Shown one piece after another: positions 1 through 64,000 of a stretch of DNA of 64,000 nt; position 1 is the first letter of the stretch, and each line of letters begins with the position of its first letter. The notes beneath the pieces were generated by a model. It was given only the letters and a program-made list of their open reading frames with translations. It did no database searches and was not told where the DNA came from. Source of the DNA: Lingula anatina (taxonomy: Eukaryota > Animalia > Brachiopoda); contig CM120646.1 in NCBI GenBank assembly GCA_051362555.1, forward strand, positions 21,080,001-21,144,000, given 5' to 3'. A program made the position numbers and the translations under genes.

Positions 1-1546
1 AAATAAGTATGAGCGTTTTCCACTTTTCCCTTTTTTTCTTTTCTTTTATAAAAAGTACGCAATTGTTTTATGTTGCTTTTTTTGTCTTTTTGAATCTTTG
101 TTTTACAAATATATTGTCAGCTTTTACGGCATATGGTACTCAAGTGGTCTGAACTGTACCAATTAAATAAATCCACAATCATTGTTTGCGAGAAAGGGGC
201 CGCCGGGGTTCCTAGGTTAAACTGGAATGTTCGGGAGTTAAAAACGGGCGGAGAAGACTCCAAAATGAAACGTCATATATATCTCAAAATACACACATTG
301 GGTTCTTTGAAGAAACAAGACGAACATCTGGACTTTTCGAACAGGAATAGTTGTAACTGAAGCCACGTGACGCGACACTGCGACAGACGGTTTCTCGAAA
401 TTCGGTGGCTCACAATTCCTAATTGCCGCCTATTACCTGTTTCGGCTGTTAGTATAAAATCAAATTTCCGGAAGCAAGTGAATTAACCCCCTTCTAAAGG
501 TCGCTTGGCGGTCTCTCTGAAGTTTACTACGTCTTCCGTTGCTGATTATTTGTTTCGAATAAAACACACTCTTTGTAAAAACCGTGCTCGGGGGCCAGAA
601 GGCTGAGTTTAAATAGACCTTTGACTTGTTACGTTAGAACACGAGGCATAGAATGTTCCGCGGGCTTGTGTAACTGAACAAAAAAAAAAAAAAAATACTT
701 GCAAGGGGTGGAGAAAATACCAACGATTTTTTTCACTTCCTGATGCCGAGGTTGTTCTTAACGAAGATGACTTTATTGTATATCTTGACAGCTGGTGCGA
801 ATTGAGAGGTGATTTAGTGATTTAAGAAGACGTAAAAATGAGTTTTTATCTTGAATATAATGCCCATGTAGGCCTATGCATGTGCAAGTTGGTAAACTCT
901 TCAGACAATGAGCATGCTGAACGTGTTCAATTAATGCTTAAATAGCCTGATACATACGCGACATTTCGAAATAACACTCGTCTTGACAAATCGACAGTCA
1001 TTAGTAATACTTATCTTCCTAATTTTTTCTCCTTATATAACAAATTTGGTTGAATTGACCCTCAAGACAGAAACGCATTAACTTTTACTGTATGGAGATA
1101 TATCATGGACTTTACAATCATAATACTAAAAAGAAATAAAATGAAATAGAATAAAATAAAATAAAATAAAATGAAAATCTCAAAGAATTTACTGTGGCGC
1201 ATTTTATGAAAAGAGAGAATTTACAGTGACCGATATCTTAACCCCCCACCCCCACCCCAATATGTTTCTAAAGAGGGGAAAGCAGTACAACTGGCCACCG
1301 TTTCTGCAGTATTGAAATAAAGACCCCAGAGGCTCGGGACTCGAACCAATGGCCTTTCCTACTCTTCTTGTATCTTTTTCTGAACTGTATATCCGCCACA
1401 GTCTTCTTCGCTGGCCACAAAAGTAAATATAAGCTATCATTCAATATTGCCGTACAAATAGGGCCTACTTTTGTGAAATGTTTGTTGAGAAATATTAAAA
1501 TTGATCTAAGAAAGCGCGGAGTCGCCCCATTGTGCACAATACTCTC

Positions 1547-1785
1547 AGTCTAGGTCCCAACTACGTTCTGGACGCACGGTTTTTAGGTTCCTTGCCTCCG
1601 GCTAGGACGTAGCTAGATCGCACGTAGCGGCTGTTGATCATGTCGAAAAGTTTCTACTTGCTGTATGCGTCCTCCCAAAAGTCGCACGATGGACGTGCTC
1701 CTCACGCACGAACTCCCACGTTTGCCCCATTTTTTTGGCCGTAGACCACACGTAGCAGCCCGTACGTTCGGTTGGGACCTAGGCT
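1547..1785. mobile_element. Probable MITE, about 240 bp
   Basis: TIR CTAGGTCCCAAC (1550-1561) / GTTGGGACCTAG (1771-1782), GC-richer interior; no clear TSD. Confidence 0.55.
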
Positions 1786-4700
1786 TTAGCGTTGAGATCT
1801 TTTGAAACCGAGAAAGACAGGGGAGAACTTTGAGGTCATCTCTGTGGTCAAACAATTAGCTATCCTCTGTATTCTTATCACATTATTACGGACATATTTG
1901 ACATTTTTCTTCTAGAAAAATAACCGCGTGAGTGGATGAAGAAATGGCGGCGCCTTTTCACGCCACAAGAAACATTTGTTTTAAAATAGTAATTCTTTAA
2001 CTTGTAATTTAGATATGGGTAATATGATTTTTCAAGGGCAGACGACAATTATCACGGAGTGAGAGTCACGTTTTATAGGCACACGTGACTCTGTAGAGTA
2101 TAATTTTTTGTCGCGTGATGTCGCTGCTAGCGCTTCGCTGTATGACACGCTGAATACTGATTCAAGGGTTTCAATCATACCTAAGACATTTGTTTTCAGA
2201 AAATCAGGCCAAGCACACACTACCAATTATTGCTTCCTTGCTAAATTTTACAGTTATTTGATTTATTAACATCAATCACAAAACATCAAATCGTTTAGTG
2301 CTGCAAATTGAGGAGAAACGTGTTTTTAAAAAAAACAGGGCAAACACGCACAAGTAATTAATTGGTTTCTTGCTAAGTTGCAAAACCATTTATGTCAAGT
2401 CTCAACCTCCCGAGACTGCAACATGCTGTTTAGGTTCGAATGTCTAAATCTGATAATTCAATACGGTTGGCAATGCGAAACTGATACCCGTTCTTCTTCG
2501 TTTTAACGCGCGAGAAGTAAGTTGAAATAATCGATGAATAATCCCCCGTAATGCTTAGTACAATACACAGGGCGTGGTCAATAATGCAGCACATGCAACT
2601 CGAATTTTGGATACCTGGTTCGGTAATTTGTCCGCGTTTGGCTCGTTGCATGCATGTTTAAATTGTTAAAGCAAATTTGATGTGTCATTGTCTGTCATCG
2701 TATGCACTGGAAAAGCAATAAACAACAATGATGTGCTTTTCATACGTTACAGGTAGCATAGAAGGAACGAACTAAATGGAAGGGTTTGTTTGGAATCTCA
2801 AGTTTAAAAAGTTATAAGTCGAAAATCACCAATTGGTTGACGTACCCCCTCCCTCTCTCTCTCTCTCTCGAACGCAAGTTTGTTATTGTTGTTATTCAGT
2901 TTGGATGGAAATCTGCGTTGTGTTTTAGAAGGACGTGATCTAGCTTTTCTGTAATTCGATATTTAATTTGTACAAACGCAGGTATGTACCGAAAAGGCGG
3001 AATTTTTTTTGTATTCTTTATTTTTCTTATTTTCCTTTCCTTTTTTTCATCCGTCTCATTTAGAATTTTTGGGTGCATGTCTACAGCACAGCCACCGAAA
3101 CTCTACGCGCGGTTGTATTGAACAATATGCCCGAAATTTTACATAATGCAGGCTGTTCTCAGTTTGTTGCTAGACTTTGATATACTTATTTTTTCGTTTT
3201 CTTAAGATTGAAACAAAAAATCAAATCCTTAATTGTCAGTTTTAATCCATCTCGTAAGTTTACAATGTTTTTGAATCTCTACTCATTTTTTATTAATTCA
3301 CCATTATAAATACAACGGATACGTTACTCAAAACCCGTCAAACGGTAGCTTTGATTTGGTTTTCAAATGAAAATTAAATACTGGATTACTATCTTCTTGC
3401 GCGAGGTTTCCGATAAACCCATTGACATTAGTGGACATGGCTTCCTTTTCCAATATCTGATAAAATAGACGGAGTCCAGAGTAGGGATAAAATACAAACA
3501 GTTCTTTCATTCTTTCTTTCATTTTTTTTCGTTCGTTCAGGTGCCTTAGACCACCATGAAGGAAGGCTGAACATGTCGTCTGCTTTCAATAAGGCAGTGA
3601 CGCGAGGTATAATTGACCACCCACGCGTATAAAAAATGGCAAACGGGCCATTAATGAGCGTGTTACACCCTTGCTACCCCTAGTACGCCTAACGCCAAAG
3701 TTTGTTCATGGGCCTTTGATTTTATTTAATGCGATGCAAAGGAAAATAACGTTGTTTTCGTTCGTAAGGAGGAAGTAGGCTTGACTCAAGGGAGACGCGT
3801 GATATGTACAACGTGTGTGTCTATGCATATGTGCGTGCGCCCGCACACGTGTGATCGCACGAGTGTCTGCATGTATGTGCATGAGCACAAGGCAAGGGAT
3901 ATTCCAAAATTAAATTCTCCTTTTCTCCTGGCAGTGCTAAGTGATGCTAAGTAATGTATAGCCATTTTCCTGAAAATGAAAAACAGGAAAACAAATAAAC
4001 AGGTCAAAGCAAAATAAACAACAAAAAAGACATAAACAGTGAATAAAAACATCATTAGTGTAATTGGTTCTATTTAATTCATTATCGCTTCTTTCCACAA
4101 CATATGATATGGACCAGGGTAGTAGGTAATAAATGTAATCGCCACTGAAATGACCCAAGGTTCGCATTTTGAGCCTGTTGACTTATTTATCATTCTTGTA
4201 TCACTATTACACGCATGTTTTGTATTATTATTTTGTCTACAACCATCATCAGTTTCAGCACTATTTTAATCTGTCTCCATATCTCGTTAGCTTTGTGGTA
4301 AAATGTACAAATAGTATATCATTGATTTGGTCTGATGACACTGAGCCGTGTTTTATATAATTATAAGTACCTCTTAATGTTATATTGTACAGAACCTTAG
4401 CTAATGGGGTAAACACGTGTGTCTATATTACAGAAATAAAGCCAATACCAACATAAAAGAAGGCCACGCCAAAATACATTTCCCGGTAGAGTCGGGTAAA
4501 TGGCGAGTCCTCCGTACACGTTTCGCTAATGTTAAAGTAAAATCAGCCGATGGCGTAAGAAGTGGCTATTTTCCCACCATATTGTCCAGTGCTGCTGCTG
4601 CGTCTCTCACGCCAGCAAGACCCTCTCGGCTGGGCAGAGAGCGCTCGCCCGGTCAGTTGTGTTGACTTAAATTAACTGATGGCCTTTGGTCTTGGATGTT

Positions 4701-6027
4701 ACTGTTAGAGATATACTTACAGAAGAATGCTCATCTGTTCAAAAAGTGGATCCACACATTGTTTACAGGGGCACCTTCCAAAAATATCTTCGATACAAAG
4801 TTTTTTTAGGATCTATTTTTTTTTGTGTTTACATAACTTAACCCGTGTCATCAGATATTGATGTCTGAAAGTGGCCAGTTGTTCAAAGCCCGATAACGAA
4901 CTGTTTATTTAGGTCAGACTCAATGGTGAATAATTTGCCGTTTATTGTTTTTGTGGACGCCGTTGCGTCAGCAATGTTGACTTAGAGTAACCGACAACCC
5001 CGATCCAAAATGGCGACGGTTAAGAGGGTTGAATTAGAGAAAACTAACTACGTCCAAACTTTAACCCGGTCAAAAGTTTTGTTAACTTAGGTCAAGCAAC
5101 AGGAGTGTACAGTGTATATAGTGATGTATGTTCCCAGAATTGGCATGACTAAGTGGTGAAAGTTACTACGTCCAGGAGAAACGCAAAGGAGCGCAAAGCG
5201 TGTTCACAACCATTATTTCGGTTGGGATTATTATGCATAGTTTTAAAGTAATGACTTAGCAGACAATCTTTGTTAAATCAAAACAATTGGTACAATTTTA
5301 CCACGTGTAGCGACCTGTTTTCGAGTAACAACAATTCCTAAGGTCAGACATGAAACACCGCTGAAATAAGCCCATGCTGTGTTCAATGTGAAAATATATC
5401 CCGAAAACGATAACAGGGACAAACACATATTTTATGGACAAACAATGCACAATAAACTCGTCTTTGAAAAAGAATGTTTCGTTTACGCCTCTAACTAGCC
5501 ATCTCCACGCGGGTGGTTATCAACACCATAACAAGCAAAATTCAAAGACATTTGCTCCTGTAACTTCATAACACCACTTGCAGAGAGAACAAACACACTC
5601 GAGCCACTGAGTAGCATTTCTTCTCCACACGACGTCCCTAGCGTACTATTAGTCGCTGCAAACGTTCCCCGTACCCGGTAGTTTCAGGCCACTGGTATGG
5701 AAATCGCCATAGGTTCCTACTAGTCCTTCCTTTCGTTCTGTTTTTAAAATTTATTATTGCAAATTGAAACATAGAGTGTTGGGTAGGATATATGCTAGAG
5801 CCTGTAGTTGCCTGGTAGTGCAGCGGGGAAGTAGGAACGTCGAAGGTGTTCAGCTGCCGCCAAAATATTCGTTATTTTTGTAGGAAAGCAACTTTTTGCT
5901 TTCTGAATTAATGACTTGGAACTAAGGGCTAACTTTTAAAAAGATCCTAGGCTCAAACTTTGGTTTGAACTTTTTGAACAAAACGCTGGTCTTCACCAGT
6001 TCAAGGCAGTCCATTATAGTACACTTA

Positions 6028-6204
6028 GGCCCCATTCAGAATAGGGGACTAACTAGTCCGAGGGTCAAATATGGAGACCCACTACAAAGCTTGCCGTCTA
6101 ATACGCTCATAGACACTGAATAGATATTCCGTGGGGAAGTATTTTCAAGTGGGTCGGCCATATTTGACACTCGGACTAGTTAGTCCCCTATTTTAAATGG
6201 GGCC
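6028..6204. mobile_element. Tourist-like (PIF/Harbinger) MITE, 177 bp
   Basis: About 55-bp imperfect TIRs GGCCCCATTCAGAATAGGGGACTAACTAGTCCGAG... / ...CTCGGACTAGTTAGTCCCCTATTTTAAATGGGGCC; TTA on both flanks (TSD). Confidence 0.85.
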
Positions 6205-9200
6205 TTAAATAAAGTACGTGTTGGATGGAACATCAGCCGTGTTTTCCTTGTTATACATAACACGAACAATATCTCATTTCATTCGCCTACCACTGATTTA
6301 TTTTGCTTCACAGTAGACTAAAATAAGAATAAAAATTCAAACCAATTTTGGGGTAAAGTTAGTTTATGAAAGACACCCCAGATAACGGCAAGACGGAAGG
6401 ACAGACGCCCTGGGGCTGTGTGCAAAAACTTAACAAGTTGAATTTAATTTGCATTAGGACAGCATAATACAGTCTGTCTATTCGCTTTACTTACACAGCA
6501 TTTAACTATAGCATTATACTGTGCTTGGCAAAACATACTATATAAAACGAGAAAATGCTATTGATAGAAATTTAAGGACACTGGAGCATAATTGGAGCAG
6601 ACACTAGATCAGGCAGATTAAAACAGTGAATTGGCTATCCTCCGAACTGGAAATAATTCTCCTAATAAACTGTTTTTTTAAGTCAACTTAAACATTGTTG
6701 TTTCTCTTTTTTTTCCATCGGTAAGCCTATTTCCTTTGCTTAACCACAATGTAATGAGACACGGTCGGTTTTATGCTCTCTCCACCAGAGGCCTTTTTAG
6801 ATGTTACAAAGTTGCATGAAGGGCTTCGTTCCGTTTGGCAACGACTAGAAGTGTCTCTATATTGTCTGTGGTAGAGGGTATATGCGTTATTTTACTTCAG
6901 ACTGCTGTTGGGTTGCGGTACATGTGCCATAATTTTAAGACGTATGGTGACAGCGTGACGGACGCAGATGAACGTCCCTCTTGATTGCATCTATTCTGTC
7001 TAAAATTAAAAAACTAAAATTACTCCAATAAATTGAGTCTGTCTCAAGGTACCAGTAGAAGTTAGCTAATTCAGTTTTCGAGCACAGTGTGAGCTATGAG
7101 CACACGAGGTCTGGAAACCCCCCACCCCCACCCCCCACCCCAACCACACCCATATCGTGCGTGGGTCAGTAAAACAAAACGGGGACAGTCTAATTATCAA
7201 GTCGGGGCCACAGCACTGCACTACACAAAATATGGAGACAGACAAAGGAAACAAAACCGTTTTTAAAGTTCACCCCCGGCCCCTCTTAAATTGGATCTGA
7301 ACATGTACATGTACGGGCGCACACGTTCACAGACGCACAAATAGGTGTACTAACAAGCAGTTTAAACACACACAGACAGACAACTTTTTTGGCACCATAA
7401 AATAATTCATTTCGATGTTAAGGCAAGTCTTGACTTTGCTTGTGTAACAAACACAACGTGAGATTAAAAGGCCGATAATTTTCCAGACAGCCATATTCCG
7501 CCACCTGGGGTTTAGCCAGGGTGACCGAAACTGTAACAGCACCCATCCATTTTTATTTCATCTACGGGACGTTCTTATGTCATCCGTACTTCAAAGAAAG
7601 CATTTGCAGTGGAGCAGGTGCCCATGCAGGTAGGCAGCCGTTCAGCTTTGTTGATATGCCGAAATGGACATGGGGTCTGGTGAAAATGCACCGAGTTGGT
7701 GAAGATATTTTTGCCAACAGAACAGAGAGGACACCACGAAGAGCTTTTGTCATAATATATTGGTCTATGTCAGTGACATCTCCACCATAAATGCCCCTTA
7801 TGACCGCGGGAATGTCATCTTCAGCGACCCATGCCATTACACGCCTCCTTTACAAAAGGACCCAACACTGCCTTAAAGCAAATTTACGCATACATTGAGT
7901 AATACAGAGCCGGGGTACGTCCTCATTTATTTTCGTATGTCTTGTTTTTTATTGGATGTTAGAGCTATTATTGGCACACGCTAGTTGGCAAAACCAAGTA
8001 AATTACACGAAATCTCATAGATGTTCTTTGGCAATTTTAGCAAAAGCAATATCTGTTGTCGATATCACTTCCGGTGAATAAATCTAAAAAGACACGTAAG
8101 TTGTTCAATTGCAACAGCATGTTTTTTATCTACTTTTACAATCAAAGCAATTTAAAGCTAGACGTAACTGTGTCAGTTAAACAATAGAAACGCTTGTTCA
8201 TATTATATCATCTCTACATGGGTCTCCATTATGAGCTTTTTTTTATATTCTAGATTTAAATGTTCTGTCTGCACGGAATGATGCAAATAAAAATCCACTT
8301 TTCACAGAGACTGTACGCGCGACAACCAAATAAGCGCTGCCATTAAACAGTCTGCTTTACTCTGCCACTGTTGCGTAATTTTGTGAATTGGAATAAACAC
8401 AAGATCGGGAGTCGTTGACTACAAAAAATATATCGAGGCGTGCAAATCGTGGTTCGAACCCATTCCGTGACCCGCATCTTAAAAAGTCAACCCATTTGTG
8501 AACGAATACATTTGTCATAAAAACTAGAGTACTCGCTAAAAATTCCAACTTGAATCAATCTGTTGGGTGCATGACCCCGTGCAGTGACTTGCATTATCTG
8601 GCGGCACCTCTGTGGTTTTCGGGCTGGATGGAGTGCTCTATCGCGTCCGCGCCGTTCATTTGGCCCCTGGTAAGGCGGGAGGGATGCACATAAAAAGAAA
8701 GCAACCTCAGAGTCGATTACATAATGCATAAATAAGTTTAGTAGGACGCTACATGATGGGTCTGTGGTCGGGGGGTGAAATGTATTTTTATTAGAGGTTA
8801 CGTAAACGCACTTCGAGTAACTTCCGTCAGACTGAGTTAATCTCATTTCCATCGGTCAGTAGGGCGGGGAGGATAGCGCGTTATTTTTTTAAACTCAATC
8901 ATGCCTACTGTACCCGCGAACAAGTTCTCATTTAAAAGAACCAATACGCCGCTACATGTGTATCTTATTCCTTCCTTTTGGTCAAAAAGTTGGATAAAAT
9001 ATGTCAAACTTAAATACCAATCAGAATTTAAATGCCATAAAAAAACAAATCTTGCAGAATGTATTTTATGAAAGATTGCGACCCGGGAAGTTTAGAACGA
9101 TGTACGCGTTTAGTTTCCTAAATCAACAAACAAAATGTGTAATCGTTTTGGGATACAATCAAGTGAATAATGAAAGCAAAAGGCCAGGAAACAACAAAAA

Positions 9201-9708
9201 CAACTACCTTACCAGTTGGATAACTTAACCGCTTTTTTGTTTAAAATTTTGAATATTATCAAGAACGACGAAATAAGGGGCACTGGTACTGTACTACTCG
9301 CCGGCAACTGATGTCTATTCCACATAAGAAAAGGCCCAGGAAAACTCAACGTCAAAGGGAAGGCAGAAGATAAAAGAATGAAATGACACAAAGCCACACT
9401 CTTAATACAATTCGCTTGCTGAGGCACAACGTCATCCATGTTGTTCACAAAGAACGCAGAGGACAGACGCACGTGGACAATTGAATGACCACCAAAGTGT
9501 TAAGATACGGGCACTCTGGAGGAAGAAGCAATATAGCTACACGTACAATAAGATCAAATATTTTTCACATCGTAATAACACGATAAATACATGCTAAATG
9601 CGCAATTTCTGTCACTCATCAAACCATGTTATAGATTACAAGAAATATAATTTATTTCAACGTAAGCTGATAGTACATCACAATGGTACCTTACACTAAA
9701 TAAACAAT

Positions 9709-9759
<51 letters not shown>

Positions 9760-11004
9760 GCCACCTTGTCTATAATATACCTGACCAAGATACACATACA
9801 CAGCATAATCGTAACACTTACGACGATACAGTCGCAGATGCTATGCATTTTGTTCTCTAATGCAATCCTCTCCAGAAGCGTTGACTCACCCTAACCACGC
9901 CCCTCCAGAGTATCACGCCCGAAGAAAATAGCTACCACCCTAGTTGTGGTAATCAGTATGTGGGGCAGCCCCGAGGGTAAGAGGTAGGCTATATACTCTA
10001 TTACCCACCTTAAAAATGTTTATGGGATAATTCCTATAACATTGTGATTCGTATAATGCAATTTTCCTGCACTTGCTGTTTCGGTGTAAAACTCGTTGAA
10101 TCATCTTCGTTGGAGTTTCCGTGATCCAAGTTTGCATTTGAGTTCTACACGAAGTGGTGGTTTCTACCACGGCGACGTTGGAAAAAAACTTTTTTAAAGC
10201 TTTAAAACCGGTTAACCGTGCAACGAAATACGAGTTTTTCTACATTGTCGCATGTCAAAAACGTTCGAGATAACAGTAGCAGTGTATATCCTTTGGAAAT
10301 TCTGTAAAACTGTAAAACAATACTATAATTCCATCACATGCAATTTTAAATATTAAATTTCAACTTTAACAAATGTCTTTTTAAAAGTTTCACAATAAGC
10401 GTTAACCTTTCATAAAGCTTCAAAATATATCTCTTATTTAGGAAAATTTTCCCTTTATCTCTAAGGCATGCATAATACATAAAATCATTAATAAAATTAC
10501 AATCCATAAAGTCATTTCCAAGATATTGTTCCCTAATTCTTAAAATCACGAATGACCTTCACTAATCCCAGTTTCAATTTAAAAATTGGATCAAAAATTT
10601 GAAACTCATTAAAATCGTAATTATGTCAAAGGTTTTGTAACGGGTATACTTTGGTGACGAAAGAGAAAGTGTTGAAAATGTTATTTTTTGTATCACTTTA
10701 ACGTCCTTTACTTTTTTAAAGAATTAAAAGTTCTTTCTATTATGATTTTAACATCCAGTTTGTCCTAGCAATTATATATCATTGTATGCATTACAATGAA
10801 AGGGTGGGATACTTAGTGTCTGAACGCAATTAAATTAGTCATTATGAATGGCCGATGATATTACATGATCTACGTCACAAAAATTGTCGAGTTAGTGTCC
10901 TTTGTTTGTATTCAGTGTAACACTCATCTGTCCCAATTTATTTAATGAACGCCGATTGTTTATCTAAAGGGACGATTAAAATGTCACTTGATAGAAATCG
11001 TTCA

Positions 11005-11041
<37 letters not shown>

Positions 11042-12428
11042 AAAAAAAGGGAGTTTATCGCACCAGCGCGTTTATGATGGCGTAATATTCTGCCATGTCT
11101 CGTTGCTTATTTCCCTTTTGTATTTAGGCGTTGTCTCTATTTCTAGTTTGGTTACGGTTATTATTCTCAACAAAGAATTGCTCCTTTTTTCCTTTTCTTA
11201 AATTACTTTCCATTTCCTTTTTCTGATTTAACCACGAAACTATTTCTATTTGATATATCTACATAAACGGGTAATTAAAGTTTAACAGTTTGCTTTCCAA
11301 CTGTTATTTTTTCCAATGTCACGGTGCGGGTTCCATTTGGTTTCACACAGATTGCAGATTACAAATTTAAAAACAGCGACTTTTGGTTACGTTACAATTA
11401 AGAGCCAAACCCTCAATGCGACCTCTGTCGTCTGTGTTTTGCATCGACCTCTTGACAAGTAAACTTCAACTGCCACATTTTCGGTGTTATTTTCGTCATT
11501 TCTAAGAACTATAGATGTTATCGTGACCTGGAACATTAGTTCTTAGTACACGCACCTATTATATATATATTTATACATGCGGGCATTTACAAAGTCGGTG
11601 GACAAATCGTAAAATTCTTCAAAGTAAGTAACAATTGAACCGTGAACTGAAAACGTCAACGTAAAACAGAACATTACATTATGCAAAGTTGGCCCTGGTG
11701 TTAGGGAATGTTTTACCTTACTACGGATAAATGAAATCATGCCTTCGAAATCCATATGCGGAAATGCGTTTTATGCAACGTGGCCCCGGCGCATGGATGA
11801 CGCAGCTCATGCCGCAGTAGGTAAAACCATTGACATATATTGGCAGGGTCTGTGTTTTTCACAACGCAAGCTGGAGTTAATTTGGCAGCAATTCTGCGCT
11901 TTAAGTGGACACATTGCTACCTCTTTTTTACCGTATGTCCCGACGTGAACTAGCCTGGGTTAGGCTGTCGCTTGTCTTTAATTGGGCAATCTGAAACGAA
12001 ACGTCAAAGCTAAAAGTTTTAGGGTTCACGCGAGACACACCTTTTAGATTCGCTGAGGTTAACGTAGATAAGAATGGTGAATAAATGGTAAAATGTTAAA
12101 AATTTCAGTCATAGAACACGATGCCTAAAACAATTTTGAAATACCGAATAACAACGCAGTGTATAACGGAATGGTACATGTTGTTACCTCTAAGACTTCC
12201 CAGAATAACCACCAAGCAGCTCTATCAGCACGACTTACAGAGCAGAGAATGATGGCTTTTTTTTAGAAAGGGATTCAAGGTGCTTACTTTCACTTAATAA
12301 TACATTATACGGGATACGTTGATAGATGTTATCAGAATGTATTTGGGAGATGGTTTGACAGAGATGTTGCGAACACGATACTACACGCTTTACGATTTGA
12401 CAAGGAGGTATAGCAGACATTTAAATCA

Positions 12429-12470
<42 letters not shown>
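12429..12470. repeat. (GT)n(GA)n microsatellite
   Basis: Direct reading. Confidence 0.95.
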
Positions 12471-12882
12471 GTTAGCATCACGTGTATTTTCAGCAGCGTT
12501 ACCCTTAAGGGTATAGCAGAGGTTATTCTAAACAATTAGTTACTTAATAAGTCGAATAAAAGATTACCGACGCAAAAGACCCACAGTGGCACTCTTACAA
12601 ATTCTACGATACAGACCCGGGGAATTGTTCCACGTTGTAATCTAATTTGATAATGAAGCTAGACATGTTTTGTAACGTACTCTGAGTTTAATTGGTTGAT
12701 GGTTTCATCGTGCTAAAAACCGCGGCCGTCTGAACCGTGGACGGCGTAACATCGCTGTACTATTTATGTAACAAATTAGAATAAGCAAGAAGTGCAGGTT
12801 GTCAAAATAACCAGGTGGGGCTGAAGCTTGTGTGGAGTACGCTCACTAATCACCAGATGAAGAATGACTTTACAGCTAACAA

Positions 12883-12963
<81 letters not shown>

Positions 12964-12970
12964 AACAAAC

Positions 12971-13003
<33 letters not shown>

Positions 13004-13008
13004 CACAC
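12883..13008. repeat. (CT)n(CA)n compound microsatellite
   Basis: Direct reading. Confidence 0.95.
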
Positions 13009-16000
13009 TAAAGGCGCCATATTTACGAAAGTATTTCATTTTATAACCAAAGTTAAAGTCTTCGAAATTACTAACCAATAAAGCACTTTGGAAAAAAGAC
13101 ATACCGTAAGTCTCGTCAATCGAACTAATGGAATTAGTCTAGTCCTTTCAAAGGCATGTGACTGTCAAAATATAACGCGAATGCCTCTTAATATGTCATT
13201 CATTCATTCACAGTGTAAGTTGAACAGTACGTACATAGTGGTTTAAGTAGGTGTATTGGAGTTAACGCCAGTATAAAACAACAACAGTTTATAATACGAA
13301 AGCGCAGTATGCAACCCCATCTGGACAAATTGGTTTCAGCTGTGCATTCACAGCCATACATGCTTTTTCTTCGCGACGACTGGGAATTGGGAATAATGTA
13401 GCAAACCTGGACAGGGTTGCGACCCGATTTTTTTTATATTAGCACATTTATTCTGCTGTGGTTTTTTGAAGATATTTCCGATGTGAAGACGGGAATTTCT
13501 GGTGGAACTACAGTGGACGACGGCGTGGGTTTACAAAAATGTCACATAAGTTACGTCCGTCTGGGATTTTTTTCTTCTTTTTTACTTTCTTCTATCTTTT
13601 CTTTACTTGATACTTGTGCTTAATAGCTATGCATGAATTTGTAATTTGCTTTAAGTAGGAACAGACTTAACATAGGTCAAGTGCTCATTGCTTTGACACG
13701 AGACACTTTACAAAAAAGTTTCTCCACTTTCACTGCGTTGTTCCGTTTACTATCAAGAGGCGATGTTATTATCAGTGATAATCAACAATCAGTAATCATA
13801 GTATTGAATTTAATAAAAAAAAGCAGTGTGCCATTTAATTTTTTCTTGTGCTCTTCTATACAAAGACCGAATTGTCTGCCGAGGAAATGCATAGGAAGAT
13901 ACACAGTGGGTGGGGGTAGAGGGTTCAGCGGTCGAAGACCTACAATGTACATTGCATGCCAGCATGTTATGCTGTGGTACATGTACTTATCTATATGCTG
14001 ATTCAAAAAGTATTGTCAATTACTTCCGATGGACTGGGAGAAAATAAATACTAAACTCTTATATAAAAAACTCAAAAATATTTCTTCAGAAATCCGTGCG
14101 GGTCATGGTCTGTTTGGTACATGTACCAATAATGCAGTTTCTTTTTATATGCAAAATGACTTGGTTTATTAGCTGTCATCGTGTACGGACAATGTGAGAC
14201 AATCCTTCAACAAAATAAAACGAAGGCCAAGCTTTCTAATCTTTAAAACCGATGTTGATGACTTATGTTACGTTATTACGTAATCACGCGAGAACTTACG
14301 TGACTCAGTTTGTCCCACTACCGGCTGTATTGTACAACGCCTGTTGATTTAAAAGCAATATGTTTTGAGAAGGAATGTGCTACATGTAATACTGACCGGA
14401 GTCTTAGAGCTCGAACACATCTCTAAGTGTTGGCAAGTGTGTGAACTAAATGCCTCTCTCATCAACTGGCAACAATAACTAAATGCTTTTATCTTCAATC
14501 TGAGGCCAAGAGGCACTTAGTCCGTTCACTCTCATGTTATACTCCACATTATACACGGATTGGTGTCTACCAAATTAAAGCTTGCGTCATGTACTTTCGT
14601 GGCAACTAGACTTTTGTCCTATTTCATTATTATTTTACTTTATTCAATTATTTTCTAAATGTTTTAAATTGCGTACTTTTCGGTTTAATTGTGATTAATT
14701 TCATTTTTCACTCTACGCGGTCCGCTTAGTACGTTTATGATTCTCTCTGCTATATAAGTTCTTAAAATATGATACTAAAATAATGACAACAGTTAAATTA
14801 AAAAAAATATTCTTCGCTCACTGCTGTCTGAAAGAACCCCAAATAAAAGTATATGCCCATATTTCAGCATCACGGCTTGGGGTACAATGTGCGAGCCCGC
14901 CATCTGTCTGATCTTGTTTTCTACGTAATACAATTGTAATTTACGGCCACTAAATTTAATGCTCATTTTCAAGTTAATAAATTTTGGATTTGAAATTGTA
15001 GTCTATTTTACAACTGATGCAAACGTTTTAAACATTTTAATATTAAGTGAGAACCTACACAGAGCACGTTATTTTATTCCAAATGGATTTAATGACATTG
15101 TTTACAACAGCAGAGTTTGTGCAGAGATAAACCCCATGTTAGATGCTCTTTCTGAAAAACGTGTTTGGTTGGGATTTAAAGTATTGTTAAAGAATTAACC
15201 TTACGTCATAACAAGAACTAATACCTGTTCACATTTATGTTTTAGGAAATAGTCGACAATATGTCGGTTTTTACTCCAAATCAAGCAGCATGATTTTCAT
15301 CCATCTATTCTGTATGGTAGTTTTCGCCATACTACGGCATTCATGACACTTAGATACCGAGTTGGCAGTCTTTCTAGTCTTAAATGATTTCTAAATTTAT
15401 ATTGCCAGAAGTCTGTGTAACATATCTGGGTAACAGATTCACTTTATTGCTATTCTGTAGGCGTTTCACAAACTGTTGTCTCACCCTAAATCTCGGTCAT
15501 GTTATTTAATAGGCTGCAGACAACGCTGTGACTGAAAATTGTGTCAAAACAGATAAAATTTAAAACTAGGGCTTTTTTATTTATTCATTTATTAATAATT
15601 ATTATTATTATTATTATTATTATTTTTTTTTTTTTTTGACGTAAGTGGGCTTTAAGATTAAGGAATCTTAGCACATCGATTATCGTCTCAAGCCTAGATC
15701 TTTTTTGCCTAGAATTCCTCCAGGTATTCGGTAACTGTAACGCCGGAGATGCACATGTGTTCATAAGCTGAAGCATCGACGGTGTGACTCCGATTAATTG
15801 TGAATTGGAAATTTGCAGCGGAACCCTTTACGTGCCGTATGTATCAACCAAAATTACCTCATGCTTGTTTCGTTGCCTGAAACCATTTCGGTTTTTAAGG
15901 CGCATTACTCTTCAGCTCGAGAATGGAAAACGCCACAAGCTGCACGCTGGTTGATTTTAGAAGAAAAATGAGCAATTAAAAGGTGTGCAACGACACCTTT

Positions 16001-16578
16001 CCCCCACGTTAATGTGCTGTTGTCAAGGCTGAATGCATAAAATGCGCCAAACGTAACACCTCGTAAATCTTATTAGCCGAAAACTACATAACTAAGTACA
16101 AGTTCAAACCTGGAGAACAACAATCTATTGTTTTAACAATAAGGTTAACTCAATACACACAAGAGAATGTCTTAAAAGACCAAAAACTGTAAAGAACAAC
16201 GCCATAAAGTTAACCAAAAATGCTCCAAAAGCAATAACGTTCGAACCCTGGGCCATGCAAACGGGGTGTTAAGTTGAAAAACAGAAAATGTGCCAAATCA
16301 CCACGCTATAAAGTTTATAACCCGAAAACAATACTCAACCGCCAATAAACCGGTCTGTCGGACCACCATTTTGACAATGTCAGTGCTCCCGCCGAGAGTT
16401 AACTCAATACACACAGTAAAATGTCTGGGGCTGAGATTTAATTTTTCGAATACCATTTTATATCAAAGGCAGATTCCAGTTTTCCTTCTAAGTGCGACGT
16501 TTTTTCACGGTGTACATTGTTATACACTATAGAAAAAGGCCGAATTAAAGTAGTTACTCTCTTTCTTTCCCTCTCTTC

Positions 16579-16614
<36 letters not shown>

Positions 16615-18909
16615 GGGAGAAGCAATTTTGTGGCATAAGATACACCATCAAAACACTTCTCTCTGGTGCGTTTCACTCAATTACTCAGCAACTTTTCAGC
16701 AACCTAACCTGGGATCATGACATTTCTTGAACTTCATCTACTGAAAGAAACTCAAAACGTTTTAAAAACATTCTTCTTTACGGTCCTCTAGAAAAGTATG
16801 TCTTCTGCAACTGGTTTTAAGGCCATGTCTAAAATATCTATTCCGTTCTAAAATCTCAAGATTCTCTTGTTCTTAAACCAGGAACCTGCACTTTTTAGCT
16901 CCAACGAGCTACATCATATTTCACGCGAGTTTAACAAGCATCTCAGGCATCTTTGACCAAAGTGCTGGAATGTTTTTGTTTTTATAATATGCTTGCCGAT
17001 ACTATTAAAGCCAGGTTTGGAAACAGACAGCAATAATACGCCTACAAAAGCTACATCCTTTACCTCGTAAGGCAAAACTATGATTGCAATTTGTGCAAAT
17101 TAATACTTTGTTCAAAGCAAAACTGAACTAAACTAAAACTTCGTGTAATTCTCTCTTGAAAAGCACCATATTTCTGCTAAAATTGAAGTTATGTAGCTAA
17201 TCACGAACATGTGTGTTCATTTTCCCAATACAAAAGGAATGTGTAAATTTGGTACCGATAAAGAATTGAAGGAAATAGCACATAAGGAGTGATAACCTTG
17301 CAACAAATCCGTACGCTGTGCCTCAATGAAAAAGCACAAGATTGCAAAAACCAAACGCGACCCCCATTATTTAGTTTTTTTAGATTGCATACCCCATTAT
17401 GCCACACAAAACGAAATTACAGCAATACTACTAGAAACCCCGAGCGCTGATGTGGCGTGTTTGTTTAAAAGTAATTGTATTTCGGAATGTTTAGTTAAAG
17501 AATTCTCTCCAATTTATTGCATTTGAGAAATATGTACACATAGACGTAGCGCTAATTATTCACGATGGGAAAATGAAGGGAAACCAAGAGCAATGAATTC
17601 TTGTACATAAAAAAGAGAAAAAAGAGATAAAAGAGTAATATCGTCGAGCAGAATTCGAACATATTCGAGGAAAAACGTACTTATTTACATGGTTCCCACA
17701 GGGAGAAAGTCAGTTTAGGGGTCAGAATTTAGACCTGTGTTATGTATAGGGGAGTTTTATTTGATCACTTGACAGCCAGCACTTAACTTAGTCGAGTTAC
17801 TCACAGGTTATAAGAGGAGGGATGAGACCAAGAGAACTCTGCCCCTTCAGTGCCAAAATTAGCCTAATTACTAGAGCCATTCTAAAATGTTTGACTCTGC
17901 TATACATTGAATTGCACTTTGTGTATATTCAGTATGGTGTACATAACTTATTTTGCCAAGTTATTTATGTTTCTGTATCCTGCTTTTAATGGAAAGACAA
18001 TAAATCAAGCCTTCTGATTACCTCACTGAGCTGGGACATGCATTCACGTAATACACATTAACCCGTACTGAAATATGGTACCATAATGAAAAAACATTAT
18101 CACAAATATCTCGGTTGTCAAGTTGAAGAAACCCTTCGCTTTGCTTTAGGTCTCAATTAAAATATTTGGGGCGGGAGTTTAAAATACAAATGTGAACTTA
18201 GACTACTCGTATATTCTGACGTCACAGATCGCTGCTGCTTTCGCGGTCCAAACTGAATACACTTTTAAGCATATGACAATTAATACCGTTCATAGTACCA
18301 TGCTAGTTTATAAAATAGGTCACTGTACAAGATATTTCTGGCCCTGTTGCTATCTTAACACGACAGCTTCACAACATGTATAAACCGCAATAAATATGGC
18401 GGTGACTCATCTACATGTTATTACACAATAATTGCATACCCCGTTGAGAAGTTAAACCCCACGATCTGGGATAGCCTATAATACCGTCTGGCCCGCTACC
18501 GAAATTGTTTCTTTCTAATATAGGCATAATAATGTCAATATAACTACATAATGGCAAAAACACTGGGCCACTGTTTACCCATGCAGATTGCCTGTCGTTA
18601 AGGCTTGTTGTTCCAATGACAAATAAAAATGGAAACAAATGTAAACTATAAAAAAACACTCATATAGCAGAGCTCTATTTTCATTGTTTTCATTCCAGTA
18701 ATGAACAATTAATCAGTGGTTTACAACCAACATCTAATCGTTTGTGACGAGGTTTAATCCTCACAGTATCTGAAAATTTCATCGACCCCCCTCCCCCCCC
18801 ACAACTCTTCTATGACGTTTTTGAAAACAAAAATAAAAACTCCTTGGTGGAGGTAGGCTACACGTATTTATATACCGTGACAACAAACGATATGGGACTG
18901 TTGATGCAC

Positions 18910-19145
18910 TGAGATATCACAGTATAATGATATGGTCATGGTGAATTGTGATATCACAGTATAATGATATGTTCATGGTGTATTGTGATATCACAGTATA
19001 ATGATATGTTCATGGTGTATTGTGATATCACAGTATAATGATATGTTCATGGTGTAAAGTGATATCTCGGTATAAAGTTATGGTCATTGTGGACTGTTTC
19101 ACTGTGTAATGAAATGGTCACTGTGAACTGTGGTATTATGGTATG
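18910..19145. repeat. 37-bp minisatellite, 4 good plus 2-3 decayed copies
   Basis: TGTGATATCACAGTATAATGATATGTTCATGGTGTAT recurring at 18914, 18951, 18988, 19025. Confidence 0.9.
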
Positions 19146-20785
19146 AGAATGATGATGTGATACGTCACGATGTCATGTTTTGGCCACTTTTTGCGTTTTT
19201 ACTGACTTCACCAATTAATGCTTGGAAGTGATCGACAGCTATATCAACCGAATCATATCATTCTTCAAGCGAACCAAAGTATTACAGGAATGCACCATGT
19301 TACCGTGTGATGTGCTTGTTAATTCACATCTACCCGAAACACTTTGCAGTGCCGTTTGAAGTCGTGACAACGGCATATGGTCCATGGTGGACCGAACATC
19401 CTGTACCCAGCGGGCCACAAAGGTTTCTACAAGTAAAGAAACACAAACTCACGGCAGGTCATCGGGGTCGTCAAGTCGTAAACAGAGACAGCGGCATCTG
19501 TGCAAATAAGTGCCCATTGACATAGATTGCAGAAATACTAACATACTGGATCCATGATGTGATATTAAGATGCACCAAACGATGTAAAACTTTGCGGAAA
19601 TAAAACGTTGTGAAGTTATCAAGAACTATTGAACTGGCAGAAAATACACAAATGGAGTGCTCGAACATCGGAAATACGAACAGATATTTCAATTATTTTG
19701 TGACTTACTTTTCAACTGTTGAGACAGGTGAAGGCCAATCCTCTGATTTTTTCCCCATATATTTACGATTTTCAAGTCGTTTTTAAGTGAAATAATTTTG
19801 TCGAAGTGTAAATGGTGGTTAGAGAGCATTTTAAATGCATGTGCAGCATGCACAAGGTCTGTAGATGAACTGGAAACAAGAGACTGATGTATGACTCTCT
19901 TTTCCCTTAGATGTATTGATAACATTGTTACACCTATTATTAGTAAAATTGTTTTTTTAAAGCAGTTTTTAAACGTCATATTGCAACCATTATGGTTAAT
20001 TTTGATTGATATGATATGATATGATATGATATGATATGACAACTATTCACTTCTTAGTTGGAATGCTAGTAGTAGTAAGACTAAAGATGTGGAAGTTCAC
20101 GTCGCCAACCCTCAATAACCATCACAATTCTGATAATCGAAATCTAGAATCATCAAATTGAAATAAGACAATTTTGAACATTGCTTTGCTAAGTATATTC
20201 TTAAGATATATTTTTACAAATACACGTTCTCAAGCAGTTCCTTCGCCAACTTTGGCGTTTTTTAACTTCGTGCTAAATAAGGAGAAAAATCAGTTTTCTT
20301 TTGTATTTTTCCATCTCAGGCGAAAGCGCGGTCTAACGCTTTCAATTTCTCTTTATCCCCAGGGCATCGAAATAACCCACATATAAATTTCTTTGATACT
20401 TCTTTGGTAAACATGTTTTCAAATCTTAAAAAAGGGGTGCACTTAATCGAAATCAATTTTTTTTTGCTTTGAGCTGAAAAATATGTTGTGATTAAAACGG
20501 AACTGTTTTTAATGTCGACCACTGAGTTTACACATAAGAATGTTGAATATGTTATTTAGCGTTATTGTTTTATGCATAATGTTATTTATGCATAAGAGAA
20601 TAGCGCTAAATAACACTGTGTATAAGACAATAACGATAAATAACAATATGTTATTACATTGGTCTTTGATAAACAACAAACGTCCCATTTGGTTTGCAGC
20701 ACAATGTTTATACACAAGTAATCTCGCATTAGTCCAGGCTATATAGACCATTTTGGGGTTGAACTTGGAAAAATTGCAACGTAAT

Positions 20786-20834
<49 letters not shown>

Positions 20835-23800
20835 ATTGCACTTCCTTTCCAAATCAACATACTAAGTCCCGAAGAATTCCTACATGGGAAACACGGACAG
20901 TCCAAAAAGGCTTTCGACTTCCGGCAGCCATTTTGGATGCAACAAATGACATCAATATTGATTTTAAAAAGTGAAGAATTGCATATGTTTCTATGGTATT
21001 TGGGATTTTTCTTTTTGCCATGCCGGAATTCTTCGGGGCTGTCAGGGTATTGATAGGAAGACCAAGGTGAAAAATGGATTTTGTTGCAATTTTGTCCAAG
21101 TGATTTTATTTTGCATGGCCTTTTGTTTCTGTGTTAATTTTTTCTTATGTTTCTAGTACTGAAATGTTGCAACATAGATGTAGGGCTTATGCCGTCGAAT
21201 ACGCGTGTAAAGTGCAGTACTCTGTCTTCTTCAATAGCTGGGGCTGTGGATGAGTATTGTATGGAGAGAGAGCACGCAAATGGACATCTAAACACATCCA
21301 TACACGTGTACAGACATTAATTCTAAAATAGTAAGTATTCTTGGATATAGCCTGCATGCATGCGCACGCACACAAACACACACACGCACACACGCACACA
21401 CACACACACACACACACGACAGTCAAACTCCTTTTCATTGGCGCAGACAAACGTAGGTGTCCCTGTTTCAGACAATAAACAGGCGTTCGGGTAAAAAACC
21501 GCATATGCAATTAAACAGACAGAGAAACGTTCGCTCATACTGACAGACAGAAAATAAGATATTAAAGAAATGAAGAGGACAGATATGTGAATGAACAAAA
21601 ATATGTGTCAACTAATCTCACTGTTTTTATTCTCATCGTAATACCCGTTCCCTGATTCCGTGCTCAGTACAGGAACATACGCGTAGTGTGTAGTCTCGTT
21701 CTGATAAACAAAACCACCATTAAACCGGCAGTTGAATATTTGCACGTTCATAGCGTCTGTCTCCAGTTGAACTTGGTCGTGTTTAGCGTGCTGGAAACAT
21801 TGCTGGGATGACAACAGTAAGAGGCGACCAACGGCAGTTAACGCGACGAAGGTTTCACTGGGCTAAGAAGCACGCGTATGCTCCCGTCAATTTACGTGCT
21901 CCCCCTTCCTGTGACCCCTGATCGATATGCTTCTAATTTTCACTTTTCGCTCTAGCTTTCACTTAAATTTAATGAAGAAATTAAATTCATGCCTACTGTA
22001 TATAGATACCTAAGAAATAAAGGGATTTGTAATTGGTGTCAAGTGTATGAAAAATCCCCACAGAGAACCGCATTCCCATTATAGCAGTAGGTCTTACCAA
22101 CATCATGCGCTCTACGGCATTTTAATGTAAGCATTGGAAATGAAATAATTGCTGAAAGACCAATTACCCATTTTTGATACTCGTTTTTTAAATGCACAAT
22201 CATCTAGCATGGGTGAAGAATTCATGCTTTACTGGTCGAATGAGAAAAAAAGAAAAACAGGGCGTGAATTAACAAAGTCTTGGCATACCGAGATAGAAGT
22301 TTAACAACTTGCGTTTCATTTAAAGAAAACAAATCTGTTAAACGATCCAACCTATTCTCTTTTAATTATGCCTTATTTTTAAATTCCGAATATCACCATG
22401 TTAAAACTATGTGCGAATGATGGTACATACTGTTTCAATCATACTGAACTTTGTGGTACCATGTGTATACCTGTATATACATTATAAAGGGGTTACTTTT
22501 TGAATAAGATATGTAAAACATTAATATGATTGAAGTGAACGAATCCAGCGTTATTAACAAAGTACAAGCAACAAGTTGTGTTTCTTTTCCTGGAGATGTA
22601 CACAATTATGCCGTGATGCGAATCCGTCCGCCAAAAAGTTGACTATCCAACGCTCGGGAGAACCGATATTTTATACTTGCTTTCAATAGCTTTACATAAT
22701 TCATAATATTTCAGCCGTGTCACTTTGATATTTATTTACTTAATAAAAGCACTCACACATTGATGAAATACCTTAAAATCTTTAGATAACGTCTTGATTT
22801 AAGACCATTGTTACATAAATGCTCCATTCATTGGCCAAAAATGGAATGGTAACGCACTCAACTGACCCTGTGGAAATCAGTTTGCTTCTGTTTTTTTTTT
22901 TTTTTTTTTTTTTTTTTACGTTTTTAATTCAATTAAATTTTTGTATTTTATGTGTTTCTGAACGTACGCCGACATTATAAATAAGTTATTTTTGAAGCTT
23001 TTGAAGTTGAATAACCTTCACACTTGCATAACCCAGTCAATCATGGAATAAGTAAAATTGCCAAATGTCTGGCTCAGCCCACCTTTAAAATAATAACGTT
23101 AATAAGTCAGTCAAAGACTTACTATCTAAATCTGAATTTATATGATTTGAATAGGTACCACATGAAAAGTTTTTGACAAGCGACACCTCTTATTTGCCCT
23201 TTACGTGGCAGTTTTTACATATAATAAGGACTTCAAACAAATGTTTCAAACGTTTCTGTTCGTTATTATTTTGACTCGCCGTTGCAGTAGCTTGTTTATT
23301 ATTAGCGATTAATACCCCCGATCGTTTGCACTCGAGGACACTATGAACGGGAACATTTTAGGAGTAGCCTAAAATTAGACAGCAAAATGACTGAATAGGA
23401 CATTAGAAATCCAGATTATCTATCAGAACTTGGACTTAAAAAGCTATGATTTACATTTGGACACGAAAATTGTTTTTGTTTGAACACGTGTCAAGTCTTA
23501 ATATTGAATCCCACTCCTAGGCAATTACTTCCATCTTGGTCCCGAGTGAAAAGCTAAGCCCAGAGCGTGCTCGTTTTCCTTCTGAAGTAGCTGGCACTAA
23601 ATGTCAAAATCAATGATTGATCTGCACTATCAATGCGAAACTTTTTTAAAAGGTAACGCACCGGTAGAGAAAACAGATATTTGCAACCATTCAGCTACAC
23701 ACTGTAACAATAGTCCCCGAGAGCGCAATCGCCAAAATTGCCAGTTTTATGCAGAAGCGTTCCAGACGGCCGGCGCGTCAGTTTGTGACGAAACTAGTGT

Positions 23801-24745
23801 CGACAAGCCGTTATAACGAATAAACTGTACAAAGAAAGGTAAACGATTTTACAGTGTATACAGCTGTTCCGAAGTCTCTATTTGTGGGTCTCTGAAACCC
23901 CCAGACGGCATTTCTACTTTATCATATGTCGTTTTCATACTAGACGGAAGGGAGAGGGGGGTCTATATTCAGCGGAAACTTGAAACAGAGGGGGCGAAGA
24001 AATCTGTCAGTCAAATGATTATTTTTAGGGGGACATGTTTCACTCCTAATAAATAAATATTCCCAAACGCCTTAATTTCCGAGTCTCTGTCTCCATATAA
24101 GCAATATTCCAAGATGGAGCCGCGGCGTTTTTCCCTAACGACAGGGTGTCCTAAGCCGTATCTCAAAGGGTATAGAGAAACAGGTAGTCGATTAAATTCA
24201 CACAGGTTTGGGTTATCTTGACGGTCCTAATCAAAGAGGGGGCTTACTGTACAAACCAATGGAACCCGATCGTGTATCACAGGTGACTCTCGTCATGACG
24301 TAGGAAACAGCATTACAAAATCATAATTAACATCAAGGTAGAAAAAATAACCAAAAAAGGAAGTGCAGAGATTACTTGATTTTCAAGATTTGAAGTACCA
24401 CAGTAATTTGGTGGTTTTTCTCAAAGAATTTAAGTTTCGCTGAGCCGGAAACCGTAATGTGCAAGCATTAAAGCCATCAATGTTTTAGAAAAAATAAAAA
24501 CAAAAAAGGAATTCGAAGCAGTCCAGATATTATGAGCTTTTGTTTATCAAGATTGTGAAGAACTAAAACAAAAGTGTAAATATTTGACATTACAAAACGA
24601 AAGCATTTCAAGCATCGTGAATCACTAATAGAGATAAATTACGTGATTTAAACTGATGGCCTGCAAAAGACAAATTATTCATTTTTCGCAAAGGACCGTT
24701 TTCCCTTATACCGGATAATTTTAAATTTGCAAACTGATTTAAAGA

Positions 24746-24747
<2 letters not shown>

Positions 24748-24821
<74 letters not shown>
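24748..24821. repeat. (GT)n(GA)n microsatellite
   Basis: Direct reading. Confidence 0.95.
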
Positions 24822-25981
24822 CCTAAATCGACCTTTAAGTCACAAATCACTACGAACGAAATGTCTGTACATCTTAGTGGGGCTGATAAGTCAACATTAT
24901 ATCAAAGAGGGTCAGCTTAAAGCTGGCTGACCACTACCTGATGACGTCAGCGTGGGTCAGGCATGCGCGTTATTCCTTTAATACGTCCTCGTGACGGAAG
25001 CAGGGGGATTAATACATATAGGTCCGGGTCATCGCCCAATATGGCGTCTATAGTGGTCAAAGGGTGACGATAGTTGATAGCGATAGTTGAATACCACTGG
25101 ACATTGGCATCTCTATGGGGGGTATTGACCATATTGTCGTTGGAGCCATTGTCAAAATGTCACATTCCTCTTTGTCTCTCCATCAATTTCCCCCTTTCTT
25201 CTTAAAAGTTTATGTAATATTCTAGTGATATAATTGGCGTTCCACAATACCTAACTCGTAAATGTGAAGTGTCACAATGATTGGTTTTCCAACGCTGTTT
25301 CCTTCGTAACATTTGTGCAGGTAAATGTCTACATCACTTCCTCAGAAATTTTAATGATTTGGTTAAAAGTGAAAATAAAACAATTTAAGAAGGTTTAGCA
25401 ATAAACGATACAGCAGAACATGGTTTGTTACCCGATTCTAGTCGTGGGAATTTTGCCATTCCGTGTTAAAGTAGCTGGGATTAAATCGCCACAAGCGACT
25501 CTCTATTTCTTTCTAATCATAGGACGTGCGCATATAAAATACCAAATTGGGTGAGGTAAAATGGGCGACTGCGGTCTTGAAAAAAACATTATGTCCCCGA
25601 CTTTGAACCCAGACTAATAATCAGTCCTGAATGGTTCCAGATCTGCGGAAAGAATGTTCGGTCGCTGTAAAATGTGTGAACGTTTTCGCGAATTAACCGC
25701 GATGCGATTTAAGTGCTTAATAACTCGCTACCTAATCGTCGTTCTTGGATCGCGTTTGCAACAGTCTGGAACAGTCAAAGCTTATAACCGTCAAGAAAAA
25801 CCCCACAGTTTATTCTCCGCAGATGGAAAAAATAGGAATTATTACTTTTGAGGTAACGCCGTGTGTCGCGAGCGTACCTCTGCCCTGTTCTTAACTAGAA
25901 GCAAGCATTGCAAGCACCGAGACGGTAAATTAGAGCAGGCGTGGAACCGCTATTTCCTCAGGAAACACTGACTCGGCTCTG

Positions 25982-26059
25982 ATTGGGTAAATGGTAATCG
26001 AGTTTACTTTAGGCCATGGTACCATTGGTGTATGCCTAATGACTGGCCGGGGATATAAA
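25982..26059 (+). promoter_or_regulatory. Collagen core promoter: TATA box plus two inverted CCAAT boxes
   Basis: TATAAA 26054-26059; ATTGG 25982-25986 and 26024-26028; 235 nt upstream of the signal-peptide ATG. Confidence 0.7.
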
Positions 26060-26293
26060 CCTTGGGCTCTGAAGTCTCGGTGCTTTACAGCCAGGGAAAG
26101 AGTTGTGTGTAGAGATTCTGAAAGAGGACGGCGTCCAGGCAACCACATTTGTTGCCTGAGATTTTCCACTGATTGCTGTCTGAGTCTGAGAGTAACTGCC
26201 ACCACAGCAGTAGCTCGGATCTCGTCAGCCCGTATACTGTACACTGATATAGGGATAGAGTAGAGACTGACTTATTCCAAGCACGGCAAGACG

Positions 26294-26357
26294 ATGAGGT
26301 TATTAGACGTACTAGCCTGCACCTTGTTGGTGTCAGCTGTTCTAGCAGAACCTTTAG
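26294..26357 (+). CDS. Exon 1: signal peptide [21 protein letters not shown]
   Basis: ACGATGA start, hydrophobic core, VLA-E cleavage, AG|GTAAGT donor, phase 1 matches next exon. Confidence 0.9.
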
Positions 26358-29300
26358 GTAAGTGGACTTTTTTGTTAAGCACATTTTTGTTTCAACTTAT
26401 AAATTGCTGAAAAGCTTGTTCATGTTCACCGGTTGTTGCGGCGTGCGCCATATGGCTTGTGCTCTTTGTCTACCTCCAGCTTTCGTTACTCTTAAAGAAG
26501 GCATTCAGTTGGTGTGGTCTCATTCACTGTATCAGGCATATTTGCGATGAACCGCTACTGCACTTAGTAAGCGATCTACTCTCAGAAGCGTAATGCGGTG
26601 AAACTACCAGCTGTTTGCGCAAGCTTGCGTAAGCAGTCAGCTTCACGTTCTTAGACCAGGCTTTCTACCGCAGAGCTCACTTGAAGACTGTTCCAGCCTT
26701 TATTCTGCTGGCATGAGATAGAGGGAGTGAGGGCACATCAACAACATGTCCCCATCGGATACAGTTCCTAACAAAATTCACGCATCCCTTGCAATGTTTT
26801 CACACATGGTTCTCAATAGCTTCACGGCGGTACCTGATTGCACCGTATTATATAACGGCCCTGTATCTAACTAGCCCTGATCAAAGAGCTTGTCTTCTGG
26901 AATTAAATCAGATATGTTTTTCAAATGAGAAACGAAAACAGAGCCAGAGTTTTCACGCAGAGAATCTCCGAGTCTTTCAAGTGCCTTGGCGACAAGGAGA
27001 GGCGGGAATAAATGGTAGACGGTAGTTTATGTGACGTCACAGCCACAAAACAAACTTGGGAAGAATTTCCTTCCACGACCTCCTGGACCGTTACAATTAT
27101 TATACCTCAATCTAAATGTTGAAGTAAGTGCCCTAACCAAATAGTTAGATGCGGTTTTTGTCAACGGTTTCTTAGGTTTTCGCGCGCAGCTACACTGATA
27201 TATCAGTCTGCAGGAATAAAGTAAATAAATATTGAAGAGAGGGGGAATCTGGAGTTACGGCTTTGCCGCCAAATATCAAATTCAAACAACAACATGTAGC
27301 ACTCAATACAATGTACGAAGCTAATTATTGCAATAACTTTGTTCAGACATCAAATGGTATGTCAAACGCGCCGGCAGAGCAGACGCTCGTTATCCAGCGG
27401 AAGACGAAAAAATTGAACAAATTAAGCCCAAATGCCTGCGGTAAGTTTTTACTAACTTACTTATCGTCCTTTAACCTTCTTGCCCACTAAAACGTGATAG
27501 AAATTAGTCAATGGCCCAACGAAAACCTTGTAGACAAAACACGGGATTTTTGACTCCATTTCTAGTTCACAAGTGGTAACTTGTATAGGAAGAATAATGG
27601 TTTCTATTTTTATTAATTTGTATCTTTTTTTCTCTCAAATATAGCTGTCATATTTTCTGCAGCTCTCGCTAATTAAATACCTCTTGAATTTTTATTATTT
27701 TTTAAAATTAAAAACATTCTCGGTTAGACCACATCTACCACCGCGCCCTCTACAGTCCTAATTCCGCGTGTAACTACGGGCAAAAACTTCTAAAATTCGC
27801 AAGTAATGACTGATATCAGTTTCCCTGCCAACACGGACTGGGCAGAAGTTTATGAATGAAAAAGGTTATTCAGTTTAGTTAAAAGTCAACCCGCCGCCCA
27901 CTCGTCCGTTTTCATTTGGAAGTGTTACCCGTTAAGTAGTAAAGCAGATCCTTGAACAGGAAATGCCAAAATACGTTGGCCTCTTTGCTTTCAGAAATTG
28001 ACACTGGGGTTGCGCTCCCAGCGCGTGCTTGAATGTCTTCATTGGCCATGGTGAGAGAGCCAGGTTAACGTGTTGTCTGGCTGGCATTGTGGTTGACTGC
28101 AAGCTTCAAGCTCCCCTTTCAATGGAGACGTGTGCCTGCACGCCAATTCACGACAACGCCCTGTTGATATATTTTCTTTGCGTGACCTCAGTCATTTGAC
28201 CTCAGGTCTTTTGGTCGCAGTTTCCAATACCATATACGAAGTAGCATTCCACCAAACACTTGCTTTTAAATTAAACCAATCTGCAGGAACAAAGCGACGG
28301 CTTTGGTATCACTTACGTATAACTATAAACAGTCTGCAACGGTGGTTTTGGACAAAATGGATTTGTTATGTGAGTGAAACAATTATAATGTGGTCGCCTT
28401 ATCAAGTCGACTTTGCATTACAATTTATTTAAATTAATGTTTGAAAGTGACTATACACATAAAATAAATCAAAATAACTGCTTTCCAAACAGATGCAATT
28501 ACTCTCACTAGGGTGACGGATTATTGTGTCACAATGGGTCAATCTTAGTTAACTGCTCGATGAAAATTCCTTTAACTTGCTACACCACGGCACCAAATTC
28601 CAGAACAGCCACAAACCAACGATCTGCTGTCTGTCGGAGACAGAACCAGCCGTTGTTCCAAATTATTCGCGCAGTGGCAAAAAACACAGACGCGTTATTG
28701 CCAAAGAATGCCTTGGTGTCAACACAATCAGCAGCGCTTTCCTTCAGAACACTTGCCTATTGTGTTTGAGCTCTGCCGCTCATGGCCAAAAGTCTAAGTC
28801 GTGCCGAACGGCAAGATGGCGGCCAGTGGAGCGTGCATAATAGCTACTTCGGTCAAAATAATTGTATTCCTGCAACACATTTGGAAAGTCGCTGAAGTTC
28901 TGTCTGTTTACTCTTCTGTTTGTGCTTATAACTTTCACATTCTGGGAGCTCAGTAATTACAAAAGAATAGCAGGGCAAATGCTAGACCTTGAAAGGCTTT
29001 GGCAAACAAAAAGTATTTTTAAAAGACGTATAAAGGGCAACAGACAAAAATATGACAGACCACCCCACCCCTTTGTTTATTTTATCTATTTCTATCAGTG
29101 TATTATATTTTGTAGTACCAAAAACTCCCATTAAGGGTATCAGTAGGTAAGTTGTAGATACCTGTGACGAAGGTAATTAAATTAGTTCACCGATGTTATT
29201 ACCGAACCAAGGTGTAACAGACACTGACAAACACAACCTTCCACATCCAGGTGCCCTTCGTGGTATAATTAAGATATAAAAGGTCATCTGAGGTGATAGC

Positions 29301-32300
29301 AGGGCATATTTCGTTGTATTTCCTCTAAAGTTCCATCCTCCCCTACGGTGACCTTTCCATAGAAGTTGTTGTAAATGTAGATTTGGAGATATCCGAAATG
29401 ATGTTCTTGTTACACTTGAAGAAAAACATGTGGAAGCTGTGCAGGGAATTCTATTGTCAAGAGGTTTTCTTTCTCCGTGATATCCGTATGTCTGCCAAAG
29501 TTATAAAGTGAAATATGGTTGGTCAAAAGAATTTAAATCACTAGCTACAGTGCCATTGAACTCCGAGTACACAGTTTAAGCAATGCAGTGGTTGGTAGAG
29601 AAAAAGGGGTACAGGCGGTCATTCATAAGATCTGCTTCACTTTTTACATTCGGTTGCTTTAGTGATAGGTTTAGGGCCTGTATACCTCTTAAATTTTGTT
29701 TTGATTTAATTCCTGATTTATTTATCCTGCACTGGTATGAGTCATCGTCTGCAAGAACATGTGCTTTAGGATTTTTGTAGCCACCGACAGTGAAGTATTT
29801 TGAAAACGTGTTTGCCCTTAATGTGACGTACTTGCCAACTCGTTTTCTTTCGTGTTTCTATTTTTTTTCTATAAAAAATGTGCATTTTTCAAGGATACTA
29901 CGCTGCAAACTTCGCAAAGCCAGGTCCAAATTCATTTCAACGACAAACACTTGTCGTGCTTTCACGTGCGTGAAGCTAGTATTTTCATTTAGATTACCAC
30001 GTTAACCTTAAAGAAACTACGCCCTAATCTGAAATATCTGGTCCAATCACATTTTAATCAAACAGTCAGTGCGGGGTACACGTTGATTTAATCCGCGGTT
30101 GACAAGCAGTGGTCTCGCGCCAAAATGTGAACGCGCAGACTCTATCTTGTTTACAAAAGACACGACTTAAAGTTGATTAGTTTTTAAATCATTTCAAAGT
30201 AGCCCTTACAGCAATTTTTCTTAAAGTTAGACAGTCATTTTCAACGAAACCGAAACACTCTGTCCACGAGTCGGTCACGTGTGCCCCAACATTTTACGTA
30301 ATTCACTTTAACGTTTTAATTTCAAGAGCCTTTCATCGAAGCTAGGTAATCTAATTTAATGGCTTTAAACAAGCTGTCGAGAAGCAGTCACTAACCAATT
30401 TCAACGACGACTTCCAAAGAAAGGCAGTCGATAGGGTGAAAAAGGGCAGACGACAGAAGAAAAAAACTTGTGTTTCTTAATTGTGCGAGATTTTGCAAGA
30501 AATCAAATTTCGCACAGGCCGCGACTGGAATGTGAACCGGCCCGCCGCTTAGGTTCTCAAAAAATCTAACGTTACAACCATCGTTTCATTGATAACGTAC
30601 TCAAATCTGCAATAGGCTTAAATAATATAAAGCTTAAACTTCAGAAGTCAATTGACAGGATAAATACGAAATGTATGTTCATTTATATCTGACCTTGGGC
30701 ACTGCAATTTGATTTTTAAAACTAGAGAAACACAATTATTACATCGATGAACGTCCTGCTGTATCTTTTTTGTTTTCTCCTTCAACTGAAACCGAGGTGA
30801 AATCTTGATTGAAAGTTAAAGGCAATTTAAGTGACTCCACCGTATGTACAGACAAGTGCTATTTGAGTGGAATTTGAACCTTATTTCCTAAATTATACCA
30901 ATGCAAACTGACCCGAATTCAGGAGGTTAAACGTTTCCCTTTAATTATTAACGCTGGTTAAGGTCCCATTTCTTTACGCGTATATATACATTGCAACAGA
31001 CAGAGAAAGAATGGGCGGGGAAGGGGGGGGGGGCGACGGGCAAACGCTGTGGGGAACTTCATTCGCTTCCGCTAACTGATTACTTTTCCACCCCAGGTCC
31101 AAATCATTTTCAGGATCAAGTTGTCGAGACGACTTATCAAATTTATGCTCCTTAGTAAAGATAAACATGGCTCGGGTGTTGCCATGGAAACGTTAATTTT
31201 TTCAAAACACCAGTAATCCCCTGCATAACGTGCCCGGGGCGCGGAGACAAGATTGGGTTTCAGAATGGTCTGAGATTTTCTTAATTTAACGAGGTTCAGC
31301 TGACGCTGAGAATGTAACGTTTTTTCAAGACCCCTTTCGCACGCGTTGTCGTGTTTTCACAGTCTCGGCAGCCTTGTAGGCTGTAATATAGTGCAGACTA
31401 CCACAACAGCTACCTACCAAGTCTGTTAAATAATCAGGCGCTGCCTGTTATTTCAATATATTGAAAGAAGAGAAGCACGTGTCGTTTAATGTCATAGACA
31501 AACGCGGACCGATTAAGTGAATTTTACCCATTGACAATATTACAGGGGATGTAAGTGGTCTCCAAAACAAATTATCCCATCAAATTACAAGACCGTCGGT
31601 GGTACTACATGTTCCTTGCTGCATTGGTCGTCGTTAAAATGTTAACACAAGGAAATTGAGTAATGCATTGTAAACAAGTTATGATAAGTGACTCAGTCGA
31701 CTGATAAATTACGATATATCACCACACAATTGACCAACTCCCAAACCACTGTACTACTGCTGATGATACACAAATGAGGCCATGTAAACAATGTGCGTGT
31801 TATTGAAGTAGAAACATATGGACCTCCTAGCGTTCGTGGTATTTCTCTCTTTCTCTCTCTCTCACACACACACATTTGGCGCATGATAATCATTTAGTTT
31901 TTGTCATGAAAGACCAATTTTGGTGCATTAATTTTTTTTTTATTATAACTAAACGTGTAGTCCCATCGACCAGGGGACTGAAAAGAAAAGAACAAGAACC
32001 AGAAAGCCAGAAAACTTTTAGTCAAAAACACACCTCGTGTACGGTTTGAATTTCAACCACTGACCACAATCAAGCGAATCAAGGGAACGGGTTTCAAAGT
32101 TAATCTCATGGGCCGCTGCTTGAACTGCATTGAACGACGCTATAAAAACACATTGAAAGAGCGGAGCAAAGTCACAACGCCGCCTCCAAATTCTTTCATG
32201 CCCATTTATCAAATTATTTCCGCTGTGTTTCAGACATGTTTGCAGTTAAGTAACTTTGCCAGTCGTTTGAGCCCCGAACAAGTTTTCGTCTCGAAAACAG

Positions 32301-32407
32301 ATTTTTCTTCATCCTTTTTTCACGCTTCATAACTCTTAAACATGTCCATAGAGACCGGTATAACAAACGTCTTGCTTGCATACTGGGAACTGCTATTCTG
32401 TTGTCAA

Positions 32408-32438
<31 letters not shown>

Positions 32439-35400
32439 CGCAAAATTAAAAGAATAAGCTGTTGAGAGTACTCTGTTAACGATGTAATAACAGTGGTCGG
32501 TTTATGTGTTATAATTAATTGGGAGATAAAGGTGGACTCGACTACTTGGTGCAATTCCACTTAATCACTTTGGTATGTAACCATTCTAAATTAACACCTA
32601 AATCCATGGGGTTCATCTTCCTGAAAATGTTTACAGAATCACGTACATGTGCACTGTATGTTGCATAGCAAAATCAATGCTGATTCAATATGTTGATACA
32701 AATATAAACAATAAAATTACTCTCTCTATATATATTATTTATAATTTAATCATAATATTCCTAGGATATTTTCCACAAATCAGTGAGGAATTTTTGAGAA
32801 TTATCTTATCAAGGTCAATGTTTTGGGCCCACATGATCAATCGCAGATGTGCCAATCCATCAACAACAATGCGTCAACCGGTGTCTGAGTATCTCATTTT
32901 GGCAAAGACCTTATTTCGTTTACTGACGTTGTCGTGCACGTGATACCCAACACCAGTTGAAAATATCCCCCTGAATAAATTCTTACGTTCGTACTGGTTC
33001 AAATCTGGCCTTTCTACCTCACGGATCAAATTATAATCTACATGATTTTAATCTTTATACTACCATGCACAGTACAAATACATGTACGTTGATACATTTC
33101 AACACAAAAACATCCCGTTTTAAAGAACTCCATTTCGTAGTAGCGAACCCCGCCCGACCTTCACGTGATGGTTGTTTGGAAAGACAACAGCAGTCTTGAG
33201 CCCTGCTTACCATACATCACCGGAGAAAACCTTTAAACAATCATGACTGCACCGTACTAATGGTCTGTAATGGCGAATTCGATGTTTGGACCCGCTGAAG
33301 TGTCTGGAACGTAAAAGGACCAATCAAATAGAAATGAGCGACCACGTGATTTGAGAGGAATCTGTAGAAAAGACCCCACCTAACGCGCGGCACTCGGGGA
33401 CAGATACTGAGGAGAATTCTCGAAGAACGCACGAAGATGGTGATCCCTGCGATGAAAGAGCTAATTTCCAGAGAAAATGTCAGGGTAGAAGCGAGTCCAG
33501 ACTCTCGGCAATCTGAACGTCACGTGACACGAAAGTGGGTGGCAACTGTGATACAGCCAACATGAAAATGGTAGGTTTTGCATCGCAAATATAAGATAAA
33601 AACAACGTTTGTAGCTTTTGCACTATGGAGAAGGCAGACCGATTTCAAAGTGATCAGACATTTAACAACTACTTTGTTTTGTTACACTTAAAGTGGAATT
33701 TCAAACGCAGCAACACTTAAACGTGACAAAACGCTGACTACAAAGCACTACTTTATTAACTGTAAGGTTAAGAAGTGACAATTTTTCATTATTTTCACAA
33801 CATTGTTCCTTGTTGTCTCAGGGTAATGGTGACTAAATTTTGGGAGAAAGTTGAAGACACTTTCTTTAAGAGGGGCGTTAACGCGTCGTTCGATGACTAG
33901 AGAAACGAAATCACGTTACGAAGCTGAGGAAATTCCTCAAATAATTCTCTTTTAAGATATTTAAAATATAAAGCGGAAAATTCCACTTAAGACGAGAACA
34001 GTGTAGGTATAGTCCAACGTATTGTATACCGTATAAAATGAGCCTGCAACCCCTTAAGTTATCAATGTGGTTTTCCGAGCCGCGTATCCGGTAGCTCGTA
34101 AGCTGCCACGTAGCACTAAAACTTTACTGCTCGGTTGGGCACGGTTTATTTCAGCGAGAAATTGTTAAATGGGAATTGTGAACTTTAGAAGCTCTACTCG
34201 CTTCGTTCGCAGCGGGTGAGAACCCGTTGCTGAGGTTAAAATAGAAAGCAGTTGTGGAAACCCCATAAAAAACTCGTGAACAATCCAAAACTCTGTCACT
34301 TGTTGCACCAGCCTGTCAAATAATATCCCAGGTGGAGGAAAGTGATGACGTAGAATACGATCTGAACTCGCGTGTAGTGTGCAGTCTCTCTTCTGGGGTT
34401 GTTGAATATTACACATTCTGCAGAGCGGCTTCGGAGTGTCACACAAAGTGTAGGGAACTCACTGATATTGAAAACAGGTGGCCCAGAAAACTTGTTGCAC
34501 ACATTTACCACATTGGACATTAAACTACGGTTTCCCAGGCGTATCTGATTTCATCAAGCGCCCAAAAAACGCCGCGGCTCTCCCCAAGCTCAGCTGTCTC
34601 CTTACTAAAGCAATATTTTCAAGAATTAAAATGTATCGCACGGCAAATGCATTTCATTCTCTCATCATTATATGAAATGAATGATAATTCGGTATGAACA
34701 AATTCCACAGACATCACTGAGGACAGGGCAGTATGAAACGCGAAATAATGCATTGGCATCCATGTTTAACCTCACGCTGACCTTTTAGAAGGCTGTCTGA
34801 CAGCTCGCGTAAACTTCCCCTCGTATGTTGTGGTCTGTACAGACGGCATATTTATAGACTTTCGTGTCGGCGTTTCCCGCCACCAAATGCTCTTGAGCTC
34901 TGTTTTCTGTTTCCATGGGGATTATGATCTGAAAAGAAACATGTTTTGAAAACATGCTTTCGATGGAGTAGGCATAGGATACAGGGCACGCTAAGCGTAA
35001 TTCTACCATAATTCGAAACTAAAAGGCATATATTACACCTGAAATTACACGCTTGCTGAATGATAACGATGACCGCACGTACAATGAGTTAATCCACTAT
35101 GACTAATTGTTATGACTAATTGTTTTCATTTTGAAATACCTATTATTGCTTTAATTTCAACTGGTCAAAACCCTAAAAGATGGTGATAGGAAAAAAAGGA
35201 GAGAAACTTCGAGCTTCACAAGTTGACAGGGACTAAATATACAATCGTTCTTTCCAGAAAAGCGAAGCTGTGTCTTCGATGGGAGGCTTTACACTCATGG
35301 CGAGGTCGTGAAGCCGTATTCTGACAAATGTATTGAATGTAGCTGCAAGGACGGACAGTTCGCCTGTATTACTCTCTCTTGTGATATGCCCAACTGCCCC

Positions 35401-36786
35401 ATTGATGATGCCTATGTCCCCCTTGGTGAATGTTGTTTGGTTTGCCCAGGTACATTTCACCTAACTTTTGCACAATCTTTGTTTTACTGGCAACCGGATG
35501 CAAAGGCTCTCTAAATTTTTTTTAAATCAAAGGTCCGAACTGAATGTAGCTGCTTTGCATTTTCTTGTGGATTACAATTACAGATGATTGCACACGCAAT
35601 CATTCTGAACACAGGAAATAACTCCCTTCTTATGTCAAATTTACAGTTGCCATCATTCTAATTCAAAATGTTTTTAAAACGGTAATCGCACATAGAGAGG
35701 CTTTTGCAACTGGTAGTTTTACTAACAAATTATATTTACTTTATACTTTGGCTTAATATATTTATTTTATCATAATTTGCACATTGATTGCTTTAAGTAA
35801 ATTGGCAAGAAAACTTTGATCTTGGAGTACAATATTGTTTTATTTATACAGTTTGATACTAACAAGCTTTACAATTTTATTCAACATTTTATTCACAAAG
35901 CTGTTAAATGTACTAAATTACATTGCCCGTTTTACATATCAAAGTTTATCACAACATCAGTTCATTCACACCTCAGACAAGTCAATGAGTGAATGATGGA
36001 TGAAAATGAATATTCAAAATTGATTTAAAACTACCAGCTGTGCATCTGTCAAAGGAATGGCATGCTTTTTATTTTGTAATTTTTATTTTGTCAAAATATT
36101 GTTTTTTTTTTTTTTTTGGATTTAGAACACCAACGCACACGTTTTTCAACTTGCACATACGTACCTTTCTTTCACTATTTTCCAATCAAGTCGCATTTCG
36201 ATGACCGAAACGTGACGTCACTATCACGAAACCCGTATGTGCCGTAGAAGTCACATGCATTGCAAGTCTTATGTAACCTTGCCTTTTTTGTGGTAATGCA
36301 CTCAACCATTGAACAGGAAACGAGGCACCATCCATCAACTGAATTCACTCCTTCACCTAGTTGGATATGACGTCACGGACTACTCTTTTATAACGCTTGT
36401 TAAACAACCCATCGTTTATGGTTTTATCATTTGCTTCCGGAAGATAACTACAATAAAACTCGCTTGCTTGAGCGGAATTTCTTTTTTAAATCAAATTAAT
36501 AATTGTATAAAAAACATCATCACAGCATGAAAAAAAAAAACTAACGCGCACATATAATATATATGACCTGAATGGATCGCGGCTTTTACATGCCCCTCCC
36601 ACTAATGGATTATTTTTCGGTTTAAGTTTCAGACAACAAGACTGCTGTGATAAACCAAAAATATTGGTTTATATAGGACAAATGATATTAAATATGAATA
36701 TTAGGTTTTCCTAACTGGGATTTCTTTTATTTTGTTTCAGGCGAGAAAAAGGCTCAAGATGACGCCGTACGTACTCTCTCCCCCCT

Positions 36787-36824
<38 letters not shown>

Positions 36825-39800
36825 TTCTTAATTTAACTTTGTAATTGCCTTTTAACTTAATGTTGATCATCGTTGTAAAATTGAAGAACGAGACTTGTTC
36901 ACTGAGGCAGCATTTTACTCGAAAAAAACTAATTCAATTTTAATTTAATTGTTTCAATTTTAAATGTTTGAGATGCGCCATGTATTTATATATTTGCAGA
37001 AGGAAGCGATGAGCGCATTCTTTGGTGACCTCGGACAAGAGGTAGGCATTTTTTTGGTGGAAGTTTCCAAATTTCGTGCCACAAAAGTTTCCCCAATACA
37101 TAAACTATTTCTTATTTCACCTTAAAAGACTGTAAGACGCATGCAAGTAAAAAAAATTACTCAAACATTTTTGCAATGTAAAGTAAACCATCATTGGTGC
37201 TTACCAGTGTGAAAATATCTTCATTGTGCAGTAATTAATTTTTTCGTGTATATTTCAGTTCGCACCAGGCAAGCGTGGTCCACGTGGACCAGAAGGAAAG
37301 CAAGGAGAGCAGGTATGTAGAATTTTCAAAAAAGAAATTTGATTCAGTTACTTTAACTTATCAAAACGCATTTTCGATGTCGCACCAAGAACCCTCGAGA
37401 CCATATCGAGCGTGCGATTACAATCCCATTTTCTTGGAAACGTCCTTCCCAACCAATGACCGCTTGTGACCCTCCGCTAAAATATTAGCCAATTGATTAT
37501 GATTTTGCTTTATTTGTAGGGTGACCCCGGATCTAATGGACTTCCAGGAGTTCCAGGCCCACCAGGTCCTCCAGGCTCTACTAGCGAGGTAGGTCACTTT
37601 CAAATACTCCATTAACAAACGTAATACAGCACAGTATCATAGTTGATATATATATACAAAGAATTATCATAAAAAGGCACCATATTTCTTAATATAGCAA
37701 ACATAAGATATTTTCCAAAGGCTACATAAGATAAGTTGCAAGATGCAACGGTTGGAAATTACAGAAAAAGTAAAACGAGTTGCATTTATTTGTATCATAT
37801 TGGAAAGAAAAACGAGGGAAGTGTTAGAACATCTCACGATTTTTGTTCAAAACGTTTTAAGTCCCTTGATAAGCAAAGTTAAAGATCTCAAACCAACGAA
37901 AAATTTTGTTGGCCCAACTGTGTTGTACATGGAATTAATTGATGTCAGCTACATGTAAGACTGATGTGAAGACGCTATTGTCTTCGTTTTCATGCAGTAC
38001 GCCTTGTACGTTTGATAAAAATAAGCACGATATCTGACTATATGCTAGTTCTCCATTGGTTTGTTGTATTCATAAAGCGTAGACCGCAACAAAACAAACA
38101 GAATGAATTATTATAGACGTTGCCAGTCACTAACAGCCATGCCCCGCTGTGTCTTCTACTTGTGATAATATCATGCAAGCCTGCTCGTTTTGTCTAGTGG
38201 TGGTCTCGTCGTCAAATTGGATTTAAACTTTTAGATCCTCGCGATGAGTGACTTTCCATTCCCAGTTTTGTATCTGTCTGCACCAAGAACTTTCTCTTGG
38301 TTTTTTTTCATATTAGCGTGATTGGGAAACATAAACACCGACTCTTGCCTGCACACATGCTGTGCGATTTTCCAAATAAAAAACGTTTTTGTCGACTTAT
38401 GGCAAGGCCCGACAACATGTTGTTTTTATTCCCGTATTCATGAGGGGTTGTTTTTCCAGCTACTTCTAGCCGCAGAACAAGTCAAAGTGTGCCTATTTTC
38501 TCTAGTAAATTGCGTCTGGAAGTGAAACTGATTAAGGTTACATCTGTTGAAATGACTTTTCAAATATTTGATAACGCTCATACGCTGCTTCGGATCGTAA
38601 CTGATTCAGCGTTCCCCGTCTGGGCCTTGTGAGAAAGCACATGCCTCTTTTAAAGAATGTTCCCGGGGTTAGGTCTGATCGTCCATCACCTTACCTCCTA
38701 CACTTCTAAAAGTCAGTGGAGGTGACTTTCTTGATCGGTTCTGAAATACGCGTAGTTAAGATGGAACTGTTAAGCGCTTAATGTCACCAAAACACTGAGA
38801 CTATTCAAATACCAACATCAGAACCAAGTGCAACTTAATGTTGTGGGTCAGAGAAGGTTTTCTAAGCAAGCTTGGGACCTGGTACGAAAGTTGGAACTTG
38901 GTTGAAACAAACTGGGTACCACAGCAGGGAGTTGCTCGGCTTTTATTTTGTCTGAATCACAATGGCAACGGGACTAATTCTTCTGATTTTGCTGACTTTT
39001 CAGACTGCTGATTCCTTTTACAAGAAGTTCATGGAGAGACAACAGGGTGACTTCAAGGGGCAGACCATGCCTGCTGGCACCGGGTACCTCCAAGCCCAAC
39101 AGGTAACATACCCGTTATGAATCAATTACTACTAACGCTCTAAATATGCTTAGAAGGGTCAGACAGACACCACCCGCCTCGGTTGTTTCAACGTGCATTA
39201 CACGAAGATTACATCTCCCGTCCCTGCTTAAAGATTATCCGATTGATGCAGTAACGTTGGCAACTTTTGTATATCTCACCATTTTGGGTTCTACCGTCAC
39301 GATCTAAAAGTTCCGATTACAGAAATATTTTGATATGCAGTCAATGCCAGTGTGTTTTGAATCCTCTGGGTTTACTGAACTTTGTCTCTCCTGTTCCTGG
39401 AAATGTATTTTCACTTATATTGCAATCCGTCTACTTCCTGCCTAAATAAACCTTTGTGAGATTACTTAATGACCCCTAAGCGTATACGTAAATGACTCTT
39501 TGGCTTATGAAAACAATTTTGTTTATGAAACTGTCAACTATTGCTTATACCAAACAGGGCAATACGTCATAATTAATAATGGTGAATAAATAATTCTTAA
39601 CTCTTCGCATATGGACAAGCAAATCTGCACATGAGCAACGCGTCGTCAGACGGCATACACAAACCATCGTAATAGACGTATAAGCAATTCAACGAAGCTT
39701 AATGATATGGCCCGTTACACTGGACGCAAATATGGAAAAATAAGTGATCGCTTTTAACGGTGCAGGGTATTTTTTTATACTCGCGTAAACTACATCGACA

Positions 39801-42800
39801 TGTGTTATTTTCATAGACTTCTGCAATAGGGGTCGACAAGCCGTGAAACAAACATACTGTTCAAACGCTGGATAAAAGGAATGGCAAGTTGAAAGTGCGT
39901 GAGAAAGTTGCTGAAATGCCATGATCACGGAGTTGATCCCCCAGGTGTAGTCCATTTATGATTTTTTTACTCGGTTTAGTTACTTACAATACCTTAATCT
40001 GATTGATTGACGAGTAGCGCTGTGTAAGCCGTGGCATTGATACATGCAGCGTCAGTGTATATCGCTCGGTGTAGGAAGTTCCTGTTTTCCAAATTGTAAA
40101 TCGGATTGTCGAAGAATGCAGTGGGACAGTTTACGGTAGCTAATATGGAGTGAAGTTCGCTTACGGGATTCCCATGTTAGACCGACATATTTTGAGAATG
40201 CTTGTCTCGTCACTTTTTCCTTTATTAGATACTATCATAATGTAGGGATTTTCGGTTACGCCCCTTCGATCCAAGCAGTCTGACAGCATACCAGCACTAT
40301 GGAAAGTTTGTCCGAGTAAAAATTAACAACCGTTTATAAACAATCGATTCATATAAAGTTTCACCAAGATTTTTGACATTTCTCGAGGTGCATGCACCAT
40401 GGAGAAGAGATGACCAATGAGCCACCTTAACTTCACGTGCTCTTCTGTTGGTTTATGCTTCACCACAATACCTCCCTTACTGGCAGAAATTGGTAAAAGA
40501 TGAACTTATCTTTTCACAAACACAAATCTTTTCGACCCAGTTATCTAGCTACCCGTTTCACCAGTTTTGGAACATGTTCTTCAAACTTGAATGTACGTAA
40601 TGAAGTGAAACAGCCACTTGCTTTTTAAATTCCAAAACGTTTAAGCTCTTATGATAGCGACCAATCGCCTCTCACAGTCACATCATCCAGACCACGTGAC
40701 GAAACCACGCCTTGTCCGAGAACCATATTATCTCTAGAAGGTCTAAAGGATTGTCTCTAGACGAATTTTCGAAGCTCTAGAGATAGTCTTTTAGTCATTC
40801 GAGGGGTATTCTGTCCACGTTAGATGGCAAGGAGACCACAGATTTTGTCGTCATAGTAACTAATTCAACAAAAGTCGTTTCGACAAAGGGAAGTGCATTG
40901 AACATGAAGCAATACAAAATGATAGACACAAACAAACTGAAGAAATATGTGCAATGTTAAGACAAAATAGTGTTTTTAACAAAGCCTGTAATATATTCAG
41001 TCAGTTAATCGGACATTGCGTTCCTGTCAGCCATTCTTGTGGTGTGCCAAGTTAAAGTCATCATGTAGTTTGGCCTCTCGGGAACAAAGCACTTTAAGCC
41101 AATAATCTACTTGTTGAGGTGTATTTTGGGTTACCCAACCTAACAAACACACAGTAATTCACAGTTTAAACTACAATGAAAAACCTTTATAGAGTAGTCA
41201 AACAGAAGTATAAAAGATGATAAAGCCAGAAGTCTTCTGTTTCACAGAGAGATATTTGGACAATATAGGACGACATCAATGTTGTTATGCTTCGTTTCAT
41301 AATAGCACTTTCCGTAATAAAAATTAAAGCGTACTCTAAACCATACTCACTGAAACATAAACATTTCTTTTACGTCTTCCTGCAAGAGAAATTACTGCAT
41401 ATGTCGTCCACCTGAATCGCAGTTTGCTTTCCATTTTCTCAGGGTCCCATGGGTCCACGTGGTCCCTCCGGCCCCCCAGGGCCCCCAGGTCCCCCAGGTT
41501 TCCAAGGCCTCAGAGGTGAACAAGGAGAACAGGGACCATCGGTACGTACAGTAAACTGTATAGAAATTAAAAAAAAACATTTTCTTCATATAAAAAGTAA
41601 ATACAGATGATTGAAATAATATAGATAAAGATATATTTTGTGTTTCTTCATTTGTGTGTAGTTTTGTAAATGATGATACTCCGTTACGTAAATTTGCCAT
41701 ATTGTCGTTAATTGTGCTGTAGTGTTTTCAATGGAAAAAATTGATTTCAGTTTTCTTTACAATAGAACGGATGATGTGTTTTAGTCCTGCGACTGCTCCT
41801 GCCTCTACCATTTCTACTATTTCTTCTACTAGTACTATTTCTACTTGCTCTGTGTTTAACTTCAAGAATACAGATATGACAATCTTATGGTAGAAGATGT
41901 ACGTTACCATGTCATTTCTTCATTGAGTTGATGTTATTTGCTGTTCTATAAAGGGACCACCAGGACCTCGTGGTGTAACTGGTCTCCCAGGCCCCGCTGG
42001 CAAGGATGTAAGTGAACATCTCGAGCACCTGCACTGTCCCTTACGACCCTCACGGTCCCTTACGACCCCAATGGCCCAATTCTACTCCTCATTTCCCTCT
42101 TCAGCATTGGAGAGAATTTATTTTGCATGACAGGACTTTGTATTTGCTTTGTCGAGATTGCCTATATGGTTGTGGGTTTTCACCCTTTGAATTAATCGAT
42201 GATCTGCTTGGCGGCAACAAAATTAAATTCGAGCTTAATACTTGAAAACCAAAAGTAATCTCGACAAAAAAGATACCCAATCCAGAAGCGGACGGAGAGA
42301 GCTTTTTCCCGATCCTAAGCCAGGAAAACCACGGCTGAACAGAACACAGCCCAGAGCACAATAGCACTTCAATGTAGCTAAATAATTGCACACTTTTGTT
42401 TCACCCTGCACTGCTGTTTAGGGCAACCCCGGATCACGCGGAGCTCCTGGAAACCCAGGGTTACCCGGACGAGACGTAAGTTAGCCTTGCACTTAGTCTT
42501 AAATTTCACATTTGAAGTGCACAAGCTACGCATACAAGCGCACATTGCATCATTACAGTGTATAATAAGCCTTAGATTAAAAAAGTATTTGCGAAACGTG
42601 AATCGGCGAAAACAGTTTTAAATATTAGATTCGCATATAAACGTTATTGTTGTATCTTGACAGACACATTTTTGCTTAACAGATAACTTTACAATTGAAA
42701 CCTGACACATGCCGCACTTTATTTATTGCACTTTCGGCAGTCGGCCACTGTCAAATGCTACTTGTTCTACAGTAATCTTTTATTTTTCTTTTTTTCGTTT

Positions 42801-45800
42801 CGTTTATTGACCAACTTTTATACCTATTTAAACTATTCAACTATTTAAATGATTTTCTATCTGTATGAGGAATATATATACTTAATAATGGTGGAACAGT
42901 GGCTAACAACCACTTTTTTGGCATAAGCGACATTTAGGTTCTGTCTTAAAATGACAAAAGGACACAGGTTTTAAATTGTGTACAATAAAATCATATTTAT
43001 CAGTTAAATTCAATTTTTGTCCTAATACTTGGATCTGACGTTCACTTTCACGAAATATCGATCAACTCAAAGAAGGCGTTGTTTAACATGTTTTTGAATT
43101 TTTGTCATATTTAGGGTGAACCAGGCAAAGACGGCGAGTCAGGACCAAGAGGACTGCCCGGACCACCAGTAAGTGTTCGATAACTCCGCAGGTACCACAA
43201 ATTAAAAAATCATAATTGTTTGAAATAAGTACTTTCGTCCATCACCCATGGCTTTGATCACTCTGACATGTTATACATGTACTGATAGCGTGTTTTTTGA
43301 CTGACAAATAACATGTTTTATCACTAGGGAGCCAGAGGAGCCGCTGGCATTCCAGGACTTCCAGGCGCCAAAGGACATCGTGGTTTCCCCGGTGCCGCCG
43401 GAGCTAAGGGATCCCAGGGAGCAAGTGGCCCAAGCGGTCCTACAGGATCCCCAGGACAACAAGGAGAACAAGGCCCAGCTGGACCCCGCGGTGCCCCAGG
43501 AGAGAGAGGACGCAATGGACCCCAAGGACCTCAGGTAAGAAGCTGACGCCTTTGAGCACTTGTCGAACTTGGACCCATGCGATATGATTTCTCTGCACAA
43601 ATTCTCCCATTATTCTGATTGTTTTGCTCGTAGCATTGTCGTGTTCAATCCAAAGCCACATAGCGTTTTTATATCCACTTCAAAAAAATTATTTGTTTTT
43701 CTTTTATATTGAACGGGAAAACAAAGTATTTTACTGCGACTGCAGTTTGTTCTACACATTTGCTGTAAAGTATATTACACGATTCCAAATTTAAATAAGT
43801 CTTTTTGGGGTGCGTCGGGCAGTTCAGTTATTTTAAAATCCTTTAACATCTCTTTGTCTAGGGTCTGAGAGGTATTGACGGACAGCCCGGTGCAGCTGGC
43901 CCACCAGGACCTGCCGGACCAACAGGATCACCAGGATTCCCCGGATCTCCAGGTGCTAAGGGCGACCGCGGTGCTGGCGGACCTAAGGGTAACCAAGGTC
44001 TTCAGGGACCACGTGGCATCCGTGGTGCCACCGGACCCCCAGGTGCAAATGGCAACCCCGTAAGTATTCTTCAACCTCATTCCAAAATGTACATCTATCA
44101 TATCATATGACTGTGATATATTTTTATTCTAAAAACAAAGGCTCTTGACATATATTTTAGAAGGCATGTATAGGAGAATATACATAGATAACAAAGCCAC
44201 GTACATTCAAATCTCGTTCAAACAAATGATGCCGCGACCAGCAAATTTTAAGTTACACATCCCAATGCCATTATCTCCATCTACAGGGCAAGGACGGTGC
44301 CCCAGGCAAGGATGGCGAGAAGGGCCCCCAGGGTGAGACCGGAGCCACAGGTTCCCCAGGCTTCCCAGGACCCCAGGGTCCCCCAGGACCAGTAGGCGGC
44401 CCCGGACCTGCTGGGGCCAAGGGAGAGACAGGTGCTCCCGGAACCCCAGGTTACAAGGGAGAGCCAGGACCCCAGGGAGCTGCCGGACCAGCAGGAGAAC
44501 GTGGAGCCCAGGGAATGCCCGGCGAGCCAGGAAAGAGAGTAAGTCTAAGCTACGTTCAGAAGCGCGGCTTGTGCTGTCTCTATCAAAACCCTTACGATTT
44601 CGAGTCACACGTAGGCTATAATTGAGGGTGCGGTTTATGCAGAGTTATGTTGACGTCACCTCTTTTAATTTTTAAAGTTAACATCATTGTCTTCATGCAC
44701 TAGTTTATATGTTTACATATTTGTCAGACGCCCTGTCTATTGTAAGAGTCAAAGTATAATATAATAAGTTCACTTAAAACAGAATTCCCCAACCATGAAT
44801 GATACATTGAAAGATAATCTTCTGAAAATGCTAAAAACCATAATACATAATAACAAGGAATCCTCTACCTCCAGGGTGCACGCGGTACCCCAGGAAACAA
44901 CGGACCCCCAGGACCCCAGGGAGATAGAGGTGGCCCAGGAGACCGCGGCCTCCCCGGACAAAGCGGACCAATGGGCCCCAAGGGTGCTGACGGAGACAAG
45001 GGTGCCACTGGTGAGCCAGGTGCCAAGGGACCCCAGGGAGACACCGGCCGCCCAGGACAACAGGGAGCCATGGGACCAAGAGTGAGTGAAATGTTGGATG
45101 AAATCCAGTGAATATTGTTCGATTTTATGACAGGCGTGCTTTGTACGCAGAAATTTTAATGCCGACACTCTTTGAATATTTGAAGCTATTTCCTGAATCT
45201 TTTGCTCAGTTGGGGTCAAGCTTTAGTAGAAATTTGTTTTGTGCATTCTTCATGGTTGTAATGGGTTAAGCTACATGTATGAAATCCATGGTCATTTGTT
45301 GACCTATACAACCGACTTTCTTCACTTTACTTCAGTTTGTGTGTCAGCCTTCCTGTGTAATTATTTCACGTCCGTACGTTCGACAGCCATGGCTTCCAGA
45401 TATTTATGGTCTATTACCACCTCATTTCTTTATTTCAATATGAAATTGCCTTCGCGCATTGAAACAATATTAACATTGAACATGTTTAACTAAACGATAA
45501 CAATATTGATGTTTACCAATATCATCGCTCATATCATCCTAGGGTATGCCAGGCGCACAGGGTAATGACGGACGCCCAGGACCAATCGGCCCCGCTGGCC
45601 CCCCAGGTCAGGATGGCAAACCCGGTGAGATTGGACCAGCTGGCCAACAGGGCCTGCCCGGACTTCAGGGACCCCCAGGAGAGAAAGGATTCCCCGTAAG
45701 TGGCACCAATATATGACTAAAACGTGTACAAATTCCTCACGCCGTAAGTTACACTAAATTATTACTTAATGGTCTTACTGTAGCCGTTATATCATGAATA

Positions 45801-48800
45801 TGTGAAAAACGTATTTGACCCATTTCCTTTACCACGGTCAGATGGCAATGCTGCATTGTTTTGTCTCTTCCACTAGGGTGAGAATGGAAAGAACGGTGAG
45901 GTTGGACCAGCTGGCCCCACTGGCCCACAAGGTGACCCCGGCAAGGACGGCCAGACCGGACCTATCGGACCTCCAGGTCTACCAGTAAGTACATGCAGAA
46001 CAGGTGCTTGTCGTGTGTAGAAAATAGTGTAATGGGGCTGAAAATGTAATTGCGACTGGAAAGTTACGTTTAATTAACGTATAATTATTTCTATCATTAT
46101 AATAAGTAGTAGTATATACAAAGATGGCTTCTACTCATGAGGTCTGTGTGCATGTACCCGGTACATGCATTTGGGGGGTGGGGGGGGGGGGGGGGGAGTT
46201 GCTTCAAAAGGACACGTTATACCCTTCATCAACTGAACGCTAGCATTCCGAACCTTAACGATCTCCCTGCTTGTCTCCCTCCTTAGGGTGAGGCTGGAGA
46301 TAGAGGAGAGCCCGGCAAGACTGGCGCCCCAGGATTCCAGGGACTCCCAGGTGCCCCAGGTAACCCAGGTGAGACAGGTAAACCAGGTGAACAAGGCGCC
46401 CCAGGAAACACCGGCAACCCAGGAGCTCCAGGTCCAAGAGTAAGTGATAGCATTATTTTGAAATTAGAGTTAAGATTTATAACTTACTATGTTAAATATA
46501 CTGTGCAGAAGAAATAAACCTGTACATAAGTACATTTTCAAAATCCATGATACCTACATAACCCTGAAATAAAACGGAAAGGCGCAAAGTAGTACTTTAT
46601 GTTAGCGTTTAATTGCATATACAAAAATTATTAGGTGCGTTTCAATCAGAAAACTGCAGGATATTAAGATGAGGTTGTATCCAGTTACAATCTGAAATGT
46701 CAGCACAGTGATATCCGTATGCAAGGCACACTGAGCCAAACTCTGAACTTGTTTTTCGTGAATAGGGTGAGCGCGGTATGCCAGGAGAGCGTGGCAATGC
46801 CGGCCCCGCTGGTCCTCCAGGCGCTCGTGGATCTCCAGGTGACCCAGGCTCTGATGGCAAACCAGGTGTGGACGGTAACCCCGGAGCCAAGGGAGAGAAG
46901 GGCGAACCAGGACTGGCGGTAAGTAGGGAGCTTAACCCTGCTGGTTGGACGAAATGATCGGTCCAGAATGCCAAATATCCGATGTGTTAAAAATGCAATA
47001 CAAGAAATTTGGAAGGTGTTACTATGATAACAACAGAAGAACCACTATTGGTAAACCTTTTATTTATGTGTGTTCCTGTGTGTCTGTACATGTTTATGAG
47101 TACCACACATATGAGCTGCAATGATACATCAAAGGTGTGATCTGTGATAATTAAGCGACAAAAATGTAGACTTTTCAAAAAATAAATAAATAAATAAATA
47201 AATAAAAACCCGAAATTTTATCGAAATGTACACCCTATCTTGCAGGGACTTCCAGGAGAAACCGGACCAACAGGACCCGCCGGCCCCAAGGGAGCTGACG
47301 GCGCCCAGGGACAGCCCGGACTCCCAGGAGAGGCCGGCAAGGATGGAGAGAGGGTAAGACGCAGAGGTGCCACTGGCAACCAACACACGCACGGGTAGCT
47401 TTATCATTTTAAAGCTGTGGAAAAGCACCTGTGTTTGGCGGCGGTCAAAGATATGCACTGTGTGCGAATGGATTCTCCAGGAGAGCAATGAAGTGGGGAC
47501 GACAGGCCTGGAAGACGAATAATTAATGTCAATATAAAATTATATCTGAAGTTAAATTAACTTTGTCTCAATCTGAGCGTAATATTGATATATACAGCAA
47601 AAAATATCAGGGGAAAATAGAAAAACAGAGAAAGTCGAAAATATTCATTATTTAACTGAAAGCAAAAGGTTAACACATTGTTTCCGTGTGTTCTATATGT
47701 ATCTCTACGTCATCTGTCATGTTATGTGTCATGTGTAGGGTTTGCCAGGTGCCCAGGGTCTCATGGGTAACCAGGGACCAGCTGGACAAAAGGGAGACGC
47801 AGGTGATCCAGGCCCAGCAGGTGAAGTTGGTGCCCCAGGACTGCAGGGAGAGCGAGGTCTGGCCGGCCAACCAGGCCAGCAGGGTTTCCCAGGGCCACCG
47901 GTGAGTGCCTGCGCACTTCAGTAACCCACAATTTGCACAAATATTTCACCTGCACTTTTCTTTTTTTATTGGCCCCGTCTTTAGGGAGAACCGGGCCCAC
48001 AGGGTCTCGCCGGCCCAGCTGGTGCTCCAGGCCCAAGAGGCGAGAACGGTAGTCCTGGACCAGCCGGTCAAGATGGTCGCCCCGGTAAAAATGGCGATCG
48101 AGGTCAGCAAGGATTCCCAGGGCAGCAAGGTCTTCCCGGACCGCCGGTAACCAAAAAGCCATGTGTCTTGTCTGTTTGCAGCTTGCCTTAGCTTGCGCCA
48201 GGGCGTCTATGTGACGTCATCCTGTAGATGTTACGTCATGTTGTATTTTGACGTCACATCAAGCGATGTGAGAGCCAGTTCCCGAATCTGTCAACATCGC
48301 TTCTGTGTCTTTGTTTAGTCTGTTCTTTGCTAAATCATGGCAATCTCTTTCAGATCCCAACAGCTAATCCAATGACAAACTTCTGGCGGCATGCTTTCAA
48401 TCAATCAAATGCATTTAACTTTTTTCTTGTGTCTGTCTTTGGAACGACCAGCATCACTGTTAAGTGGTAGCTGCAGTAGATTATGAAAAATTGACTGATG
48501 GAATAATAATTAGTAGTAGTTGCAGTGTTTTGTGCACTTTGGTATCGGTAATAGCCTTTCTAGTGAGTGTGATTAATATGAAATAGAAATCGCTACTAAA
48601 CTTCTCCTGTCATTATGTTATGCAAGCAGCCATCTTTTGCTATACATAATTGAAAAATATAATTCGCAGATTAGACCAAATAATTGGTGTATTTTGCCTT
48701 CAAGGCTGATTTATGCTAGACAGCCTCTACTGTCTGTAGTGTGTACGCGGCTTAGAGTAAGTCCTTGCTTAGAGTTAGTCTCGGCTTACGAGTTAGTCCT

Positions 48801-51800
48801 TGCTTAGAGTTAGTCTCTTGCTTGTATACACAGCAGTAGACATTTGTTCATCCTTCGCCTTTTACACAATCGTACATACCTCATTGGCAACTCATTGGAT
48901 CAATGCAGAATAATATCAGAGAAAAAAAACATTGTACAATCTGCTGAGTCAGAGGTATTTGTTTCACAAGTATTAGCGAGTACCACTGTACCTGAAACAC
49001 CACACCAAGACAAAACAGCACAAACGCTTCGTTTTTTTATGAAGGATGAACAACTTTATCCGCACCATGCACCACCCATCAGAAATGATATACTTGTTAA
49101 CGCCGTGGTTTTAACATCGTAGGGTCCAGCTGGTCCACAGGGTCAGCGTGGTGAACAAGGTTCTCAGGGACTGAAGGGTGAACAGGGACAACAGGGTGAC
49201 CGCGGAGAGCAAGGCCCAGCAGGTGCCCCAGTAAGTTGCAGTGTTTTCACTTTCATTCTCTATTGATACTTTCACTTTCAATCTCTATTGATACTTTCAC
49301 TTTCAATCTCTATTGATCATAGCCACAGTACGTGACAATACTGTATGAAGTATCCGAAATGGATAATCGAAATATCGAACCTTTAGGGGCGGATATGTAA
49401 CTGATGATTGAAGATTGGAAATAAATGCAATAATTCGTTTTAAAAATCTTATTTAGCGTGATGATATATCGACCCGTTTGGCTGTTTGCGAACACTCCAG
49501 TGTTCGCAGTTTTCCTCAGAATTCTCATGATTTTGATGTTTGGGTTACCAATCAAGCTGCTCATATTTTTACAATATTTACTAGGAACTTAACAAAATTA
49601 ACTTACACGTCCTAAATTCAGATCTGTTTCAAGCCAAGCAGTAATATATAAACGGCTGGTGAACCAAACTATTCTCTAATTCACAGGGAAAGGACGGATT
49701 GCCCGGCCGCCCAGGAAGCCGTGGTGACACTGGTGCTCAAGGTGCCGTTGGTTTGCCAGGTGCCCCAGGCCGCCCAGGTGGCCCCGGTGTCCAGGGTGCT
49801 AGCGGACCCCCAGGACCACAGGGCGAGGTCGGCCTGCCAGGAGAGAAGGGAGAGCGCGGTGAAACTGGCCCACAAGGACGTGCTGGAGACCAAGGACCAA
49901 TGGGACCACCAGGCCAGGAAGGTGACAAGGGACCAAAGGGTGACGACGGTGCCCCAGGTGTTGCTGGGCCCCCAGGAGCACAGGGATCTCAGGGAGACAG
50001 AGGCAGCCCAGGTATACCAGGAGGTAGAGGAGAGAGAGGACCACAAGGTGCCCCCGGCCCAGCTGGTGAACGCGGTGCTCAGGGCCAGGCAGGCAAAGAT
50101 GGCTCTCCGGGTAACCAGGGTCTCCCAGGATCTCAGGGACCAGCCGGACCACCAGGAGCAACCGGAAATGAGGTTTGTTTTTCATGTATTATGTGTGTGT
50201 GTGTGTGTGTGTGCGCGTGCATTGTGTTGTTGCACCATAAAATTGGCTTCATGCCGTATTACGTCGAAGACCGATTCATACATGTATTTATCAGACATTA
50301 AATGTCGTTTGGCCTGCACTTTGTTGATTCTTCAGTCATTTGATTCTATGCGATTCTTTTCATAGGGTATGCCAGGAAAGGATGGTCTCCCAGGACCTGC
50401 AGGTCGTCAAGGCGAGAAGGGTCCACCAGGCCCCAGCGGCCCACCAGGCCCAAGCGGTCTCCCAGGACAACAGGTAACGTTGCATTGGAAACAAGATTAA
50501 ACAAAATATTATATCTGATCCAGTGCTGTCCGTTTATTGAATGTAATATTAGGTTAACAGAGTGTATTCATCCATGGTTATTACGGTTTGCATTATTTTA
50601 CGAAATACTTTGCGCTGGCAAACTGTATAAGACTTAGAAACAACTTTATGTTACATGTATGTAACTGCTATGTAATACAGTATATTACAATTTCAACCAC
50701 CTGATGAAATACCACCAATTAAAAAACACGCGTTTAAACCAAAACTGTCAAACTTATTGTTACTGATACTGATTGTTGAGATGGTTTGGTATTTAGGGTA
50801 ATGCAGGTCCTCCAGGTGCCGAAGGCAAGACAGGCGACCGTGGTGCACCGGTAAGACCAACAGGAACGCTACCAGTGTTCCTCTAGCACTGACGCACTGT
50901 GCACCTTTGCTGTTATTATTCCTCACTCAAGCACTTTTTGTTTTTCATGCCCAAGGGGCCGTCTGGCCCATGGGATCCCCAGGGACGACCATGTGGACGA
51001 GGGTGTAGGGTATAAGAGATGCACACGCACTGCACTATTTTCACGATCTTTTTGCACTTTTTTCTGTGTGATATTAGGGTCCACCTGGCCAACAAGGATC
51101 TCAAGGTCCATCAGGAGAAAGGGGTGAACGGGTATGATTGATTGTTTTGTTTGAATGTATGTGTTGCGTCCTACTTGGATAATAGATAACAAGGTGAAAC
51201 TCTGTAAGCTCTGGATGAAAGTCACCTAAGTATTGCAAGCTTTCCTCGGCAACCACGGAATATTAAGTTGCGGTAGAAAGCCTATGGTGCTTTTGCAACT
51301 TATATCTAGAATTTACTAAGTTAAATCTTGTAAAGTACACTGCTTGGATAACGGAACTAACAACAGCCTTCTTGGAAAATGTTTGACTTAAAAACGGGAC
51401 ATCTTTCTACACAAAACCATGCCTTTGGTTTTGTAGTGCAGTTATATCTCATTCATATCTGCATTATTTTCATTTTGAAGAGTGTAGTTGACGGAGAAAA
51501 TCTCATTTCTCGATTCTTTGCTGTCAAAAGTTTCGATGTTTCATATAAGGCACACAGTTAATATTTCTTGTAAAAAATAGGAAGTAGAGAATTTGAAATC
51601 GCATTCATGTCCATATCGGTACAAACTTGGACAAGCTTGTAATTCCTTCGATACAGGACAATATTCAGTTTTAAAGATCATAACGTTTTGAAGATTTAAT
51701 GTACCATGTTGAATGGAGGGTAACACTGTAGGCCCCCCTATTGTCAGTTTAATAACTCATATGGAATACTACACTAAGTATAACGAATCCATCAAATCTT

Positions 51801-54800
51801 TACAAATATGAAGAACTCAAACCGCCAAATGTATCTTTCTAGAGGAATTTTCTTTACTTCCCCATAGTTCTGTTACATTGAATGTGTGCCTTATGTGTAT
51901 TTAAATGACTTGTGTTACTTTCAATACTAATTAGTTAAACTAAAATACTCATACCTTGTATTTTTGTGATACTTAGATTAGCTATTTACTAACATATTAA
52001 CGTAAAACATTCCACCAAAAAAATAAATATTAATTTGAGTATACACATAAAACGTCAACTGTTATCATTATTTAAGACATATTATTTCGCTTGTTTTGAC
52101 CAGAATTAAGTAAAAGAACACATGCACAGTCCGAGATTAGTCTAGAGATACATATTAATTTGAAGATTACACGCACACACACACACATACACACACACAC
52201 ACACATGGATAATTTTCATCATAGCAAGTGACACGTCTTGCCGTCAATAACATCCTACACCTGTACTTGTAGGGTGAGCGTGGTCCAGTCGGTCCATCCG
52301 GGCCTTCAGGTCCTCCAGGAGCAACTGTAAGTATAAACTAGTTCTTTACTATTATATTCTTGACTCTTGTAAATAATTAACTTCGGAAAGTGTGCTGTTT
52401 CGTGTTTGGAAATTTCGTGTTTGTACCAGCTATTTCAAATAAAAGTTTGCCCAGGAATCGTGTTAGTTTCTTACATTACAAAATCCTGTATATGTAAAAA
52501 GTTGGAATGATCTACGAGTCGTGTATGAATACGAATATGGAATAATATTTGTTGGTACGGATAGATAAAATAGATTAATCTAAATACCTCAACATCACCT
52601 TTATGCTTCCAGGGCGCCCAAGGCCTTCAAGGTGTTAAGGGAGATCGTGGAGCCGATGGAAAGAAGGTATAATGATTCTCCCTTGTCCTTAAATTAAATA
52701 AACGGTTAACATAGTATATATCTGCTTTAAAAAAAGTACACCGACGATCACACCAAATCCTATACCGCCAAATTATAATATAGCCCAGATGGCCTGACAA
52801 AATATACGCCAATAAAATGTCAAAATCATAGCTCCAAACCTAACTGTTACTCTCGTTCCCCAGGGTGACAAGGGTTTCACCGGTCTCCCAGGTCTTCAGG
52901 GAAGTCCAGGCCCACAGGGTCCATCAGGAGAGATGGGTCCAGCTGGATCTAACGGAGCACCAGGACCAAGGGTAAGTGCCGGAAGTGCTTGAAGCACTCT
53001 GGGTAAAATTATTTGGTGGGTTTCAGACGGATCTGTTGTTTCGTAAACTCGTTGAACATTCTGATAGAAACTCGTAACTTATCGTGTGTCAAATGTTTGG
53101 TTTTTGAAGCAGGTAAAGCAAGATTTGAAGAAGACTCTGTTTAGGTTAAATAAAAACATAAAAATGATGTCAGATTTTGGTTTACTTTTTCTTTTTAAAG
53201 TGCCTTAGTTTAATAGAGAATGAAGTATTATTCATTTGCATGCAGTACGTTTGGTATCTTAACATAAAAAACGTACCCCAATCAACAGTAATTCAGACCT
53301 GTTTTTCGATTCATTCTTAAATTTGCTTTGTTTACGAGATAATGATAGAGACATATTTATAAACGCAATATTTGTATGATATAATTTTATTTTCTCTTAT
53401 GACAAAGCAATAATAAAACCTTACTTTACAGCAAGACCAACATCAGGAAAAGGATGAATCTCCACAAAGGACCCACGAAGAACAATGCTTGTTTGTTTTA
53501 TATTGATGAAAGATCAAAGGGACGAATTTCCGAAGTTTATTAAAAGCTTCAAGTAAATCAAGTTTAATGTAGAAAATTGTTAAATACTACACATGCAAAA
53601 TGACTTGTTCAAATTGGTTTCAGGACGTTACACGTAGTTCCTTGAGGTGAAATGAAATGATCGATATCTCATCCATAATTTGTGTTTTTCTCAAAGGGTG
53701 AACGCGGTTATCCCGGTAAGATGGGTGCAACGGGACAAATGGGACAACCTGGTCCCCGTGGGCCTACCGTAAGTGACCTCAAGATGGCCTTAATGGCCAA
53801 GGGGTAGCCAGAAGGGCAATGGTTACCACCCATAACAATGACAACTTCAACATTACACACTAAGTTAAGGTACAAAGAAAGGTTGACGGAGACTGCCATT
53901 TCGTTCCAAGACCCACATTTTCTAAATAAATTTAGCCATTGGAATCTGTTTCGTGTACAAAATGGTTCCTAGGTTAGGAAAACTGAGACTCCTCCCTCAA
54001 CCATTCTTTGTGCCATAACGGACACATTATATAAATGTTAAATGTCAGACTTTTCTGTACGTGTACAATTTTTATTGGTAAAAGGGCGAACGAGGAAGTC
54101 CAGGTAGACCAGGCAAAGATGGCTCCCAAGGGCCAATGGGTCCGCCGGGCCCGTCGGTAAGGAAATGGCTTGTAGCGTGAACCCAGGGTAGCTCTAAGTT
54201 GCCGGGAATGGGTGCGCATGCCCGCTGCACGTGATGGTGACTTTACTGTCACGTGTAGCTTTTTTATCTTGCTTTTCCCAAAGCTTGCTATACTTCTTCT
54301 TCTTTCAAATAAAAGGGTGAGCGCGGTCCAGCTGGTCCTCCCGGAAAGGACGGTGCGCAGGGCCCAATGGGTGCCCCAGGAATGAGGGTGAGCGACATCA
54401 CTGCACTCTCGTCTCTACGGGATTTAACTCACCTTTTGTCAAATGAGATTTCATAAACCTCTAGTCACAATGAGAGTTATTGAACTTTTAGTCACAATGA
54501 GATTGAAATAAACTCTAGTCACATTGAGATCTAACGAGTTTCTTGGCACAATGGAATTTAATGAACCTCTCAGCACAATCAGTTTTACCTCACCACTTGT
54601 CTAATAAAATTCAATGAACCTTCTGGCACAATGCGACACTTCTCTTTCGGCACAATGTACTTTTTCCTAATTCAATTCACTTTGCAACTTAAAATGAAGT
54701 ATTTAATTTATCCACTACACCTTAAATGTGTAAAAGATCATATTCACATTAACCTCGAAAATAAAGGCCATAGTTTCTCAAAACGGATAGACAGTATGGA

Positions 54801-57800
54801 CATTTGGAATCAAAGTGGCCAAACTCGACAGCGGCACAGCACCCTTTATTTAACATTCTTATCTTACCTAACACTCGCATTTCTCTCTATCTCTCAGCGG
54901 ATGTGTGAAACCAGGGAAGATGCATTTGCAATTCCCGAAAATGAAGAAAACCGCTTTTTTCTTTAAACAAAGCACTGCACCCTCCTAAGCACCAGCACGT
55001 CGACTGCAGGGGAATAATGACAGCTATGAGAAAATCACACGTGCTTGAAACAATTTGTTGTCTTGTTGTACGTCAGCACTGTGTACTTTTACATGCTGTC
55101 TATTATTACCCTAACGGTTGACACGGTAAGTATTGCAATGGTTCTAAAACTAGCTGCTGGACGTTTTGATAGCAGTACTTTTAGCACCATTCCGGGCACA
55201 TTTGTCACCACTTATCAAAACACGGTTTCGGAAGGGTATGAACTTGTATGTCCTCCACTGACAGGGAAGCTTGAAAGGTGATAGTTTTGGAGAACCATCG
55301 ATTTCCGAGTCTCATTTTGATCCAATCACATCGTCGCATGTTATTCATCACGTGATTCCTTGAGAAAATCATATTGACCAAGCACATCCCTATCAGTGGA
55401 CCGCCTTACAGAGGCAGACCCTATCCAATACGAATTCATGTGTTACACATTACTTAAGTTGCACTTAACACGGTAAATCATCGCCTTGCCCATCTTATCT
55501 TTAACATTTGAAAAGATGCCACTGACAGTCACCGAGAACGGTTCAGACAGACGAGGATATCTCTTAGCTCAAAAGTTTGGCTCCATGGATAGAGATCCCG
55601 CCTCTCTCTTTCCGGGGGTTGTCTGTCACGTCACTTTCCAGTCTCTAAGTTTGGGTCTGATTGAAAAATTACTAAAATCGTGAGCTTGGCGACGATCCGC
55701 ACACATATTCATCACCATGCAGCCATTTTGCTGCGGGGTTACAATGATGACGGTAGCGCACCACACACCTCTTTTAACTTTCAACCACATATTATTTTAT
55801 TGTGCACTATTTGAATTCTTCGTTTATAAAATAGACTTTGTTATTAAAACAGAGTTAAAGATATCACTTTTTTTTGTGAAGTAAGAAGTTGTGTGCCTTG
55901 TATTTTGAAAAAACGTAATTTGCGCTTGGTTTCATCACTATTTCTGTAATCTAATTTAATTTAGGTTATATATTCATTCTTTTACTCCTTAACTTGACAG
56001 TTAAACTGCATCGCCTTGAAAATAAGTTCTCTTAGTAAATATACTTGGAATTGTTTTTCCTTATTTTTCTTTTCGAATATTTCAAAAATAACTCACATTA
56101 TTGATTCCTTGTTCAGGGTCCAAGAGGTATGTCTGGAGATGACGGCAGACCAGTAAGTAGACATTTTGTTGTTCCTGTCATATTTAAATATATTACACAT
56201 ACGAAAGAAGTAGTAGCAATTCTCAAAAAAAAAATTACATTGCTTTCGATGTTTGTGCATTTCAACACATTGGATAAAGCTAGAGATAATCTTATCCTCG
56301 TACATGTGGTACGCGCCAATACTGCAGTTCTGAAGAGAAGTATTTCAATATATTTCCATCAACAGGTAAAACCATGGTACAAAATGTGAACGTGGCGCGA
56401 TGCAGGCGTAAAGTGGATTTTTAAATAAAATTCCTTTTTAGATTCCAATCGTTTACATGCTTAATACATCTCTTTTGTTAATATCTTGTTTAGGGTCCAC
56501 CCGGTCCACCAGGTCCTCCCGTAAGTAATTTTTTTATTAAATAAGTTTTGCTTTGAAAACTGAATGCATAAGTAAGTCACATATGAGTAATCACAGATTT
56601 ATTATTGATTTATAAGCAAATAATGCTACTTAATATTATATATTTTTGACTTTTTCATTTGTTGTTTTCTCTTATTTTTTCAACGTTTAATGTACTTGCA
56701 GATTTGGAATTGTAATTCAAAGTTTTGGTGTTTATATTTTTTTGAAGGAAATTTTTAACAATGCATTTTATTTCAGACAGAAACGCATCCGTTCTTGTAA
56801 CTTTTCATCTTATTTCATCTTTATTTATCTATTTAAATATTTTGATGGGCGTTTTGCCATAATGTTCCTGATTATAATAGTTATCTTGGTGTGAGTCAAT
56901 CCATCATTTAAATGATATTTGATACAGCATTGCTTTATTCATTGATTAAGTCTTTATTTTGGGTAAATATGTTAAAAACTGTACATACTGTTAGCCAAAA
57001 TTTAATTGGTAGAATCCTCCTTTCATAAAAAAATGCGATAAAAACTTGACCTCTGTTAACTGTAAACCATATATGAACACATAGGGACCCCCAGGCTCGG
57101 CTGCCGCCGAAAGACCAATATACCCACCATTTTTCAACAGGCCTAAAGGTCCAGATCCGTACCTTGTAAGTAACTGATTGGTCGGAACTCGGGCAGATTT
57201 TTAGCCAGACATACATGTGGCCAGCGCTGTGTATTGTCTGCGACAAGCTCGCCTGCTACCAGAGCTATATATATGTGACTGACAACGTGTTTGTGGTCTC
57301 CTGCAAACCGGCTATCAAAGATCACCAAGAAAGCTGAAATATGAAGACCGCTTTTAAAAATTGCTGATGGCTGTGGTTTCTGAAATCTGAAGTATTAATT
57401 TCATGTGTTTCTTCACTTTCTCACTTTTTCTGCTAATATTTTGCAAAAAAAAAAAATACTACCTAGATTTTTCGAGGAGCCCCTTGGTGATCTCATCATT
57501 GGTATCCGGATTGATGGGAGTTCCCAGTGTTTGTTTGTTTGTACAGTAAATAAGTTGTTTTGTGTTTCCTCACCACCTCCAGGGATCTCCCGGTCCAGCG
57601 GCCGCCTACACGGCGCCGTTCTTTGCCAGGCCCAAGGGCCCCGACCCTTACCTCGTAAGTACCCCGGCTGAAGGTGAACCAGGCATCCCCGCCTCATGGC
57701 GGCAAAATACGCTTCCATCTTATGCACTTGCAATGACCTATATTTATCTTTATGCGCGCGTTTGGTTTTTCTTTTTTTATTATTTATTTAAAGCCATATT

Positions 57801-60800
57801 TGGCTGCTGCTGCTGCGGTTCAGTTTCAGGGACGAAAACGTGAAGAAATATGGCGTTGTGCGCGTGAAACAAGCCCCCCCCCCCCCCCCCCACCACCACC
57901 AAACACACACACCGTTATATCTTGTTGTCCATATGAGTGACAATAGGGTAAATCCGACTAAATCTAGTGTATTATAAATAACAACTTTATCGACAACTAT
58001 ATGCAGGGTCAGTCGGGATCACCGGCCGCTGTAGACTCAGTGCTATTTTCCGCTCTGGCTCGAAGAGGATCTTCTAGTAAAGGACCTCTAGTGAGTAGTG
58101 ACCGTATGATCACCGTGATTGCGATAAAACAGCATTGAAGATGACGGGCTGTTCACTTCCAATCTAAGTTTGCTTCATACCACAGTCACAGATGTTGATG
58201 TGATTGCAATTTCACTTGGTCTGTTTATGGGCGAGTCACACAATTTTGGTTTCTTTTATGTGTAAAACTGCGCATCATACCAGCGCATTACGGCTCTGCC
58301 TGGCAGCTATGAGCGCTGTTCACTCACTACTGCTTACACTAAGAACCACCGTTTGAATCCGTCACCAAGTACAGTATCGTCAAAAGTTATCGTTGCATCA
58401 AACTCAAACGCGGATTCACCGCGGTTGCAGTGCAATGATAAACCATGGCGATCTTGCAGAATGCACTATTCAGTCCATCAGGAGGAGAGGACACGACGAC
58501 ATTAAGAAGAGCCCCAGGCTTCACAGCCCACATTCACTTGAACCACAAAATGATTTGGCTGCATTCATGATTAATGATTGGCTTATATTTATTTTATTTC
58601 CTCACTCACGTGCTCAGGGTGCACCAGGCGCTGCCTCTAGTAATGATGGATTACTCATGTCTCTTATGGCGCGTCCCGCGTCTGGCGGAAAGGGTCAAGT
58701 CTACCTCGTGAGTAGAGAGGCGGTTTAAACCGCAGTAGGAATCCCCCTTCTGTCTCTCAACATCCCCTCCATATCGATATCAGCACCATTCTCCCCTCCT
58801 TCACTTACTATTGGAAGAAGAGAAAGAGAGCGATAGAACTCTCTGGATTAGACACCGCACCCTACCTACTGACGACCTTTTCCATCATTCCACACAAAGA
58901 TCTAGTAAATCTTGAACTTGCAGCACATAACTGACACGTTGTTGTCCTTTGCACCCGATTCCTTCTGTGCACCAAGCAGTCGTTTTAAACCCCTTATCGT
59001 TATTTCGAGTCATGCACTTTCTGTCAAAACTTACCCCTCAATCGACCAAGGTTCACTGCACCACCTCATATGTCGGTTTGCACCTTACAGCAAAGAGTAA
59101 CCAGTCCAATAGAAAGAGTATTGTTCTCGCACGCCCTCTGACTGGAAAAATTAACACTAGGAATCGCACTTTACTTGCCAAGACCAGAACACCTCACTCT
59201 CACAGTCGGGCAACTGGGAACCACCAATCTCAGAGTTCGGTACATGGTACTTGAAAGCACCAACGGCATACTCTCTGACACTGTAGTAGACGTACCAAAC
59301 CAACACCCACTGAACTAGAAGAGCACTCGTGATTGATGATTTCTTACAAACTTTTACTTAGCAGCACAATATTGCAGCGTTCTCTGTGAACACGGCGCGT
59401 TCGCACAGTCAATTTTGGCATGGCGCACTTCAGTACTTTGATTGACTTACTTGAAATAACCTTACGTTGGGTGAATTTGATTGACCAAAGCTCAGTGTCA
59501 AATAATTCACATTATCAAAATGGCGTTTTAAAGGTTATTTCGAAGTTTTGCACTATTTTCTTTAGCGCGGCGTTGCACACCTTCACCGTTTTACCGTTTA
59601 TATTGCACCTTCATTTACCAGGCCCACCTCACCAGCACCCTAGACCACACACCCCATCTGCACCTCCACTCCTTCACGCCCTGCATGTTTCAGTGTCTTG
59701 TTTTTTTTTTGTTTCTTTGATTATTTATTTGTTTGTGAGTGTAATTTGTTGTTTCTTTCCTTGGGTCTTCAGTCCTCTATTCTGTTGTTGTTTAATCCTA
59801 CCCTGCATGTGTGTATATTGATTAAGTTTTGTTAGTACATCTAGATTTGCATTACCTCTGTTCTACTTTTATAACTTTATTTATTTATTTGCTGTTGTTT
59901 GTTCTGTTTTGTTTTGTTTAGTTTTCGTAGTTGCATGGTTTGTTATACACGTCAGTAGATAGAATTCCCTTCAGTTTTGTTTAAATTCAATTTTTCGCAG
60001 CACTCTTTTAAACGCAAATTCACCGTTTTAACAGAATATTTAACTTGCACTGGCAAATGTTCCTAGTTAACAAATGTTCTATTTGCATTTCATTTGAAAT
60101 ATTGCCTACATGTTATTATTCAAGATTAACACTACTGTCAGTAATTGTAGAATGAAACTGGGATAAGAAATTAAATGCTAAAATGTTCATATCAGGAACA
60201 CTATTTACAATATTTCTGAAACGGAGAACCATTAAAATGTTACAATTTTTACAGATCATTATAATGTTGTAATTAATGGTAGTCCGTGAAACACCTTGCT
60301 TAATTATAATAATTTATGATAGTCCATGAAACACCTTGCTTAATTATAATAATTTATGAATTTTTCCCATCCGTAGAATGATGCTCCAGGAAAATTCTCA
60401 GGAGAGGTAAGTCGGAGTTCTGAAATCTGACCGCCTTTTAAATTGTAATCCTACAACATAATGTCCAACTAGCATCTGAAAGCGGCGTTAAAATGTTTTG
60501 GTTAATATTTAAGAAAGGAAAAAGAAGTAAATTAGGAAACAATATTTGGTCGAAGCGGCCATGGTCTAAAACAGTGCCTTAAAAGAAGTGACAACGCAAT
60601 ATTGGAATTGTCAAAAAGGTCCTAGATAATATCATGATATAGTTAACACACTGGTACGATCCTGGTTTGCTTCTTGCAGGAGAACGCTTTTGAGAGCCTC
60701 CAGTACCTCCAACAGGCCATCAACAAGATGAGGAAGCCAGACGGCACCAAGGAGAACCCCGCCAGAACCTGCAGAGATCTCGCTGCTGCCAACGACAAAC

Positions 60801-62554
60801 TGGAGAGCGGTAAGTGGAGCCAAGATCTCTATCAAAAGTTCTGATTTAAGTTGTACAGATATTTTTTTTACTTTAATTCGACGTCAAATTAAAGATGAAA
60901 GTTTGAAACCATCGTGATAGGATGGGTCCTTGAGTTGGGAAGTGGAAGGTTTTGGAAACGTAAGCAAAGAATAGAAAATAGTCGTCAACGGCAATGCACG
61001 ATGTCCTTATAAATGTATTGAATTGAACATACCCATTTATGTGTTGTAATTCCATTGCAGGCAAATACTGGGTGAACCCAGAAGGCGGCATCAGCTCTAG
61101 CCCCATTGAAGTATATTGTGACATGAAGACACGCGAGACCTGCATTTTCCCCAAGAGAGATGCAGTAAGCAGTTCAAAACTTTCCAGATTATTTTCCCTG
61201 GATTTTAGTATTTAATCTGTTCTATTAGTATTCGTAAACAACGTAATACGCCAAGAGCAAACGTAAATTGTTCAGCAGGATACTTTCGATTTTCAAGAGT
61301 ATTGCACTTAAAAGATTAAATGTTTTCTCTTGCAATGAAACTGACATGAGTTGAGATATATTGATTATTATAATTATTATTACAGTTTGAGAAGAAGGAA
61401 TGGATGACCGAAGAAGTCGACGAACACATTTGGTTTGGAGAGAACGTTGATGGTGGAGATAAAGTAAGCTTTTTGGTTTCACAGAGAAACTTCTGTTTAA
61501 TGAACCTCGTTTTCCTTACAATTTATCGTCACCCAGTCAGTATGCCAAAATCTAGAAAAGCGTCAGATACCAAGTTGATGCTTTAGGTCTATTAAACACA
61601 AATCACACCATGTTCTTTTTTATCCCGTTAAACAGCCACAGCACTACAAATGTCTGTAACCCCCACCCCCAACCCGAAAACAAAAATCCACAACATCAGT
61701 GTCATCTAATCCGCCACCTGTTTTTCTTTCCAGTTCTACTACCAAACCGACAAGATCCAGATCAACTTCCTGCAGATTCTCAGCCACGCGGCCAGACAGA
61801 CCATTACCTACCATTGCCGTAACTCTGTTGGTTATGCTGATGGAGAGGCCGCTCTCGATAAGGCCGTGAAGCTGTTCACTTACAACGAGCTTGAGCTGGA
61901 GGCAGACTCCGGCCCCAAGACAAGATACAACGTCAACGAGGACAGTTGCGGCGTAAGTACCAGTTTCTGTGATCCGAGTTCCTGGTCATTGCTCTGATGT
62001 ATTTTGGTGTAAAAATGGAAGGGTTGTGATTTTAATGGCTGAGGTCTGCCTCTCTTCCTCTTCACACCTGTGCGATTGTAGATCTGTTCTTTTAATTTTA
62101 AGGTAAAAAAAATTTTTTTCTTGGGACGAGACACTACCTGGGGTTCAAATTATGCATTCACACGAAGTTATCAACCGTTTGTATAAAAGACAAGACCATG
62201 TAACCACTAGATTTCCTGTCCAACAAAGTTTTTTAATATCGGATGTTTCCTCCCAGAAAACTTAAAAATTTTATACTTATCAAACATGGGATAAGTTATA
62301 GTGTAACCTGCATTCAAGAAAATTAAATGAACAAAATTATACGCTCCGTTTTTTTCAATGGGATCACTGGTATTTATATGTATCATAATCTTTTTAATTC
62401 CTCTTTCCAGGAGAACACTGGCAAATGGGGCAAGACTGTCATCGCCATCGACACAGAGAAACCCCAGCGGCTGCCCATCATGGATATAGCTGTGAGGGAC
62501 GTCGGCAGAGGAAAGGCTTTCGGGCTGGAAATCGGACAAGTCTGCTTCTCATAA
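26294..62554 (+). CDS. ColA: Clade A fibrillar procollagen alpha chain (multi-exon gene span; VWC N-propeptide, 337-triplet major helix, COLFI), 1445-1451 aa depending on isoform
   Basis: All exons GT-AG and frame-compatible; signal peptide + 10-Cys VWC + minor helix + GPMGPR helix start + KGHR + [22 protein letters not shown] motifs; most helix exon sizes are sums of 45/54/99/108 nt matching COL1A1-type boundaries. Confidence 0.97.
35258..35449 (+). CDS. VWC domain exon (192 nt, phase 1-1)
   Basis: SCVFDGRLY...[13 protein letters not shown]...GECCLVCP, 10 Cys; TTTCCAG acceptor, CAG|GTAC donor. Confidence 0.95.
36741..36766 (+). CDS. N-propeptide linker microexon GEKKAQDDA
   Basis: Strong TTTCAG acceptor, GTACGT donor; converts phase 1 to 0 as required. 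Confidence 0.75.
37000..37041 (+). CDS. N-propeptide exon [14 protein letters not shown]
   Basis: TTTGCAG / GAG|GTAGGC, 42 nt, phase 0. Confidence 0.7.
37259..37312 (+). CDS. Minor triple helix exon ([18 protein letters not shown])
   Basis: 54 nt, Gly-X-Y, canonical splice sites. Confidence 0.92.
37520..37588 (+). CDS. Minor triple helix end (GDP...GPP GST SE)
   Basis: 69 nt, Gly-X-Y, canonical splice sites. Confidence 0.92.
39004..39102 (+). CDS. N-telopeptide exon [33 protein letters not shown]
   Basis: 99 nt, cross-link-type FKG lysine, YLQAQ motif preceding the helix, TTTCAG / CAG|GTAAC. Confidence 0.9.
41443..41541 (+). CDS. Major helix first exon (GPM GPR...GPS, 11 triplets)
   Basis: 99 nt, GPMGPR...GFQG start typical of clade A chains. 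Confidence 0.95.
41954..42007 (+). CDS. Cluster 1 exon a ([18 protein letters not shown])
   Basis: 54 nt, AAG acceptor, GTAAGT donor. Confidence 0.9.
42422..42475 (+). CDS. Cluster 1 exon b ([18 protein letters not shown]), duplicate of 1a
   Basis: 54 nt, same phase, same GxP GxR...G[KR]D pattern; TAG/GTAAGT. Confidence 0.88.
43115..43168 (+). CDS. Helix exon (6 triplets)
   Basis: [18 protein letters not shown]. Confidence 0.95.
43328..43534 (+). CDS. Helix exon (23 triplets) with KGHR cross-link site (K87 equivalent)
   Basis: 207 nt, GAK GHR GFP. Confidence 0.95.
43862..44059 (+). CDS. Helix exon (22 triplets)
   Basis: 198 nt uninterrupted Gly-X-Y. Confidence 0.95.
44287..44538 (+). CDS. 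Helix exon (28 triplets)
   Basis: 252 nt, ends GEP GKR. Confidence 0.95.
44875..45081 (+). CDS. Helix exon (23 triplets)
   Basis: 207 nt. Confidence 0.95.
45543..45695 (+). CDS. Helix exon (17 triplets)
   Basis: 153 nt. Confidence 0.95.
45877..45984 (+). CDS. Helix exon (12 triplets)
   Basis: 108 nt. Confidence 0.95.
46287..46439 (+). CDS. Helix exon (17 triplets)
   Basis: 153 nt. Confidence 0.95.
46766..46918 (+). CDS. Helix exon (17 triplets) with GMPGER integrin-type motif
   Basis: 153 nt; GER GMP GER at the position of GFOGER (residue 502) of alpha1(I). Confidence 0.95.
47246..47353 (+). CDS. Helix exon (12 triplets)
   Basis: 108 nt, ends GKD GER. Confidence 0.95.
47739..47900 (+). 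CDS. Cluster 2 exon a (GLP GAQ GLM...GQQ GFP GPP)
   Basis: 162 nt, 18 triplets. Confidence 0.92.
47985..48146 (+). CDS. Cluster 2 exon b (GEP GPQ GLA...GQQ GLP GPP), duplicate of 2a
   Basis: 162 nt, aligns triplet for triplet with 2a, 84-nt intron between. Confidence 0.9.
48750..48824. repeat. 17-18-bp tandem repeat x4 (GCTTAGAGTTAGTCCTT)
   Basis: Direct reading, intronic. Confidence 0.85.
49123..49230 (+). CDS. Helix exon (12 triplets)
   Basis: 108 nt. Confidence 0.95.
49244..49317. repeat. 25-bp tandem repeat x3 (ACTTTCACTTTCAATCTCTATTGAT)
   Basis: Direct reading, intronic. Confidence 0.9.
49687..50172 (+). CDS. Helix exon (54 triplets), contains RGD
   Basis: 486 nt = 54+54+162+108+108; GSRGDT. 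Confidence 0.96.
50366..50473 (+). CDS. Helix exon (12 triplets)
   Basis: 108 nt. Confidence 0.95.
50797..50850 (+). CDS. Cluster 3 exon a ([18 protein letters not shown])
   Basis: 54 nt, matches alpha1(I) GAP GPV GPA GKS GDR GET. Confidence 0.92.
50956..51009 (+). pseudogene. Cluster 3 exon b, degenerate 54-nt copy ([18 protein letters not shown])
   Basis: Exactly 54 nt between AAG and GTATAA; two Gly positions read GAT and TGT (one substitution from GGT); no stop. Confidence 0.7.
51078..51131 (+). CDS. Cluster 3 exon c ([18 protein letters not shown])
   Basis: 54 nt, TAG/GTATGA. Confidence 0.88.
52273..52326 (+). CDS. Helix exon (6 triplets)
   Basis: [18 protein letters not shown]. Confidence 0.93.
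52613..52666 (+). CDS. Helix exon (6 triplets)
   Basis: [18 protein letters not shown]. Confidence 0.93.
52864..52971 (+). CDS. Helix exon (12 triplets) with K930-equivalent (GDK GFT)
   Basis: 108 nt, ends GPR. Confidence 0.95.
53697..53768 (+). CDS. Cluster 4 exon a ([24 protein letters not shown])
   Basis: 72 nt, AAAG/GTAAGT. Confidence 0.88.
54085..54156 (+). CDS. Cluster 4 exon b ([24 protein letters not shown])
   Basis: 72 nt, AAAG/GTAAGG. Confidence 0.88.
54316..54387 (+). CDS. Cluster 4 exon c ([24 protein letters not shown])
   Basis: 72 nt, AAAG/GTGAGC. Confidence 0.9.
54435..54660 (+). repeat. Degenerate ~27-bp tandem repeat with CACAATG core
   Basis: AACCTCTAGTCACAATGAGAGTTATTG-like units, about 7 copies. 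Confidence 0.75.
56117..56152 (+). CDS. Helix exon ([12 protein letters not shown])
   Basis: 36 nt; 72+36 = canonical 108. Confidence 0.92.
56494..56520 (+). CDS. Helix microexon (GPP)3
   Basis: 27 nt, TTTAG/GTAAGT. Confidence 0.92.
57085..57165 (+). CDS. Cluster 5 C-telopeptide exon a ([27 protein letters not shown])
   Basis: 81 nt, 2 triplets + telopeptide with KG, phase 0-0. Confidence 0.9.
57583..57654 (+). CDS. Cluster 5 C-telopeptide exon b ([24 protein letters not shown])
   Basis: 72 nt, paralog of 5a. Confidence 0.9.
58007..58090 (+). CDS. Cluster 5 C-telopeptide exon c ([28 protein letters not shown])
   Basis: 84 nt, TGCAG/GTGAGT, 2 triplets + KG. Confidence 0.8.
58618..58707 (+). 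CDS. Cluster 5 C-telopeptide exon d ([30 protein letters not shown])
   Basis: 90 nt, CTCAG/GTGAGT, 2 triplets + KG...YL. Confidence 0.87.
60280..60359. repeat. 40-bp tandem duplication
   Basis: TAGTCCRTGAAACACCTTGCTTAATTATAATAATTTATGA x2. Confidence 0.9.
60377..60406 (+). CDS. C-propeptide start [10 protein letters not shown] (probable BMP1/tolloid site N|D)
   Basis: 30 nt, phase 0; Asp at P1'. Confidence 0.85.
60680..60809 (+). CDS. COLFI exon (coiled coil + [15 protein letters not shown])
   Basis: 130 nt, conserved motif. Confidence 0.96.
61061..61164 (+). CDS. COLFI exon ([10 protein letters not shown]...[14 protein letters not shown])
   Basis: 104 nt, conserved motif. Confidence 0.96.
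61386..61463 (+). CDS. COLFI exon (...[13 protein letters not shown])
   Basis: 78 nt, HxWFGE motif. Confidence 0.95.
61734..61952 (+). CDS. COLFI exon ([17 protein letters not shown]...TYHCRNSV...EDSCG)
   Basis: 219 nt, conserved motif. Confidence 0.96.
62411..62554 (+). CDS. Last coding exon (...WGKTVI...RLPIMD...[11 protein letters not shown])
   Basis: 144 nt, TAA at 62552-62554. Confidence 0.96.
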   Translation, partial: ENTGKWGKTVIAIDTEKPQRLPIMDIAVRDVGRGKAFGLEIGQVCFS

Positions 62555-63651
62555 CCTATCTCTACAATCATGCATTTATAAGTTTTAGATGATGACGCCA
62601 ACGATCGGAAAGACTTGAATCAATTGAAAAAATTTAAAAAAATAAAAGGAAAGAAAAGATGTAAACGAAAAACCTCCCATTTCGTGAGGGTCGGATATGT
62701 AATACTATGAAAAGTATGAGATATTGTAGAATTGTTCTTATTATTATTTTATGCTCGTTGTGTATGCCTAGCTCTATGCCAAGATGTAATTAAGTAATTT
62801 TGTTTCTGCCTGTTGATTCAAGGGACGCTGTTGTCATGGAAACAAGGCCCCTTGGGATCAGAACCCCAGCCACCTTACGGCCCCCTAAGGGTCTGCTGAG
62901 GTGGTGGGGAAAACCCAATTCCAAATCTCACACACGCTGTCTTTCCAAACTTGTACATTTCGTAACATTAGACTTACCATCTTAAGTAGACAGCGGCATT
63001 ATTTAAAGGTATAGTGCTGTATAGATTTTGGTCTTAGGGGGCCTTTCAACTAGCATATGCGATTCCCTGAAACTTACTAGTATGCACTTCACAAAGAAAA
63101 AAAGACTAGAGACTTAAACTCATGTGTCAAGTGTAATGTGATATGGAGCTCCCTACTGCCACGACAGCTACATACTGCCATGACGTAGGCTGCGGGGGAG
63201 GCTAATCAGGTCACGTGTCCAGGGCCAGAGGTCGAGGTCAAATGGTGTCAAGGTCAATGAGTTAATATCCCACTGTGTAATTTTGTATAACGTAGCTGTA
63301 GATTGTTCCGTCTGTACGAAACCAGTTCTGTTTAAGATCAATTGAGGACATGAACACTATCAGTAAAGACTGCGAAATTAGCTGTGAACTGGCTCTAGAA
63401 TGGCAAACGGGAGACAACTGGCTCGAGATATGTGATCTTGTGAGGCCTTGGCCTGCAGTTCTATGATGTAGATATGATAATAATGCATTTACAATATTAT
63501 TTTTATTAACACTGCCCTGATTTCATAATGGTGCTGAATTTGTAAAGAGAATTGCTATGGGAACAGGCTACTTCCGGTGCCTGGTCTGCCTGCTGTATAA
63601 TACAGTGGGGGTTTATGGAAGCATGATTGTAGTCGCATGTCATGCCACTGC

Positions 63652-63700
63652 AATAAAGATGAACTGGATCTGAAACTGGTGTTGTTTTTTATTCATTTCT
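63652..63700 (+). terminator. Polyadenylation signal with downstream GU/U-rich element (3' UTR about 1.1 kb)
   Basis: AATAAA 63652-63657 followed about 20 nt later by GGTGTTGTTTTTT; a proximal AATAAA also at 62641. Confidence 0.7.
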
Positions 63701-63895
63701 TGTTGAGATTTTTCAACCCATTTATTGATAGCCGTTCACGAATCCACAAATTTCCGCAGTCCATCAAGCATAATATGAATTTGATTGAAAACTGGAAACG
63801 AGTTTAAATAACAGTTGAGTGAACACTTTATTCATAAATATCGGTTGATTACAAGTGGACAGAGCACCATTTTATGCATAGGCCACGGCCAACAA

Positions 63896-63926
<31 letters not shown>

Positions 63927-64000
63927 GACGCAGTTATTGCCCGACTTTTTGGAATATGTCACGTGTACATGTATATATCTGAATAAGCATACAGTCTCCA

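Follow-up and report, generated by a model that had tools for sequence, protein, structure and literature searches.

The window analysed here, 64,000 nucleotides of the Lingula anatina genome (GCA_051362555.1 CM120646.1:21080001-21144000), contains a collagen gene in which exons at five places occur as tandem copies. How can such a gene encode a fibrillar collagen, whose defining feature is a major helix of some 338 unbroken triplets flanked by N- and C-propeptides (PMC2852846)? The reading that we favour, with a probability of about 0.8, is that one exon is used from each of the five sets, that the helix is held at 337 triplets, and that several of the sets are switched together, probably from tissue to tissue and probably by a single GCAC-binding regulator. 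All features lie on the plus strand and are numbered from the first letter of the window.

Gene and helix architecture

The fibrillar procollagen gene occupies positions 26294–62554 and encodes 1448 amino acids by one path. Its exon model is based on a single open frame, Pfam matches and RNA joints, the RNA-read support covering the exons from 39004 downstream. The encoded parts are, in order, a signal peptide, a vWC domain, a minor helix, an N-telopeptide, the 337-triplet major helix, a C-telopeptide and the COLFI domain. Pfam matches were obtained for VWC (PF00093, in the N-propeptide), Collagen and COLFI (PF01410, above the cut-off in all three C-propeptide exons scanned), and the C-propeptide also matches the collagen I/III C-propeptides of the PDB.

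A preliminary description of this locus had counted 337 uninterrupted triplets with one exon per cluster, and this is true of all 96 paths that avoid the exon at 50956. The 48 paths through that exon all lose the repeat at triplet 292: two Gly positions of the exon are occupied by Asp and Cys. By helix length and COLFI domain the gene is thus a fibrillar collagen gene; the vWC N-propeptide and a helix that appears colinear with those of types I–III are features of clade A. Two helix landmarks given there were also placed correctly: with an offset of +3, the KGHR lysine is at position 87 and the second KG lysine, the second of the cross-link lysines, at position 930.

The register was compared with rat alpha1(I) (3HQV chain A) using seven single-exon queries. 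For three of them the best match fell precisely where it was predicted (the exon at 43328 at chain position 89, that at 46766 at 515 and that at 49687 at 692), and the other four matched best elsewhere in the repeat. The spacing from 515 to 692 in alpha1(I) leaves room for exactly one cluster 2 exon. A full-length ungapped register was sought among 393 proteins, none of which had at least 300 unbroken triplets together with the COLFI motif. The protein searches returned no named full-length clade A or invertebrate orthologue: there was none in three word-based searches, none in the 50% representative library (best match 56% identity), none in the ESM Atlas (only 0.76 matches) and none in the JGI metagenomes (79 loci, at most 51% identity).

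The duplicate exons

Five clusters of tandem exons in the same phase had been reported, and all 14 exons were found, with AG/GT ends and in phase 0. They are homologous exons, being in tandem, of equal or similar length and of the same phase. Copies within a cluster are only 43–60% identical in DNA and are confirmed by RNA reads; they are therefore not an assembly duplication, which the preliminary description had already judged unlikely. A search with 37 queries revealed no further hidden copy above noise, the best intronic matches having E values of 0.008–0.009 and one of them being on the reverse strand.

Cluster 1 comprises exons 1a (41954–42007; helix 37–54; intact) and 1b (42422–42475), both of 54 nt. 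Cluster 2 comprises two exons of 162 nt, 2a (47739–47900; helix 586–639) and 2b (47985–48146). There are three 54 nt exons in cluster 3: 3a (50797–50850; helix 874–891), 3b (50956–51009) and 3c (51078–51131). Exon 3b is degenerate, with its two non-Gly residues at Gly positions and the weakest donor. Cluster 4 has three exons of 72 nt, 4a (53697–53768; helix 964–987), 4b (54085–54156) and 4c (54316–54387). The four exons of cluster 5 encode the end of the helix and the C-telopeptide. Exon 5a (57085–57165, 81 nt) carries the last two helix triplets and a Lys 15 residues past the helix; the alternatives are 5b (57583–57654, 72 nt, Lys at 12, intact), 5c (58007–58090, 84 nt, Lys at 19) and 5d (58618–58707, 90 nt, Lys at 19).

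One exon per cluster in the RNA

Raw RNA reads of the same species were aligned to the gene, from seven of the nine runs listed. Runs X1, X4, X7 and X9 were in one alignment and X5, X6, X8 and X9 in the other; clusters 1 and 5 were read in X4, X7 and X9, and the copy shares of clusters 2–4 were taken from X5, X6, X8 and X9. Run X1 gave 65 reads, mostly spurious.

The read joints show that the main RNA carries one copy per cluster at all five clusters. The junction check that had been proposed revealed no joint connecting copies in series among those listed (15 of 48 in the X1/X4/X7/X9 set and 15 of 17 in the X5/X6/X8/X9 set). For clusters 1 and 5, the joints listed (15 of 48; X4/X7/X9) include only exons 1b and 5a. 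Exon 1b is entered in 28/48/49 reads and left in 38/52/57 reads of X4/X7/X9, exon 1a being skipped by the joint 41541>42422; 5a, the default copy, is joined by 57165>60377 in 62/52/41 reads of the same runs.

More than one copy is in use in each of clusters 2, 3 and 4, where the used copies are each joined singly to the flanking exons (15 of 17 joints listed). Seven of the eight copies are in use by read joints, including both or all intact copies of each cluster. The exon before cluster 2 is joined to 2a (47739) in 156 X6 reads and to 2b (47985) in 53 X5 reads; the joints leaving these exons have 0/237/24/23 reads (47900>49123) and 109/5/36/33 reads (48146>49123) in X5/X6/X8/X9. The counts for the same four runs are 0/173/5/4 into and 0/194/0/3 out of exon 3a, and 71/6/50/70 into and 93/4/51/68 out of exon 3c, the default copy. 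Exon 3b is used in none of the joints listed, with a bin depth of 0.06 in X6 and at background level in the others. Reads entering cluster 4 number 83/20/56/41 for the default copy 4a, 0/125/9/13 for 4b and 0/42/0/0 for 4c. The joint 53768>56117 from 4a has 36/81/67 reads in X4/X7/X9, and 86 X6 reads of 4b and 29 of 4c run on into the 56117 exon.

The alternative that all copies are read in series, which would add 52 triplets, as calculated earlier (6 + 18 + 12 + 16), is rejected by the read joints listed, by the alpha1(I) register spacing and by helix length. One joint that appeared to run backwards (48051>48008) is an artefact: its letters match the exon 46766–46918, outside the aligned stretch. 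Differences between reads and window were also inspected (63 changed codons; 40 + 40 rows listed of 424 and 146), and none of the 23 that change an amino acid strikes a helix Gly. The single-copy joints support the original proposal that the copies are spliced exclusively and the helix keeps its length, and we regard the use of one exon per cluster as practically certain.

Coordinated, sample-specific programmes

Runs X5 and X6, samples from one study, make almost opposite choices. X5 uses 2b, 3c and 4a at 100%, the alternative joints having 0/109, 0/71 and 0/83 reads. X6 uses 2a at 98%, 3a at 97% and 4b or 4c at 89%, with a cluster 4 mixture of 11/67/22% for 4a/4b/4c, and still yields minor 2b, 3c and 4a RNAs (Fisher p < 1e-50 between the two runs at each of the three clusters). 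Exon-equivalent depths agree: 245 for 2a versus 3.8 for 2b and 254 for 3a versus 7.9 for 3c in X6; 7 versus 103 and 11 versus 123, respectively, in X5. Runs X8 and X9 are intermediate, with 2a at 40% and 3a at 5–9% (p 2e-10).

As short reads do not phase the clusters, combinations were bounded from the marginal shares: at least four are forced by the lower confidence limits, namely 2b-3c-4a, 2a-3a-4b, 2a-3a-4c and 2a with 3c. Together with the opposite choices of X5 and X6, this indicates that the gene runs sample-specific programmes, and these are very probably coordinated and non-random across the clusters. The preliminary description had gone too far in envisaging a Dscam-like set of 96–144 chains: these numbers are only a ceiling, and at least four combinations is far below 96. 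At the level of bulk samples, X5 and X6 are near-pure opposites rather than products of the stochastic, largely independent choice of Dscam-type genes.

GCAC motifs and candidate regulator

Among the 256 4-mers, GCAC ranks top in the 14 introns within and downstream of the clusters. It occurs 73 times in 8596 nt of these introns versus 59 times in 26 constitutive introns that total 20195 nt (p 1e-9), in an intron grouping chosen after the motif had been seen; a first test on 100-nt flanks gave the same top rank without significance after correction (Bonferroni 0.08). The motif is strand-biased in cluster introns (73 versus 16 reverse-complement matches) and not in constitutive introns (59 versus 61). 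It also exceeds dinucleotide shuffles, with 20 versus 11.4 in inner introns (reached in 1 of 200) and 53 versus 20 downstream (0 of 200). Enrichment of this order was not seen for RBFOX (TGCATG), STAR (ACTAAY), YCAY or YGCY motifs.

Only four of 45 exons, 1b, 2b, 3b and 3c, have at least three GCAC in the upstream 80 nt. Four copies, a candidate repressor site, lie directly 5' of exon 1b (42356–42411); three are in the 84-nt intron that separates 2a from 2b (47913–47955); and four plus four (50886–51057) precede 3b, in a 105-nt intron, and 3c, in a 68-nt intron. Two candidate activator fields lie downstream of cluster 4 (54403–55807; 19 GCAC, 5.9 expected) and of cluster 5 (58783–60050; 22 GCAC, 5.8 expected). 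Enrichment is absent from seven of the 14 cluster introns, for example 4a–4b and 5a–5b, so GCAC does not explain the choice of 4b versus 4c or that among 5b–5d.

The MEC-8/couch potato/RBPMS family prefers double GCAC, as described in PMC5311487, and RBPMS is described in PMC6613909 as repressing from about 80 nt upstream, activating from downstream and switching the exclusive pairs of Actn1 and Tpm1. By motif position, the tandem GCAC layout follows this map, preceding exons that would be repressed and following those that would be activated, and all three clusters tested switch in the predicted direction if X6 is the regulator-on sample. On this evidence we lean towards an RBPMS-family protein as the candidate regulator.

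Proposed mechanism and alternatives

Because one exon is taken from each tandem-duplicated set, every RNA keeps the 337-triplet helix. Without the regulator, the default path would be 1b-2b-3c-4a-5a. With it, 1b, 2b and 3c would be repressed through the GCAC clusters 5' of them, leaving 1a, 2a and 3a to be used, and the downstream fields would draw the choice to 4b/4c and to 5b–5d; exon 1a is thus predicted in an X6-type programme. Clusters may switch at different thresholds, which would give mixed chains such as 2a with 3c. With the length fixed, the stagger of the fibril and the cross-link lysines of the helix would be retained; the swap of up to 114 helix residues and of the C-telopeptide (Lys 12–19 residues from the helix end) could tune binding sites and cross-linking.

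The strongest competitor, although rather unlikely, is that a different factor, or RNA structure (hairpins, steric blocks in short introns), drives a coordinated switch that is itself real, GCAC being incidental or secondary. Two of the nine inner introns fold better than shuffles: 4a–4b, with a predicted long hairpin at 53864–54019 (z −3.3; 0 of 100 shuffles as stable), and 4b–4c, with a predicted 16-bp hairpin at 54224–54259 (z −3.7; 0 of 200). None of 19 constitutive introns falls below −2.2. These z-scores are preferred over 'inner-self' pairing p values because the latter count both arms and are biased. Moreover, no introns in the gene are shorter than three of the inner ones (68, 84 and 105 nt), and other CA-rich 4-mers are enriched in cluster introns. 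Structure and intron length can stop double inclusion but do not account for a sample-specific switch, with which the GCAC positions agree in direction at three of three clusters tested. It is more improbable still that only three clusters are live, with 1a and 5b–5d as intact-looking, unused relics like 3b. These four exons are in none of the joints listed (15 of 48; X4/X7/X9), and 5c and 5d have poor similarity to 5a and low donor scores. Yet all four keep the frame and AG/GT ends, the two triplets and the KG lysine are kept, and GCAC surrounds clusters 1 and 5 as it does 2–4. The 5a joint to the next exon is also rarer than the joint that follows it in X7 (52 versus 86) and X9 (41 versus 74), but not clearly in X4 (62 versus 66), and depth over 57409–58075 is 4.7 versus 1.0. 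This suggests that another telopeptide exon is present in about 40% of X7/X9 RNAs, and it hints indirectly at the use of 5b.

Free combinatorics, in which each cluster makes its own, roughly random choice and most of the 96 chains are made, is very improbable. The arithmetic permits 96 in-frame paths of equal helix, two copies of each of three clusters are present in X8 and X9, and three copies of cluster 4 occur in X6; against this stand the single path of X5 and its reversal in X6 at clusters 2 and 3. A pairing search revealed no Dscam-like docking site common to all selectors in any cluster; the one pair noted (57277–57306/58918–58946) was picked post hoc. We consider least probable of all a genetic explanation of the X5/X6 difference, by different splicing alleles in different animals instead of control by tissue or stage. 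X5 and X6 may be different animals, but the change involves three clusters across 6.6 kb at once, the majority of reads in each run are at least 99% alike to the window, and X6 makes the minor RNAs of the opposite choice.

Implications and comparison with known systems

A single Lingula gene thus encodes collagen chains of equal length and different sequence, which are likely to be tissue-specific and likely to be set by one splicing regulator. A fibrillar major helix is usually taken as one fixed sequence per gene, the known regular splicing affecting propeptides; here, reads show that segments of the helix are exchanged at several sites without a change of length, and jointly between samples. 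Splicing may stand in for collagen gene duplication in vertebrates. The gene illustrates how matrix diversity can be gained from a small set of collagen genes. More tentatively, at slightly less than even odds, one RBPMS-family master switch would retype the whole chain at each of its five variable sites, the cross-linking C-telopeptide among them, yielding tissue-specific collagen 'types' with differing fibril mechanics from one gene, a splicing counterpart of the type I/II/III duplications and a strategy recurring in other animal lineages. For clusters 1 and 5 the GCAC map yields precise predictions, and it names a candidate regulator. With natural variants of the same length, one can ask at which positions helix and telopeptide influence cross-linking, binding and the mechanics of the fibril. 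Such variants also warn that invertebrate collagen gene models and proteomics can be wrong when models are concatenated or single-isoform. Our literature search found no multi-cluster case inside a fibrillar helix.

The exclusive exon pair of human COL5A1 is located in the C-propeptide. The two 69-nt exons are homologous and tissue-biased, and as described in PMC5740500 their peptides are non-helical, so the pair is outside the major helix. The account of COL24A1 there gives a candidate in which a helix exon is paired with a non-Gly-X-Y exon of 42 nt. COL11A1 exons 6a/6b (as outlined in PMC7558312) and COL2A1 exon 2 (as outlined in PMC12627340) are alternatively spliced in fibrillar collagens, but in the N-propeptide. 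In C. elegans let-2, encoding alpha2(IV), exons 9/10 are reported as a homologous exclusive pair in the collagenous domain, switched by stage and tissue through the RNA-binding protein ASD-2 (PMC2119826, PMC4165533). As presented in those sources, let-2 has a single such pair, its product is a network-forming collagen and the two exons are distinguished chiefly by a Gly-X-Y interruption, whereas the Lingula gene has five clusters in a fibrillar chain, with an uninterrupted helix of exact length and the C-telopeptide included.

Drosophila Dscam1 shares multiple clusters of tandem-duplicated exclusive exons; it is described as having 12–48 exons per cluster and stochastic choice (PMC3228551) and docker–selector pairing (PMC4165533), in contrast to the two to four copies and sample-coordinated choice here, where the pairing search revealed no docking system. 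Actn1 and Tpm1 under RBPMS control resemble the collagen gene in their CAC/GCAC clusters upstream of skipped and downstream of activated exons, as set out in PMC6613909 and PMC5311487; control was shown there by knockdown, mutation and binding, whereas what agrees here is motif position and switch direction. The best match in the way of working is the arthropod myosin heavy chain (Drosophila and Daphnia Mhc), in which, in the account of PMC3228551, several homologous exclusive clusters tune a structural protein by tissue. The difference is that Mhc is an intracellular motor protein, while the exons swapped here belong to the rod and cross-linking telopeptide of an extracellular fibrillar collagen.

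Gene organization and exon copies

The window contains one fibrillar procollagen gene, complete and on the forward strand (26294–62554), established by an open-frame exon model and domain search. The product has a signal peptide, a vWC domain, a minor and a major helix, and a COLFI domain; protein, representative-library and metagenome searches gave no orthologue exceeding 56% identity. No coding gene was recognised in 1–26000; 5' of the gene, at 18910–19070, a short unit of 37 nt is repeated in tandem about four times. The C-propeptide (60680–62554) has six cysteines, apparently missing those that we take to be Cys2 and Cys3, and trimerisation of such a chain may require a partner chain. Either or both of Cys2/Cys3 can be missing in fibrillar C-propeptides according to PMC2852846, which also describes a short chain-recognition region for invertebrate collagens; by our reading of the sequence, that region is short here too.

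All 14 exons that the preliminary description arranged in five mutually exclusive clusters are present, with AG/GT ends and phase 0: 1a/1b (41954/42422), 2a/2b (47739–47900/47985–48146), 3a/3b/3c (50797/50956/51078), 4a/4b/4c (53697/54085/54316) and 5a–5d (57085/57583/58007/58618), the last encoding the helix end and C-telopeptide. Copies within clusters have just 43–60% of bases in common. The proposed 337 unbroken triplets hold on all 96 paths without 3b; passage through 3b breaks the helix at triplet 292. Against rat alpha1(I), the best match fell exactly at the predicted place for three of seven single-exon queries and at other places in the repeat for four. The KGHR lysine is seen at helix 87 in the rat alignment; helix 930 is presumably the second cross-link lysine and helix 502 an integrin site. 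The acceptors of 4b (54064–54085) and 5a (57064–57085) are unusually purine-rich and weak, scoring −1.7 and 2.7 versus a constitutive mean of 11.4, despite which these are the main copies in some samples.

Use of the copies in RNA

Same-species RNA read runs (coded X) were mapped twice; n>m denotes a splice joint from exon end to exon start. The first mapping covered 41401–61400 with X1, X4, X7 and X9. The gene is not expressed in X1, and X4, X7 and X9 gave 41541>42422>43115 (1a skipped), 50473>51078>52273 (3a and 3b skipped), 52971>53697>56117 (4b and 4c skipped) and 57165>60377 (5b–5d skipped). The 15 joints listed of 48 include none in series, as expected if one copy per cluster is used, and none supporting 1a. 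Joints leaving 5a are fewer than the following joint in X7 (52 versus 86) and X9 (41 versus 74), and nearly equal in X4 (62 versus 66); the deficit points indirectly to a further cluster 5 copy in X7 and X9, though allele mismatches could also cause it.

The second mapping covered 47688–54467 with X5, X6, X8 and X9 (15 of 17 joints listed). In that order, out-joint reads numbered 0, 237, 24 and 23 for 2a and 109, 5, 36 and 33 for 2b; in-joint reads numbered 0, 173, 5 and 4 for 3a, 71, 6, 50 and 70 for 3c, 83, 20, 56 and 41 for 4a, 0, 125, 9 and 13 for 4b, and 0, 42, 0 and 0 for 4c. No joint to 3b was among those listed. Loose read ends place an identical upstream exon before 2a (156 reads, X6) and 2b (53, X5), and an identical downstream exon after 4a, 4b and 4c (97, 86 and 29 reads). 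Seven of the eight copies in clusters 2–4 are therefore used, each alone; depth bounds double inclusion at about 2% in X6 (2b 3.8 versus 2a 245) and 7% in X5.

At three clusters, X5 and X6, from the same study, make nearly opposite choices. Reads of X8 and X9 depart from the window sequence by a few percent; both runs are mixtures in which 2a has a share of 40% and 3a of 5–9%, so RNAs with 2a and 3c must exist. With lower confidence limits applied, these four runs force at least four combinations across clusters 2–4. The choice is thus a coordinated, graded switch and not random mixing. One-per-cluster splicing stands for the copies seen, while the 96 isoforms once proposed are only a ceiling. 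The exon-cluster system is real, expressed and regulated.

Introns and candidate regulator

Some inner introns are very short (68–105 nt), and hairpins are predicted in introns 4a–4b and 4b–4c; these features may prevent double inclusion. No Dscam-type docking system was found. Sequences at 57277–57306 and 58918–58946, found post hoc, are complementary, and their pairing would loop out 5b–5d; no matching selectors were found for the remaining exons. Unspliced coverage is concentrated beside clusters (47354–47738, 52972–53696, 56521–57582 and 58708–60376; X5 depth 8–11 over 52972–53696 versus zero over 49270–49495), a pattern that late removal of these introns would produce. At 58743–59409, X4 mean depth (5.8; 13 reads at 59071–59074) exceeds that of the adjoining intron. 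Intron retention could explain this, as could an exon or end that has escaped recognition; a search for open copies resembling a telopeptide gave none. X7 and X9 show odd joints and collagen-like loose ends with foreign letters at 43135, 44295, 46344–46370 and 48031. The whole helix lay within the mapped stretch, and these ends probably come from a second collagen gene expressed in those runs.

GCAC was the top 4-mer in 100-nt flanks in an unbiased test, not significantly so after correction. Counted over whole introns, both those within clusters and those downstream of them, it ranks first of 256 (p = 1e-9, Bonferroni 3e-7); this grouping of introns was picked after the motif had been seen. 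In cluster introns it exceeds dinucleotide shuffles, is strand-specific (73 versus 16 on the reverse complement) and forms close pairs (31 versus 4 in constitutive introns); the excess is absent in 7 of 14. Among 45 exons only 1b, 2b, 3b and 3c have at least three copies within 80 nt upstream, and 19 and 22 copies follow clusters 4 and 5. RBPMS-family proteins favour double GCAC (PMC5311487), and RBPMS represses from about 80 nt upstream, activates from downstream and switches exclusive pairs in Actn1 and Tpm1 (PMC6613909). All three tested clusters agree with that map if X6 contains a GCAC-binding protein of the RBPMS/MEC-8/couch potato family. Motif positions and switch direction make such control of copy choice likely. 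Its absence would give the default path 1b-2b-3c-4a-5a, and its presence, in X6-type cells, is predicted to give 1a and one of 5b–5d. Nothing, GCAC included, accounts for the choice between 4b and 4c.

Predicted consequences for the protein

Helix length is constant, and the stagger and helix lysines should therefore keep their places. Between paths, 114 helix residues could be exchanged, and so could the telopeptide. The four helix exons carry 2 Lys and 9 Arg in the full default set and 4 Lys and 5 Arg in the predicted alternative set. A KG lysine is retained in all four telopeptides, at a distance of 12 to 19 residues from where the helix ends. Copy 2b contains a GPQGLAG stretch and 2a a GLQGER stretch, which we take to resemble a collagenase cleavage motif and an integrin motif, respectively.

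Comparison with known systems

The literature search recovered the known cases named in the preliminary description: the exclusive pair let-2 exons 9/10 (PMC2119826, PMC4165533), and the alternative exons COL11A1 6a/6b (PMC7558312) and COL2A1 exon 2 (PMC12627340). PMC5740500 adds an exclusive, non-helical pair in COL5A1 and a candidate, non-homologous pair in COL24A1; a term search of its supplement gave no rows for COL1A1, COL1A2, COL2A1 or COL11A. Sea urchin N-propeptide isoforms are known (PMC2852846), and the term collagen is absent from the main text of two human tandem exon substitution catalogues (PMC8373072, PMC9741552). In agreement with the preliminary description, which knew of none, full-text literature searches, covering few subscription journals, returned no report of several exclusive exon clusters within a fibrillar major helix. 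Multi-cluster exclusive-exon genes are already known in Mhc and Dscam (PMC3228551). What sets this gene apart is that such splicing acts within the triple helix and telopeptide of a fibrillar collagen, with a switch seen directly between samples and a regulator that can be put forward as a candidate.

Follow-up and report, generated by a model that had tools for sequence, protein, structure and literature searches.

Duplicated exons that are used one in place of the other have been described for a collagen chain in C. elegans, where let-2 encodes an alpha2(IV) collagen with mutually exclusive exons 9 and 10 (PMC2119826). It resembles the gene described here in two ways: its duplicated, mutually exclusive collagen exons yield products whose main difference is a short non-helical stretch; and the use of these exons differs, by stage there and between samples here. 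let-2 specifies a type IV network collagen with two such exons and an interruption inside the helix, whereas the present chain is fibrillar and has four exons for a C-telopeptide that carries the cross-linking lysine, together with four clusters of helix exons.

For fibrillar collagens, alternative splicing of the N-propeptide is described for sea urchin chains, and the main text of that paper mentions alternative forms for N-propeptides only (PMC2852846). Like the splicing proposed here, it draws several chains from one fibrillar collagen gene, but it alters a part that is largely removed or lies on the fibril surface, whereas here the tail of the mature molecule and the helix are affected. 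Alternative splicing of the N-propeptide also distinguishes the IIA/IIB forms of COL2A1 and the 6a/6b forms of COL11A1. Multi-cluster mutually exclusive splicing, known as Dscam-type, gives combinatorial output from several clusters, as here (upper bound 2 x 2 x 2 x 3 x 4 = 96); unlike in that system, the product is a structural protein and docking-selector pairing is at candidate level only. In the literature searched, no mutually exclusive exons for a fibrillar telopeptide were found, and the type IV case is known.

The gene lies in a 64-kb stretch of DNA (the window). The preferred reading, to which we give a probability of about 0.7, is that tandem duplication has produced a four-exon C-telopeptide switch in which exons a and b are used one at a time, the use of exons c and d is likely to be rare or confined to certain tissues, and the choice would alter the setting of the cross-linking lysine.

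The telopeptide exon cluster

The cluster lies between two constant exons. Upstream, a 27-nt exon at 56494..56520 (+) encodes three Gly-Pro-Pro triplets (helix 1000-1008) and provides the cluster's common donor, as seen in reads; the 36-nt constant helix exon before it, 56117..56152 (+), covers helix 988-999 (register, reads). Downstream, a 30-nt exon at 60377..60406 (+), with an open frame and reads, begins Asn-Asp-Ala-Pro and starts the C-propeptide. In tandem between them are four homologous phase-0 exons: exon a, 57085..57165 (+), 81 nt, with a 21-residue telopeptide and Lys at position 15; exon b, 57583..57654 (+), 72 nt, 18 residues, Lys at 12; and the predicted exons c, 58007..58090 (+), 84 nt, 22 residues, Lys at 19, and d, 58618..58707 (+), 90 nt, 24 residues, Lys at 19. 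Each follows an AG acceptor, starts with GG, ends at a GTRAG donor, has a length that is a multiple of three and contains no stop. Each opens with two Gly-X-Y triplets and has a single lysine, directly before a Gly. The Pro content of the last triplets differs, the helix ending in four Gly-Pro-Pro triplets with exon a and in three with b, c or d.

The initial annotation had proposed these four exons, with two triplets and one Lys-Gly each, and had compared the lysine positions with 16 in alpha1(I). Splice sites, lengths and open frames confirm the exons, a recount returned the same four positions, and the lysine is likewise at 16 in the alpha1(I)-like protein P0219. A pattern of acceptor, Gly-x-x-Gly, Lys-Gly within the last ten residues and donor has only four matches on both strands of the window, exons a-d, and none in shuffled window DNA totalling 10.3 Mb.

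Two sequence types can be distinguished, as had been suggested. The telopeptide of exon a is aromatic and Pro-rich; that of exon c is aliphatic and Ser-rich and has no Tyr. Alignment of a with b scores 66 and of c with d 31, and neither score is reached by any of 1000 shuffles, while scores between the pairs are 5-10 and are matched by 1-4 of 1000. Both pairs have diverged: among codons for a shared residue, 13 of 18 are unlike in a and b and 8 of 10 in c and d, and exon flanks beat shuffles in none of 12 comparisons. In exons c and d the acceptor, the donor, the frame, both Gly and the Lys-Gly have survived this divergence. The gene also illustrates how a disused exon looks: a decayed 54-nt helix copy at 50956-51009 keeps four of six Gly, and exons c and d do not resemble it. 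As judged from these comparisons, exons c and d are old, intact and constrained at the protein level, and thus probably real but rare. No orthologous four-exon telopeptide cluster was found elsewhere, and 32 transcript-like loci contained no near-identical C-propeptide pair with differing telopeptide types.

Exon use in RNA reads

Four of nine RNA runs were aligned to the window, with 6-30% of each run sampled; the counts below are from X4, X7 and X9, and X1 gave three reads only. Joint counts are from the 15 of 20 joints listed. The joint from 56520 to exon a has 37, 48 and 39 reads (X4, X7 and X9) and that from exon a to 60377 has 62, 52 and 41; for exon b, the corresponding counts are 0, 23 and 22, and 1, 15 and 15. 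By these counts exon a is the major form and exon b a minor, sample-dependent one: X4 uses a almost exclusively, and X7 and X9 use a and b at about 2:1 (exon b ~30%). The entry-joint ratio in X4 differs from that in X7 and X9 (Fisher p 3e-5 and 7e-6), while X7 and X9 resemble each other (p 0.71). In X4, 14 loose read ends past exon a match the start of the 60377 exon with an agreement of 0.99.

Reads thus link more than one exon, a and b, to both 56520 and 60377, so that the refuting condition set in the initial annotation, no such reads for more than one exon, did not arise. The earlier proposal of interchangeable telopeptides is supported, with use seen for two of the four exons. That all four join the constant Asn-Asp exon is borne out by reads for a and b; for c and d it is predicted from their phase and position.

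Exons a and b appear to be included singly. Joint inclusion of any of exons a-d would stay in frame and escape NMD, as their lengths are multiples of three and they contain no stops; with 15 of 20 joints listed, cassettes that yield tandem telopeptides could be imagined. However, no a-to-b joint is among those listed, reads leaving exon b do not exceed those entering it (15 vs 23 and 15 vs 22), reads leaving exon a match or exceed those entering it, and the loose ends after a all lead to 60377. Tandem telopeptides are accordingly a very improbable outcome.

Neither exon c nor exon d has a joint among the 15 of 20 listed in X4, X7 and X9, and read depth over them shows no excess over intron bins (exon c bin, 2.1/1.0/4.0 vs 6.6/0.9/4.7 in a purely intronic bin). 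If joints were ranked by read count, each unlisted joint has at most 14 reads, less than ~8% of entry reads. Together with the decayed duplicate elsewhere in the gene, these values would suit a two-way module, in which only the a/b switch is real and the other two exons amount to silent relics or splicing noise. Against this stand the small share of each run that was sampled (6-30%) and the retention of splice sites, frame, Gly and Lys-Gly by c and d despite their codon differences and unalignable flanks. We consider the two-way module rather unlikely; exons c and d are probably real but rare, or used in other tissues.

Read differences inside exons a and b are synonymous in six of six cases listed (40 of 258 differences listed). 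Most RNA of X7 and X9 matches the window at 95-99%, with junction anchors of just 27-31 nt. These last values leave some room for an error of assembly, for alleles that were collapsed or for reads that stem from a paralogue, but the copies are too diverged for alleles, their introns are unique, and within the same runs reads of a and b lead to one and the same pair of constant exons; such an origin is scarcely credible.

The introns between the four exons measure 417, 352 and 527 nt, and all are GT-AG with GTRAG donors. Spacing, splice-site type and frame are therefore not those of steric, U2/U12 or NMD-enforced exclusion. Because none of these enforces it, exclusion would have to be active, through splicing factors or RNA pairing. 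A pairing search against shuffles yielded one weak docking-site candidate, 58916..58959 (+), located downstream from exon d, that can pair with 57277-57306 after a, 57828-57842 after b and 58477-58498 after c. The site is not significant: for its best candidate stretch, 58928-58959, 16 of 150, 23 of 300 and 13 of 150 shuffles were as good for three window sizes. It had appeared good in one of ten cluster/side tests (1 of 60 shuffles), but the repeat gave the 23 of 300.

The remainder of the chain

By its sequence features, the gene is a clade-A-type fibrillar collagen. A likely first coding exon, signal-peptide-like and with a phase 1 donor, is at 26294..26357 (+). The N-propeptide contains a VWC exon at 35258..35449 (+) (PF00093 at 35260-35448, E 5.9e-12) and a minor helix of short Gly-X-Y exons at 37268 and 37520. 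With the uninterrupted helix of ~338 triplets, COLFI and K87/K930, these are the common features of clade A collagens of the COL1A1/COL2A1 type (PMC2852846). Quick trees put the gene on a long branch; it falls outside the clade B rows, with a support of just 87, and is nearest to invertebrate chains at 48-50% identity. Protein searches gave no close relative: one had no hits among 32 candidates, the best match in another reached 54%, and the best in further ones reached 48% to the C-propeptide. A metagenome scan with an exon of the window had no hit either. The N-telopeptide has a single exon, 39004..39102 (+), with one Lys-Gly, and no second such exon was found between 37600 and 41440.

The 60377 exon and five downstream exons with an open frame (60680-60809, 61061-61164, 61386-61463, 61734-61952 and 62411-62554, all +) encode 234 aa with 6 Cys. 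COLFI (PF01410) matches four of four scanned C-propeptide exon pieces, and identity to vertebrate clade A chains is 41-45%. In comparison with human chains, Cys 5 and 8 are present and Cys 2 and 3 absent, an absence also described for some invertebrate chains (PMC2852846).

Within the helix there are four clusters of candidate alternative exons: cluster 1, two 54-nt exons at 41954-42007 and 42422-42475 (+), helix 37-54, from register only; cluster 2, two 162-nt exons at 47739-47900 and 47985-48146 (+), helix 586-639, from length and register only; cluster 3, 54-nt exons at 50797-50850 and 51078-51131 (+), helix 874-891, from reads, with the decayed copy between them; and cluster 4, three 72-nt exons at 53697-53768, 54085-54156 and 54316-54387 (+), helix 964-987, from register and reads. 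In cluster 3, reads pass from 50473 to 51078 and skip the 50797 exon (61/70/70 in X4/X7/X9). Pairing 51078 with 52273 as the cluster 3 alternatives was rejected: reads join both consecutively, and the helix count is unchanged. In cluster 4 the first exon is the major one, the second (4b) has 0/4/10 exit reads (X4/X7/X9), and the third has no joint among the 15 of 20 listed.

Taking one exon per cluster gives a helix of exactly 1014 residues (338 triplets, with the first triplet positioned as in alpha1(I)), while using all exons gives 1149 minus a 3-residue offset. Lysines then fall at helix 87, 174, 918 and 930, the positions given for alpha1(I) in PMC7988497. K87 is encoded by a constant exon, 43328..43534 (+), in a Lys-Gly-His context (best register 73, rank 1 of 316), and K930 by another, 52864..52971 (+), in a Lys-Gly-Phe context (rank 1 of 327); the constant exons 41443, 43328, 47246, 49687 and 52864 all rank first at the expected register. 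Comparing single exons with PDB collagens gave no information because of the repeats, and nor did broken predicted proteins. A broader proposal holds that the five exon switches (up to 96 chains of fixed length) comprise a four-way telopeptide selector, that each of the four tails is made, and that tissues select among the tails, and even mix them in one trimer, to set the chemistry of cross-links and the stiffness of fibrils; this is less likely than not.

Cross-linking, propeptide cleavage and related loci

Propeptide cleavage leaves the mature C-telopeptide. Lysyl oxidase oxidises the telopeptide lysine, which then condenses with K87 in a neighbouring, staggered molecule. If the cut falls ahead of the constant exon's Asp, whichever segment is chosen would be the mature C-telopeptide, and exon choice would reset the cross-linking lysine with no change in helix or C-propeptide. 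As K87 is encoded by a constant exon and stands in register, the telopeptide switch would alter the donor side only. Forms a/b would hold the lysine 12-15 residues out in a stiff Pro/aromatic context with an ancestral RPKGPDP motif; forms c/d would hold it 19 out on a Pro-poor Ser/Gly linker. The two types would present the lysine differently, giving fibrils of differing cross-link yield or chemistry, and since the C-propeptide is constant, chains with differing tails could co-assemble in one trimer. Tuning of cross-link geometry by the switch is a plausible proposal.

A real switch might instead serve triple-helix nucleation at the C-terminal end, proteolytic turnover or a binding site, or be near-neutral and co-regulated with the helix cassettes. 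The last two triplets lie in the exon and differ in Pro content; all four exons keep Lys-Gly opposite a constant K87, so every form can cross-link; and relatives tolerate wide lysine spacing. In single-exon relatives the lysine is at 12 (L007) and 17 (L002), and for most of the fetched proteins in which it is present it lies 16-24 residues past the last Gly-Pro-Pro; single telopeptides naturally span this range, and spacing may therefore be tolerated without effect. Yet the divergence is mostly in the telopeptide around the lysine, and two sequence types have long been kept. Co-regulation with the helix cassettes is also at odds with exit reads for exon 4b of 4/85 and 10/77 (X7 and X9) vs ~30% for exon b, which are not in step. 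A purpose other than cross-link tuning is possible, with the odds against it.

The initial annotation had further suggested that exon choice tunes the rate of propeptide cleavage, exon c having no Tyr. A BMP-1/tolloid cut is predicted before the Asp of the 60377 exon. According to PMC3186203, the BMP-1/astacin determinants are on the prime side, with Asp at P1' and often Pro at P2'/P3'. Here, the constant exon supplies P1, Asp P1' and Pro P3', each of the four telopeptide exons has Leu at P2, and P3 in the single telopeptide exons of L002 and L007 is Ala and Leu, not Tyr. Because the main determinants sit in the constant exon and relatives have no Tyr, the cleavage-rate idea is weak.

Collagen fibrils are held together through telopeptide lysines, and when one collagen type is compared with another, the effects of telopeptide, helix and propeptide cannot be told apart. 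Here, the tail alone is exchanged while the rest of the chain is the same; at least two tails are in use, in proportions that vary by sample. The locus would thus serve as a naturally occurring controlled test of the influence that telopeptide sequence and lysine spacing have on cross-linking, and might hint at designs for engineered collagens. Splicing would join gene duplication as a route to fibrillar collagen diversity. Vertebrates vary telopeptides via separate genes; on the broader proposal above, one invertebrate clade-A gene would achieve by splicing what they do with a gene family.

The KGPDP motif of exons a and b also occurs in bird COL2A1 and in lamprey chains. At a fish clade-A locus (L032), the telopeptide is continuous with the C-propeptide in one reading stretch, whereas here it has its own exon, in four copies. 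Two invertebrate loci on metagenome contigs, L002 and L007, have a stand-alone phase-0 telopeptide exon with a PKGPDP motif, as here, which would explain why such an exon can be duplicated; each of these two loci examined in detail has a single copy, against four here. In L007, helix exons are duplicated as well: three 108-nt copies share helix 838 as their best match, and a pair of 72-nt copies comes directly before the last helix exon, like cluster 4 here.

A cluster of four C-telopeptide exons

The plus strand of the window carries one fibrillar collagen gene. It comprises a likely signal exon at 26294, a VWC exon (PF00093), minor-helix exons and an N-telopeptide exon, 28 pure Gly-X-Y exons (41443 to 56520), and six C-propeptide exons (60377 to 62554) whose continuous frame encodes 234 residues, including 6 Cys. 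Approximately 250 nt upstream of the likely start codon, positions 25978-26050 contain inverted CCAAT (ATTGG) elements along with a TATA-like GATATAAA, an arrangement also present in vertebrate fibrillar collagen promoters.

Between a 27-nt plus-strand exon that ends at 56520 and another exon that starts at 60377 lies a cluster of four exons: a (57085-57165), b (57583-57654), c (58007-58090), and d (58618-58707). These are 81, 72, 84, and 90 nt long, are phase 0/0 throughout, and have AG/GG and GTRAG ends. Each encodes two triplets followed by a tail in which a single Lys-Gly sits at position 15, 12, 19, and 19, respectively. The tails split into two families: those of a and b contain 4-6 Pro together with 4 aromatic residues, whereas those of c and d contain one Pro and one aromatic residue and reach further with Ser/Gly. 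A search of both strands of the window with the telopeptide-exon pattern matched four places, all of them a-d, as compared to 0 in 10.3 Mb of shuffled DNA. The initial annotation is confirmed for the place, single Lys-Gly, and two families of these exons.

The exons appear long diverged. Different codons encode 13 of the 18 residues shared by a and b and 8 of the 10 shared by c and d, and none of 12 comparisons between the flanks of a-d was better than shuffles (27 to 181 of 200 shuffles reach the score). The read differences listed within a and b number six, all synonymous; among those listed, none falls in c or d. The introns between members are 352-527 nt, use one splice-site type, and would leave any member-to-member join in frame. 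A candidate docking site after d was lost on repeating the shuffle test. Directly upstream of the 60377 exon is a 40-nt tandem duplication (60270-60349).

Use of the telopeptide exons and its possible consequences

Of nine RNA runs carrying the species label, four were aligned to 50300-61200, giving 3 reads in X1, 705 in X4, 891 in X7, and 861 in X9. In X4/X7/X9, the joint from 56520 to a has 37/48/39 reads and that from a to 60377 has 62/52/41; the corresponding joints of b have 0/23/22 and 1/15/15. In X4, 14 loose read ends behind a match the first bases of the 60377 exon with an agreement of 0.99. With a and b each joined to both 56520 and 60377, the loose ends behind a fitting 60377, and no member-to-member joint among the 15 of 20 joints listed, a and b are alternatives, and the telopeptide switch is proven for these two of the four exons. 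The a:b ratio in X4 differs from that in X7 (p 3e-5) and X9 (p 7e-6), a difference that confounds tissue, stage, and population, as the runs come from different studies and have unequal likeness to the window.

Among the 15 of 20 joints listed, the weakest with 14 reads, there are likewise no c or d joints, and read depth over c and d does not exceed that of introns in the aligned runs. The proposed interchangeability holds for a and b and probably extends to c and d. Over such a divergence an unused exon should lose its frame or splice sites, and the same gene offers an example of decay: a 54-nt plus-strand helix exon (50956-51009) that still has AG and GT at its borders and no stop in its frame, but only 4 of 6 Gly, and contains Cys and Trp. 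As indirect evidence, c and d are intact despite long divergence, and unlike this copy; they are probably functional and may be in use. In the intron after d, X4 depth rises to 4.6-6.6 over 58672-59399, 2-3x intronic, in a C-rich stretch; this may reflect retention of the intron, its slow splicing, or a regulatory role of the stretch.

Established lysyl oxidase chemistry pairs the C-telopeptide Lys with K87 of the major triple helix. Exon a or b is placed between the constant helix end and the constant C-propeptide, and switching between them would alter the donor side of this cross-link, making a putative donor-side switch a reasonable functional reading. K87 and K930 both take part in cross-linking (PMC7988497).

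The C-propeptide is cleaved off by BMP-1/tolloid, which has a preference for Asp at P1', and astacins favour Pro at P2'/P3' (PMC3186203). An effect of exon choice on the rate of this cleavage, also proposed initially, would have its basis in P3-P4, to which variation around the predicted cut is confined. The idea is weak: P1, P1', and P3' do not vary, every one of the four exons has Leu at P2, and the related loci L002 and L007 lack Tyr at P3.

Helix clusters and chain length

Four clusters of duplicated helix exons lie within 41954-54387 (41954-42475, 47739-48146, 50797-51131, and 53697-54387), with 2, 2, 2, and 3 members; the decayed copy lies between the members of the third. With all Gly-X-Y exons the helix would be 1149 residues. 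With one exon per cluster it ends at 1014 and places Lys at 87, 174, 918, and 930, positions listed for alpha1(I) (PMC7988497). In a comparison with full-length relatives (up to 13, indexed on K87/K930), 13 of the 28 exons take first rank at the register expected for them, including the constant exons on either side of clusters 1 and 2. Short helix exons often rank poorly (4a, 53697-53768, is 111/331). Against 4 relatives, position 37 is a better fit than 55 for each cluster-1 exon; the reverse is true of exon 43115.

The reads support alternative use of members in clusters 3 and 4: 51078 is used and 50797 skipped, and 53697 is major and 54085 minor. Among reads aligned to 50300-61200, the alternative exons seen in use are 3b (51078-51131), 4a, 4b (54085-54156), a, and b only, and 2x2x2x3x4 = 96 chains is an upper bound. 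The short introns 47901-47984 (84 nt) and 51010-51077 (68 nt) lack AG over the 61 and 57 nt, respectively, that precede the second member, which leaves room for steric exclusion via a distant branch point.

Gly is kept at helix 601-603 in both cluster-2 exons; among 24 long related helices, 9 carry an interruption of one triplet near here. Exon 4a shows two neighbouring amino-acid-changing differences (53728 and 53731) in nearly all X7 and X9 reads, and not in X4. Downstream of exon 4c (54316-54387) lies a 27-nt tandem repeat of ~6 copies (54442-54632).

Known systems and related loci

The let-2 gene has two mutually exclusive, stage-regulated exons, but encodes a type IV collagen (PMC2119826). 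In the main text of a fibrillar collagen review, alternative forms are given for N-propeptides only (PMC2852846), and passages of PMC1950077 and PMC8887668 do not mention isoforms of the invertebrate chain. By title or abstract, in mostly non-subscription literature, there was no report of fibrillar telopeptide or helix exons that are spliced alternatively or in a mutually exclusive manner. Isoforms of this kind may already be present in database gene models for the species.

Protein searches and a metagenome scan found no close orthologue of the gene; an alignment-based scan gave 70 loci. In two genomic loci, L002 and L007, the telopeptide is a separate, single-copy phase-0 exon sharing a PKGPDP motif with a/b, with the Lys at position 17 and 12, respectively. 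The exon unit thus predates its duplication, and a/b retain the older motif. In L007, a 108-nt helix exon is also present three times and a 72-nt exon twice (3444-4664 and 5857-6068), likely its own mutually exclusive clusters; the 72-nt pair sits at the place of cluster 4, so that the strategy may not be confined to this animal. Judged by eye, other chains, such as those of locus L005 and protein P0092, end in tails that resemble c/d in having an aliphatic stretch, a Ser/Gly linker, and Lys. In quick trees, the C-propeptide forms a long branch among non-vertebrate chains.
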